Positions 1-64,000 of a stretch of DNA of 64,000 nucleotides are shown here, one piece after another. Each line of letters starts with the position of its first letter. The first letter of the stretch is position 1. The notes beneath the pieces were generated by a model. That model was not told where the DNA came from. It saw only the letters and a list, made by a program, of their open reading frames with translations, and searched no databases. The DNA is from Octopus sinensis (taxonomy: Eukaryota), in assembly GCF_006345805.1 (NCBI RefSeq), contig NC_043010.1, positions 62,434,001-62,498,000 on the forward strand, given 5' to 3'. The translations under genes and the position numbers were made by a program.

Positions 1-135
1 CAACCCCAGGATTTATTCTTTGTAAGCCTAGTACTTATTCTATCGGTCTCTTTTACTGAACCACTTAGTTACGGGGAAGTAAACACACCAACATCGGTTG
101 TCAAGTGATGTTGGGGTACAAACACAGTCACACAA

Positions 136-186
<51 letters not shown>

Positions 187-356
187 TATATACAACAGGC
201 TTCTTTCAGTTTCCATTTACCAAATCCACTCACAAGGCTTTGGTTGGCCTGAGGCTATAGTAGAAGACACTTGCCCAAGGTGCCACACAGTGGGGCTGAA
301 CCTGGAACCATGTGGTTGGTAAGCAAGCTACTTACCACACAGCCACTCCTATGTCT
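1..356 (-). mobile_element. tRNA-derived CORE-type SINE (family A, resembles octopus OR2-type SINE), 3' end cut by the window edge
   Basis: Reverse complement of the 7456-7860 copy: tRNA-like head, gtggcaccttgggcaagtgtcttc core, internal (TA)n(TG)n. Confidence 0.85.
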
Positions 357-459
357 ATTTTATTTTTTAAAGGGATCTCTTCAGTTTATCCCACAGGATC
401 TGATTTATTGCAGTTTTCTGCACCAATCAGGAAAATCTATGATCAAGAGTGTTCCCACC

Positions 460-1433
460 ATGGCCATCCTGAGGACATGCATAAGCTTGCAAGGAATGAA
501 GCCAGTATGCTCTGCTGGATGTGTAATGTCAGTGTGCATGCATGACAGAGTGTAAGCACCCTGAGAGAAAAGTTGGACTGAAGAAGCATCAGATGTGGTG
601 TACAAGAGAGACGGCTGCGCTGGTATGGTCATGTGTTGCGAATGAATGAGGACAGCTGTGTGAAAAATTGTCACACCCTAGCAGTTGAGGGAACCTGTAG
701 AAGATGTAGACCCAGGATGAGGTGGTGAAGCATGACTTTCAAACATTGGGCCTCACCAAGGCAATGACTAGTGACCAAGACCTTTGGAGATATGCTGTGC
801 TTGAGAAGACCTGGAATGCCAAGTGAGACGATAACCATGGCCTATGCCAATGCTGTATAACCCATTTAAGAATACCCTTCAATCATTGGACAATAAACTA
901 CGCTTGTGAAGACCTGTTGATGCAAATGAAATCGCTGTCGTGGCTGATGACAGTACCTATTTCTTTATTACCCACAAGGGGCTGAACATAGAGGGGACAA
1001 ACATGGACAGACATAGGTATTAAGTCGATTATATCGACCCCAGTGCTTAACTGGTACTTAATTTATCGATCCTGAAAGGATGAAAGGCAAAGTCAACCTC
1101 GGCTGATGACAGTACTGTCTGATTGGCACCTGTGCCAGTGGGACGTTAAAAGCACCATTTGAGCATGATTGTTGCCAGGGTCACTGACTGGCTCACGTAA
1201 AAAGCACCATTTGAGTGTGGCCGATGCCAGTACCCACTGACTGGCTCTCATGCTGGTGGCATGTAAAAGCACCCACTACACTCTCGGAGTGGTTGGTGTT
1301 AGGAAGGGTATCCATCTGTAGAAACTCTGCCTGATAAGATTGGAGCCTGGTGCAGCCTTCTGGCTTGTCAGCCCTCAAACTGTCCAACCCATGCCAGCAT
1401 GGAAAGTGGACGTTAAATGATGATGATGATGAT
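460..1433 (+). mobile_element. RTE-clade LINE 3' fragment (degenerate RT C-terminus, 3' UTR, (GAT)n tail)
   Basis: Remnant peptides NEASMLCWMCNVSVH, RLRWYGHVLRMNEDSCVK and DLWRYAVLEKT. The 3' UTR has ggcacgtaaaaagcacc repeats and ends ggacgttaaatgatgatgat. Confidence 0.85.
957..1100 (-). mobile_element. 5'-truncated SINE (family B) inserted in the RTE 3' UTR with a 15-bp target-site duplication
   Basis: ggctgatgacagtac occurs at 942-956 and 1101-1115. The insert matches the 3' half of the SINE at 14877-15334. Confidence 0.85.
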
Positions 1434-2291
1434 AGTATATCTAGGATTACATTATTTACAGTTAGCTGATTTGATGTTGTTTAGCCCCAGGTCAGCCATA
1501 ACCTAGAAGACCTATGACCAAAGAAGCTCCAGCTTAGTATACCTAGGCCTACATCCTACAACTGTGTCCTTCCTATTTTTAAGACTGTATGGTATGAGGG
1601 AAATTTAACTGGGTTTTTTAGCAGGTTGAGCAATAACATACAGGCTAGCTCATTAGTCAAAGTTGCTATATCATTAATCATAAAGGAGCTCAAATAAAAT
1701 CTTCCCTAAATTTTTTAGTGGACCCTTTTAAAGGCTAGGACTTGCTTGTGTGAAATAGAGAAATATACCCATGGGTAGGACACAGATCTATCACCAAACC
1801 AATGATGGGAATCTCTGATTGCCTGACCAGCTGGAAATAAGTCAAATTTCCCTTATAACACACCCTACAGTCTCAAAGAAGGACACATTGGATAGTATAG
1901 TCCTAAATAGACTGTATGGACCTCTTGGATCCTTTTGATTCCTTTTTTACACTGCTGGACCCCCATATTAAAAATAATCCCATTTTTATAATTAGATATT
2001 AGGAATTGCATATAAAAAAAAAAATTTAATACTTTGTGAATTTTAGATGTACAAGCAATCTATTACTCTTAGTCTTATATGGACCCCTAAGGGCCATATG
2101 AGCCCCAGTTGCAAACCGTTGGGCTAGATCCCTTTAGCATTCAAACTGGCTGTATCCAGCCAAAGCATTTTACCTGCCAGAATCTGGCCTTTGCCAGCCA
2201 CCCTATAATTTCATTCTGAAAATCTCCAATAACATCAGAATCTCAAACTTACAAGAAAATGAAACAATTAATTCAAAACAATGGGAATAAA

Positions 2292-2572
2292 TATACATTA
2301 TTTACATTTGACGAATATTTGTCCTCACCTTGTTTGTTGTTAACACGTTTCGGCTGATATACCCTCCAGCCTTCATCAGGTGTCTTGGGGAAATTTCAAA
2401 CATGGGTTCTCATTCCTAAGGTATTTTTCAATCTTCTTATTATTATTCATATCACTGCCTAGAATCAAACTTGGAATCTTGGGGTTAGTAGCTCGCACTC
2501 TTAACCACTATGCCATATGCCCATGGGTAATTATGGAGTGAATTTTAGGGCATATGGCATAGTGGTTAAGAG
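2292..2572 (-). mobile_element. tRNA-headed short element with a Penelope-type minimal hammerhead ribozyme motif, copy 1, with an inverted duplicate of its 5' end
   Basis: A-box-like TGGCATAGTGG and B-box-like AGTTTGATTC. Motif gacac-CTGATGA-a-ggctg..cagcc-GAAAC-gtgtt at 2384-2342. Perfect 25-bp inverted repeat at 2498-2522 / 2548-2572. Confidence 0.7.
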
Positions 2573-4024
2573 CTTCTATATACCAAATTTACTTACGTGG
2601 CATTGGTTGGTCTGGGGCTATAGTAGAAGACCCTAGCCCAAGGTGCCATGCAGTGGGGTTGAACCTGAAGCCTCATGGTTGCAAAGCAAACGTCTTAATC
2701 ACACAGCCATGCCTGACATGAATAAAGGGGAATGGCTTTGGCCAGGGATTGAAACCACACACTGCTGCCAACATACCAAATGGTTATCTTTTGTTTTTTA
2801 GTGTTTTGTCACTAAATAGTGCATCATAGCAAGATGCATGGGTAGGGTGCTGAATTCCTGACCAAAAGATCGGGAGTTCAAACTGTACTCCACTCCAGCC
2901 GTTGTAGTGAATCAACAAGGAAGTAAATATGTGGTCACCTGGTATGTTAGAAATAGCAGCTAAATCTTGAACACTTGCGCTGTAACTCCTTAGAAAAATA
3001 GGACTACATCAAAAGAATAACCACAGTTGGGATGCTTTTGATCATAGGTCTGCTGGATCAAGGTCAGCCGGTGGTTAAACAACAACAACAAATACGACAG
3101 TGACTCTGTGCCTCTATGCAAGGCACATAACTCTGCTAAAATATTAAACAACAGGAAAAGTGTTGTCATCTGACTCGTGTCTCTAACTCAGGGATCAGCA
3201 AAACTCCATACATCATTGACCCCTTTGTGGAATCATTGATAACTTATCGACCCCAACCACCACACCATGTTAATTTCTAAAATACAATTATAAAATGTAA
3301 TTAATAAAAAAAATGTCTTGATTTAAAAGTTATAAAGAGGAGATGGCACACCTGTGTGAGAGAGGCAGGTGGGTGTCTGTGAGTGATTGAATATCATTTA
3401 GTCAGGTGGTCCTTCATTTGTAAGAAATATTTAAACAAAATTTAATGAAAATACTTAATGAAACTGAATAAAAATTCAATATCATTTTGACAAACTCGGA
3501 ATACTGGTTATGGCATTTATTCAGATTCAATAATTTTAGCTAAAAATTCCTCCAGATTCTATGCCTGGAGCCATTGTTATAGTTTCAGCCCTCCTTTTTT
3601 TAATGCTGGTATGAATTGGGTGGGCCTGGTATTCTAAGGCAAAATTTTATGGCCTGGTTCTTTCTCATTGCTAACCCTTTTAGTGGTCTGTCATGATACG
3701 AAGGGACACTGTATCCCTAATCTAAAATCTGTATGTCTTTCATCACCCTGGGATAAGGTAAGACAATGCTCTTTCTCAATAAGTGCTGCACGGAATTTTG
3801 TCAGTGAACAGGTCGCAGTCTCAAAGCGACGAAAATATTTTGACAAATTAAATTTAAATGTTGAAGTGAATCTAACGGTTTTTGTGTTTCTTAAATGGCT
3901 TATAAACACCTTCCACACTGCAATTGTTTTTGATCCAGCACACGATCTCAGATCAGGTCACTTGCTATGTAAGTACATCTCCGTAATGTTTTTATTATGA
4001 CTGAACATTTGAAAAACAGTTCTA

Positions 4025-4289
4025 TTTAAGAGATGAGGAATTATATACATATGCCCATTGGGCATATGGTGTATTGGTTAAGAGCATGGACTACTAACCC
4101 CAAGACTCCAAGTTCGATTCCAGGTAGTGACCTGAATAATAATAACATCGATAAAATTCCTTAGGAATGAGAACCCAGGTTCGAAATTTCCCCAAGACAC
4201 CTGAAGAAGGCTGGAGGGTATACCAGCCGAAGCGTTGTGTTAACAATAAACAAGATGAGGACAAATATCGTCAAATGTAAATAATGTAT
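4025..4289 (+). mobile_element. tRNA-headed short element with hammerhead motif, copy 2
   Basis: Aligns with 2292-2522 in the opposite orientation. B box AGTTCGATTCC; motif gacac-CTGAAGA-a-ggctgg..ccagcc-GAAG-cg-TT-gtgtt at 4196-4241. Confidence 0.7.
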
Positions 4290-5066
4290 TGAAAAAATGG
4301 TGTGTATGCATGTGTGTACCCTTGTCTGGCCTTGAGGATATATTACTACCTTGCTTAGAAAGAATTGAACATTGGTGACATGACAGGGCATGTCAGCTCA
4401 ACAAATTCCGTCCAACCCACGCAAACGAAGAAAGGTGGACATCAAAACGATGATGAGATGATGCAGATGGTGATGACTCTGTTCTGGATGCAAGACCAAA
4501 GGCAACATGAAACACAAAAGGCTGAGTGTTCCAGGAAATGTCTGATCCCGTTTAGACCAGTTTTTACTTATGGACCCCTTTCGTTCCTGTTTTAGTTGAA
4601 CCACAAACCATGCAAGGGCCCAGCAAACCCCTTTACCAAGCAGCCACACTTCGTGGGTGGATTGCAGACAATGACGGAAATGGGCCAAATAAATTCAGTC
4701 TTGGATGGCTTTTATCTTTCATCTTGTTTTCAGTCATTAGACTGCAGCCCAAGCGGGAGCACCACCATGAAGAATTTTTTAGCTGAATCGATTGGCCCTG
4801 GTACTTATTCTATCAGTCTCTTTGGCCAAAATGCTAAGTTACAGGGATGTAAACACACCAACACTGGTTGTCAAGCAGTGGAAGGGAACAAACACAAATA
4901 CATCATCATCATCATCGTTTAACGTCCGCGTTCCATGCTAGCATGGGTTGGACGGTTTAACTGGGGTCTGGGAAGCCAGAAGGCTGTATCAGGCCAGTCA
5001 GATCTGGTGGTGTTTCTACAGCTAGATATATATATATATATATATACATTCATATATATATATATA

Positions 5067-6311
5067 CAGGGTGCGATGGGTAAATTGTCACCATTTTATA
5101 TTTTTAATTTTGTGGATGTGTGTTGTTTGCCATTGATTTTGTCAACTACACAGTATAGTAGGGTCAGTTGGGCACTGTCTGTGATAAAAACAGCACCATA
5201 ATGCAATTCATTTTGCCAGAAATTAGGAAACAACATGCTGCACTGCTTGGCATTTGTGCCAGAAGCTCCAATACAAACGTTTCAGAGTGTTTGGAAAGAG
5301 TTGGATGAGTCTAATGCTGATTGTGAAGGTATGGCAGCTTAGAAAACTCACTCTGATAAGAAAAGAACTCCTGAATTTGTTGGTGAGATCCAGGCCACGA
5401 TTGACAATGATCCCTCCAAGTCAATCAGGTCCATCACCAGGGACATGGTGGTGTCTGAGTTTCTTATCAGGCAGGTAGTGCTTGAAGACATTCAGTATTT
5501 CTCATACAAGACGACAAAGGGCCAATTTTTATCCCAAGCCATCAACGACAAGAGGAAAGACTGTGCTACGAAGCTTTTGAACAAACTCCAGCATCCTCTC
5601 CAACAGAACATGCTTTGATTGGTTTTTCTCAGACGAGAAAAATTTCTGCCAGGATCAGATGAACACACAGAACAACCGTTGGCTTGCCATGTCCTCAAAA
5701 CATGTACTGAGAGTGATAAAAATCAAACATCCAGTCAATATCATGGTGTTTGGAGTGATGGCGATGTTATGCTTCCATTCATCTTTCCACACAGCCTCAG
5801 ACTCAACATGGAGGCTTACATTAAGTGCCTAGAGGAGGCAGTGCTTCCCTAGGTCATGAGGGTGGCTGCCGGAAGACCCCATGTCTGGCAACAGGACTCA
5901 GCACCATGCCACACAAGCAGAACCCAGTCATGGCTGTCAGACAATTTCTGCGACCACATCACACCTAACATCTGGCCACCCAACTCCCCAGACTGCAACC
6001 CTTTGATTATTATATGTAGGGCACAGTTGAGTGAGAGACCATGAAAACTCCTAACACGAAAGATGAACAGAAGGCAAGGATTATGGCAGCCTTGACCAAC
6101 TTAACAAGGAGACCATTCAGAAGAGTTGCAGGAGATTCCGAAATCATCTGGATGCCGCGGTTGAAGCCAATGGCGATTTTTATTGAATAAATTTACTCTT
6201 TAGTATTTCAAGATATTTTAATGTAATTTTGGTAAATATATCTGTTAACATGAGATGTCAGTGTTATTATCATTTTTGTATAATTTAGACAAGTTTATTC
6301 ACCACACCCTG
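5067..6311 (+). mobile_element. Defective Tc1/mariner-superfamily transposon, probably DD37D (maT)-like
   Basis: TIRs cagggtgcgatgggtaaattgtc and gacaagtttattcaccacaccctg, left end after TA. Frameshifted transposase WQQDSAPCHTS...IWPPNSPDCNPL(D), with 36 residues between the 2nd and 3rd Asp in this copy. Confidence 0.85.
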
Positions 6312-7455
6312 TCTGTTTATATATATTATAATGGAATGATTACTTTGCATTGTTTTGGCCTTACCCACGATCTTTTATACTATATATATATTGTATAACG
6401 GGCTTTCTTCAGCTTTTGCTCACTCAAATCCACTGACAAGGCTTTGGTTGGCCCAAGGCTATATTTAATAATAAAAATGCATTAGGATTTTCTAAACATT
6501 GAATGTCTATGAGGGTCCACCAGAATAAAAGAGGTCCATAGGTAAAAAATAGTTGGGAACCTCTGCTACAATAGAAGACCCTTCCTAAGGTTTCACGTAG
6601 TAGGACTGAACCCAGAGCCATGTGGTTGAGAGGTAAACTTTTTACCACACAGTCTTGCCTATGTTTATTTTCCATTTAACAGTAGCACTGTCCTAGATAT
6701 GGGAGTGGTGTTCCATAATTTCTTGTCTTTTAGTGAGGAGGGAAGGGCCGTGCTCATGACTCTTTAGAGGGCCTCAGACTGGTTAGAAGGGAGGTGGATA
6801 TCTTCAAACGAGAGACCTACATGAAATGGTTGCAACAGAGTTGGGGGGGGGGGCTGTAAAGTTATCAAAGGGACCAAGTGGGTGACAGATTAAACTTTGG
6901 CCCATCATGTTGCTGTACAACTGTTCTCCACTGTAGCTGCAGGCACAATGTGTTGCATTGAGAGGGGAGAAAACTCATATGGTGACATGTTGCACCTACA
7001 GTGTGCTAAAGATCAAGTCTATCACTTAAGTAAGCCATGGTGAAATCTGAATGCAAACAGCTAGAATAAACACCACAAGGGATCCAGCCTGACACTCTTA
7101 CACTCCCACTAATCTACTGTCTTGAATTGGAACAGTTTTCTTGCCCCTGGAAGGACGAAAGTGAAAGTTGAATCCTTAGTGGGGTTTGAACTCCAACAGC
7201 ACAGTTGAAGCAAATACCACAAGGTATTTTATCTGATGCTTTAAAGATTTAGCCAATTCCCCACCATTGAGCGGTGGTGGGAGCTCGCCTGAAAGGTTGT
7301 AGAGGGTTGGGGAACAATCAGAGAGAAAGCCCTACTGTCCAACTCTTATGACCAATCATAAACCAAACAAGAATTCAACCCTTTCCCACCACATCACTAT
7401 TCTAGCATCTCTTTTCAATTGAGAAACTCCAATTATATATGTATAGATATATATA

Positions 7456-7860
7456 GGCGCAGGAGTGGCTGTGTGGTAAGTAGCTTGTTTACCAACCACA
7501 TGGCTCCAGGTTCAGTCCCACTGCGTGGCACCTTGGGCAAGTGTCTTCTACTATAGCCTCGGGCCGACCAAAGCCTTGTGAGTGGATTTGGTAGACGGAA
7601 ACTGAAAGACGCCTGTCGTATATATATATGTGTGTGTGTGTGTGTGTTTGTGTGCCTGTGTTTGTCCCCCTAGCATTGCTTGACAACCGATGCTGGTGTG
7701 TTTATGTCCCTGTCACTTAGCGGTTCGGCTAAAGAGACCGATAGAATAAGTACTGGGCTTACAAAGAATAAGTCCCGGGATCGAGTTGGTCAATTAAAGG
7801 CAGTGCTCCAGCATGGCCGCAGTCAAATGACTGAAACAAGTAAAAGAATAAAGAAAGAAT
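7456..7860 (+). mobile_element. Full-length SINE family A (CORE-type)
   Basis: Head ggcgcaggagtggctgtgtggtaag, B box ggttcagtccc, core, internal microsatellite, tail ...ctccagcatggccgcagtcaaatgactgaaacaagtaaaaga. Further partial or diverged copies near 2580-2715, 4715-4900, 6395-6662, 18085-18230, 19985-20277, 26270-26420, 40735-41125, 41375-41510, 42480-42740, 45485-45795 and 61420-61713. Confidence 0.9.
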
Positions 7861-8190
7861 ATCATCATCATCATTCAATGTCTGTTTTCCATGCTGGCAT
7901 GGGTTGGACGGGTCGACCGGGGTCTGAGAAGCCAGGAAGTTGCACCAGGCTCCAGTCTGATATAGCAGTGTTTCTACAGCTGGATGCCCTTCCTAACGCC
8001 AACCACTCCAAGTGTGTAGTGGATTCTTTTTTACGTGCCACTGGCACAAGGGCCAGAGGGGGCTGGCCTCAATCACATTTGGAAAGTGCTTTTACATGCC
8101 ACCAGCAAGGGAGCCAGAGAGGGCTGGCATCAACCTCGATCAGATGGTGCTTTTTATGTGCCACCAGCACGGAAGCCAGTCAAGGCAGTG
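7861..8190 (-). mobile_element. RTE LINE 3' UTR fragment
   Basis: Reverse complement of 1130-1433, beginning at (CAT)n. Further copies near 4900-5025, 8280-8430, 8590-8760, 13775-13950, 20573-20757, 25800-26005, 41200-41350, 42285-42440, 44725-45075 and 61275-61400. Confidence 0.85.
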
Positions 8191-9071
8191 ATATATATTT
8201 CTATACATATATAGATATATATACACAGACATGTATGTATGTATGTGAGGAGTCTTGTCTCGTGCCGATGCCATGAAAGGAGCATAGTACATTCTGTAGA
8301 GTGGTTGGGGATTAGGAAGCCATAGAAAGCATGCAAAAGCTAATACCAGAGCTCAATGCCGACCGGCAGCTCATTGGATCTCCTCAAACCATTCAAACTA
8401 TTCCTGTATGGGTCATGGACATTAAATGATATGTATATGCCTGTGTGTATACACATATACACCTTAAAGGAATATTAAATCAACCCCAGTATCTCAATGG
8501 TATTTTTTATCAACTTTTGAAGGGCTCTATGCTTGTCAACCTTCTCTCCCCATCCACGTTTCATCACCCAACACCCAGAAAGGACAGGTGTTGGTGCCAC
8601 ACAAAAAAGCACTGGTGACGGTGCCATGTAAAAAGCACCCAATACACTCTGTAGAGTGGTCGGCATTAGGAAGGGCATCCAACTATAGAAACCAAATTAA
8701 AACAGACTATGGACCCTGCAGCAATGGAAAGCAGATGTTAAATGATGTTGATGATGATTAAGAAAGAAAAAAAAATACAAAGTTGACCTCAGCAGGATTT
8801 GAACTCCGACCACAAAGAGCAGAAATCTAAATACAAAACAATTATTATTTTGTCTGATGCTCTACCGATTCAGCCAATGCACATCACCTGTCGATCTATC
8901 AAACTCCAAAGGAAAATCCTGTCTGTGTTTTCTGCTAAGATTCTTCTAGAAAATCCCAGGAACGGGAAGAAACGAAACAGAAAATAAGAGATGCAACAAC
9001 AACAACAAAAATAAACACACAACAAAAAAAACAGAAAAGTAAAATACCACACAGTCATTCCTGTGTTTCAC

Positions 9072-9077
9072 TTTAAT
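9072..9077 (-). terminator. Candidate polyadenylation signal (ATTAAA) for ZNF-A, implying a 3' UTR of about 2.1 kb
   Basis: ATTAAA on the minus strand followed by a long U/GU-rich tract (about 9045-8995). The interval 9050-11140 lacks the common SINEs. Confidence 0.35.
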
Positions 9078-10696
9078 TAAACCCCCCCTCTCTTTTTGTT
9101 GATGATATTTGTTTGTTTTCTCTCTCATTTTTTTTTTTTGTTTTTTGTCTTTAATTGTCTTTAGTTTGTCGTTTGAAACAAATCTCCACATTTTACAGTT
9201 TAAAAACATTGTTGGGGGGGGGAACATTTCATTTTTAGATAATAATAATAATAACAATAATAATAATAATAATTGTTATTTCATTTTCATTTTCTGTTTC
9301 AAAATCAAATTTTTTTTTTTTAGAGATGAGGAGGTGTTTATTATTATTGTTATTATTATTATTATCATTTATAATTTTTGTTTTTCTAGTAAAAAAAAAA
9401 AAAAAATTCATTTTTCACTTTTGGAGCAAATATTTCTGTATATATATGTTCATTTTAACATCTACATCCCAGACACATGTTGTGAAGGAGGAAGTGGAAC
9501 CGTGCTTTGTCAGAGAGGCAGAGCAAGGAGAGAGAGAGAGACGAGAGTCTTGCCTAATGACCCAAAATAATGGCTGAAATAACAGTATGACTTGCAGTGG
9601 CTACGGTAGCTGTAAGGCTTGACCTTATAATAGCCAGGAAGGTCCATAAGTGCCCCCCCCCCACACAGACACACCTTATCTTCATCTCCCAGCCATTCCG
9701 ACATCACATCAACCTTATTGTTTTTATTATTATTGCTCATGGTTGGCAAATGGTATAAAACAAAACCCAATTAGCAATGTTTTGGGTGATTATTATTATC
9801 ATCATCATCATCATCATCATCGTTACTATCATTTTCCGCCTCCTCGTCTTTCAACTTTTGTTTGTTTTCAAAGTAAAATCCATGTAGCATGGTGTGTAAC
9901 ATGTTGCGACATGTGGCGTATTGTAAACATGTGACACAGTGTAACATGTAATTGTTTCATCACCATTACAGTTTCTTGATCTTTGTCAGTAATACACACT
10001 CATATATATATATACATACACTTATACACATACATATGTGAATGTGTGTATATATATATATATATACACACTTATACACATACATATATATGTGAATGTG
10101 TGTGTGTGTATATATATATATATATACATACACACACATTCACACAACTATGTGTATGTATGTGTATATATATATATACACAAAGGTATGTATATATGTC
10201 ATTTCATCATATTATCAATTCAATTTTTTATAAAAAAATCAGACAAAAAGGGAGACTTTTGTTGATGTTATTACTGTTTTTGTTTTTTTGCTTGGCTGTT
10301 TTTTTTTGTGGTTTCTGTATATTTTGTTCCTGTCTTTTGTAAAAAAAAAAAAAAAAATCTTTTTCAAATGCCTGAAAAATAAGAAAATGAAAAAGGAAAA
10401 AAAAAAAAACCCAACTATGTAAGGGTGTCGGGGTGGGGGAAGAGAGAAGGAAAAAGATATTGGGGGATCGGAGATGGGGGGTGTGTGTGAAAAACCCTGC
10501 ACAACGGGATGGGTGGAGATGTGATGGAGGTGTTTGTTTGAGTGAAGGTCACATGTAAAGAAGAGATACAGAAATGGGAGGTATGGTGAAGAGACGCATA
10601 TGCGCGTGTCATAGGTGTGTGTACACATACATACGCATAATTATATATACGCGCATGTGAGTATCTGTGTATGTATACATATACATATGAAAATAC

Positions 10697-10767
<71 letters not shown>

Positions 10768-11139
10768 CAAAATAAGCAAGGATATCCAAGGTGGTGTAGT
10801 ACAATCGTTTCATGCTACTTCATTTTATTAAACACTGTAAGTATTACATCAGTTTTAAAATGTCGAGCAATCTTCAGGCATTTAAAACTGATGTAATACT
10901 TAGTGTTTAATAAAATGAAGTAGCATGAAACGATTGTACTACACTACCTTAGATATCCTTGTTGCTTATTTTGATTATCTAAATCTTGCTGAACTTATTT
11001 ATATATATATATATATACATATGTATACATACATACATATATGTACATACATAGATAGATACACATATACATAAAGTAGAAAAGTAGAGAGTGTGTATTA
11101 GCGTGTGTTGTGTGTTTTATGGATGTGTAGGAACCATTC

Positions 11140-12135
11140 TCAGTTGTCGCTAGTCTTATGCATACGTTTGTGCCTGAGCAGTGTGTCACTACGAGCAAAC
11201 TGCTTGCTGCAGATAACACACTGAAACGGCTTCTCGCCGGTGTGAGTTCGTCTGTGTGTTTTCAGGTGATGCTTCTGTCCGAAGTGTTTCGAGCAAATGT
11301 CACAGTGGAATGGTTTCTCTCCGGAGTGAGTGCTCTTGTGGATGCGCAGCGTGCCGCGGCGAGCAAACTGCTTGGTGCATACGTCGCAGTGGTAGGGCTT
11401 GGAGGAGTTGTCGGACTTTGGGATCGCGGCAGCTGCAGCTGCACGGGCCCGCGAACGAGCCGCGGTCGATGCCGTCGTGTTCCGAGAGCGAGCCGGGGCC
11501 GGTGCCGTGACAGGCTGTGGGGGCAGCGGAGCTTGTGGAGGCGGTTGTGGTGCAGGAGACATGGGAGAAGGGGCCGAGGAAGAAGAGTCGTCGTCTCCAT
11601 CATCATCGCCGTCCTCGTCGGCTTCTGCATCCTGGTCGGTCTCGGCGTCAGCCGGTTCGGTTACTGGGACTGGCGTGTTGTTCACCATGACAAGGGGCGT
11701 TGCTCTGTTGCCGCTGATGCTGACCATAACTCTCGCATTTGGAGGAAGTGACCCACTGCCACCACCACTGCTAGCAGTACCACCACCACCACCACTACTA
11801 GCACTGAGACCAACACCACTAGAACCACCACCACCACCACCACCAACCATAGCCATGCCACTGGCACCACCGCCACCTCCTCCACCACCACTGATAACAG
11901 AAGCGGCCGCTGCTGGACCTCCCATGTTGCTATTATTACTGACGCTGCTGTTTGGAATTTTCACAGGATGGTGGTGATTCTGGTAAGTTGGTCTCTGCAA
12001 GACCAGTGGCGCCACTGTCAGCTTCTCAACATTGTCGTTGACATGTGCCGTCTTCTGGTGTTTCTCCAATGTTTTACTCAGTAGGAATTTCTTCCCACAA
12101 ATCTCGCAGTGGAATCGTTTCTCCATAATTAGCAT
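11140..12135 (-). CDS. C2H2 zinc-finger protein ZNF-A (about 331 aa): one N-terminal finger, Gly/acidic/Pro/Ala-rich spacer, three C-terminal fingers
   Basis: Uninterrupted ORF. Fingers CEICGKKFLLSKTLEKHQKTAH, CDVCTKQFARRGTLRIHKSTH, CDICSKHFGQKHHLKTHRRTH and CVICSKQFARSDTLLRHKRMH, with SGEKP/TGEKP linkers. The ORF track starts at a TTG (12159); the first ATG is at 12135, with another at 12126. Confidence 0.93.
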   Translation of the reverse strand: MLIMEKRFHCEICGKKFLLSKTLEKHQKTAHVNDNVEKLTVAPLVLQRPTYQNHHHPVKIPNSSVSNNSNMGGPAAAASVISGGGGGGGGASGMAMVGGGGGGGSSGVGLSASSGGGGGTASSGGGSGSLPPNARVMVSISGNRATPLVMVNNTPVPVTEPADAETDQDAEADEDGDDDGDDDSSSSAPSPMSPAPQPPPQAPLPPQPVTAPAPARSRNTTASTAARSRARAAAAAAIPKSDNSSKPYHCDVCTKQFARRGTLRIHKSTHSGEKPFHCDICSKHFGQKHHLKTHRRTHTGEKPFQCVICSKQFARSDTLLRHKRMHKTSDN

Positions 12136-13474
12136 CGTACCACTCCAAAATACATACAATAATACTTTCGCTCACCTTCTCTTTCACTTCTGTTACTGTT
12201 GTTGCTGTGGATGATTATACTTGAGTTGTTGTTGTTGTTGTTTACGATAGTCTTGTTATGGCAGCTGTTGTTGTAGTTGGCTTACTTTCAGTTCCAACAA
12301 GATCAACACACAAATATATATATATATGTGTGTGTATGGATATGTGTATAGTTTTCTTTCGTCACGAGTGTTGGACATGAAACATATGTGAGGGTTGTAA
12401 TGACTGGGTACTTGTGACAGAATCCTGGGTACTTGTGACAGAATCCAGGGCTCCAAAAATGACCTCCACAAATTTATTGCAAAAATATACTCCTGAAATT
12501 TGATTTCTGGTGAAAACAAGTGTATATAAAAGTATATACACAACTATATGTATATATTGATGTATATATAGTGATGGGGAAGAGTCACTGTCGGTGAAAT
12601 TTGGTGAAGAAATGAAGAAAATTCTTAAAGGCTGGTGCTTCTCATATTGTTGACTGTTGCGAAGAAAAAAGGATGAGGGTCTTTGGAGAAATAATGAGAG
12701 TGGAATATTTTGAATAATGTGAATATATCAACTTGAAAATGTGTTCATTTTGGTTTAGGGTTCAGATAAGGCCCCTAAAGAAAATATCCAGTGTTGGGGA
12801 CTAAAACAGCAATTAAAATATATTCAATGAGTGAAAGGTGATCAGAGTGGAGTGTAGTGGAGAGTGTACGCAGCAGATGAGTGAGAGGTGTCCTGAGATG
12901 CCGAGTGTATCTATCGAGTAGAGTGCAGTGTCCATTGAGTGATTGCATTTAGAGTGTGGCTAAAAGATGAACGAATGTCCCCTTTTTTTTATTTTTTTGC
13001 TTTAAAAAAAAAAAAATTCTCCACTGGGTGAGTGCAGAAAGGGGTGTGGGTGAAGAATGTCCTTAAGACCTCGAGTAAAACAGTAGAGAAACAGAGATAT
13101 AGAACAATGTCGAGGTTTGGTGTTGGAAGTGATGCACATGAGAAGAATTAGTGAACTTCATCCAGGAGAAACCGGTTGCAATGTTGAACCTTCTGGTTCT
13201 TTGTCCTGCTTTGAAAAGGGCTTCAGTACTTGTCTTCTGCCCCCGACACTTGATGCTTTAATCTTTAAAACTGTCTTGGTTTCAACTTGCTGTGTAGCCC
13301 AATATATTACTGGTACTTCACTGACACTGGAGGGAAGAGTAGCTGATGTCTGGTTGGTTTTTTTAAAAAAAATGGTTTGATTTTTTTCACTCCTCTCAGA
13401 TAGAAAGTAATGAACACGGAGCAGATTCTCATTCACCTGGCATTGCACATTGGTAAGAAGGGGTCTCTAGGGAT

Positions 13475-13505
13475 CTGCAATACAGGAAAAAAAAAAAAGA
13501 CACAT
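13475..13505 (-). other. Putative 3' splice acceptor of the ZNF-A coding exon (exon would start at 13474, giving a 5' UTR segment of about 1.3 kb)
   Basis: Minus strand reads a long T-run then cctgtattgcAG|atccct. Repeat-rich sequence stops here and unique sequence begins. All three frames close soon after the junction. Confidence 0.55.
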
Positions 13506-13950
13506 TTTAATAAACTCCATATATGGTGTTCACAAAAGCTGCTCCTCTCACAGCTCTTTCAGTCTGAATATCAACAGAAATGGATAAAATTCAAAGATAA
13601 ATGGAAGAAGAATGTTTTTAACTGTTTCCTGACCATATTTCTAACAAAAAGCACAGACTGTCTTTATGAATTAGCACTTTTGTTACCATATTTCTGTTGA
13701 AACAAACTGTCTTTGTTCCACATAATTTGGAAAATGAAGAATTTACTGAAATGTCTGTTGTTATTACAAAGCATTCATGCTGGTGCCATGTGTGAGGCAC
13801 CCGTGCTGGTGCCACATAAAGAGCACCCAGTTGTAGAAACTGTGCCAAAACAGACAGCTGGGGCCTGGTGCAACTCTCTGGCTTGCCAGCCCCGGTCAAC
13901 CTGCCCAACCCATTCCAGCATGGAAAACAAAGGTTAGATGACGATGATGG

Positions 13951-14416
13951 TTAACCCTTTCTTTACTACATTTCTGTTGAGAAGCTCTGTGTTTCTTTCA
14001 ATTACTTTAAATATAACAAAGAATTTAGTAAAATAACTTAGTTATCATTAAGCTAGTGTTAGGAACATAAATTGTGACTAAGGTTTGGTGGAAGATTTTA
14101 ATTCAAAACTTATGAAAACAAGACATTTGTACTACAGAGCCAGAGCTGGTTTCAGCCGGGTTGGTATTGTTTCTCTATTATATATTTTAACCGTTTTGTT
14201 ACCATATTTCTGTTGAGATGCTCTGTGTTTCTTCCAATTAATTTTAAATATAACAAAGAATTTAGTAAAATAACTTGGTTATCATTAAGCTAGTGTTAGG
14301 ATCATAAATTGTGACTAAGGTTTGGTGGAAGATTTTAATTCAGAACTTATGAAAACAAGACATTTGTACCACAGATTCAGAGGCGGTTTCAGCCAGGTTA
14401 GTATTGGACGGGTTAA
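13951..14416 (+). mobile_element. Tandem dimer of TTAA-flanked MITE family M1 (piggyBac-like ends)
   Basis: Two similar units of about 220 bp starting TTAA-CC; the second ends GGG-TTAA. Linker ttgtttctctattatatattttaa. Confidence 0.8.
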
Positions 14417-14876
14417 AATGCTATTTAGAACATAAAGGTTTTAATTTTGATTACTTTAAAACAGGAGTTTGAATCATAGAACTAAGGGTTGTCACATGTA
14501 GGGCTGGTATCAAAAGGGTTAATTTTTTGTCAATTTCAAGTATCTACATCAGTGGTTCTCAACCATTTAAAAAATATATTTAAGGATCCCCTTTGATTAT
14601 TATTTTGCTTGGATAGACCCCTATAATCATTTGGTGTTTATGGCAACGAAACATGGGCTCTCAACCACTACCATCATGAATGCCCTTTTTGTAGCTCAAT
14701 GGAAAATGGATCGAATCATGCTCAGCATCACATTGCAGGACCAGAAGACCAACCCCTGGATCTGACAGCACAAGTGAGCTGAAGGGCCATCAAAGGGAAC
14801 AAATACAGATGGGCTGGTCACATCACTTGTCTGGAGAACAACAGCAGGACAATCAGGGCGTTGGAATGGGCGGCAA

Positions 14877-15334
14877 ACTGGCGGCGAACTGGCAGGATCG
14901 TTAGCACGCCGGGCGAAATGCTTAGCGGTATTTCGTCTGCTGCTATGTTCTGAGTTCAAATTCCGCCAAGGTCGACTTTGCCTTTCATCCTTTCAGGGTC
15001 GATTAACCCTTTAGTGTTTGCATTATTCTACCAAAATTAATGCTTTTTCATCCACATTGCCTTGAACTAATCAGGCATTATCTTGTAGCTTTGAGATTTT
15101 GATGAGGTAGCTGTTAATTTTTAAAACAATATTGTAGGGTTGGTGTGAGAGACCAGATCTGGCCAGTTTGAACATAAAACAGGCAGAATACTTTTGGCCG
15201 GATATGGCCGGTTTAAATGCTAAAGGGTTAAATAAGTACCAGTTACGCACTGGGGTCGATATAATCGACTTAATCCGTTTGTCTGTCCTTGTTTGTCCCT
15301 ACTGTGTTTACCCCTTGTGGGTAGTAAAGAAATA
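14877..15334 (+). mobile_element. Full-length SINE family B, split by a MITE
   Basis: Head ggcggcgaactggcaggatcgttagc, B-box-like gagttcaaattcc, central gtcgactttgcctttcatcc. Imperfect TSD ggaatgggcggcaa (14863-14876) / ggaataggcagcaa (15335-15348). Confidence 0.8.
15007..15227 (+). mobile_element. TTAA-target MITE family M2 (piggyBac-like)
   Basis: TIRs ccctttag / ctaaaggg. TTAA is duplicated at 15003-15006 and 15228-15231, and removing the insert restores the host SINE (gtcgaTTAAataagtacc). Other copies at 2131-2290, 17553-17781, 19181-19634 and 24605-25435 (split). Confidence 0.88.
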
Positions 15335-16261
15335 GGAATAGGCAGCAAGACAATGGACAAGATCAAGAGGCAGACCAAAGATAAAATGGGGAGATGACCT
15401 CACCCACTACCCGAGGACTACATGGCCACGACTAGGCAGAGGTGGAAGGAGTCCAGGGAAGGGTTCTCCCTTGAAGAGTGATGAAGCCCTGGATAAGGAT
15501 GGACAAGGAAGAATCTGAATGCTAAAGGGTTAATACTCAAGAGTGGGGCAAGTCAAAAGGGTTTGGGTTTGCTTGGGTTCATGCAGGTATCAACTGCTTC
15601 TGTTCATAATAATTAATGTTTCTGTTGAAGTTAAACTGGACTTCAACAGAAACATAGCAACAAAAAGGTTAGTGTGATTTGACTGCTATTTCTAGACCAA
15701 TGCAAAACCTGCAGAAGTTAGTGGAACGGCTGACAACTATGAAGGTTACGTCAATAGTGAAGAAAAGCTATTTCGCCTTCGATATCCATCTGCCAGCCTG
15801 GTGAACTGGGTGCCCTGAAGAAAGGGTCACAGGTGCTGCCCCCATTCTCCCCTCACTCAGCCATTAAAAATAAAAAGTAAACAAAACTAGAAATACCTCG
15901 CGGTATTTATGTCCAACCGAGTTATCTCCCCTTCTGTTTGCATTTTATGTCTTATGAGATTGATGAAATACCGGATTGATGAAACACCAGATTGATGTGA
16001 CTAATGAAGTTCAGTGGGTCACAGTCATTTTTTTCCCGATTGACCCCTTTTGACTCCAATTCTACCTGGGTGGACTCCCATAACCATTCAATGTTTAAAA
16101 AATCCTATCATATTTTTAGTTAAATATTATTAGGAATTGTATAAAAAATTGTTAAAATATTTCGTAAAAATAAAACAAATTTATTCTTTTATACATTTCA
16201 GTCCTAAGGCTGTGACCATGCTGGAGCACCACCAGTGCAAGCACCTTTTCAGTGGCCAATC

Positions 16262-16470
16262 TTATGTGACTGGCTTTTGGTGAAGGAGGGTATTCAACAC
16301 TGCTGCCCTCTTTTGGGTTTCCTGCCTTGGTATAACTTCATCTGGGACCTTGGATAGCAGGAAGTAGAGTTGTTTCTTGAAAATATCTACCCCTCTTCCA
16401 TGATAATTCCTCAGATGTTTTGGCAAGGCGTTAAATAGCTGTGGGCCCTTGAATCTCAAACCAGTGCACA
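16262..16470 (-). mobile_element. CR1/L2-group LINE ORF2 C-terminal remnant
   Basis: Peptide LRFKGPQLFNALPKHLRN...FKKQLYFLLSKVPDE...RAAVLNTL resembles the end of such ORF2 proteins. Confidence 0.65.
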
Positions 16471-16524
16471 AAAATTTTAGTAACAAAATCTTATGTGGAG
16501 CCTCAAGGGTCAAGAACCAATGAT

Positions 16525-16930
16525 AATCATCATCATCACCGTTTAGAGTCCGTTATCCACGCTGGCATGGGTTGGACGGTTTGACTGAGTTCTGGAGAGC
16601 CAGGAGGCTGCATCAAGCCTAAATTTGATCTGGCAAAGTTTCTACAGCTGGGTGCCCTTCTTAATGCCAACCACTCCGAGAGTGTAGTGGGTGCTTTTTA
16701 CGTGTCACTGGCACAGGAGCCAGTCAGACAAGCCTGGCATCAATCATGTTTGGATGGTGCTTTTCACATGCCACCAGCACAAGAACCTGTCAGGGGGGTA
16801 CTGACATCAACCATGATTGGTTGGTGCTTTTCACATGTCACCAGCACAAGAACCTGTCAGGGGGGTACTGGCATCAGCCATGATCAGTTGGTGCTTTTCA
16901 CATGCCACCGGCACAGGAGCCAGTCAGGTG
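16525..16930 (-). mobile_element. RTE LINE 3' UTR fragment with about four internal tandem units
   Basis: (CAT)n, then ...ccgagagtgtagtgggtgctttttacgtg, then repeated ggtgcttttcacatgccacc units. Confidence 0.85.
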
Positions 16931-18612
16931 GACATGCCCTTTGATGGTGGTACTCCAGCATGGCCACTGCATGAAACCAGCAGAAGAAGAATTTACTACA
17001 GTACACAAGTGAAACATCTGTGGAGGTGAGTAACGTTTGTGAGAAGAGTACAGGAGGACAACAGCATGGCAGCGTGATGTTGCACCACGCTGCTGCAACA
17101 TACAAGTGCAGCCGTGATACAGCATGGCTGCTGGGCCAAGTGGGTAAGGGATTTCACTATGTAATCACAGAATGTGAGTTCAAATCTACTGTAAGGTGGT
17201 TTTTGTAGCGTTTCTAGACAGAATGTTGTATTGTACATTACTTCTTGTCACCAACATCCACCTGTCAGGTAATATTTCTCCGTGGCCAGACATTTTCCAC
17301 AGGAGTCTGGGAACAAACATCATTTGTATGGCAGCAATATTTCATTTACAACCATCACATGATATCAAAACAAGGAAACACACACACACATACGTTTTTA
17401 CTTTCAGTATCGTTTTTTAATGTTCTTCTTAAGGTTTTATCATCAAAACTGGCCAAATACAACCTCTCACACCTACACTACAATATCAGTCTAAAAAACA
17501 AACACTCAGATCACCAAAGTCTCGAATCTACAAGATAATAATACGGGATTAATTTAACCCTTTAGTGTTCAGATTATTCTGTCAAATGTGATGTTTGTTT
17601 ATTGAAAATGGTTTGAATTAATCCTGTATTATCTTGTAGTTTAGGGATTTCAGTAATGTGATTTTTTAGTTTTAGAATGACATGGTAGGGCTGAGGTGAG
17701 AGGCGAGAACTGGTCAGTTTCAGTATAAAACAGGTTAAATATTTTGGCCAGATATGGCCGGTTTGAATGCTAAAGGGTTAAAACAATGTGAGTAAAGATG
17801 CAGAACACTTGACAGAGATAATCTGAATGATAAAGGGTTAAGGGAGTTGAAGTCAGTCGCTAACAAAGTGGCATCACTTTTTGAGTCCTGAGAGTTTCCT
17901 GTGACTATAAATACAAGTTTGGTTGAGGTGTCGATGCACCACACACCCAAGTGTGCGCATCTGTTCACCAAAAGAATCTCAGATGGAGAATCCACATTAG
18001 TTTCTTTTGCTTTTTGTTTGAAAAACCTAGTATTTCTAGGTTTTTGTGAAAATGTATTAGCACATAAACAAATGCACGAGAGGCTTCTTTCAGTTTCCAT
18101 CTACCAAAAAATTTACAAGACTTTGCTCGGCCCAGAACTATAGTAAAGGACATTTACCTAATGTGCTGCGCAGAGGGGCTCAACCCCAAACCACATGACT
18201 GTGAATTTTCTTAACCACACAACCACATAGGTACCTGGATGTTGGAAGTCGATCAGTTCACCTGGAAATCTTAGCTGTGATATACCAGAACCTTATGCAA
18301 ATGGAGAGCCATCTCACTCTCACTATCCCTGTCACATTTCTAGAAAGAACTCTTCATTCTACACATCCAGAGCTCATTGAGCCAACAGCAATAAGCCCCA
18401 AACCACACAGAAATCTTATACAACACCCCAATGTCTTATCCAAAGGAAAATATTTATATCTCGTCCTGTGTTTCTCAAGAGAACCCTATAGTCTGCATTG
18501 CCTCAGTTCATCTAGCTCAGTGGTTCTCAACCATTTTTATTCTATGGACCTCTTTCACTCCTATTTTACCTTACTGGACCCTCAGTCATTTGATGTTTTA
18601 AAAATTCTGTTA

Positions 18613-18947
18613 TGTGGCTGTGTGGTAAGTAGCTTGCTTACCAACCACATGGTTCTGGGTTCAGTCCCACTGCGTGGCACCTTGGGCAAGCGTCTTCTAC
18701 TATAGCATTCGGCCAACCAAAGCCGTGTGAGTGGATTTGGTAGACGGAAACTGAAAGAAGCCCGTCATATATATGCATATATATATGTAAGCGTGTATAT
18801 GTTTGTCCCCGTAACTTAGCGCTTCAGCATAAGAACCCGTAAAATAAGTACTAGGTTTACAAAAAATAAGTCCTGCGGTCGATTTGCTCGACTAAAAGTG
18901 GTGCTCCAGCATGGCCGCAGTCAAATGACTAAAACAAGTAAAAGAGA
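18613..18947 (+). mobile_element. SINE family A, inserted in a hAT-like MITE (about 18519-19060)
   Basis: Clear match to 7456-7860. The host begins cagtggttctcaacc at 18519 and resumes at attaggaattgtac. Confidence 0.85.
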
Positions 18948-19180
18948 TTAGGAATTGTACAAAAAAAAAAATTCTTAAAATATTTTGTGAGAGTAAAACA
19001 AATTTATTGCAACAAGACCTTAGGTGGATTGCCAAGGGCCATATGGTCCCACTGATCCAGGTGTTAGGAATGTCACCTGTAACAGACTGGTGTCCTATCC
19101 AGGAGAAGATTTATCTCTCACCTGTTGCTTTGAACTGAGGGAAAATTTGGGTGTAAGAAAAAAAGCAACAGATGTAGGGT

Positions 19181-19634
19181 TTAACCATTTAGCATTTCAA
19201 CTGACCATACCTGGCCAAAATATTCCACCTGACCCTTCCGTTATCAACCCGGCTGAAACCGGCTCTGGCTCTGTAATACAAATGTCTTGTTTGCATAAGT
19301 TCTGAATTGAAATCTTCCACCAAACCTTAGTCACAATTTATGTCCCTAACACTAGCTGAATGATAACTAAGTTATTTGACTAAATTCTTTGTCATATTTA
19401 AAATTAATTGAAAGAAACACAGAGCATCTCAACAGAAATACGGTAACGAAAGGGTTAAAGTCAAACTGACCAGAGCTGATCCTCTCACACCTACCCAAGA
19501 AAATCCTTTTGAGCATAAACAATGACATCATCATCGAAGTCTAAAGATTACAGGAGAATGCAGGATAAATTCAAAACAATATGAATAAATAAGCCTTAGA
19601 TTTGACAGAGGAATCCTGAAAGCTGAAGGGTTAA
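19181..19634 (-). mobile_element. MITE M2 with a MITE M1 (about 19230-19458) nested inside
   Basis: Outer ends ttaaccatttagc / gctgaagggttaa. The inner element is the reverse complement of the 14191-14412 unit and ends cgaaagggttaa. Confidence 0.8.
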
Positions 19635-22299
19635 GAGAGAAAAACTCAACCGGTGCAGAGATGTGGTGTGTATGGAGGATGTCAGTTATATCTGGGGTAT
19701 AATCCTAGCAGTCAGGATTATCCCCCAGATAATCTGGGAACAGTATTCATTGTATAAAGCGAGGACCAACAACATCTTTATCTTTCTTCACCCTCCATTG
19801 AGGAGCAAGGGCTGGGAACATTCCACTTTCCATTCCTCAGGTCAGTCAGATTTATCAATATTCTTCAGACCCTGCTTTGTTACCAACACAGACTTGCACA
19901 AGCGTCTTCCCATTCTGAACTTCACCTGATTCAGTGTACAGAGGAATGTGTAACAATTGCCCATTTCACCACATGAAACCAAGGGCCACTGCTTTGAAGC
20001 ATTTTCAAACAAATTGACCCCAGGACTTGTTTTTTTGAAGCCCAGCACTTATTCTATCAGATGTAAACCCACTAACACCAGTTGTCAAGCTGTGGTGGTG
20101 AGACACACACACACAATAGGCTTCATCTGGTTTCCATCTACCAAATCCATTCACAAGGCTTTGGCCAGCCTGAGGCTATAGCAGAGGACACTTGTCTAAG
20201 ATGCCAAGCAGTGGAACTGAACCCAGGACCTTGTGGTTGAGAGGTAAACTTCTTACCACAGCCATGCCACCACCTATGTAGGCCTGAACTTTACCTGACT
20301 TACCATATATAGAGAGAAAAAGACTAGAAATTTATCCAGGTAAATGTGTAAGTACCATCCACTTCACAGCATGAAAACAGGGGCTCTGTTACATAGCAGC
20401 AGACCTGAACTTTAACTCACATTGTACAGAGAGACTAGCATCCTATCCAGGGGTACAAGCTCTTATGTGCACCTTGTTGGTTTACTTTTTTGTCAGTTCC
20501 ATCCAATGGCCTGTGGCAGTGCTGGAGCACCACTACTGACATTAGGATACGTTTACATTCTACCTGGCCCCCATGCCGGTGGCACGTAAAAAGCACCCAC
20601 TACACTTGCGGAATGGTTGGCGTTAGGAAGGGCATCCAGTCGTAGAAACACTGCCAGATCAGACTGGGCCTAGCGCAGCCTTCTGGCTTCCCAGACCCCA
20701 GTCGAACTGTCCAACCCATGCTAGCATGGAAAGCGGACGTTAAACGATGATGATGATTTACATGTGTTAGATGTCATTAAAACCTACTTGATGAAGTAAC
20801 AATATTTCAGACAATCATCATCCTCATCATTTATCATCTAATTCTCCATGCCTGTAGGGGTCAGATGGTATTCATTGAAGCAAATTTTCTACAGCTGGAT
20901 GCTCTTTCTGTTGCCAACCTTTACCCATTTCCAAGCAAGGTAATATTTTCCAAAAACCTGGCCATGATTCCCACAGAAGACTGGAAACAAACAACATTGC
21001 TTGTATGATGATGATGATGCTTGTTTACAATCATCACATGATGTCTAGAAAGAGTACCCCCAAACACACACAATAGGCTTCGCTCAGTTTCCGTCTACCA
21101 AATTCCCTCACAAGGCTTTGGTCAGCCCAGAGCTACAGTAGAAGACACTGGCATAAAGTGCCATGCAGTGGGACTGAACTCAAAACCCCATGATTGGGAA
21201 GCCTTTTAACCACACAACCATTTATACATATAAAGACCCAACCATAATTTTCCAAGTTATTTGTTTGTGCGTGTGTGTGTATGAAGAGAGAGAGAGAGAG
21301 GGAGTTATCAGGGGCCTCATAAACATGGGAAGTTAAGGTTTTCAAGACTCTCCTGTAGACATTTTAACAACCAACAGAGAATTATTGGCCCCTTGCCTGG
21401 CAAAGACAAGTTAACTTGTCTTCACCCAATTTGTCCTTTTCAGTGTGCAATGAGTAAACTTGTCCAAAACATAAAATTTCAAAAACAGCCACAGAAGAGT
21501 TTATACGTCAGTTCTTGACATTTCTCTGTTTTTCGGGGTTTTTTTTTGACAAATTACACCCAGATGTCGAGCTCAGCTGATGACAATGAGCATGAACCTT
21601 CTATTAGAAGCTCGCAGACATTAGATAAGAATGCAAGGTGGTCTGATGAAAAAAAATTAATCTGAAAATGAAACATTTTCTCAAAAAAAAAAGTCATCGG
21701 GGAAGAGGTTAAAGATAATTACAAATTTAGTTTACCAAAGACCTGACATCAATAAAGAAGCCTACACTAGAAAACAAGGGTCACTCTTCTTGCAAGAAAT
21801 AGAAGCTAAATCTCCTTCAGATCAATCCATACCATCTTAAAAACAAAGTATGGTTTAGAAAAATGTAGTCTTAGATATACAAAAAAAGATGGAATGGTCA
21901 TGAATGGAACACATTTGTTATAGGTCTGCTTGACCATGACACGCATTTGCCTAAACCAGGGGTCACCAAACGTTTTCGACCGTCAACCCCCTTTAGCCAC
22001 TTCTCCTTCTGCATCAACACCCTCCTCATTTAAAATATCTTAATACCCTACCATACCATATCTTAAATGCGCATTGGGTACTGGTGCTGGCAATTAAAAT
22101 TTTAGCTAAAATATACATGAACGACAAATTAAGGAATTCTATTGAAGACGACACACTTTTTATATATAAAACCACCTATACGAGTATTGTGTATTAAATT
22201 TTAAATTTTTATGAAATTGTTTTCACGGTTAGAAAATGTAAAAAACATATCATATTGCTGGAATATCTTTTATTAAAACTGACAACATCAATTCTCAAC

Positions 22300-22802
22300 T
22301 GGCGTCCGTGCTAGCAGGGTGCAAGAGTGTGATCATTGACAGAGCGGCTAATCAGCTTAAGGCACCATTCGAGCGTGATCGTTACCAGCGTCGCATTACT
22401 GGCACTCGAGCCCCATGCTAGTAGGGTATTAAGAGCACCATCCGAGCGTGATCGTTGCCAGAGCGACTATCTGGCCTCCATGCCTGTGGCACGTAAAAGA
22501 CACCATTCGAGCGTGACCGTTACCAGCATCGCCTTACTGGTACCTGTGCCGGTTGTATGTGTAAAAGATTCGAGCGAAGTCGTTGCCAGTGCCGCCTGAC
22601 TGGTCCCATGCCGGTGGCACGTAAAAGCACCCACTACACTCTCGGAGTGGTTGGCATTATGAAGGGCATCCAGCTGTAGAAACTCTACCAGATCAAGATT
22701 GAAGCCTGGTGCAGCCATCTGGTTCGCCAGCCCTCAGTCAAATCGTCCAACCCATGCTAGCATGGAAAGCGGACGTTAAACGATGATGATGTTGTTGATG
22801 AT
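22300..22802 (+). mobile_element. RTE LINE 3' UTR fragment with expanded internal repeats
   Basis: Repeated caccattcgagcgtgatcgttacc units followed by the conserved 3' terminus and (GAT)n. Confidence 0.85.
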
Positions 22803-23249
22803 ATACCTCTCGTTAGAGGAGGTGGGAGATGAGCAAACAGAGGCCATTATAGTTACAGTAGACACAAATGAAAGGGGAGACAGCACGTCTATGGATCAAA
22901 GATTGGAGCATGTTCGTTAGTGATTTCATATTAATTCCATTCTCTCTGAATGTGGCCTGGGATATCTCTGGGTCACCATCAACAGGAGGAGAGATTCTCA
23001 GTGATAGTGAAAGCCAACACTTGCAATAACGGAGAGGGCTCGTTTTTATATTTTACTTGTTTCAGTCGTTAGACTATGGCCATGCTGGAGCACAGCTTTG
23101 AAGAATTTTTAGCTGAATGAATCGACCCTGGTACGTATATTTTTTAAGCCTCATACTTTTTTCTAGCAGTCCCTAGCAAACTTCTTAGCGCACAGCCACA
23201 CCTAATCTCTGAAGTATTTAGGTTTTTTGTTGTTGAAAGGACAAAACTG

Positions 23250-23700
23250 ATAAGTTCCTTCCCACCAGGAAGATACTTTCAAAATGTCTATTCATGGAAT
23301 CAGCACAAATTTGGATTGTTGTGTCTGCTGTAGAATTACTAAGGAAGGTTATGAGAGGAACAAAGGGTCATGTCCCCTGCATTAAGAGTGGGTGTTGTTG
23401 GATGTAACAGCAAGGTCTTTGATGCATAGAAGGAAGAGAGTTAGGGGACAAAACTGGGCCCAGGGTTTATGCCAGAGTTGATAGAAAGTGGGACGGAAAG
23501 ACCTGCTCCATCAACACATCTGATAGGAAGCTAAAGTTCTAAGAGAGGAAAGACAAGTGAGGTCCATAGGCAGGCAATTGCAATTGGACATTTGCAAGTT
23601 GACAAGAATCAATAATGTATAAATTGCTTGCTAACACAACCAAAAGCTTTGCTGATGTTAAGCACAACAACATGGGTTTTTGCTATATTTCTCTAAGGTG
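23250..23700 (-). mobile_element. Heavily decayed non-LTR reverse transcriptase fragment (jockey/CR1-like)
   Basis: Minus-strand remnants VVVLNISKAF and SINSG..., followed by frameshifted VLSPTLFLLCIKDLAVTSNNTHS, matching the RT DxxKAFD, PQG and YADD regions. Confidence 0.55.
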
Positions 23701-24777
23701 AGAGCCTACAGCTGGATGCCATAGAAAATGCCAGCAGTGGATGTGACTTTATGGAAACAGTACTTTGGAGTAAAGATTGTTTGCTAACATAACATGGCAG
23801 TCCTGGTTTAGGACGAATGTTGCTGTAATTTAGCCCCAGGAGACATCGTCTCCAGCTGGCTATATGACACGATCTGTGTCCTTATATTTTCAAACAAGGG
23901 AATAAGGTCACAGATCGTGTCATATAGCCAGCTGTAGACGATGTCTCCTGCGGCTAAATTACAGCAACATTCGTCCTAAACCAGGACTGCCATGTTATGT
24001 TGGCAAACAATCTTTACTCCAAAGTACTGTTGCTGAATATCTCACGTTGTGAGATTTAAAAATAGTAATTTTCTAAGTACTGATGATAATTGAGAGAGAG
24101 AGAGAGAGACAGGTAGACAGAGGGATTCAAGGTGTAGAAGGATGGTCATCGTTAATGGGTGTCCCCATTACCTCTATTAGAAGTGAGTGGGATAGGATGA
24201 CAGTTGGCAGAGAAGAGATGGTTACTATTCTTGGGGGATGGTTTTAAAGATTAGGGTAGATCCTTGTTCAGAGGGAATGATTGAAAACTTTGGTGAATAC
24301 AGGGGCAGGCAGGTGTGTGTGTGTGTGTGTGCAAGGAAGGATTTGGAGGAGGCTTGCCTGTGGGGTTGGATGCAGTGTAGACAGCAAAAGAGAGTAGCCG
24401 CTTCTACAGGTGTGTGTATATGTGTGGAGGGTATACTGGTCACATTGCCATTATTGTTGAGAAGTAGAGGTAAAAAGCATTCTGCAAAGAAGACAAAGAT
24501 TCTTTCGATGAAAGACAAAAAGAATTGGTTTCAGTTTAGTAGGCAGGATAGACTGAAGGCTATGGGATTCATGAAAGCATCTCCTATGGTACAGAAAGGT
24601 CAGTTTAACCCAGTAGCATTTAATCTGGCCATATCTGACCTAAATATTTAACGTGTTTTATGTTCAAACTGACCAGATCCAGCCTCTCACACCTACCCTA
24701 CAATGTCATTCAAGAAATATAGAAAGAAACCACTGAAATCTTGAAGCTACAAGATAAAGTGTGATTAATTCAAAAGA

Positions 24778-25380
24778 TCATCATCGTCATTTAACGTCTG
24801 CTTTCCATGCTGGCATGGGTTGGACGGTTTGACTGAGGACTGGTGAGCCAGAAGGTTGCACCAGGCTCCAATTTGGATGCCCTTCCTAACGCCAATCACT
24901 CTGAGAGTGTAGTGGGTGCTTTTATGTACCACAGGCACGAGGGCCAGTCAGGCGGTTCTGGCAACGACCGCACTCAAAGGGTGCTTTTTTATGTACTACC
25001 TGCACAGGAGCCAGTCCGGCAGCACTAGCAACAACCATACTTGAATGTTTTTCACATGCCACTGGCACATGTGTTGGTATGGCAACACTGGCAACGATTG
25101 CACTCAAATGGTGCTTTTTACATGCCACTGGCACAGGAGTCAATCCATGGCCCTGGCAACAATCACGCTTGGATATGCTTTTAACATTTCACTGGCACTC
25201 ATGCCAATCAGGTGCTTTGTTTACACTTGCCTTAATAGGTCTTCGCAAGCAAAGTTCATTGTCCAATGAATGAGGGGCACTCAAAAGGGGACCAGATACA
25301 CCCTACAGTCGGATGTGCTTTTAGCATTCCACTGGCATGAGTTCCAATCAGGCGATACTGTCATCGGCCGCATCAGCAGT
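24778..25380 (-). mobile_element. RTE LINE 3' UTR fragment inserted in a MITE M2
   Basis: Same family as 1130-1433. The M2 host starts ttaacccagtagc near 24605 and resumes at aaataaataag...aaagggttaa near 25381-25435. Confidence 0.8.
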
Positions 25381-26003
25381 AAATAAATAAGTTAAATAAC
25401 ATTTGACAAAGAAATCTGTCCGTTAAAAGGGTTAAAGATAAAACAATACAATTTCGATAAACTTTACAGCAAATATACATAAGAAAACATTCCAAATCAT
25501 AGATATTTGATTTGTTTCATTTGGCTTTACATAGTTTTCATTGTCAGAATGGGTTGGACAAGTATATAAGTGAGACATCTTTCACAGCCAGATACATCTT
25601 CACTATCATTTCTCTCTCTCACTACACATTTTTGCTCTCCTTACCTCACCCTCTAAATCATTCTCTTTTGATTTCCATCTGGGGTATCCACGAATCTACT
25701 CTACAGCAAGACACCAATATGTGTCCCTTCTAAGCCTTAAATCTCTCAACTGGCGCAAAGCCACACCCCCTCAATACTACTCTCCCCTCTCACCCTTCCC
25801 AGTTGAAGGGGTTTTGTCATGCAAGGTACTCGGTGACCCTGCCGGTGCTGGTGCTAGTGCCACATAAAAAGCAGTACCCTCTGTAAAGTGGTTGGCATTA
25901 GGAAAGGGCATCCAGCTATAGAAACAAAACTACAACAGACAATGGAACCTGGTGTAGCTCCTGTCAAACCATCCAACTGATACCAGCATGGGAAATAGAT
26001 GTT

Positions 26004-26041
<38 letters not shown>

Positions 26042-27329
26042 GTTTAGCATCCGTTTTCCATGCTAGTATGGTGATAATGATAATTATGATGATAATGATG
26101 TCCCTGTTTTTTTCAAGTAAGGGATCTCTTATACCTCAAATCTTCAAAGGCACAACACAAACAGAGATTTTGTCGAAAGGGGAAATGAAGACCCTCACTG
26201 CTTTAAGATTAGCTTTTTTGTTTTTTTTGTGAGAGGTGCAGGTGTAAACAAACACAGGACACACCTGTCTCTGGAGTTTCCATCTACCAAACCCACTCAC
26301 AAAGCCTTTGATGGATTGGAAGCTGTACTAGAAGACATTTGGCCAAAGTGCAGCACAGTGGGACTGAACCCAAAACCATACCGTTACGATGCAAACTACT
26401 CAGCCACACAGCCACACCCATGCCTTTCTATACATACAGACATTTGTATATACACACACATACACAGTGATTAGGCATACACACACACACACACACACAC
26501 ACACTCCATGATTCATAAACTGCAGACTGATTGCAATGTCTACAAAACACAAGGACAAGCAATTTAAGGGTATTTCCCCTGCTACCGTAGGTATAATACT
26601 GTGGCAGCCTCTGGTTAGAGGATAATGTCCTCTCTAGCTTCCACCAGTCTCGGAAACCCTAAAAAGGGTCGTGAGTGTTGCTCTTCCATTTCTGATTAAG
26701 CAATTGAAAAAAACAAAAAACAATAACAGCTAAAACTATCAAGCTCCCTACTGAATGTGGGCCTTCATCACTGCCCTACAAAGGCCTAAAATTCCCTTTC
26801 AGTCTGTTTTATATAGTTTCAGCTCTGATACACTGCTGACCCATTTTCAAACATAATGTTATGGAAATAGATAATGCTGTAAGCGAGCCAGTCTGCTCCG
26901 GGCCCAAGGACTGAAATTTTGGAGGGAAAGGGCTAATCAATTACACTGACTGCTCAACTGGTACAAAAGGATAAAATGCTAAGTCAACCTCGGTGGAATC
27001 TGAACTTGGAATGGAAAAACGGATGAAATATCATTAAGCATTTCATGTAGTATTCTAACGATTCTGCTAGCTCCCACCTGAGATGAAGTTATAAACACCA
27101 GTATGGAGAACACTGGGTCACAAAACCCCTTGAATAAATAAAAAAAATCAAAAGCTGCCTTTTTAGCACAATCTTCTCCATGCTATTATCTAGTTTTATT
27201 GTCTTAGAATTTCAGTTAAAAAATACAGAAAGGCTCCTATTTCATATTTCCTAAGTTTCTCTCTTCTACTCTTTTACTTGTTTCAGTCATTTGACTGTGG
27301 CCATGCTGGAGCACCGCCTTTAGTTGAGT

Positions 27330-27725
27330 AGGAGTGGCTGTGTAGTAAGTAGCTTGCTTACCAACCAGATGCTCCTGGGTTCAGTCCCACTGCATGACAC
27401 CTTGGGCAAGTGCCTTCTATTGCATTGAGTCGACCAAAGCCTTGTGAGTGGATTTGGTGGACAAAAACTGGAAGAAGCTCGTCGTATTTGTATATATATG
27501 TATGTGTGTATATGTTTGTGTGTCTGAGTTTGGCCTCCCACCATCGCTTCACAACCGATGGTGGTGTGTTTACATCCCCGTAACTTAGCAGTTCGGCAAA
27601 AGAGACTGATAGAATAAGTACTAGGCTTACAAAGAATAAGCTCTGGGGTCAATTTTCTCGACTAAAGGTGGTGCTCCAGCATGGCCGTAGTCAAAAGACT
27701 GAAACAAGTAAAAGAGTAAAAGAAT
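27330..27725 (+). mobile_element. SINE family A preceded by an inverted copy of its own 3' tail (27268-27328)
   Basis: Body matches 7456-7860. The 61 nt upstream are the reverse complement of 27657-27717 with about 5 mismatches. Confidence 0.88.
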
Positions 27726-29714
27726 ATATATGTAGCCTGTATTGTCAGTCCAGCAAACTGGATTGACCAGAGTTATGTGCCTTGTTCAGAGGCACAGTAC
27801 AATGGCTGCGGTACTAATGTTTGAATTTATAATTGAGAGATCAATAGTCAATCAGTTTAAACTTACAACCATTGTGCATCTACAATCTGTGTGCCACTGA
27901 ACAATTGAGGGTTGGGTATGAATTACAAGTAAAACACAGCCTCTTCAGAACAGAGGCCAACCCCACCAACCAATTTCACTTCACTCAGCTGAACCCAGAG
28001 TCACCAAAGATTTCGAATCAGGAACCTGTGATATACATTCAACTATTTAACCCCTTATTAACAGGAGAGGAAATAACAACACCCCCAACACACCATCAAG
28101 AAATAACAGAACAAGGGGCAATGAAATAGAAGTAAATATACATTAATTCATTCAAGAACAATGAAGGCTCGTGGCCCAGTGGTAAGAGTGTTAAGCTCAA
28201 AGCCATATGATCGCAGGTTCAATTTCTGGACTGCTTTTAAATGACTACCAACCACCCATCTAGAAATGATACAAGGGGCGATGAAATAGTAAATATACAT
28301 TTATTCATTCAAGAACAATGAAGGCTCGTGGCAGGAGTGGTTCGAGTGTTAAGCTCAAAACGATAAGGTCGCGAGTTCGATTTCTGAACTGCTCAGTCTA
28401 CTCGGCTGTAAACGAATACCTGTCAAGTGTTAGTTCAGATGTACCTCCATCCAACTGCAACATCCTGGATGCCCCCTGTCGATTAAGGGAGTGGGGGTGA
28501 GTGAGTCTAAATAGGTCCCCAAACAATTATACTTGTCACCAGGTCAAGCTTGCTTGAAAATGACAGCCATGACAGGAAAGAAGCAGAAACGATGGTTGTT
28601 AAACCTAAGGTTAAGCAGACCTATAATCCAGCCATGACTGCTCCGTCTTTCAGTTCAGACATAGTGTATCTAGGGCTACATTATTCTATGTATGTCGCAT
28701 CATTTTTCTTTCGTTGGTAGGGTGTGACCTGAAGAGATTTTGGCTGTTGTTTCTAACAGGTATACAGAGTTAATAAATACATTTTGTACTGTTTAATGGA
28801 GTTCAAATCGTACCGTAATTCAGTATTTTTTTTCCAGCCACTGTGAGCGGGGGCGCTTTAGTCCACTTTATACGCCTTTGCCACATATCTGTGGCGTTGT
28901 GTCGATGAGGGGGGAAAAAAATCAATACACTGATTCTATCAAAAGAATTATAGTTCCCGGGTGACGCTGCCAAGTTACAGTGACACAAGAGTAAATAGAA
29001 ACAGCCAACGAAACATATTCAGGAAATAAACGAGAAACTTTCATAGATTAACGAACTACACACAACCACAAGCAATCATTCACACCAACAAACACAACAC
29101 CGTCATTCGGTCAGCTAGAAACACCAGCCAAACCACTCGCCGACGTCTTAAAGAAGGGTTATTTTAGATAGCGTAGACCGACCTTACCTCCTCCTAGAAT
29201 GACTGGGTGATGTTATTGCGGCCGTCCCGGTCTTTCATTATGGGATTTTTTGCACAATCATCAACAGAAACACGCGTAACAATTTACACAGGTTCTTCGA
29301 GCAAACTAGAGCGGAGCACTTCATGTTTGCGCGCGCGTGTGTGTGTGTATAAAGTGAGATAAACACGAGTAAGCATAATGTATATATATATACTCGTAGG
29401 CACCTGCCCTGGATGAAGAAGGAAATGCAATTTAAGCTCACATTTATCTCAGCATTACTCCTATCTATAACCACGCTGGCTTTGGCGTCCACCACACTAT
29501 ATATACATACATAATATATTATACATACATATTATATTATATTATATTATATTATATATATATATATATATATACTCAAAATAAGCAATAAGGACATCTA
29601 AAGTTAGTGTAGTACAATCGTTTCATGCTACTTCATTTAATTAAACAATGATTGATTGATATGCATAATACCATACCAAATTCTGGTGCCTTTAACTTAA
29701 GTACCATATTCAAC

Positions 29715-29756
<42 letters not shown>

Positions 29757-29971
29757 AAATTATTTAAGGGTAGAAATTGATATTTATCAATTAACACCAG
29801 TGGTCTAGCATATTAAAAAAGAATCCGAAGATTAAAATATTTATATACACCAATTAAGGACTGAACACGAAAAGTGGACAGTCAACATGCTAGATATAGA
29901 CGTCAAATGGCGATTTGACGTCTATATCTAGCATGTTGACTGTCCACTTTTCGTGTTCAATCCTTAATTGG

Positions 29972-30012
<41 letters not shown>

Positions 30013-33000
30013 CTTACACACGTGTAAAAACATTCACACACACACATCAATATATGTCCTTAATAGGATTTTAAAACATTTATTAATGAAGGCGACCCAA
30101 GAAGAGAGGCAGGTGAAAGAGAAATGTCCTGAGATGTGGTATAAATAAATAAATAAATCAATTGTAACCGATTTTTTTTTGAATTTGAAACTGAAGAAGC
30201 AGAGAGTCTGCCGCAAACGAGATAGGAGGTCGATTGTCGTAAAACAGCCGTAGCAACTTGTAAATGTGTTTGTTTGAGATTGTTGAGAAGGTAAAGGACG
30301 ACGACGGTCGATAGATAACAATAGCACACACATACACACACACACAGGCATAGTACGGGCATTGCTAATTAGTCTTTTAATCATTGTACCAATAAAAAAG
30401 CATAAATCTGTGTCCCCCCCCCCACCTTTTTACAATTATTCCATTTACATGTAATGTGTTTTTATAGGAATTGCAGATCGACCTCATTGCCACTTCTAAT
30501 TTTGATCGACCGCCGCGGAAGGATGGAGCAAGGCAAAGCTATCTTCAGCGGGATTTCGACTCAGAAAAAGGCGAAGCATCGCAGAAAAGCTCCAGTATGG
30601 CAGCGATCTGCTGTGTAGAGTATAATAATAAATAAGGAAAGAATCGAAATTGTATGAACCGTTCATGCCTTTTTTTTTTTTTTTTTTCAAGGGCATCAGT
30701 GACGTAAGAGATTATCTGGACTCGGGACTACTGTCGTAACAAACAAATAATGATTAGTATTAAATATTATAATAAAGATGACGATTAGGTTCGAATGAAT
30801 GAAGAATTTCGTTTTATTGGTCCAAGTGGAGCAATTTCCGACATGGAAGGCGAAACTAAAACTACGGGGGAGTCGGTTAATGGTTTGGGAAAGAAAGCGG
30901 GAGAGATGTGGGATGTTGGCTTCAATTAAAGAGATTTATTTTGGCGGCGAAGCGAGAGCCGTGTGAGTGATAAAGTGGCTTAGCCATTGTAAGAATATTG
31001 GATCAATGATGGATAAAGACAAAGTAGGAAGGGATAGAGGAGGGAAATTGTGTTGCTGAGATTTCAAATATTTCCCTTTCATTTTATATCTTCTCTTTTA
31101 TCTTAATTCTTTAATGCGAAATGTTTCAAGGAAAAAATTTTAAATGGGGTCAAGAATATGAATAAACTATTTAGTGGTTATTTTTCACAGATTTTTTTCT
31201 TCTTCCTCCCAGCCGGTCCAGCTTTTGTAAACAACGACCAGGTTTGTCTGGCGCCTATGGCAATAATTGGCGCCATTAAGCTGCATTATATTATTATATA
31301 CATTAATAATTTCTGGCTTTAAACGGACAAGAAACTTGGCCAGAATTACAGGGGAAAGGCAACGGACCGGGAATTATACTTTCGCTCGACAGCCCATGGA
31401 CAAATCGGTTTAAACACGGGTTCGAAACTGTGTCACAATTATAGTCTAACGAGAAACTGACACAGTAACAAGGTCTCAAATGTTCCGTTGTTTTTACACA
31501 CACATTTTATATATATATATACACACACCATAGAGATATGAATGTATGTATATGCACATAGAAAGTATACAAATAACGCTAAAGTGAAAAACAATAAACA
31601 TTTCTTTTAGCAAAAATATTTTTCTAGATGTAGCTTAGCCCCAGGTCAGCCTTGATAGAGTATGTCAACGACGCCCGAGCTATGATCATTCAGCCTTTTT
31701 TTCCCCCAGGTGTAATGTATCTAACACTACATTAGACAATACTAACCCTAAATAGATGTCTCCTATTTTTAGTAGAGTGTGATTTGAAAAAGATTCAGCT
31801 GCTATTTCTAACAGGCCGAGCAACCATGCAGAGTCTCCCTTAATAATGAATGAAAAACCAGACTAACTTCCTTTATTATTATTGTCTATTTTAGCGACGA
31901 AGTTTAAATAGGTAAAGAATAAAATCGACACCGATCAAGGCTTGAAACCAGAATCCCGGCACCCAGAACTAGCAACTACATCCTGTCTAGTAGCAGTACT
32001 ATTCCATGGCCCCTAATATTCAAACCTTTCAGCTTTGTCATCCATCTCTAAAGTAAGCATGTCAAAGGTGTATAGTCGACACTGAAGAACATCCGACATG
32101 ATATTATTTCTTGAGGTGTTGTAATGCCGGCAGGCAGACAACGTCTGGGAGAGGGAAATCTGGAGAAAATTCAAAACATAAGTCGACATTTGTTTATCAG
32201 ATTTCACCACAAAGGCCGACTTCTTCAATAGAAACAGATGGCTCACATCAGTCATTTCAAAGAACTTGGCACATATTTCTCATTGTAAATAGGAATATAA
32301 AGTCCAGCAGTCCTATAAAAGGATTAGCTTATATTTTAACTCTATCTATCTAAATGGAGGGATAGATAGATAGATAGATATATAGATGTAAATATAGATA
32401 GATGGATAGATATTGAAAGCCAAGTCTCGAGTCAGTCGGTACTCGGAGTCTCTCATTACCGATCTTCAGGCAAGAATTCCACTCTGCTTGATAATATTGA
32501 GTACTTGCTCAATGTGATATTATTAACCATTAAGTATGTATATATGCATATAATATATATATACACATACAGAAATATGTAGGTAGATATATAAACGTAT
32601 AGGTATATATGTATATACATGTGTGTATACACACATGTATGTATATGTATAAGTAAATATATAAACGTAAATATATATATATATGTATAAATGTGTGTGG
32701 GAAATGTATGTATATATATATATATACACACCTCGAGGGTTCGTTGAGTGCTGTCTGAAAATAGATATGTCTCTGAGACAGGCCCAGTTTTGTATAGGGC
32801 GGTCTGCGCCGTTTGGCACTGAATAGATGCATTACAAAAGGGTGTATTTAAACAATTTAATCTTCCATTTCAGGCCTAGATTAAACAGGCTTTGTTAGGA
32901 GTCGTGCATAAAGCTACATGTACAGGTGTGTGAATGAGCGGCACCGCTAATATAGAAATATATATTTCCATGCAGAGAGAAGAACTATCTTCATGGACAT

Positions 33001-33089
33001 ATATATATATAGACAGAGAGAGAGACAGATTGATAGATAGATAAATAGATAGATAGACAGAGAGAGACAGATTGATAGATAGATAGCTG

Positions 33090-33123
<34 letters not shown>

Positions 33124-33423
33124 CAGATTGGTAGATAGATAGATAGATATAACTATCTACATGTAGGCTATTGTATTGATGTATAAGTTTCTGTAGTAAG
33201 TTTATGTAGGAGACAAACAGACATATTTTTCTATTTGACTTGAAGCAGTGTTTGGTGGTGATGAATTCAAACTTGGATCTTGTCCGTTAGAGCAATGTAA
33301 ACAGACTCCCTCCTCCAAGTAGTGACAGACACACACACCAACGACTGAGACAAACCTACTACAAAAGACATACTTTCACCTACGATGACCAAGAGCCGGT
33401 CCTATTATACATACATACACATA

Positions 33424-33492
<69 letters not shown>

Positions 33493-34293
33493 ATTTTAAA
33501 TGGTTTAGTTTGTTGAGCAAAGAAACGGTTCTTAATCAAAGCTAAAAGTTTTGGAGAATAAGGCATAAATAAAATTATACACACACCGTGTGTGCGTGTG
33601 TATGTGTAAATATCAAATGTGAAATGTCTCTATGTATCTCTCTTCCCTCCATCGTCTTGACCCTCAATTAAAACGATCAGATAATACACACGTACAAATA
33701 TATACATATATACACATATATGTCTATTATACACACGTCTATCATATAATACACACGTACAAATATATACATATATACGTCTATTATACACACGTCTATC
33801 ATATAATACACACGTACAAATATATACATATATACACATATATGTCTATTATATGTCTATTATACATACATAGATACAGGCATATTAGATAAAAACTTGA
33901 TAAGGCCATTCTAATGTATATCATATACACACATATATACACATTAAGTTAAGAGTCATTTAGTAGAGATCTATCGATACTGAAAGGCGACCTGGTTCGA
34001 GCAATAAGTCATCAATATAATTTGTTTACTGATCGATGGGGAAATAAATAAAAATCAACATAATTTCGGTGTTTGAGATGCTAAGTTTTTGGAATAGGTA
34101 ATCTTCCAAGCCGTTTTGCCAAACCGGCCGCCAAACAGAACTAAACAAACACTGGCGAGTGTGAAAAATGTTTATATTAGCTTCTTGCCACAGAGATTGA
34201 ACCCCCGTTCGTTGTTTCTCCTGCACACCACAAAAATCAAACAATAAACACACCACCCACACAGACACACACATATATATACCATATATACAC

Positions 34294-34337
<44 letters not shown>

Positions 34338-34743
34338 TACACATTATATATATATATATATAAATATATGCTTATAAACATATATATATATGCTTGTGTA
34401 TATATATATACATATACAAATTATAAATATAAAAAAAAACACATATATGCATATATTCATTATATACATACATATATACGTATATATACACACATATATT
34501 TATATACATACACATCATATATAATATACATTATAGATGTATATATAATTAAAATAGTTATAATAAAATTACCGCGTATATATATACATATATAATATAT
34601 ATATATATAAATACATACATATATATATATAATATATATATATATAATACATACATATATATATATATAATATATATATATATAAATACATACATATATA
34701 TATATATACACGGATCGTATCTATAGCCTTATAACTATATCCT

Positions 34744-34795
<52 letters not shown>

Positions 34796-36690
34796 TATAA
34801 ATACACGGATCATATCTATATCTATATTCTTTTATATGTATGTATATATATATATATAATATATATATATATATATACTAAATATATACATATACACACG
34901 TACACGTTGTCTGAAATTAAAGCATCAGAATATTATCCATTTGCAGAGGTGGATAAAAAAAAAAAAAGAAGGAAATCGCAAGAAATGGACGGATTAGGCG
35001 GCACGAAGGAGGATATTTTGTGAAAAGAAGAAATCCCTTCAGATCTTACCTTGAGAAAATCCATAATTCCCCGAGACAAGAGAGAATGGGGGAAGAAAAA
35101 GGCCGCCGAATGTCTGTCGCCGTTGTTTCTTTTCCTCCTGTCTTCACCCTCTTCTCTTCTTTCACACTTCGATTTACTTTACACACCCACAAAGAAAAGC
35201 CTTACCGGGTGACATTATTTCAAACAACCACCTTGGGTTTTCCTCTTCTCTGCCGAAAACCAGGTTCGATCCTCGCTTCCTTTCGAATTCATTTATTTAT
35301 TCTTTCTTTCTTTCTCTCTCTCTTCTCTCTTTTATTTATTTATTTTATTATTACTTCTTCCTCCACCATCATCATCATCAACATCAATATTATGATCGCC
35401 GTTGGTGGGGTTGTTATTGTTTGTCACCCTTTTTTCTGGTCTTTCTCCTCTCCTTTTCTTCTATTTTTTCCACATATTTTGTCAATACGACAACAGTATT
35501 ACTTAAGACGTGTATATGTATATATATATATATTTATATACACACACTCATATATACATACATGCACGTATATCTATGCGTGTGTGTGTGTGTATGTATG
35601 TGATTCGATGCGTGATGTAAAAATAAAGGCGTAAAACTTATCTCATCTTTATCTCAGACTCTTTTCTTTCTATAATGTTAAACCGTTAACCTTTTTTTCT
35701 TAAATAAATATTCGACCAAAAAAATTTTTTTTTCAAAAATAAAATCTTTAGTCAGGGAGATTTTTTGGATTCCCCTAGGTTGTTACCTCCCCTGCAAGAA
35801 GAACTCTTTGTTCTTCGCTCTTCAGTCATTTCCGGTGTTTCCAGGAGAAATTCTCACAAAATAAATGAATGACAGGTTGTTGGTGTCTGCACCGGAGACG
35901 AACCAGTCTAGTATCCTCGCTGCTGATATTTTGCGATTACATTCATAATTAATGTATCTACAACACAGCTTTTAATTACTCGAGTGTCAACAGACAAGAG
36001 AACAATTAACAACAAATAGAATGGATGCTTTGCCTTTTTTATTTTTCCCCCCGATGTTCACCCTTCCTCACATAGGACTTTGTGGTAAGGATCTGGAGAT
36101 ACGTAACCGGCAGATGGATACGTATGGAAGTGTAATATAAAAGCTTATCGAAAGAATATGTCGTTGCGAACCGACAGGTTTTTCTAAGGCAGATTATCTG
36201 CTATGCCATCGATCTCCCGTACTATTGAGCGTACATAGTGCAAACTGGCACCAGAGACCACACTGAACTGAAGCAATTTTTGCCCTAACAATTACGTCCA
36301 GAATTATAGAATATTTTATTAAAAATCTAATTCAGATTTGTGATGTTGGTGTTTCCCTTCAAATTGATGAGAATGCATTTATCAGATGTAGGGATGGTGG
36401 GATTTAAGGATTTAGGAAAAACTCAGTTGGGGTTGTTGCTTAGGTGTAGTAGGACAGCTGCATCGTTGTTAAATGTAGTGCATCTTTATGTTTTACCAAC
36501 AGCAGCAGTTGTTAAGCGATCTCTGGACTCCCCTACAACATGATCAATTGCCGTTCATCCACGGAATTTCCTCGAACCAGCTACGCATAATTCTACACAC
36601 CGCGTTCAATTGCTTTAGAAGTGTGCAAAAAGAAATAAACGAAACATTAGTTTCTATCGTACACAATTAGACTTAATTGTGTACGATAAA

Positions 36691-37000
36691 GGTGACAAGC
36701 TGGCAGAATCGTTAGCGCGCCGGGCGAAATGCTTAGCGGTATTTCGTCTGCCGTTACGTTCTGTGTTCAAATTCCGCCGAGGTCGACTTTACCTTTAAGT
36801 ACCAGTTGCGTACTGGGGGGGAGGATCTAGTCGACTGGCCCCCTCCCGCTAAAGTTTGGGGCCTTGTGCCTAGAGTAGAGAAGAACTGTTACCATGCCAG
36901 ACAAAATACTTAGCAGTATTTCCCCCGGTTTCTATGGCCTGAGTTCGAATTTCACCGAGGACAACTTCGCCCTTCATCCTTTGGGTGTCGATAAGCACCT
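36691..37000 (+). mobile_element. Two adjacent SINE family B copies
   Basis: gctggcagaatcgttagcgcgccgggcgaaatgcttagcggtatttcg matches the head of the 14877 copy; a second diverged copy starts near 36890. Confidence 0.8.
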
Positions 37001-38040
37001 CTCCCCAGCCAAAAAAAAAAAAAAAAATTGCAGACGTTGCGTCTGTAGTGAAAATAAATATTTAATCGAGTTTACTTAGCGATATGCCTTTCCCAATTAT
37101 GGGCTTCACTTAAAGATATTAGACAATTTTATCATTTGGGTTACATAGCACCTTCATTTCTGTCTCAGGAAAACGCTTTCTGGAGAGTGAAGTAGTTTCG
37201 CTTTCACTTACAGGGGCTCCCCGAAAATAAAAAGTATTTTATCAACATTAAACGTGTGTCTAGGCTATCAGATATTGTTTCACACCGCTGGTTACAATAC
37301 GCTTCTTCACACTTCATATTCTAGCTTTCGAATGATACCGCCCCACTGGCTCGGCGGATGGGCCAGCCTTCACCCGGAACGGAACTCCAGTCCGTTGCAT
37401 CGTTACCTAATTACAGGTGTGTTTTCATACACACGTGTGTGTATATTTCAATACAATTTATAATAAAGATCGGATAAAACTTCTCATATTTATCAGTTAC
37501 TTTAATTTAAAATGTAGAATTAATTAAAAAATTTTTTTAATCTGCGAAGTTGAAGGATCTCTCCTCTCCCCTCAATTCTTATCTCCCCTTTAAAAGGAAC
37601 TCTTTCATATTAGTTCCGGTTCGATGTCTCAATGCAATTTGGCACACACATATTTTTATATATTTTTTGCGTCCAAATATGATTTTATATATAAATATTT
37701 ATAATCATATATATATATATATATATAAATAAACGTGTGTATGTGAAAAATAAATGTGTGTTAGCTTAATGCCCTTCTGTAACTGGGGTAGAGGAGTGTA
37801 ATTATGTAGTGAGTGCGAGTGTGCACTCGACTTCTAACAGCAGCAGTGAATGAGTGTAGTCTAAGGACGGACATCCGAAAGCTGGGTTGATGAAAGAAAA
37901 CATCCTGTCAGAAGGAAGCAACGTCAACAGCACAAAGGGAGATAAATATGTCAGGACGAATGGTTTCAGTAATGTGTGTGTGTGAGAGAGGAAAAAGGTG
38001 TACAAATGTGTGTGTGTGTAGATATTATAGGCAGACCTGT

Positions 38041-38078
<38 letters not shown>

Positions 38079-38449
38079 CTAGCAGTGTTGATCGGGTTTG
38101 TTCGACCCTTTAGAATTGGAATTTTTGAAAAGTAAAAATTTAACATTATGTAGCTTGTTATTCTCTTTAAGTGAACATTTTTCTGGTTGAAATACACCGA
38201 AAAATGGCGACACAGCAGTTAAAAAAATAGGGGTTTTCATAGAAAAAAAAAAGCACGTTTTTTATGTAAATAATTTTGGGTGTTAACATGGTCTGATTTC
38301 GATTTTTCTTTCTTCTACAGAACGAAGAGCAAGCCTTCTATCATACTCTCAATTTTGGTCAACGCCGCAGGGTCTCAGAGGAGATAGTGTTAGTTGAAGG
38401 CTACCAAACCTGCCATACACAGACAACTTCAGTTTTATATATATAGAGA
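38079..38449 (-). mobile_element. Non-autonomous Helitron-like element
   Basis: Minus strand begins A|TCTCTATATATATAAAACTGAAG and ends CTAG|T. Imperfect subterminal hairpin ggtcg-aacaaacc-cgatc; no TSD; A|T target. Confidence 0.7.
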
Positions 38450-41400
38450 TATGTATATAATGCTATATAAATTGCTTATCCATCTCTCTACATATATATA
38501 TATATATCTTTTGCTTTTGTAGATATGTATTTAAAAAGGGGGAATGGATGAGAGTAACCAGTGCATGCTAGACTCATAAAGTGAAGGCGCGCGCACGCAC
38601 ACGTTTGTGTGTATTGCAGTTTTGAAGTTGTAGGAAAGGGAGAAAGGAGCTTGTGTGAGTGTTTGAAGAAGTAGGGCAGACGAACGACTGTGGAAAACGG
38701 GGAAAGGCGAAGGGAGGGAAGAAGATGGTAGCGTGTTGCTAAGTTAAGAGACGAAGGAATACGTGTTTGTCTGCCTAGAAGGGTAACTTACGGGTGGGCG
38801 AATGAATGTAGACGTTATTGGGAGGTGGAAGAAGCTACTAGAAGGAAGGATTGAAATGACGGTTGAGATGAGGGAGTTTTCAAATGTAGCAGTTTTTGTA
38901 AAACGGTTGACCATTTCTGAGCGAGTAGAAACCAACACGAAACTGGTTTATTTGCTGAGATTTAAAGTGGACTCAAAGGATATTGATACACTTAATATTC
39001 TAACAGTTTTCACGACATAACTGTTACTTATTGTTCAAGCTGAATTCTGAACTTGTGGCATTGATGAAAAGAGGATTTTAAGAATGCTTCTGAAATTCTT
39101 TTATTTGATGCACATATTGGACGGCAGCTGCTTTGAGACACTAACTTGAAAGATTTTAATCGATTAAATCTCACTCAGTACTTATTCTGCTCAACATGCA
39201 GTTTAGGGGTTTTAAAAAATATATAACAATTTACCGGAAGTGACGAATGGGACAACCCATTGTTTCCTAAAACGAACTGGTGAAATCCCTTAATTTTATT
39301 AACGAAACTGCCTCGTCCAACGCCCACCGATACCCTTATATATATATTACATTCTAGTGATATGTTAAGTATTACAGAAACAGTGCTATATCCAGCATAT
39401 ATGTTGTTGGTTTTCTTACATAAACTATGCGTACGGGTTATAGTGTAATGCAAAAATTAAATATGTTCTATACATAGTATGTGACATAAATCGTTTTCAT
39501 GAACATATTTATTTCATGGAATTATGGGATGTCACTTCCGGTTAATTTACTTTCATTTTAAAACCTTAGGCTGTATATAGACCAATATATTGGAAAGATA
39601 CTTTTACACTTGTGACCCCATGGATTTACACCTGAAAGGTTATGCTTTGGTCTTCTTAGTGATAGTCCTATCTTCCGTGACTGCAATTGATGGCACTGTC
39701 CTCTGGTCTTGTCTTGGTACATTCTTTTATCAATGACTGCTTTTCTTCATCAGCAAGCCTCAAACTCTCCTTCAGTCTTTTGAAACTCTTCACTAGTCCC
39801 AATCAATCTCCTGTGCGAGCGATTATCAACAATGTTCTCCCACCTTTCGACATTCATGCAAAGAGACTTCCATGGAGACTTCCATGGAGTCATCCTTGTC
39901 TTCTTTCGCTGGCGCCCAGGTACCCACACTGAAGGGCTTTTGAGAAATTACAAACTGATATATTTGTTTGTGACTCAACTAGCAAAGGTGGTGTTGTTGT
40001 GGGAGGAAGAGTAATGTGGATGTAAGACAGGATGTCATTGTTAATGGCTCAGTCAGCCCTCTTGATCTCCAAGATCCATTTTATGCTACATAGATGGACG
40101 GTTTTGAGATGCACACACACACTTTTTCTTTTTTTAATCTACACATCTGAAGGATTCTACATATTTGAGACCAACCATAGTCATGAAGGGGACTCTTAAA
40201 TGTTTACAGAAACCATTGAGAGATATAGATATTAGCTAAACAGGAGCCTGGAAATAACTCAAAGACCAAATAAAGTGCAGACTTGAATGTGTAGTGAAAG
40301 AGTTAACTTTTCAACTATGTCATTTGGGGTTCAGTCCCTCTCTTCACCGTCTCCAACAAGTGTCTTCTACTATGCACACATTAGTAGTGTGGAGAGGAGA
40401 GGCTGGTATGCATGGGTGATTGCAGGTCACCCATGCATACCATGATCAACCAGTCCCACACTAACCTAAAATTTCAGGTTTTTTGCTGATAGTTGAAAGA
40501 AATATTTCGTTACGCATTACATGAAACATTATATAATAATGATACAAAGTATCCATTTCATTTCAATGCACTCACACACACACACATCATGCACAACACA
40601 GTATGAATGAGTAATACAATAGACATCAGTGTATCATACTAAATGTATATACACCACAGAAAGGAATGATGTTGTGGTCTTTGTCTGAGAGAAAACCCCT
40701 TCATTGGGATTAAAAACTCAGTACTGTAAACACTGCCATGACTGTGTAGTAAGAAGATTTCTTCCCAACTACATGGTTTTTGGTTCAGTCCCACTCTGTG
40801 GTACCATGAGGAAGTATCTTCTACTATCACCTCAGTCCAACTAAAGCCTCGTGAGTGAATTTCGTAGACAGAACTGAAAGAAGCCTGTTGTGTTCGTGTG
40901 CACATGCAGGTGTGTGTGCACGTGTGTATGTACGTGTCTGTGTTTGTCCCCCACTACACCTTGACAACCAGGGCTGCTGCAGTTACTTTCCCATAACATA
41001 GCAGTTTGACAAATGAGACTGATAGAATAAGTACTGAGACTGATTCATTCAACAAAAAATTCGTTGAAGCAGTGCACCAGCATGGTCGTAGTCTAATGGG
41101 TGAAACAAATAACAGACAGAAGATAAGGTTTTCTCTCAGACCAAAGCCACAGCATCATGCCTGTCAACAAGTGACGTCTGTCACTCCAAGAGTGTAGTAG
41201 GTGCTTTTTATATGCCACCAGCACAGGGGCCAGAGGAGGCTGGCAATGACCACGATCAGTTGGTACTTTTTATGTGCTACCAGCACAGAAGCCAGTCAAG
41301 GCAGTGCTGGCATCGGCCACGTTTGGACAGTGCTTTTTACGTGCCACCAACAATGGGCTTTTTTCAGTTTCTCTTTACCAAATCCACTAAGAAGGATTTG

Positions 41401-41559
41401 GTCAGCCCAAGGCTATAGTAGAAGACACTTGCACAAGATAGCACAAAGTGGGACTGAACCCGGAACCCTGTGGTTGGGAAGTGAGCTTCTTACCACACAG
41501 CCACTACCATTTATTCTCATGTCCACACCAACACAAACTTATTTCCATAAAATTTATCT

Positions 41560-41932
41560 AGGAGTGGCTGTGTGGTAATTAGCTTGCTGACCAGTCACAT
41601 AGTTCTGGGTTCAGTCCCACTATGTGGTACCTTGGGCAAGTGCTTTCTACTACAGCCTCAGGCCAAGCAAAGCCTTGTGAGTGGATTTGGTAGGCAGAAA
41701 CTGAAGGAAGCTCGTCGTATATATGTGTGTGGGTGTGATTGTGTTTGTCCCCCTGGCAACATCGCTTGACAACCAATGTTGGTGTGTTTACCTCCCCATA
41801 ACTTAGCAGTTCAACAAAAGTGGCTGATAGAATAAGTACTAGGCTTACAAAGAATAAGTCCTGCGGTCGATTTGTTCAACTAAAGGTGATACTCCAGCCT
41901 GGCCAGTCAAATGCCTGAAACAAATAAAAGAA
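41560..41932 (+). mobile_element. SINE family A
   Basis: Head, core and tail match 7456-7860. Confidence 0.88.
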
Positions 41933-41976
41933 TCTATCTATCAATCTTATCTGTCTGTCTGTCTATCCCTTATTTT

Positions 41977-42231
41977 CAGTGGTTCTCAACAAGGGTCCTT
42001 ATGACCCTGTGGGTCCATTTAAGATTCTGTTGTTAAAATTTACATAGAGTAAACTCGTTATAATTCTGCAGTGCACAAAATATTTAAATAACTTTTTGTT
42101 TTTATATAATTCCTAATAATATTTAATCATGAAAATATGGGTTTTTTTAAACATTAAACGGCTTGGAGGGTCCACCCCAGTAAAATGGGATTCAACGGGC
42201 ATAGGAGACATAACACAGGTTTTAAACAGTG
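41977..42231. mobile_element. hAT-like MITE
   Basis: Ends cagtggttctcaac / ggttttaaacagtg (degenerate TIR). Related pieces near 1910-2125, 6470-6565, 14549-14640, 16013-16190 and 18519-19060. Confidence 0.5.
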
Positions 42232-42771
42232 TATAATAAACAACAGCATCTATGTGCGTACGCACATACACATACATGATTATAGTTTGGAGTGGTTGGC
42301 ATTAGGAAGGGCATCCAGCTGTAGAAACCATGCCAAATCACACTGGAACCTGGTGGAGTTCTCAGGGTAACCAGTTCCAGTGAAACCGTCTAACCGATGC
42401 CAGCATGGAGAGGGGACATTAATTGATGATGATGATGATTTGACTGCGGCCAAAGAGATTTTTTTAATCAAAGAAACTGCTCCCAGGACTTATTCTTTGT
42501 AAGCCAAGTACTTTTGCCAAGACACTAAGTTATGGGGACATAGATGATGGCAGCAGGGACAAACAGACATGAAGATACTCACATAAATCTATAAATATCA
42601 GACAGGCTTCTTTCAGTCTACCAAATCAATCCACAAGGCTTTCGTTGGCCCGAGGCTATAGTAGAAGACAGTGAGGCTGAACCCAGAACCATGTGGTTGG
42701 AAAGCAAGCTTCTTACCACACAGCCATGCCTGTGCCTATATATATATATATATGATTTCACCACCACCTCA

Positions 42772-43306
42772 TACCAGGTGGTGAAGCACGACCTTCGAAC
42801 TTTAGGTCTCACCGAGGAAATGACTCGAGACCGAGACCTTTGGAAGTATGCTGTGCGTGAGAAGACCCGGCAGGACAAGTGAGACCATAACCCATGGCCT
42901 CAGTCCACCTATGCATACCATTCCTTCTTGGGACATAAAACTCTACTTGTGAAGACCTGTTGAGGCAAGTGAAAATCAAAATCAAAATCGATCAACATCA
43001 ATGGAAATTGTAGCTGTGACACAAAAGCACCATCCGATCGTGGCCGTTGCCAGTGGCACGTAAAAAGCACCATCCGATCGTGGCCGTTTGCCAGCCTCGT
43101 CTGGCACCTGTGCAGGTGGCACGTAAAAAGCACCCACTACACTTGCGGAGTGGTTGGCGTTAGGAAGGGCATCCAGCTGTAGAAACATTACCAGATCAGG
43201 CTGGGCCTGATGCAGCCTTCTGGCTTCCCAGACCCCAGTTGAACCGTTCAACCCATGCTAGCATGGAAAGCGGACACTAAACGATGATGATGATGATGAT
43301 GATGAT
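42772..43306 (+). mobile_element. RTE-clade LINE 3' end (same family as 460-1433, less decayed)
   Basis: Peptide QVVKHDLRTLGLTEEMTRDRDLWKYAVREKTRQDK*, then the 3' UTR and (GAT)n. Confidence 0.88.
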
Positions 43307-43542
43307 TTATATACATATAAACACACACACACATATAAACATAGATACACATACACACACGGGGGCAGACATACACACATATCTATGTACATATGAAGAA
43401 TGAAAAGAAAGAAAAGAACAATAAGATAAAAGACAAAACACAAACAAGAAGACAAAAAAAATGACAAAACAAATGCGTTGGCGTGAGAAAGAAAATGTGT
43501 TGTTTATTTTGAAAAAGCAGAAAATATGAAAAATATTTAGAA

Positions 43543-43718
43543 ATAGACAGACAGACAGATAGATAGAGAGAGACAGACAGACAGATAGTTAGATAGATAG
43601 ATAAATAGAGAGATAGATAGATAGATAGATAGGCAGCTAGATAGATAGATAGATAGATAAATGGATAGATAGATAGATAGATAGATAGATAGACAGATAG
43701 ATAGACAGATAGATAGAC

Positions 43719-43761
<43 letters not shown>

Positions 43762-43768
43762 CGGATAA

Positions 43769-43804
<36 letters not shown>

Positions 43805-43870
43805 ACAGATAGATAGACAGATAGATAGACAGATAGATAGATAGACAGATAGATAGATAGATAGAAAGAG
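43543..43870. repeat. (AGAT)n/(AGAC)n compound microsatellite
   Basis: Directly visible; a similar tract lies at 33010-33150. Confidence 0.95.
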
Positions 43871-44154
43871 AGAGATAAACGGAAAAGGAGAGTGGTTAAG
43901 AGAGAGAGAATAAGACAAGAAATACACATAAAGAGAGAGGAAGAAAGAGCATGTGTTTGTATGTGTTTGTGTGTGTGTGCACTCGTGTGTAAAACCAACG
44001 GCTATAAAACATTTTGATGCTGAAAATGGGAGACAACAGTGACCTCATAAATAAGACTGTTAAACGATATCATATGATACGATATATATATATATGTATG
44101 TATGTATAGGGGAGATAATGGGTGAATGTCTGCAATGCATGTCAACATTATACA

Positions 44155-44172
44155 CATATATATATACATATA

Positions 44173-44210
<38 letters not shown>

Positions 44211-44231
44211 ATATATATATATATATATATC

Positions 44232-44327
<96 letters not shown>

Positions 44328-44433
44328 TATATATATCACCATGACCAACCAGGCTATCAGATGTTGTTACACATCGCTGGTCACAATGTGCTTTGTATTG
44401 TTTTAGCCTTCAGATGACGCCACCCCGCGTCAC

Positions 44434-44482
<49 letters not shown>

Positions 44483-44505
44483 CATAAACATATATATACA
44501 TATAC

Positions 44506-44578
<73 letters not shown>

Positions 44579-44595
44579 CGTATGTATATATATGT
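44155..44595. repeat. Long (TA)n microsatellite with an insert of about 95 bp (44337-44432) related to 37255-37350
   Basis: Directly visible. The insert aggctatcagatgttgttacacatcgctggtcacaat resembles aggctatcagatattgtttcacaccgctggttacaat. Other large TA/CA-rich tracts at 9995-10200, 10690-10765, 34270-34900, 51520-51930, 52470-52715 and 53636-53860. Confidence 0.9.
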
Positions 44596-46564
44596 CTAAA
44601 CAAAATTCAATAGGGTGTTAAAATACCACTTGCTATAAACAGAGAGAGAGACAGAGACAGACAGATGAATAGATGCATATGTATATTTGTGTGTGTATGT
44701 GTATGAATACATATATGTATATATATCATCATCATCGTTTAACATCCGCTTTCTGTGCTAGCACGGGTTGGACGGTTCGACCGGGGTCTGGGTTGCCAGG
44801 AGTCTGATCTGGCAGTGTTTCTACAGCTTGATGCCCTTCCTAACGCCAACCACTCCGTGAGTGTAGTGGCTGCTTTTTACGTGCCACTGGCACAGGGGCC
44901 AGGGTAATCTGGCACAGGTACCAAGGGAATCTGGCAGCGGCCCCGATTGGTTGGTGCTTTTTACGTGCCACCGGCACAGAATCCAGTCCCGGCGTCGCTG
45001 GCATCAGCCACGTTCGGATGGTGCTTTTTTTACGTGCCACCGGCACATGTATCACAACTACTATTTCAATTTGATAGAGAGAGAGAGGTGGTGAGTCCAT
45101 GTAGCTACATACAAGCATAATTAAAAAAATGTATTCACAGCAAAAGGGAAGAATTGTTCAATATTTAGAGGAAATTGAAGCTTTAGAATTACTTTTGTGA
45201 ATTTCATATTCTGGATTGTTCACAACTGAAGAGAAGCAAGGATGAAAGTTCAGTTTCCGATAAACACGTGTGTTTGTGTGTGTGTTGATGATGACTTGTA
45301 ATGGAGTACCTGGCACTGGAAAGGTGAATTATTTTTTGTTCCTTCTCTGGTACAAAATGCTTGGACAGCGGAACAGAGCGCAACTGTCGAAGCCAACGGC
45401 CGCGTTACAGTTGGAGGTGCTAGGCGCTAGGCCCCCAGCTGACGCCGTGGTCGGAAGGAAGAGTTAAATGTCATGGAGCTGCAAAGCCTTGGGCTGACTA
45501 AAGCCTTGTCAGTGGATTTGGTAGGCAGAAACTGAAAGAAGCCTCTCTGGTATGTGTGTGTGCAAGTGCGTGCGTGCGTGTGTGTGTGTGTTTGTCCCCC
45601 AACACTACTTAACAATCAGTGTTGGTGAATTTAAGATTTAAGTCCCCGTAACCTAGCGGTTTGGCAAAAGGGACCAATAGAATAAGTACCAAGCTTTCAA
45701 AAAAAAAAAAAGCACTAGGGTTGACTCGTTTGACTAACATTCTTCCTGGCAGTGGCCCAGCATGGCTGCAGTCTGACTGAAAGAAGGAAAAGAAAAAAGA
45801 AGTAGATAGAGAGATGCATGTGTGTACACTGAGTCCTCAGCTTACTTTATGTTGTACAACACATCAGTATATTCACATTCATGTGTCTGTAATTTTCCCA
45901 TCTTATCAAGACTTTTTGTCACGTTTCAGGCAAATATTTTTTCCGTACATCTTTAGAATTTGAACCTAGACCTCCCCACTATCCACTCACCAGGAGTTTC
46001 AATACCAGGGCCTTTCCATTATTTCATTCTTACTACAAGACCCTACCACTTTAATCTTCTCCTTTTCCGAATTACCATTACTTTCTCCAGTCCATTTCTA
46101 ATGGATTTTTCTAAACAGGTGATTTTATCACCAAATATATCTTTCATATGAAAGACACAGCTCAAACATCTTTGATGGACGACATCCACTCGTTTCTCCT
46201 TGCTGTAGTATGTCCACCTTGTCCTACTGCCATTGAGAAGACCTTGAATTGTTGACTACCATTTTCACTTTAATATCAATGACTCTTACTTTCTAAATGT
46301 TGAACGTCTTCCATATTTTAGTGTGTATGAACATGTTTAATGTAAGTGTATACACCAATATATTTCATTCAATGCTGTTTAGATGCCTCTCGCTAATTAC
46401 TTCCTGCTTAACAAAGCTTTGCACACAACAGCAAATTTATTAGTTTCTGTTTAAATATACACAAAAGTGGCAGTTTTTAATGGGCTTTGAACAGCAGACT
46501 CAGGGTCTGTAGCTGATGAAGCGTAAGTGCAGAAATATGTATCCTACAATCTGATTCCAGGGGT

Positions 46565-46855
46565 GAAGGTGTGTGGCTTAGTGGTTAAGATATTTGACTC
46601 ATAGTTGTAAGGTCCTGAGTTTGATCCCTAGCAGTGCCTTGAATAAAAACACTTTATTCCACATTACTCCAGTCCACTCAGCTGGCAACAAGCTATACTT
46701 GTAATTCAAAAGGCCAGCCTTGTCACATCCTGTGTCACACTGAACCATAATGCAAGGGTATTAACTTGCAAGTGTCTGTGGAGTACTCAACCACTTGCAC
46801 ATTAATTTCATGAGCAAGCTGTTCCATTGATCAGATCAACTGGAACCCTCGCAAT
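46565..46855 (+). mobile_element. tRNA-derived SINE of another family
   Basis: A box tggcttagtgg, B-box-like gagtttgatccc, then a core-like gtgccttgaataaaacacttt and ctccagtccactcagctgg. Confidence 0.6.
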
Positions 46856-46914
46856 AGTGCTAGTTACAGACTGACAGCATTATTCGTAACCCAGTGGGGT
46901 GTTTTTTCACTAAA

Positions 46915-47795
46915 GGGCACCATTCGAGCGTGATCGTTACCAATGTCGCTTCACTAGCACCTGTAAAAAGATTCAAGCGAGGTCGTTGCCAGTACCGCCT
47001 GACTGGCCCCCGTGCCGGTGGCATGTAAAAAGTACCCACTACACTCTTGGAGTGGTTGGCATTAGGAAGGGCAGGCATCCAACTGTAGAAACTCTGCCAA
47101 ATCAAGATTGGAGCCTGGTGCAGCCATCTGGTTCGCCAGCCCTCAGTCAAAATCGTTCAACCCATGCTAGCATGGAAAGCGGACGTTAAACGATGATGAT
47201 GATGATTGTAAGGACACCGTTTATGCGGCTCTTTGATCATATATAAGATGCAACATCTTCAGGTCAGTCTTCACCACTTCATTCCAAGCCTTCCTCAGCT
47301 TCCATCCTCACATCTCTATTATGCTTCACATACCCATAACATTGCACTCTACATCTGATTTCTCTTATGCTCCATTTTCTCTCACTTTGTTTGCTCCCTC
47401 TTGTTCATCAGTGATTTTGCTTCATTCATTTCTAGTCCTTTGCATTCAAGACCCATTGTCTAACAACCATACAGCACAGCAGTCCATACACAAGCATCAT
47501 ACAATCTACCCTTTATTCATCATTATCATTGTTGTTTAACATCCGCTTTCCATGCTAGCATGGGTTAGACGGTTTGACTGAGGACTGGCAAGCCAGAAGG
47601 TTGTACCAGGCTCCAATCTTGATTTGGCAGAGTTTCCACAGCTGGATGCCCTTCCAAATGCCAACTACTCCGAGAGTGTAGAGGGTGCTTTTACATGCCA
47701 CCGGCACAAGGGCCAGTCAGGCAGTAGTGGCAACGACCATGCTCAAAAGGTGTTTTTTTACATGCTATCTGCACGAGATCCAGTCCAGCGGCACT
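46915..47795. mobile_element. Convergent inverted pair of RTE 3' UTR fragments (46915-47206 plus; 47520-47795 minus)
   Basis: Both carry the conserved terminus (cccatgctagcatggaaagcgga and its reverse complement). Confidence 0.85.
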
Positions 47796-48204
47796 GAGAG
47801 AGAAACACCTTTGTTGCCATCAGAGGTAATAACAGCTCCCAGAAGTTTCTCCAACTCATTCTTACTTGAGCCTGCACCCTAATAAGTTAGAATTAACCAC
47901 TAACAATTCATGTACCACTAACAATTCAGACATCCAACTCTTATTTTTTTTAAATACTATTAATACAATCAATAATCTGAGCATTATCAGTCACACATAC
48001 ATTGTGTATGTGTTTTGTTTATATGCCTATTCGCTGCGGATAGCGTCCAGGGAAATCTCCCCAAATGATCTTGGAGCTTTCCCCAGATGCTATCCTGCAG
48101 CAAATTTGGCTTATAAAAAAACACATACACTATGTATGTGTGACTGATAATGTTAGACATTACTAGAGTTGCTTTTGATTTCTAATTTAAAAATCAGAAA
48201 TGTT

Positions 48205-48582
48205 CATCATCATCATCATCGTTTAACGTCTATTTTCCATGCTGGCTTGGGTTGGATGGTTCAACCGGGATCTGGGAACCAGGAAGCTGTACCAGGCTCC
48301 AGTCTGATCTGGCAGTGTTTCTACAGCTGGATGCTTTTCCTAACACCAACCACTCCATGGGTGTAGTGGGTACTTTTTATGTGCCACCAGCATGGGGGCC
48401 AGGAGAGGCTGGCAGTGGCCACGATCGGTTGGTGCTTTTTATGTGCCACCAGCATGGGGGCCAGGAGAGGCTGGCAGCGGCCACGATCGGTTGGTGCTTT
48501 TTATGTGCCACCAGCATGGAAGCCAGTTAAGATAGCGCTGGTATCAACCGTGTATGGATGGTGTTTTTTACGTGCCACTGAC
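48205..48582 (-). mobile_element. RTE 3' UTR fragment with a near-identical tandem duplication of about 62 bp
   Basis: tttttatgtgccaccagcatgggggccaggagaggctggcag..ccacgatcggttggtgc occurs twice. Confidence 0.85.
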
Positions 48583-48935
48583 AATTTTATTACCCACAAT
48601 GCACCACAGGCCTCGAAGCGAACTGTCGGAGCTGATCAGGGTCCAAACAACAGCAAAAACAACAACACCAACAAAAGTTTGAGATATTCCTTAAATTTAA
48701 TACAAACATGAAATTTCATAATTAACTCAAAAAATGACATTTGTTTTGTTTTGTTTTCTTTTTTTATTATTAATTTCCATTTACAGTTACATTTTACAAT
48801 ATTTCATTTCCCCAGGAAGGACAAAAAGGAAAGTTTTCACTTGGTGCCAATTGAACTCACGACTCGGTGAAGTTAAAAAAAAAATAAAATAAAAAACAAA
48901 AAAATCTTCAAATTCCAGAAAGTGTCAAAGACATT

Positions 48936-49118
48936 GGCGCAGGCATGGCTGTGTGGTTGGTTGAGGAGTTTACTTTGCAACCATACAGTCTTTGGTTCAA
49001 TCCCACTGTGTGGCACCATGGGCAAATGTCTTCTATTAAAATCCTGGGCTAACCATAGCCTTCTTGGTGAACTTGCTAGACGGAAACTGTGTGGAATCCG
49101 ATCGTATATATGTGTGCG

Positions 49119-49154
<36 letters not shown>

Positions 49155-49405
49155 TATATATACACACACACACACGTGTACATGAGTATATGTGTGTGTG
49201 TGTGTCTGTGCGTCTGTGTATGTTACGCCACCATTTGGCAACTGGTGTTGGTTTGTTTCCGTCTTTCTAACTTAGCAGTTCAGCAAAGATAAACTGAGAG
49301 TAAAAGTACCAGACTTAATAGAAGTATGAGAGCATTGATTTGTTCAACTAACCTTCAAGGCAGTGCTCCAGCATGGCCACTGTCCAATGACTGAAAGAAG
49401 CAAAG
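48936..49405 (+). mobile_element. Diverged SINE family A
   Basis: ggcgcaggcatggctgtgtggtt head, core, microsatellite and ctccagcatggccac tail. Confidence 0.8.
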
Positions 49406-49469
49406 GAACAATAAAATCATAATTCTTACTGTTTTGGTTAAACCACAAACATAAACACTGCTCTTATAA

Positions 49470-49688
49470 TAATAATGATTTCAAATTTTTGCCACAGGGG
49501 CAGCTTGGGGGAGGAGATTAAATCGATTACATCGATCCCCAGTACGCAACTGGTACTCATTTTATCAGCCCCGAAAGGATGAAAGGCAAAGCTGACCTCG
49601 GGCAGAATTTTAACTCAGAATGTAGCATGGGCAAAATACAGTTTAGGCATTTCAGCCGGTGCACTAATGATTTTGCCAGCTCACCGCT

Positions 49689-49720
<32 letters not shown>

Positions 49721-50900
49721 TATTATTATTATTATTATTATTCAAATTATGATGAAATTAAACAAAAAGTTTGCTTTAGAAGCGTTGAGATGTATTGAAA
49801 GATAAGGAAATAATTTTATTCTTAGACGCAGGATAATGCTCATAATATAGCATGAACAAGACAAACTGCCCATGTGGTCAGTTTAGCTTAAAGGTAAAGC
49901 ACTGTGACACATAATCACAGAGATGTGATTTCGAGTCTTATGGCTGGCTGCCGACACATTTTTCTGCAAAATACGGGTAATTTATCCTGTTCATGCTATT
50001 TTATCAGCATTATTCTGCATTTGAGAATAAAATTATTATTATTATTTTTATTAAGGTGGTGAGCTGGCAGAATTGTTAGCAAGCTGGACAAAAGCATTCT
50101 GTTTGTCTCCACATTCTCAAGATCAAATTCTGCCGAGGTTGACTTTGCTTTTCATCCCTTGAGGGATCGATGAAAAAAGTACCAATTGAGCCCTGGGGTA
50201 GCTGTAATCAACAAGACCCCTCCTTGCAAAACTTCAGGCCTTGTGCCTGTAATAGAAAGGATAATTATCGTTGTTGTTGTTGAACTGACAGATTCATTAG
50301 CACATTGAACAAAATACTTCTCCAAAATCTTTAGATTCTGAGAACAGGGCTACCAATTTTAGGGATGAGAGTAAGTCGATTATATCAGCCCCAGTGTTCA
50401 ACTGGTACTTATTTTATCAGCCCTGAAAGGATGAAAAGTAAAGTCAACCTAGGCAATGTTTGCCCAGCACACTTATCAATTTTACCAGCTTACCATCTTA
50501 GAAATCATAATAATAATGATTTCAAATTTTGGCACAAGGCCAACAATTTTGGGGGAGAGGGTAGGTTGATCACATCAACCCTATTGTTCACCCTGAAAGG
50601 ATGAAAGACGAAGTCGACCTCGGCAGAATTTGAACTCAGAACACAAAGTCAAGTGAAATACCGCTAAGCATTTTGCCTGGTGTGCTAACAATTTGGCCAG
50701 CTTGCCACCTTAGTAGTAGTAGTAGTAATGATAATAATAATAACAATCCTTTCTACTATTGGCAGAAGATCTGAAATTTGGGGAGAGTGATAGTCGATTA
50801 CATCAACCCCAAAAGGATGAAAGGCAAAGTTGACATGTCAGAATTTGAACTCAGAATGTACCAATTGGCAACGTGCTGCTAAGCATTTCACCAATAAAGC
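49470..50900. mobile_element. Cluster of about five SINE family B copies in mixed orientation among (TAA)n/(TAG)n tracts
   Basis: Repeated gaaaggatgaaaggcaaagt.gacc motif near 49575, 50425, 50595 and 50812, and its reverse complement near 50140. Confidence 0.8.
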
Positions 50901-51546
50901 AGTTATACTACTATCACTACAATTGCAAGTAGTAATAGTAGTAGTAGTAGTTGTTGTTGTATTAATAAATAATAAGAAAAACATTAAAAATCCATGTGTT
51001 CTTTTGGAGCCAAGATACAAGGCCCTTCCCATCACCGTGACCACCACAAGTTATTATAAGAGACAGGGTTGGTGGTAGCTGTAGATAGGTGGATTAACCT
51101 CAGGATATTGATGGTAGGAATTCTTAATCAGCTTTAGAGGGATTAACTGTCAAAGTCGAACCTAGCGGGAAATAGAAATAGGAAATGTGAGGCAGCATAC
51201 TGGAATCGGTAAAGAATTCCCAGGGCTAATAGTCTGCCGAATGGAGCGAGACATGTCCCCTCCCCCCAACTACGGCAGACAAGGAAATGTAAAGGCACAA
51301 TACGTGTCTTAGTTTCATTAAAAAAAGTTTTAAAAAATTGAATTATTTGATTTTTTTTTCTTCAAATTTTAAATATTAAAAAAAAAAACCCAATTTGTAA
51401 GATCGGCACACTGCCACAGAATGGATAATGGAAAATATTGGAGGGGAAGGGGTGGGGGTGACGTTCATGGTGTTCGGAATAGGGGTGGGGGTCTGGTAGT
51501 AATATGTGAAATGAAATGTGCATATGTGTGTGTGTATATACACACA

Positions 51547-51597
<51 letters not shown>

Positions 51598-52014
51598 TAG
51601 ATATGTTTATATATAATGCATATATATACACACATACATGGTATAGATATATATATACACACACATATAAACATATATATGGTATATGTATATATAATGC
51701 ATATATATATATAAGCACACACACACATACACATGGTATACATATATATACATATATGTGTATGTCTGTATGTATATACACACAGGATGTATATATATAT
51801 ATATATACACACACTCACATACAGACACCTGTATATATAATGCACATATATATATACATACATGATATATACACACACACACATATATACATATGGTACA
51901 TGCATATATACATGTGTGTGTGTGTGTGTGTGCTTGTCTCCATTTCCCACTACTGCCATAAAATGAAACGAAAAACAAAAGTGTACTCAATACAAGTTGT
52001 AAACTCCATATTTG

Positions 52015-52020
52015 TTTATT
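52015..52020 (-). terminator. Candidate polyadenylation signal (AATAAA) for ZNF-B, implying a 3' UTR of about 3.9 kb
   Basis: AATAAA on the minus strand with U-rich cttttgtttttcgtttcatttt about 35-55 nt downstream. Confidence 0.3.
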
Positions 52021-52553
52021 CAAAGTTGAGGCTTCACTCTGTTTCCTTTCTGTTTTTTCAGGAAACGGGCAACTCGATGTCGTAACGCAGTGCAGAGCTT
52101 CATGTTTGAATAAATAAATATATATATATATATAAATATTTGCAAATGTAATATATATTATACGGTGAATTCTTAGCTGACCGACATGTTAGGAAGGTAA
52201 AAAGTAAAACAAACTAATAAAAAAAAATAAATACGATTAAAAAAACAAAAAGGAAAAATGGAATTTATATATATATATATATATAAAATATATAAAACAG
52301 TTAAATTGGTGTATATGATTTTCATTTTTTTTTAAAAAAAAAACATTACAAAAAAATGTCTACACCCTACAGGGTGTATATATGTTTTGCTGCAAGTCAA
52401 AAGATTAAAAAATACAACATCAACAAGAGAATAAAAAAAAAAAAATTCTTTGGCATTATTTAAAACATGATACATACATATATACATATGTATGTGCATA
52501 CATACATATATATACACACACATATATATATATACACATATATATGCACACAC

Positions 52554-52596
<43 letters not shown>

Positions 52597-52717
52597 AATA
52601 TATATATACATACATATATGCACACATATATACATATATATATATTCACATATATGACTGTATGTATCTGTATGTGTGTATGAATATATATATATATATG
52701 TATGTATATGCATATGA

Positions 52718-53635
52718 CGAGGTGGTATCAAAAAGTTCCTGGACTAGTTTTGTAGTACTTTAACAGATGGCAGCACATGGTTGTGTGCGCAGTGACCTTC
52801 ATGTGCCAATGTCTGGGTGACTTTATTGTGTTTACTTCACAAGTTGTGAAATTTGAGGTTTCGTGATCCTGTGTGTCTGCTGTAAATCTGCGATTTTGTG
52901 GTGGACAGGAAGATGGAGCAAAGAGCCTACATCAAGTTTCACGTTAAACTTGCAGAGTCTACAACAGCGGCATCGAACATGCTTCGGCAAGCTTACAGCA
53001 ACGAGGCACATGGGTCGTATACAATGTTTCGAGTGACACGGATGCTTGAAAAAAAACAAAAAAAAAAGAATGTCCCTGGTGGAAGACTATGAACAATCTG
53101 GAAGAGCTGCCGTGAGTGTCACCCCTGGAGATGTGGTATCGTGTGCGTTGAGGATTCGTCCTACAGGGCCATACCATCAATCGAGAGTTCTACTGCAACA
53201 TTTTGAAGCGTTTGAGGGGACATTCAGTGAAACCGACCCGATCTGTGGAGCGCAAACAATGAGATCCTACATGACCATAATGCACCGTCACTGAGCCCTC
53301 GCCACTTGGGAGTTTCTCACCAAGAACAACATGGTACCACTTCTGCACCCATCTTCTTCCCCGGATTTAGGACCTGCAGACTCCCATTTCTTCCACTAGA
53401 TGAAAAGGCAGCTCGAAGGGGTCACTGTTGTCACAGATCAAGAGCGAATTTGCAGAAGGTCCTCGACTCACTTACAGAAAATGACTTCCAAGCCAGGTTC
53501 CAAAACTGGCAGGAATGATGGGACCAGGGTGTTGTTGGACAAGGTGGACTATTTCGAAGGAGATAATGGGAAAACTTCAGTAAATAGGTTATTTCTTATA
53601 AAACATAAGTCCAGGAACCCTTTGATGCCACCTCA
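52718..53635 (+). mobile_element. Internally deleted mariner (DD34D-type) element
   Basis: 28-bp TIRs cgaggtggtatcaaaaagttcctggact / agtccaggaaccctttgatgccacctca, followed by TA. Remnants MEQRAYIKFHVKLAES..MLRQAYS, LHDHNAPSL and SSPDLGPADSHFF (YSPDLAP-like). Confidence 0.88.
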
Positions 53636-53792
53636 TATATATATATATATAGATATATATATATATACATATATACACACATATCTATATATAAATATAT
53701 ATATGTATATATATATATATATATATTTATACATATATATATGCATATATACATATATTTATACATACATATATATGCATATATATATATTT

Positions 53793-53823
<31 letters not shown>

Positions 53824-54239
53824 TGCATATACACATATATATGTGTGTGTATATATATATAAAAAAGATTCTAGAAATACTACACAACTGTAAGAAAGAC
53901 ACTTGAACATGCTAGAATGTGTATTAGAATACAGTAGAACACACACACACACACACAAGCAGACTCCCCTTTTCTCTCCTCCTCCTCTTCTTCCTCGAGG
54001 CCCCTTTCCCTCCAAACTCTCAGCAAATCACAACTTTTCTTGTCGAAGGAATGAAGACTGCAGACAAAACTGCACAGTTCCATATGTTTGATTGTGTATG
54101 TGATGTTTCTTATGTGCATGTGTGTGCATATGCATGCATATGGGGGTACGTATGTGCATGTATGGGTATATACATACATATATATATATGTCATCATCAT
54201 TATTTAACATCCATGTTCTATATATGTATATATTCTATA

Positions 54240-54516
54240 CTCTTTACTCTTTTACTCTGCAAATCGACCCCGGAACTTATTCTATCGGTCTCTTATGCCG
54301 AACCGCTAAGTGACGGGGACGCAAACACAGACACACAAACATACATATATATATGACAGGCTTCTTTCAGTTTCCGTCTACCAAATCCACTCACAAGGTA
54401 TTGGTCGGCCCGGGGCTATAGCAGAAGACACTTTCCCAAGATGCCATGCTGTGGGACTGAACCCGGAACCATGTGGTTGGTTAGCAAGCTACTTACCACA
54501 CAGCCACTCCTGCGCC
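54240..54516 (-). mobile_element. SINE family A with internal deletions
   Basis: Reverse complement of the head and core, ending cagccactcctgcgcc. Confidence 0.88.
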
Positions 54517-54881
54517 TATATTAATGAAGTACAACACACACACAAACAGGTGTATATGTTTAAGTGGGTGTGTATGTGTGTGTGTGTGCATGTATGAGTG
54601 TTAGGTATTTTCTATAACACACAAACACAAACATACATACAATTAGTATACAGTTGTTTGTCTATGCCTGAGCTTGTTTATGCATACCTGTATAAAGACA
54701 GGTGTTCATAGACACACACACACACACACAGATAAACTCATACAATTATGCATGCGCACATGCACACACGAGTGTCATTGTCAGAGGGTCAATGCTTATG
54801 TCTATTATTCAACCATGTGTCTGTAGGTACAAGTGAACTTAAGACCATATATAAACACACACACACATATATATATACATA

Positions 54882-55285
54882 GGCGCAGACATGGTTGTAT
54901 GGTAAGAAGTTAGTTCTCCAACCATGTGTTTTCAGGTTCAGTCCTACAGCACGGCAGCAAGAGAAAGTGTCTTCTACTATAGTCCCAGGCCAACCAAAAC
55001 ATTGTGAGTGAATTTGGTAGAAGGAAACTGAATGAAGCCTATCATATATGTGTGTGTGTGTGTGTTACTGTCTCTATGCCTTAGCATCAGGTGATAGTTG
55101 TAAACGAGTGTCACCTCTTTTTCCAATATTCTGCAAAAGCATATCTGGTCATGGGGAAATATTATCTTACTTGGAAACAGGAGGGTTGGCAACAGGAAAA
55201 GCACTCCTTATGTAGGAAATTCACTGTAACAAACCCTATCCAACCCATGCCAGCATGGAAAAGTGGTAGCTAAAATGATGATGAT
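54882..55285 (+). mobile_element. SINE with family-A head/core but an RTE-like (GAT)n tail
   Basis: Head and core as in family A, then ggttggcaacaggaa...caacccatgccagcatggaaaagtgg..atgatgatgat. Same build at 60827-61220 (plus) and 20815-21225 (minus). Confidence 0.75.
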
Positions 55286-55929
55286 ACATATATATAATAT
55301 AACATACATATATATACATGTACACAGATTTGAGTGTTTCTGTGTATATATGTGTGTTTGTGTGTGTGTGTGGTTGAAATATTATGGATGAACAGATGTG
55401 ATCAGCCACAGATGCTGACTGTGTCCATTTACCAGATATGGAAAACTATAAAGTCATTTCTAGCACGTACCTTGTCCATCTTGTCCACTACCCAAGTGAA
55501 CAATCTGGAAGGTGGTGAACACCTGGACATCGTTAACAATCCAGGTGACACAAAGAATTTTTGATGAGACCCACAGATGGCCTAAAGGCCACTTAGAAAC
55601 ACACACACACACATGCATATTTTCACACACAATATACAACATACAAATATACACACCCCACACAAACATATGCGTAAATGGTAGCGACTAGGTATCGAAC
55701 CAGGAACCCTTCGATTCCAGGCTAACAACTTTTACTGACTAATGTCAAGTGATGTAACAGGTTAAAAAAATATTCATAAAAGACAACTTTAGTCACAAAG
55801 ATGAAAGTAGTCAGGGATCACCAGTGATACCCTAAATAGAGGGCTAGCGAATGTGGGTGGACCCTAATGTCAGCAGAGTTTTTGCAAATACTGTGGGGGG
55901 GTTTGTTTTGGGTGGGGGTGTTGTTTTTT

Positions 55930-57378
55930 TCATGGATGAATTGATTGCCAAAGAAGTGTGCTCATTGGAGTGTACTCCTTGATGTTTTTACAGGATGTTG
56001 GTTTCAAAAAGTTATTCCGCACCGACCCTTGCAGTCGTTTCTGGTTCTCCAGCTCGTGTATCAGAGCAAACGGCTTAATGTCAAGGTCATTAGGTAACTG
56101 TGGCGTTACGAGGTGAGTGCTCCGGTGCAGCTGCAGTTCGTCACGTTCTGCAAACTGCTGCATGCATAAATCACACTGAAACGGCTTCTCCAAAACGGTA
56201 TGCGATGATTTCTGGTGCGACACCAGTTGAGCTTTCTTCATGAATTGCTCCCTGCAAATGTCGCATTGAAAAGGCTTCTCGCCAGTATGGCTCCTCGTGT
56301 GGATCTGTAGCTTGTCCTTTCTGGCAAACTCCTTCGGGCAATATTCGCAAGGAAACGGTTTCTCGCCCGTATGGATTCTTCGATGGATTTTCAAGTAACA
56401 TCTTTGAACAAACTGTTTCGGACAAAGGTCGCAGTGGAATGGCTTTTCTCCAGTGTGGGTTCTTCGATGGATCTGTAGTCGGTCACTCCGAGCAAACTGT
56501 TTGGGGCAAAGGTCACAGTGAAAGGGCTTTTCACCTGTATGTGTCCGCTCGTGGATAAGTAATTTGTCCTTCTGGACAAATTGCTTCGGACAGTAGTTAC
56601 AATGAAAAGGCCTCTCACCCGTGTGGGTGCTTCGATGGATCTTCAGCTTATCGTTGCGTGAAAATCGTTTGGGGCAAAATTCACACTGGAACGGCTTCTC
56701 CCCAGTGTGAATTCGTTCGTGGATCTGAAGTTTGTCCTTGTGGACAAAATGTTTGGCACAGAAATTACATTGGAACAGTTTCTCCCCCGTGTGTATCCTC
56801 TGGTGCAACTGCAATGTGTTGCGTCGTGCAAACTGCTTGGGGCAAAGCTCACAATGGAACGCTTTCTCCGTCGTCCTCGTTGATGACATGGTAGTATGGG
56901 GAAGGGAAGGAGGGGCTAGTGGGGGTAACGTCTTTGGTGCCGGGGGTGGAATCTTGTTCAAAACTGGCTGAGGTTGTTTGAGACAAAGATTATTTTCTGG
57001 TGCAGCCTTCTCGATGGTGTGCATGCGTTCTGGTTGTGTGTGTAAATAAGAATTCTGAACAAACTGCTTCCCGTAAATATCGGGACTGAAAAGTTTTTCG
57101 TTGGGGTGCAAAATGCCGTGGGTCTGTAAGTAGTAACCCTGGGTAAACTGGTTCATGTAGGACTGGTTCTGGAATGGCTTCTCATCCACCTCTGCCATTC
57201 TTGGAGGTTGCTGCTGCTGCTGCTGTTGTTGTTGCTGTTGCTGCTGTTGAGGTGGCTGCTGCTGCTGTTGCTGCTGCTGCTGTATGTTGTTTGCCATCGT
57301 TAGCTGGAACTTTCCGAGCATGTTGCTGGAAAGCACCGAATCAGGAGAGAATTTGTCCATGGTCTGCTGTGTGGCCAT
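55930..57378 (-). CDS. C2H2 zinc-finger protein ZNF-B (482 aa): N-terminal polyQ, two degenerate fingers, Pro-rich linker, nine tandem fingers
   Basis: Uninterrupted ATG-initiated ORF with an in-frame TAA immediately upstream. Nine CxxC-x12-Hxxx(x)H motifs, mostly joined by TGEKPF linkers. Confidence 0.96.
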   Translation of the reverse strand: MATQQTMDKFSPDSVLSSNMLGKFQLTMANNIQQQQQQQQQPPQQQQQQQQQQQQQQPPRMAEVDEKPFQNQSYMNQFTQGYYLQTHGILHPNEKLFSPDIYGKQFVQNSYLHTQPERMHTIEKAAPENNLCLKQPQPVLNKIPPPAPKTLPPLAPPSLPHTTMSSTRTTEKAFHCELCPKQFARRNTLQLHQRIHTGEKLFQCNFCAKHFVHKDKLQIHERIHTGEKPFQCEFCPKRFSRNDKLKIHRSTHTGERPFHCNYCPKQFVQKDKLLIHERTHTGEKPFHCDLCPKQFARSDRLQIHRRTHTGEKPFHCDLCPKQFVQRCYLKIHRRIHTGEKPFPCEYCPKEFARKDKLQIHTRSHTGEKPFQCDICREQFMKKAQLVSHQKSSHTVLEKPFQCDLCMQQFAERDELQLHRSTHLVTPQLPNDLDIKPFALIHELENQKRLQGSVRNNFLKPTSCKNIKEYTPMSTLLWQSIHP

Positions 57379-57604
57379 TTACAGTTGTACAGTCAATATT
57401 TGGTCAGTGACACCAAAGTGTCCTATCTACCTGTCCAGCTCTTAATACCCATGTACCGACTCGTGGAGGACTGGACAGGTAGATAGGACCGACACAGCTG
57501 GATATGGAGTAGTAGGAAGAGGAGAGAGAATCGAGGGCAGCCGACGATGTTGAAACAGCGAAGAAATTACTTGATATCCACATCAAAACATGTCAGCAGA
57601 CGAT

Positions 57605-57625
57605 CTGAAAATAAACAAAACAAGT
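57605..57625 (-). other. Putative 3' splice acceptor of the ZNF-B coding exon (exon would start at 57604, 226 nt before the ATG)
   Basis: Minus strand reads cttgttttgtttattttcAG|atcgtc, a strong acceptor consensus. Confidence 0.65.
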
Positions 57626-58027
57626 TGATAAAATCTCATATCAACAATAGTTTTCTGTCTGTATTTTAACAGGGGAACGGTTAAACCCAGCCAACTTACC
57701 CCTTACACACACACACACTTGTGTGTGTGTGTGTAATTAATTATATATACATATAAAAAAATTATATATACATATATACATATAAAAAAGCCTAGTTTTT
57801 TCCACCTTTATGTATAAATTTATATTAATACATGTGTGTGTGTGTGTGCAGATGTGAGGCAGAATACCTACTGCACAAGTGAAGCATGGATGGAATGAAG
57901 GAATGAGAGTATGTGAGTTGAGTGTGTGTGTGTGTGTGTGTGTGTGCATGCACATTTGTGTATCTCAGTTTTGTGTATGTGTATGCGTGTACATGTGTAG
58001 GAGTCAGTAAGCTACATATTTACAAAA

Positions 58028-58061
<34 letters not shown>

Positions 58062-58066
<5 letters not shown>

Positions 58067-58272
58067 ATCCAAACAAGAAAGCACAAAAAAACACAACAAC
58101 ACGAGGACGTGGAACAAATATAGTATTACTGGACGCTCAGGAAAGAAGGGAAGAAGGAGGGATTAACGTTTCGAGCGGAGTTCTTCGTCGGAAACATAGG
58201 AGAAGCAAAGATCCAGAGAAGGGAAGACAGAGGGAAAAAAATCGCCAGTAGTACTTGGTACTCACGAGGTCA
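58062..58272 (-). mobile_element. Probable Penelope-like terminal fragment within (TA)n, with a degenerate hammerhead-like motif
   Basis: Minus strand 58195-58161 reads gttt-CCGACGA-a-gaactccgctc-GAAA-cg-TT-aatc; (TA)n on both sides. Confidence 0.45.
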
Positions 58273-59699
58273 CATATATATATATATATGTATATATAAT
58301 AATAATAGTAATAATAATTTGTTTATTGGCCACAAGGGCTGACAAAAATTAATTAAAACATAAAGGGACAAAACACAGGACGAAAGTTACAAAGGGTTTT
58401 GTCTGTTTGCAAAAAAACATGTAAAAATTCCAGAGATAACAACGAAAATATAACAATTGAAATTTCCAATAGGGGGAGGCACTTTGAAAGGTTACTCATG
58501 GTATTATTGGGGAATATTATTCCAAACTTACACAGAAAAATTCAATTTAGTAATACTAAATCAAATTTCACAATATATAATATATATATATATATATATA
58601 AATTAGAGAAGAACCACCATTTATCAATTCAACAATGAAATAACAATGATATAATTAAATTATACCACATAGAAAAATATTAAATATACGATAAAACATA
58701 TACCAATAATTAAGTAAAGTACAAAATAATAAATAAAAAGTATATAATTGACTATTTATTTACTATTTTATACATTACTTAATTATTGGTATATGTTTTT
58801 TATTGTATATTTTTTTTTCTATATGTTATAATTTAATTATATCAAAAGGTGGTTCTTCTTTAATTAATATACATATATATATATACATACATATATACAT
58901 ATACATACATACATATATACATATACATACATATATACATACAAACATATACATATACATACATACATACACATACACACATATATATATATATATATAT
59001 ATGCATATGATTCAACATACCTTGTCATAAACTACTACATAGTAATCCCGCAGCAGACAACCCTCTCTAGTGATGGCCACAATATAAAATTACCCCAGAC
59101 TATGTTACAAATTAGTAGGTGATAAAAAGGGCAACTGACTTTAAATTTTGAAAAATAAAACCCATTCCAAACCACAAATCATACGAAACAGTAAAGATTG
59201 GTGAGACATTGTAAGGCCAGTCCAACTCCTTACCCCCATGGAAAAAAATAGATGACTGACGGTGATGATGATAATAAAGATAAATGACTGATGGTAATTG
59301 ATGATGAAGTGGATAAATATATATATATTGTTGCTATTATGTTTAAACTGTTGTATGTCCAAATTTGGCTAAATGCGTTTTCTTCAATATTTATTTTTGC
59401 TTACAATAACTGGTTCTTTTGGTTAAACTATCGTATCTCCAACTGCTTCAGATGCCAAGATATCAAAAATTGTCAAAGTGTAGTACAACGATTTTTTCAT
59501 TTTCTGAGAAAAGCAACATTTTGGACTTACGACACTTTTGCATAATAGCAACGACATAGATCAGTTATAGAACTCAATAGAATCTAGGCACATCAACATG
59601 TAGGATGCCAGAAATGGCTAGGTACAATACCATAAGGTTCCCGGTGAGGTAAAACAACCATGAAGGTATCATGTGTTGGTAGGATATTGTTGATAGGAA

Positions 59700-60655
59700 A
59701 ATACCTGACCTCTTACCAACACCAAACAAACTTAAAATGTGGGATAAAGAAGCAGACCCATCCTACAAGCAGTGTGGAGCAACTTTTTGCATCCTGAGCC
59801 ACATTTTGACCAGATGCCCTTGGGAACTGGGAGAAGGCCAATACACGTGGCGACATGACAAGGTTCTTGGGCAATTCTTCGGTACAAGTAACATAACTGC
59901 CAATTATAAACCCATGTGGGTTTATTTACATTTCTGAAGAAAAAAGAAACCCTTCCCTCCACCCCTAACCCTAATCCCACATATATATATTAAAAAAATT
60001 TTACGGAAAGTGACGATCTTCTTCTACAAATATAAACAAATAGACATGATGTAAACGGTACTCATACCAAAAGAATGCCAGTTCTTGCAGAAATTGCCAA
60101 GTGAACTGATCTGCAAAGGGTATCAAATTCCTAAAGGAAAGTGACAAAGCTTTCAAGACAAAAGCAATGAAAGGGGCCCGTTTTCTATTTTGCATTTAAC
60201 CTCATATTAGAAGATACAAAGTGGATCTGAGGGGCAAACTTGTCTACTCAGAGAAGATAGTGGTAACATCACTTGGACCAGACATGTTCCTGCTCTCCAC
60301 AAATACAAAAACAATCGTGGTTGTTGAACTCACAGACACCTGGGAGAACAGACCTGAAATTTCTCACCCGGTAAGGAAATTGAAATATCAGGACTTAGTT
60401 GATGACACCTTTGCTAAGGGGCTGGCATGTGGCCTCATTCTCCATGAAAGTCAGCTCTCATGGCTTTCATTTGGATCAGTGTGCTATTTCCTACAGAAAT
60501 TAGGTCTGAGAACCAGACAACTGAAGAAAGCCATCAAGGAATTAGGGACCTCAGCTGAAACTAGCACAAGATGGCTATGGTTGATAAGGACTGCAATTGG
60601 AACCATTCCTCAGGTGAAGACTAGCTCAGTCTTCGCTGCCCCACTCAGGTGAAGC
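59700..60655 (+). mobile_element. Non-LTR retrotransposon 3' remnant with a restriction-like endonuclease (HERO/NeSL-like)
   Basis: DLLPTPNKLKMW, a decayed CCHC knuckle HILTRCP...YTWRHDKVL, then PD-(D/E)xK-type LGPDMFLLS...IVVVELTDTWE...RKLKYQDLV and terminal AETSTRWLWL. Interrupted by unrelated sequence near 59950-60215. Confidence 0.8.
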
Positions 60656-61739
60656 ATACAAAGGGGTAAGACCCATGTGACCCTGAGGTAGCTGATGATG
60701 ACATAGAAGGGTTTCCAGCATTGCAATGGGTTTAGAAGAGATTGCAAAACCTCTGAGTATCTCCTGCAGTTTTTGCAAGGGGCAAAGCGTCTCAGCTATT
60801 TATTTCACCAACCACACACACACGTAGGTGCAGGTGTGGCTGTGTGATAAGAAACTGGTTTCCCAACCACATGGTTCTGGGTTCCATCCCACTGCATGGC
60901 GCCTACAACATGTGTCTTCTGCTATATCCCCAAGTAGACCAGATCCTTGTGAGTGGATTTGGTTGGCAAAAACTGAAAGAAGCCTGTTGTGTATCTATGT
61001 GTGTGTGTGTCTCCTTGTCTTGACTTCCTATAATAGTTGTAAAATGATTGTCACTGACATACAAAGCTGTGTCATTCATTTCCAATAGCCCGTGAGAAAC
61101 AGGTGAGGGTTGGCAACAGGAAGGGCTTCTGGCCACAGAAAAATCTGCCTCAACAAACTCTATATTCCCTATGCAAGCATGGAAGGAAAGTGGATGCTGA
61201 AGTGATGATGATGATGATATCAATCTCTCTCTCTCTCTCTATCTCTATACAGATATATATATAAGTGCCTGTATATCATCATCACCATCATCATTTAATG
61301 TCCGTATTCCATGCTGGCATGGATTGAACAGTTTGACAGATGGCCAGCTGAAGAACTTCTCAGACTCCATGTCTGTTTTGGCATGGTTTCCAAGGCCAGA
61401 TACCCAATATATATACTCGAGCCAACCAAAGCCTTGTGAGTGGATTTGGTAGATGGAAACTGAAAGAAGTCTGTTGTATATATGTATTTGTATGTGTTTG
61501 TATATGTTTGGGTGTCCGTGTTTGTTCCCCCCCCCCCGCCCAACATTGCTTGACATCTGATGCCGGTGTGTTTAGGTCCCTGTAACTTAGTGGTTCGGCA
61601 AAAGAGACTGATAGAATAAGTACTGGGTTTACAAAGAATAAGTCCTGGGGTCGATTTGCTCGACTAAATGCTCCAGCATGGCCACAGTCAAATGATTGAA
61701 ACAAGTAAAAGAGTATATATATATGTATACACACACACA

Positions 61740-62705
61740 CAGAGGGTTGTTCAAAAAGAATGATCCAATTTCATTACACAATATTTTAATAAGGAAACGG
61801 AATAGAAAACTCCAACAAAGTCCCAAGTATTCACTCACAATCAACTTTTATTTCCTGTCTTACAAGTGTTCAGTGTGGCCATCACCGGCAGCACAGGCAA
61901 CATCAATGCGATAAGAGAATTCCTCCCAGACATATATCTGCTTGGCCTGCGAGATCCCCAGACCTCGCCGTGTGTGATTTTTTTCCTTGTGGGGATATGG
62001 AAAAGATTGTATTTATGTTCCACCGCTACCCATTAACCTCAATGACCTTAAACATCGAATAACAACAGCGATCATCTCAGTGGATGGTGATATGCTGATA
62101 CACGCAGCTGGGAGGAATTCTCTTATCGCATTGATGTTGTCCGTGCTGCAGGTGGTGGCCACATTGGACACTTGTAAGACAGGAAATATAAAAGGTGATT
62201 GTGAGTAAATACTTGTGACTCAGCTGGGGTTTTCTATTGCTTTTCCTTACTCTTTACTCGTTTCAGTCATTTGACTGCGGCCATGCTGGAGCACCGCCTT
62301 TTAATCGGCAAATCGACCCCGGGACTTATTCTTTTGTAAGCCCAGTACTTATTCTATCGGTCTCTTTTGCCGAACCGCTAAGTAACGGGGACATAAACAC
62401 ACCAGCATCGGTTGTCAAGCAATGCTAGGGGGACAAACACAGACACACAAACACACACGCACGCATATATATATATGTACATATATACGACGGGCTTCTT
62501 TCAGTTTCCGTCTACCAAATCCACTCAAAAGGCTTTGGTCGGCCCGAGGCTATAGTAGAAGACACTTGCCCAAGGTGCCACGCAGTGGGACTGAACCCGG
62601 AACCATGTGGTTGGTAAATAAGCTACTTACCACACACCCACTCCTGCGCCTTACTAAAATATTGCGTAATGAAACCGGTTCATTCTGTACAATAATCACC
62701 TCAAT
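61740..62705 (+). mobile_element. Deleted Tc1/mariner-superfamily element with long (about 190 bp) TIRs, rosa/DD41D-like, right TIR split by a SINE-A
   Basis: Remnant WPARSPDLA..DFFLWGYGKDCIYVPPLPINLNDLKHRITTAI...RIDVVRAAGGGHIGHL*. 61820-61929 is the reverse complement of 62108-62220, and the TIR resumes after 62650. Confidence 0.75.
62250..62650 (-). mobile_element. Full-length, young (CpG-intact) SINE family A
   Basis: Near-consensus reverse complement of 7456-7860; possible TSD ccttact at 62245 and 62649. Confidence 0.9.
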
Positions 62706-62816
62706 GAAAGAACCGACTGGTGAGATTGTTGAAATGCTGGAGTGATGGTGGGTAGACATGTGCTGAGTGCAACAAGATGGACAGGAGCAGCCTCTAGATT
62801 CCTCAGTCAAGTCACT

Positions 62817-63298
62817 CTAACCCCTTTCGTTACCGTATTTATGTTGAGATGCTCTGTGTTTCTTTCCAGTAATTTTAAATATAACAAAGAATTTAGTAAA
62901 ATAACTTAGTTATCATTCAGCTAGTGTTAGGAACATAAACTGTGACTAAGGTTTGGTGGAAGATTCTAATTCAAAACTTATGAAAACAAGACATTTGTAC
63001 TCAGAGCCAGAACCTGTTTCAGCCAGGTTGGTATCAAAAGGGTTAAGAATTGTTTTTCTATTATATATTTTAACCCTTTTCTTACCATATTTCTGTTGAG
63101 ATGCTCTGCGTTTCTTTCAATTAATTTTAAATATAACAAAGAATTTAGTAAAATAACTTGGTTATCATTCAGCTAGTGTTAGGAGCATAAACTGTGACTA
63201 AGGTTTGGTGCAAGATTTTAATTCAAAACTTATGAAAACAAGACATTTGTACTCAGAGCCAGAGCTGGTTTCAGCCAGGTTGGTAACAAAAGGGTTAA
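62817..63298 (+). mobile_element. Tandem dimer of TTAA MITE M1
   Basis: Two units of about 220 bp with CCCTTT...AAAGGG TIRs and TTAA junctions; linker ttgtttttctattatatattttaa. Confidence 0.85.
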
Positions 63299-63512
63299 AT
63301 GCTGCTGGTAACATGTAATACAGTACCACCTGTTGCATGGTTGGGCCATCCACAACTTATCCAGCAACACCACCAAGCCTACTTAGTGAGTAAGATGGTT
63401 CTTAGATGTAGAACTGACACTAAACTTTGCGGGATGGAAAACTAGACCAGTCAAAGGGAGGATAAACTCAGAAGAGTCAATGGCCATCCAAATCCATGAT
63501 ACGTGTGTGTAT

Positions 63513-63885
63513 AGGCATAGGCTTGGCTATGTGGTAAGAAGCTTGCTTCTCAACCACATGGTTCTGGGTTCAGTCCCACTGCACGGCAACTTAGGCAAGT
63601 GTCTTCTACTATAGTCTTGGGCAGTCCAAAGCCGTGTGAGTGGATTTGGTAGACGGAAACTGAAAGAAGTCCATCGTATGTGTGTGTGTGTGTGTGCGTG
63701 TGTGTGTGTGTTTGTCCTTCCCCCCAACATTGCTTGACAACCGATGGTGGTGTGTTTACATTCCTGTAACTTTACGCTTCAGAAAAAGAGATTGATAGAA
63801 TAAATACCAGGCTTACAAAGAATAAATCCGATGGGGTGGGAGCGATTTGCTTGACCAAAAGCAGTGCTCCTGCATGGCTGCAAGT
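63513..63885 (+). mobile_element. SINE family A
   Basis: Head, core, (TG)n and tail match 7456-7860. Confidence 0.85.
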
Positions 63886-64000
63886 ATGACCTGGTAACAT
63901 AAGCTGTTTTCGTTGTTTTAGGTGCCTATGTGGTTGCATAGCTAGGTATGATAACATAGGGTCTGCAATAATGTAAAACCATGATAGCATTGTGTGTTGG

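What the first reader, a model, noticed from the sequence alone, without database searches (positions are those of the whole stretch)
2292..4289. Short element fusing a tRNA-like Pol III head to a minimal hammerhead ribozyme motif (two copies, different lesions)
Seen: two copies of about 230 bp (2292-2522 minus, 4060-4289 plus) start with tRNA-type A/B boxes. Each then carries stem I gacac/gtgtt, core CTGA(T/A)GA, an extra A, stem II ggctg(g)/(c)cagcc and GAAA-CG-TT. Copy 1 keeps GAAA but has lost 3 nt at the cleavage site; copy 2 keeps the site but reads GAAG, so the two-copy consensus is an intact core. Known: Penelope-like elements carry minimal type I hammerheads whose palindromic stem III (here ACGU) forms in dimers, and Schistosoma SMalpha combines Pol III boxes with a hammerhead. 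Inference: this may be a Pol III-driven, ribozyme-processed non-autonomous retroelement mobilised by Penelope machinery. I do not know of a description in cephalopods but cannot exclude one.
Basis: partly seen in the sequence, partly recalled or inferred. Interest (0 to 1): 0.8.

Follow-up and report, generated by a model that had tools for sequence, protein, structure and literature searches.

The report
Penelope retrotransposon with tRNA-derived promoter head
The two short repeats are not a stand-alone SINE but the end-repeat of a protein-coding Penelope-type retrotransposon that has picked up a tRNA-derived segment, which likely works as an RNA polymerase III promoter and may drive the whole element, an arrangement I did not find described for this group.

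Summary
Both copies are real (86% alike) and carry a tRNA-like A/B-box head and a minimal type I hammerhead. They belong to a family of roughly 30,000 copies. The unit is the pseudo-LTR of a Poseidon-type Penelope-like element with a period of about 2.65 kb. The head starts 29 nt after the RT/GIY-YIG ORF stop, and the hammerhead lies inside the first codons of the next ORF copy. Copies show Penelope hallmarks: inverted 5' partners and two 3' ends about 30 nt apart. 5' ends pile up at the head (58 of 75 copies that reach it stop there), including ORF-bearing copies. Short copies carry no variants of their own, so an independent SINE lineage is not supported. Hammerheads in pseudo-LTRs are known; the tRNA-derived head is the unusual part (0 of 40 related elements have an A box there). 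The sense strand of the whole element lacks any run of four T (2.6-4.7 expected; P 0.01-0.06), which fits, but does not prove, polymerase III transcription of a protein-coding element. Cleavage, promoter activity and expression were not tested.

The parts
2292..2522 (-). Copy 1: pseudo-LTR of the Penelope-like element (head, AAT tract, ORF start, hammerhead), ending at the short 3' end without tail
   Evidence: 3' end class at unit position about 259
2523..2551 (-). 29-nt spacer that in full elements lies between the ORF stop codon and the tRNA-like head; copy 1 extends into it
   Evidence: same stretch follows the stop codon in L029; window hit 2555-2524
2548..2573 (+). Inverted partner of copy 1: first 26 nt of the head, joined through a 4-nt GGGC/GCCC overlap and cut off by a different repeat at about 2575
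   Evidence: read directly; seen as a hairpin
2505..2515 (-). A box of copy 1 (TGGCATAGTGG)
2461..2470 (-). B box of copy 1, damaged (GTTTGATTCT; family GTTCGATTCC)
2411..2413 (-). ATG matching the likely start of the element's ORF (copy 1)
   Evidence: frame open from this ATG for about 390 codons in natural copy L138, homologous to P0001 from residue 11
2342..2384 (-). Minimal type I hammerhead of copy 1, 3 nt missing at the cleavage site
4016..4050 (-). Inverted copy of the element's 30-40 nt 3' tail placed at the 5' end of copy 2
   Evidence: reverse complement matches the tail that follows the unit in other copies; tail at either end is a Penelope signature (PMC8557442)
4051..4059 (+). 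Remnant of the GCCC-NN-GGGC fold-back junction at the 5' end of the head
   Evidence: same junction in many copies
4060..4289 (+). Copy 2: solo pseudo-LTR starting at the first base of the tRNA-like head
4060..4135 (+). tRNA-derived head of copy 2; A box 4067-4077 (damaged), B box 4112-4121 (intact); 45 nt between the box starts as in tRNA genes
   Evidence: 10.9 bits on the tRNA profile, shuffles at most 3.8
4167..4169 (+). ATG matching the likely start of the element's ORF (copy 2)
4196..4241 (+). Minimal type I hammerhead of copy 2 (GAAA mutated to GAAG); predicted cut after 4236; also codes for residues 11-26 of the ORF
   Evidence: stems I and II are the minimum-energy fold, z = -2.4

Best explanation
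The two copies are the terminal repeat (pseudo-LTR) of a Penelope/Poseidon-type retrotransposon, and this repeat begins with a tRNA-derived A/B-box segment that likely acts as an RNA polymerase III promoter and likely sets the 5' end of the element's RNA. Shown: one period is about 2.65 kb and reads head - (AAT)n - ATG - hammerhead - tail - RT - GIY-YIG endonuclease - stop - 29 nt - next head. Inferred: transcription starts at or just before the head. The element's own protein nicks AT-rich DNA and starts reverse transcription inside the RNA at one of two sites about 125 and 155 nt after the ATG, as shown in vitro for the anole Poseidon element. When it starts in the first repeat of the RNA it runs off the 5' end after about 260-290 nt and leaves a SINE-sized solo repeat that begins exactly at the head. 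When it starts in the downstream repeat it gives 5'-truncated or full-length copies. The cDNA end often folds back at a small GCCC-NN-GGGC hairpin or jumps template, which gives the inverted partners. The hammerhead is the ordinary pseudo-LTR ribozyme of this group; it would cleave only as a dimer or with the element's protein, and it does not set the ends of the copies.
For: Parent element: RT domain (PF00078); relatives all carry the Penelope domain set, 54% identity to P0001 and 42% to an Anolis protein over the RT region; ORF end runs into the head in 26 of 29 endonuclease-picked loci, and the three exceptions are different deletions or a cut; natural full period head-to-head in L191. Penelope hallmarks: 3' ends at unit positions 255-259 (104) and 285-294 (79) of 243; inverted partner in 19 of 30 loci picked by the 3' segment and 14 of 30 picked by the hammerhead after dropping 3 microsatellite-only hits. 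5' terminus: 58 of 75 copies that reach the head stop within -25..+16, a rate of 0.018 per nt against 0.0014-0.0057 elsewhere; genome-wide exact 22-mers fall from 2,764 (head) to 897 (63 nt upstream), about 13-17,000 to 2,200-2,400 copies after correction; 5 of the 9 ORF-linked upstream repeats that reach the head start there, and two template jumps occur at -2 and -5. Polymerase III fit: intact A and B boxes 45 nt apart with broken cloverleaf stems (read directly); 0 runs of four T in the 2,652-nt sense strand against 4.65 expected by shuffling, 2.6-3.9 by synonymous-codon shuffling (P 0.04 and 0.01); natural copies 0.40 per kb (43 in 107,429 nt) against 2.8 per kb in 45 T-matched related ORFs and 6 runs in 2,727 nt of a second Penelope family of the same genome. 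No A box after the ORF in 40 related elements, 20 of which show the hammerhead.
Against: No transcript, promoter or cleavage data: no listed run is on record as RNA and only contigs were laid. The T-run result is moderate: runs of four G are also absent (G 19.6%), T-run lengths fall geometrically (392, 75, 13, 0) so only about 3 are expected from that trend, and 2 of the 45 T-matched controls also have none. 4 of 9 ORF-linked upstream repeats continue past the head into the previous ORF end, so templates that do not start at the head existed (expected in tandems, but also compatible with outside promoters). The only mapped Penelope promoter is a TATA-less internal promoter with a downstream promoter element like those of Drosophila LINEs (PMC2377424). 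A polymerase III RNA would be uncapped, and how the ORF would be translated is unexplained. The 5' pile-up coincides with a small hairpin that could itself favour fold-back.
Confidence: 0.6

Rival explanations
1. The head is a passenger or a polymerase II start region: a tRNA or SINE fragment was captured behind the ORF, the element is transcribed by polymerase II from within the pseudo-LTR as in Drosophila Penelope, and 5' ends collect at the head because the polymerase II start or a fold-back hairpin happens to lie there.
For: Known Penelope promoter is internal and LINE-like (PMC2377424); capped RNA would explain translation; the GCCC-NN-GGGC hairpin sits at the pile-up; absence of T4 runs is only P 0.01-0.06 and G4 runs are absent too.
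Against: Both boxes are kept at tRNA spacing while the cloverleaf stems are broken; the 5' ends fall where a tRNA-type gene starts (0 to -8 from the tRNA-equivalent first base); relatives have T-rich repeats with long T tracts (L244, L251) and the second family in the same genome keeps T4 and T6 runs.
Confidence: 0.25
2. One reading: the 230-bp unit is a SINE in its own right. Solo repeats are transcribed by polymerase III and are the templates for most new short copies, mobilised in trans by the Penelope protein.
For: Short copies outnumber ORF-linked ones several-fold; they have a promoter-like head and no T4 run; non-autonomous Penelope derivatives are known (PMC8557442; bioRxiv 10.64898/2026.07.22.740005).
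Against: No variant separates 105 short copies from 83 ORF-linked repeats: the source polymorphisms (positions 63, 173, 185, 242, 244) occur in both, lowest P 0.027 among about 30 sites; divergence is similar (4.5% vs 5.4-5.6%). In the anole element the template must extend to +172 of the ORF (PMC11167929), whereas these copies end at about +125 or +155.
Confidence: 0.12
3. The hammerhead defines the mobile RNA: self-cleavage at consecutive repeats releases unit-length RNA or circles, as in retrozymes and Schistosoma Sm-alpha, and the copies derive from these.
For: Intact core and palindromic AACGUU for a dimeric helix III; tandem arrangement occurs (L192, L415, L420, L424); model proposed in PMC4209133.
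Against: Neither 5' nor 3' ends cluster at the predicted cut (3 of 144 5' ends at 203-208; 3' ends at 259 and 287); cleavage would cut the ATG off the ORF; in the anole element cleavage was not needed for insertion and no reads ended at the site (PMC11167929).
Confidence: 0.03

Closest known systems
Penelope/Poseidon clade of Penelope-like elements, especially Poseidon of Anolis carolinensis (PAc; PMC11167929)
   Same: Single ORF with RT and C-terminal GIY-YIG endonuclease; pseudo-LTR that overlaps the ORF start; hammerhead at the start of the ORF; two 3' ends about 30 nt apart; inverted 5' partners; 36% (N-terminal) and 42% (RT region) identity to an Anolis protein P0006 that I take, without a label, to be a Poseidon protein.
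   Different: A tRNA-derived A/B-box segment opens the pseudo-LTR, 5' ends pile up at it, and the sense strand has no run of four T. The ATG lies upstream of the hammerhead rather than at stem II.
Schistosoma Sm-alpha / Sj-alpha SINE-like elements (passages in PMC6765202 and PMC2770079)
   Same: tRNA-derived, apparently polymerase III-type promoter followed by a type I hammerhead in a high-copy repeat.
   Different: Those are described as non-coding tandem SINEs whose ribozyme frees units from multimers; here the pair is the terminal repeat of a coding element, the ribozyme is the minimal form and is read as protein, and copy ends do not map to the cut.
Metazoan non-LTR retrozymes (PMC7761336; bioRxiv 10.64898/2026.07.22.740005)
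   Same: Short hammerhead-bearing units derived from Penelope pseudo-LTRs, many as dispersed monomers.
   Different: Retrozymes are head-to-tail arrays without a described tRNA-type promoter; these copies are mostly single or head-to-head.
tRNA-derived SINEs of octopus (OK, OR1, OR2; Ohshima and Okada 1994; title seen in a reference list, family names recalled, paper not held)
   Same: tRNA-derived head; the best match among the tRNAs sampled here was tRNA-Arg(TCT). The short form may already be catalogued under one of these names or as an unclassified SINE.
   Different: Could not be compared by sequence. A SINE entry would not show that the head belongs to an autonomous Penelope element.

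Membership tests
Penelope-like element (EN+, Penelope/Poseidon type) | Single ORF with PLE-type RT and C-terminal GIY-YIG endonuclease, without the Neptune-type linker zinc finger | tested here: met
   PF00078; relatives with PF00078, PF28514, PF26215; endonuclease read as VYSIPCSCGRLYKG...H...H at the C terminus. Pfam GIY-YIG did not fire on the fragments. No tree was built, so the clade rests on identity and domain order.
Penelope-like element (EN+, Penelope/Poseidon type) | Pseudo-LTR formed by partial tandem, carrying a minimal hammerhead | tested here: met
   L191, L192 have the repeat on both sides of the ORF
Penelope-like element (EN+, Penelope/Poseidon type) | Inverted 5'-truncated partner and optional 30-40 nt tail | tested here: met
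   19 of 30 and 14 of 30 loci with inverted partner; 3' ends 104 and 79 of 243 at two sites
Minimal type I hammerhead of PLEs | CUGANGA and GAAA core, extra nucleotide before G10.1-C11.1, long stem II, short stem I, palindrome in place of helix III | tested here: met
   matches the description in PMC4209133
Minimal type I hammerhead of PLEs | Covariation in stems | tested here: inconclusive
   none within the family; different stems around the same core in 13 related elements, stem II 2-9 bp
Minimal type I hammerhead of PLEs | Self-cleavage as dimer or with the element's protein | not testable with these tools
   the AACGUU duplex is predicted at only -3.5 kcal/mol and the unconstrained dimer folds otherwise
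tRNA-derived SINE | tRNA-related head with A and B boxes | tested here: met
   51 of 92 heads vs 0 of 460 shuffles; best alignment score 64 vs null maximum 47
tRNA-derived SINE | Non-autonomous lineage separate from its partner, sharing only the 3' end with it | tested here: not met
   the whole unit, head included, is part of the autonomous element; no private variants
tRNA-derived SINE | Transcription by RNA polymerase III | not testable with these tools
   indirect only: boxes, 5' pile-up, no T4 run
tRNA-derived SINE | Target-site duplications | tested here: inconclusive
   9 short copies without inverted partner: shared words of 4-6 nt in 8, 11 nt in 1; controls 3-5 nt
Non-LTR retrozyme | Head-to-tail arrays of short hammerhead units whose ends are set by the cut | tested here: not met
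   neighbouring copies are head-to-head; ends are not at the cut

The most novel reading that the evidence does not exclude
An autonomous, protein-coding Penelope-like retrotransposon that captured a tRNA-derived internal promoter and is transcribed end to end by RNA polymerase III, having purged polymerase III terminators from its 2.65-kb coding strand. Its internal start of reverse transcription then turns the first 260-290 nt of each transcript into SINE-like copies, a route from Penelope element to SINE.
Probability: 0.4. Interest if true: 0.85.

Novelty: new variant of a known kind. Interest (0 to 1): 0.62.

Why it matters
How Penelope-like elements are transcribed, and what their repeats and ribozymes do, is largely open; one promoter has been mapped. 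A family whose repeat starts with a tRNA-type promoter gives a clean, testable case: mutate two boxes, map one 5' end. If polymerase III makes the full RNA, it would be a natural protein-coding polymerase III transcript and would raise the question of cap-independent translation in this group. It also shows how SINE-like repeats can arise from Penelope elements and warns that tens of thousands of such copies would be filed as tRNA SINEs by automatic annotation. If the head is only a passenger, the finding is an ordinary Penelope family with an odd insert.

Tried and rejected
Rfam found no hammerhead or tRNA model match. ARAGORN at relaxed thresholds calls some heads tRNA-Ser(ACT) (15 of 92 at 80%) but also calls about two spurious tRNAs per control locus at that setting, so I gave it no weight. 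The parent tRNA is not determined: only 29 distinct tRNAs of 11 anticodon types (no Ser or Asn) were sampled, best match Arg(TCT). A head-less subfamily was considered and rejected: L103 and L107 are deletions with different breakpoints, L129 is cut inside the head. A separate SINE with the same head and another body was looked for in 9 loci (8 from the head-picked set and L202): two continue as the normal unit, the others are cut by unrelated inserts or flanks. RNase P-type processing at the head was considered and set aside because the acceptor stem does not pair (read directly). Sequencing runs: no RNA holder listed; four runs under four organism labels cover all 30 bins of a full copy, but as contigs, so they say nothing on start, strand, level or cleavage. 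The DNA around the closest relative P0001 could not be fetched, so whether it has a tRNA head or T-runs is open. Pfam family PF26215 is not in the genome-search library. Earlier findings: nothing returned. Papers not held: PubMed 7932738, PMC5785218, PMC108972. Repbase, Dfam and SINEBase could not be searched; supplements (for example the repeat library of PMC13282606) were not read and may contain this family.

Full report
Observation. The two copies are at the stated places and are 86.3% identical over 234 columns. Rfam does not recognise the motif, which is expected for minimal forms without helix III. The head is tRNA-like beyond chance: 51 of 92 natural heads reach 10 bits on a profile of 29 tRNAs of this genome and none of 460 shuffles does.

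Family size. The 35-nt hammerhead core of copy 1 has 1,463 exact matches. Exact 22-mers give 9,979 matches for the segment behind the hammerhead, 2,764 for the head and 897 for the spacer just upstream. Corrected for the share of copies that keep each word, this is about 30-35,000, 13-17,000 and 2,200-2,400 copies. Fifty stretches taken at fixed positions (499,800 nt) held six insertions, none with more than 33 nt from upstream of the head, which agrees. Non-CpG divergence from the majority is about 5%.

What it belongs to. In several loci the sequence upstream of the head continued into an open frame ending in a GIY-YIG-type endonuclease. Of 29 other loci picked for that endonuclease end, 26 run into the head, which starts 29 nt after the stop codon; the other three are separate deletions or a cut. 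Further upstream lies a reverse transcriptase (PF00078). Relatives of the RT region all have the Penelope domain set, the nearest at 54% (P0001) and an Anolis protein at 42%. Downstream of the 230-bp unit the sequence continues into the N-terminal part of the same ORF: the frame opens at an ATG 135 nt after the head start, runs through the hammerhead, and aligns with P0001 from residue 11 (49% over 377 residues). L191 is a natural full period from head to head, about 2.65 kb. The unit is therefore the pseudo-LTR of a Poseidon-type element, built like the anole element whose hammerhead also overlaps the ORF start (PMC11167929, parts 1-2 of 4 read).

Insertion signatures. 3' ends fall at unit positions 255-259 (104) and 285-294 (79) of 243, the two-site tail pattern explained in that paper by two internal starts of reverse transcription. 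An inverted partner abuts the 5' end in 19 of 30 loci picked by the 3' segment and 14 of 30 picked by the hammerhead, after dropping 3 microsatellite-only hits; this and the tail at either end are the features listed for the group in PMC8557442 (passages). Both window copies show them: an inverted head fragment at 2548-2573 and an inverted tail at 4016-4050. Many truncated copies join at the AAT tract to AAT tails of other repeats (32 of 117; examples), which fits the ATT preference of the anole enzyme.

The head marks a 5' terminus. Among 144 non-redundant copies from pattern-picked and fixed-position loci, 75 reach the head and 58 of them stop within -25..+16; the stopping rate is 0.018 per nt there and 0.0014-0.0057 elsewhere. 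Only 3 of 144 start near the predicted cut. Of 26 long loci examined, 9 have an upstream repeat that reaches the head start: 5 begin there and 4 continue into the previous ORF end; two template jumps occur at -2 and -5. Short copies (105) and ORF-linked repeats (83) share the same source polymorphisms, with no fixed difference. The non-CpG variants that fall in the hammerhead are at the free core position 7 and in loop II, which suits both ribozyme and coding constraint. There is no covariation within the family, while 13 related elements place the same core between different stems.

Is it a polymerase III promoter? For: the family keeps both boxes at tRNA spacing while the cloverleaf stems are broken, the usual state of a SINE head (read directly). 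None of 40 related elements has an A box behind the ORF, though 20 show the hammerhead. The sense strand of the whole period has no run of four T: 0 in 2,652 nt against 4.65 by shuffling (P about 0.01) and 2.6 or 3.9 by synonymous-codon shuffling of 710 codons (P 0.04, 0.01). Decayed natural copies have 0.40 runs per kb. Related ORFs have 4.3 per kb (67 of 80 loci; 13 left out as interrupted, near-duplicate or about 1 kb or shorter) and 2.8 per kb in the 45 with matching T content. A second Penelope family in the same genome keeps 6 runs in 2,727 nt at lower T content. Against: G4 runs are also absent, the geometric trend of T-run lengths predicts only about 3, two of the 45 controls also have none, the one mapped Penelope promoter is LINE-like (PMC2377424, passages), and an uncapped RNA must still be translated. 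No RNA evidence could be obtained.

Mechanism, step by step. Shown: anatomy, copy numbers, end positions, shared variants, lack of T4 runs. Inferred from the anole element: nicking of AT-rich DNA and internal start of reverse transcription at two sites. Inferred here: RNA begins at the head; starts in the first repeat give solo repeats; fold-back at GCCC-NN-GGGC gives inverted partners; polymerase III is the enzyme (about 0.6), for the full-length RNA as well (about 0.4). Untested: ribozyme activity.

Comparison and novelty. Hammerheads in pseudo-LTRs are known (PMC4209133, parts 1-2 of 4), as are non-autonomous Penelope derivatives (bioRxiv 10.64898/2026.07.22.740005, parts 1-2 of 5; PMC7761336 passages) and the promoter-plus-hammerhead design of Schistosoma Sm-alpha (passages in PMC6765202 and PMC2770079). 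Ten searches of the held library returned no paper whose listing or read passages describe a Penelope element with a tRNA-derived head; passages of two octopus repeat papers (PMC13282606, PMC8967140) list Penelope and SINE families separately. Subscription papers, repeat databases and supplements were not seen, and the short form may already be filed as an octopus SINE. Verdict: a real feature; a member of the Penelope-like elements; a new variant because of the head; not shown to be a separate SINE.

Noticed in passing
L381-L410 (for example L398:673-2727): A second, younger Penelope-like family (96-98% identical copies, 2,630 candidates) with a zinc-finger-like linker before the endonuclease and a long GT/AT microsatellite 3' region, Neptune-like; L398 has a 685-residue open frame. 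Used as the in-genome control.
   Followed up: partly
L416, L418, L420, L422, L423: Chimeric copies in which an N-terminal ORF piece ending near unit position 540-940 is joined to a short repeat, as if reverse transcription jumped between templates; several ORF pieces end at 600-780.
   Followed up: partly
L039, L043, L051, L060, L333, L346, L348: The 3' part of the unit is joined at its AAT tract to the AAT tails of at least two other repeat families, suggesting insertion into AAT microsatellites.
   Followed up: partly
window 2575-2717: A different tRNA-like repeat cuts off the inverted partner of copy 1; the same kind interrupts other copies (L185, L356, L362).
   Followed up: no
window 11140-12171 (-) and 55930-57378 (-): Two C2H2 zinc-finger open frames, of 343 and 482 residues, the second with a glutamine-rich start.
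   Followed up: no
window 49876-49952 (+): ARAGORN calls a tRNA-Met(CAT); its sequence looks degenerate and may be a pseudogene or repeat head.
   Followed up: no
L244:3001-4906 and L257:193-1611: Two related ORFs also lack T4 runs but have no tRNA-like head; L244 has a T-rich repeat behind the ORF.
   Followed up: partly
unit positions 75-135 (window 4135-4166): The leader before the ATG is an AAT/AAC tract; A-rich CAA-type leaders aid translation in some uncapped RNAs (recalled, not tested).
   Followed up: no
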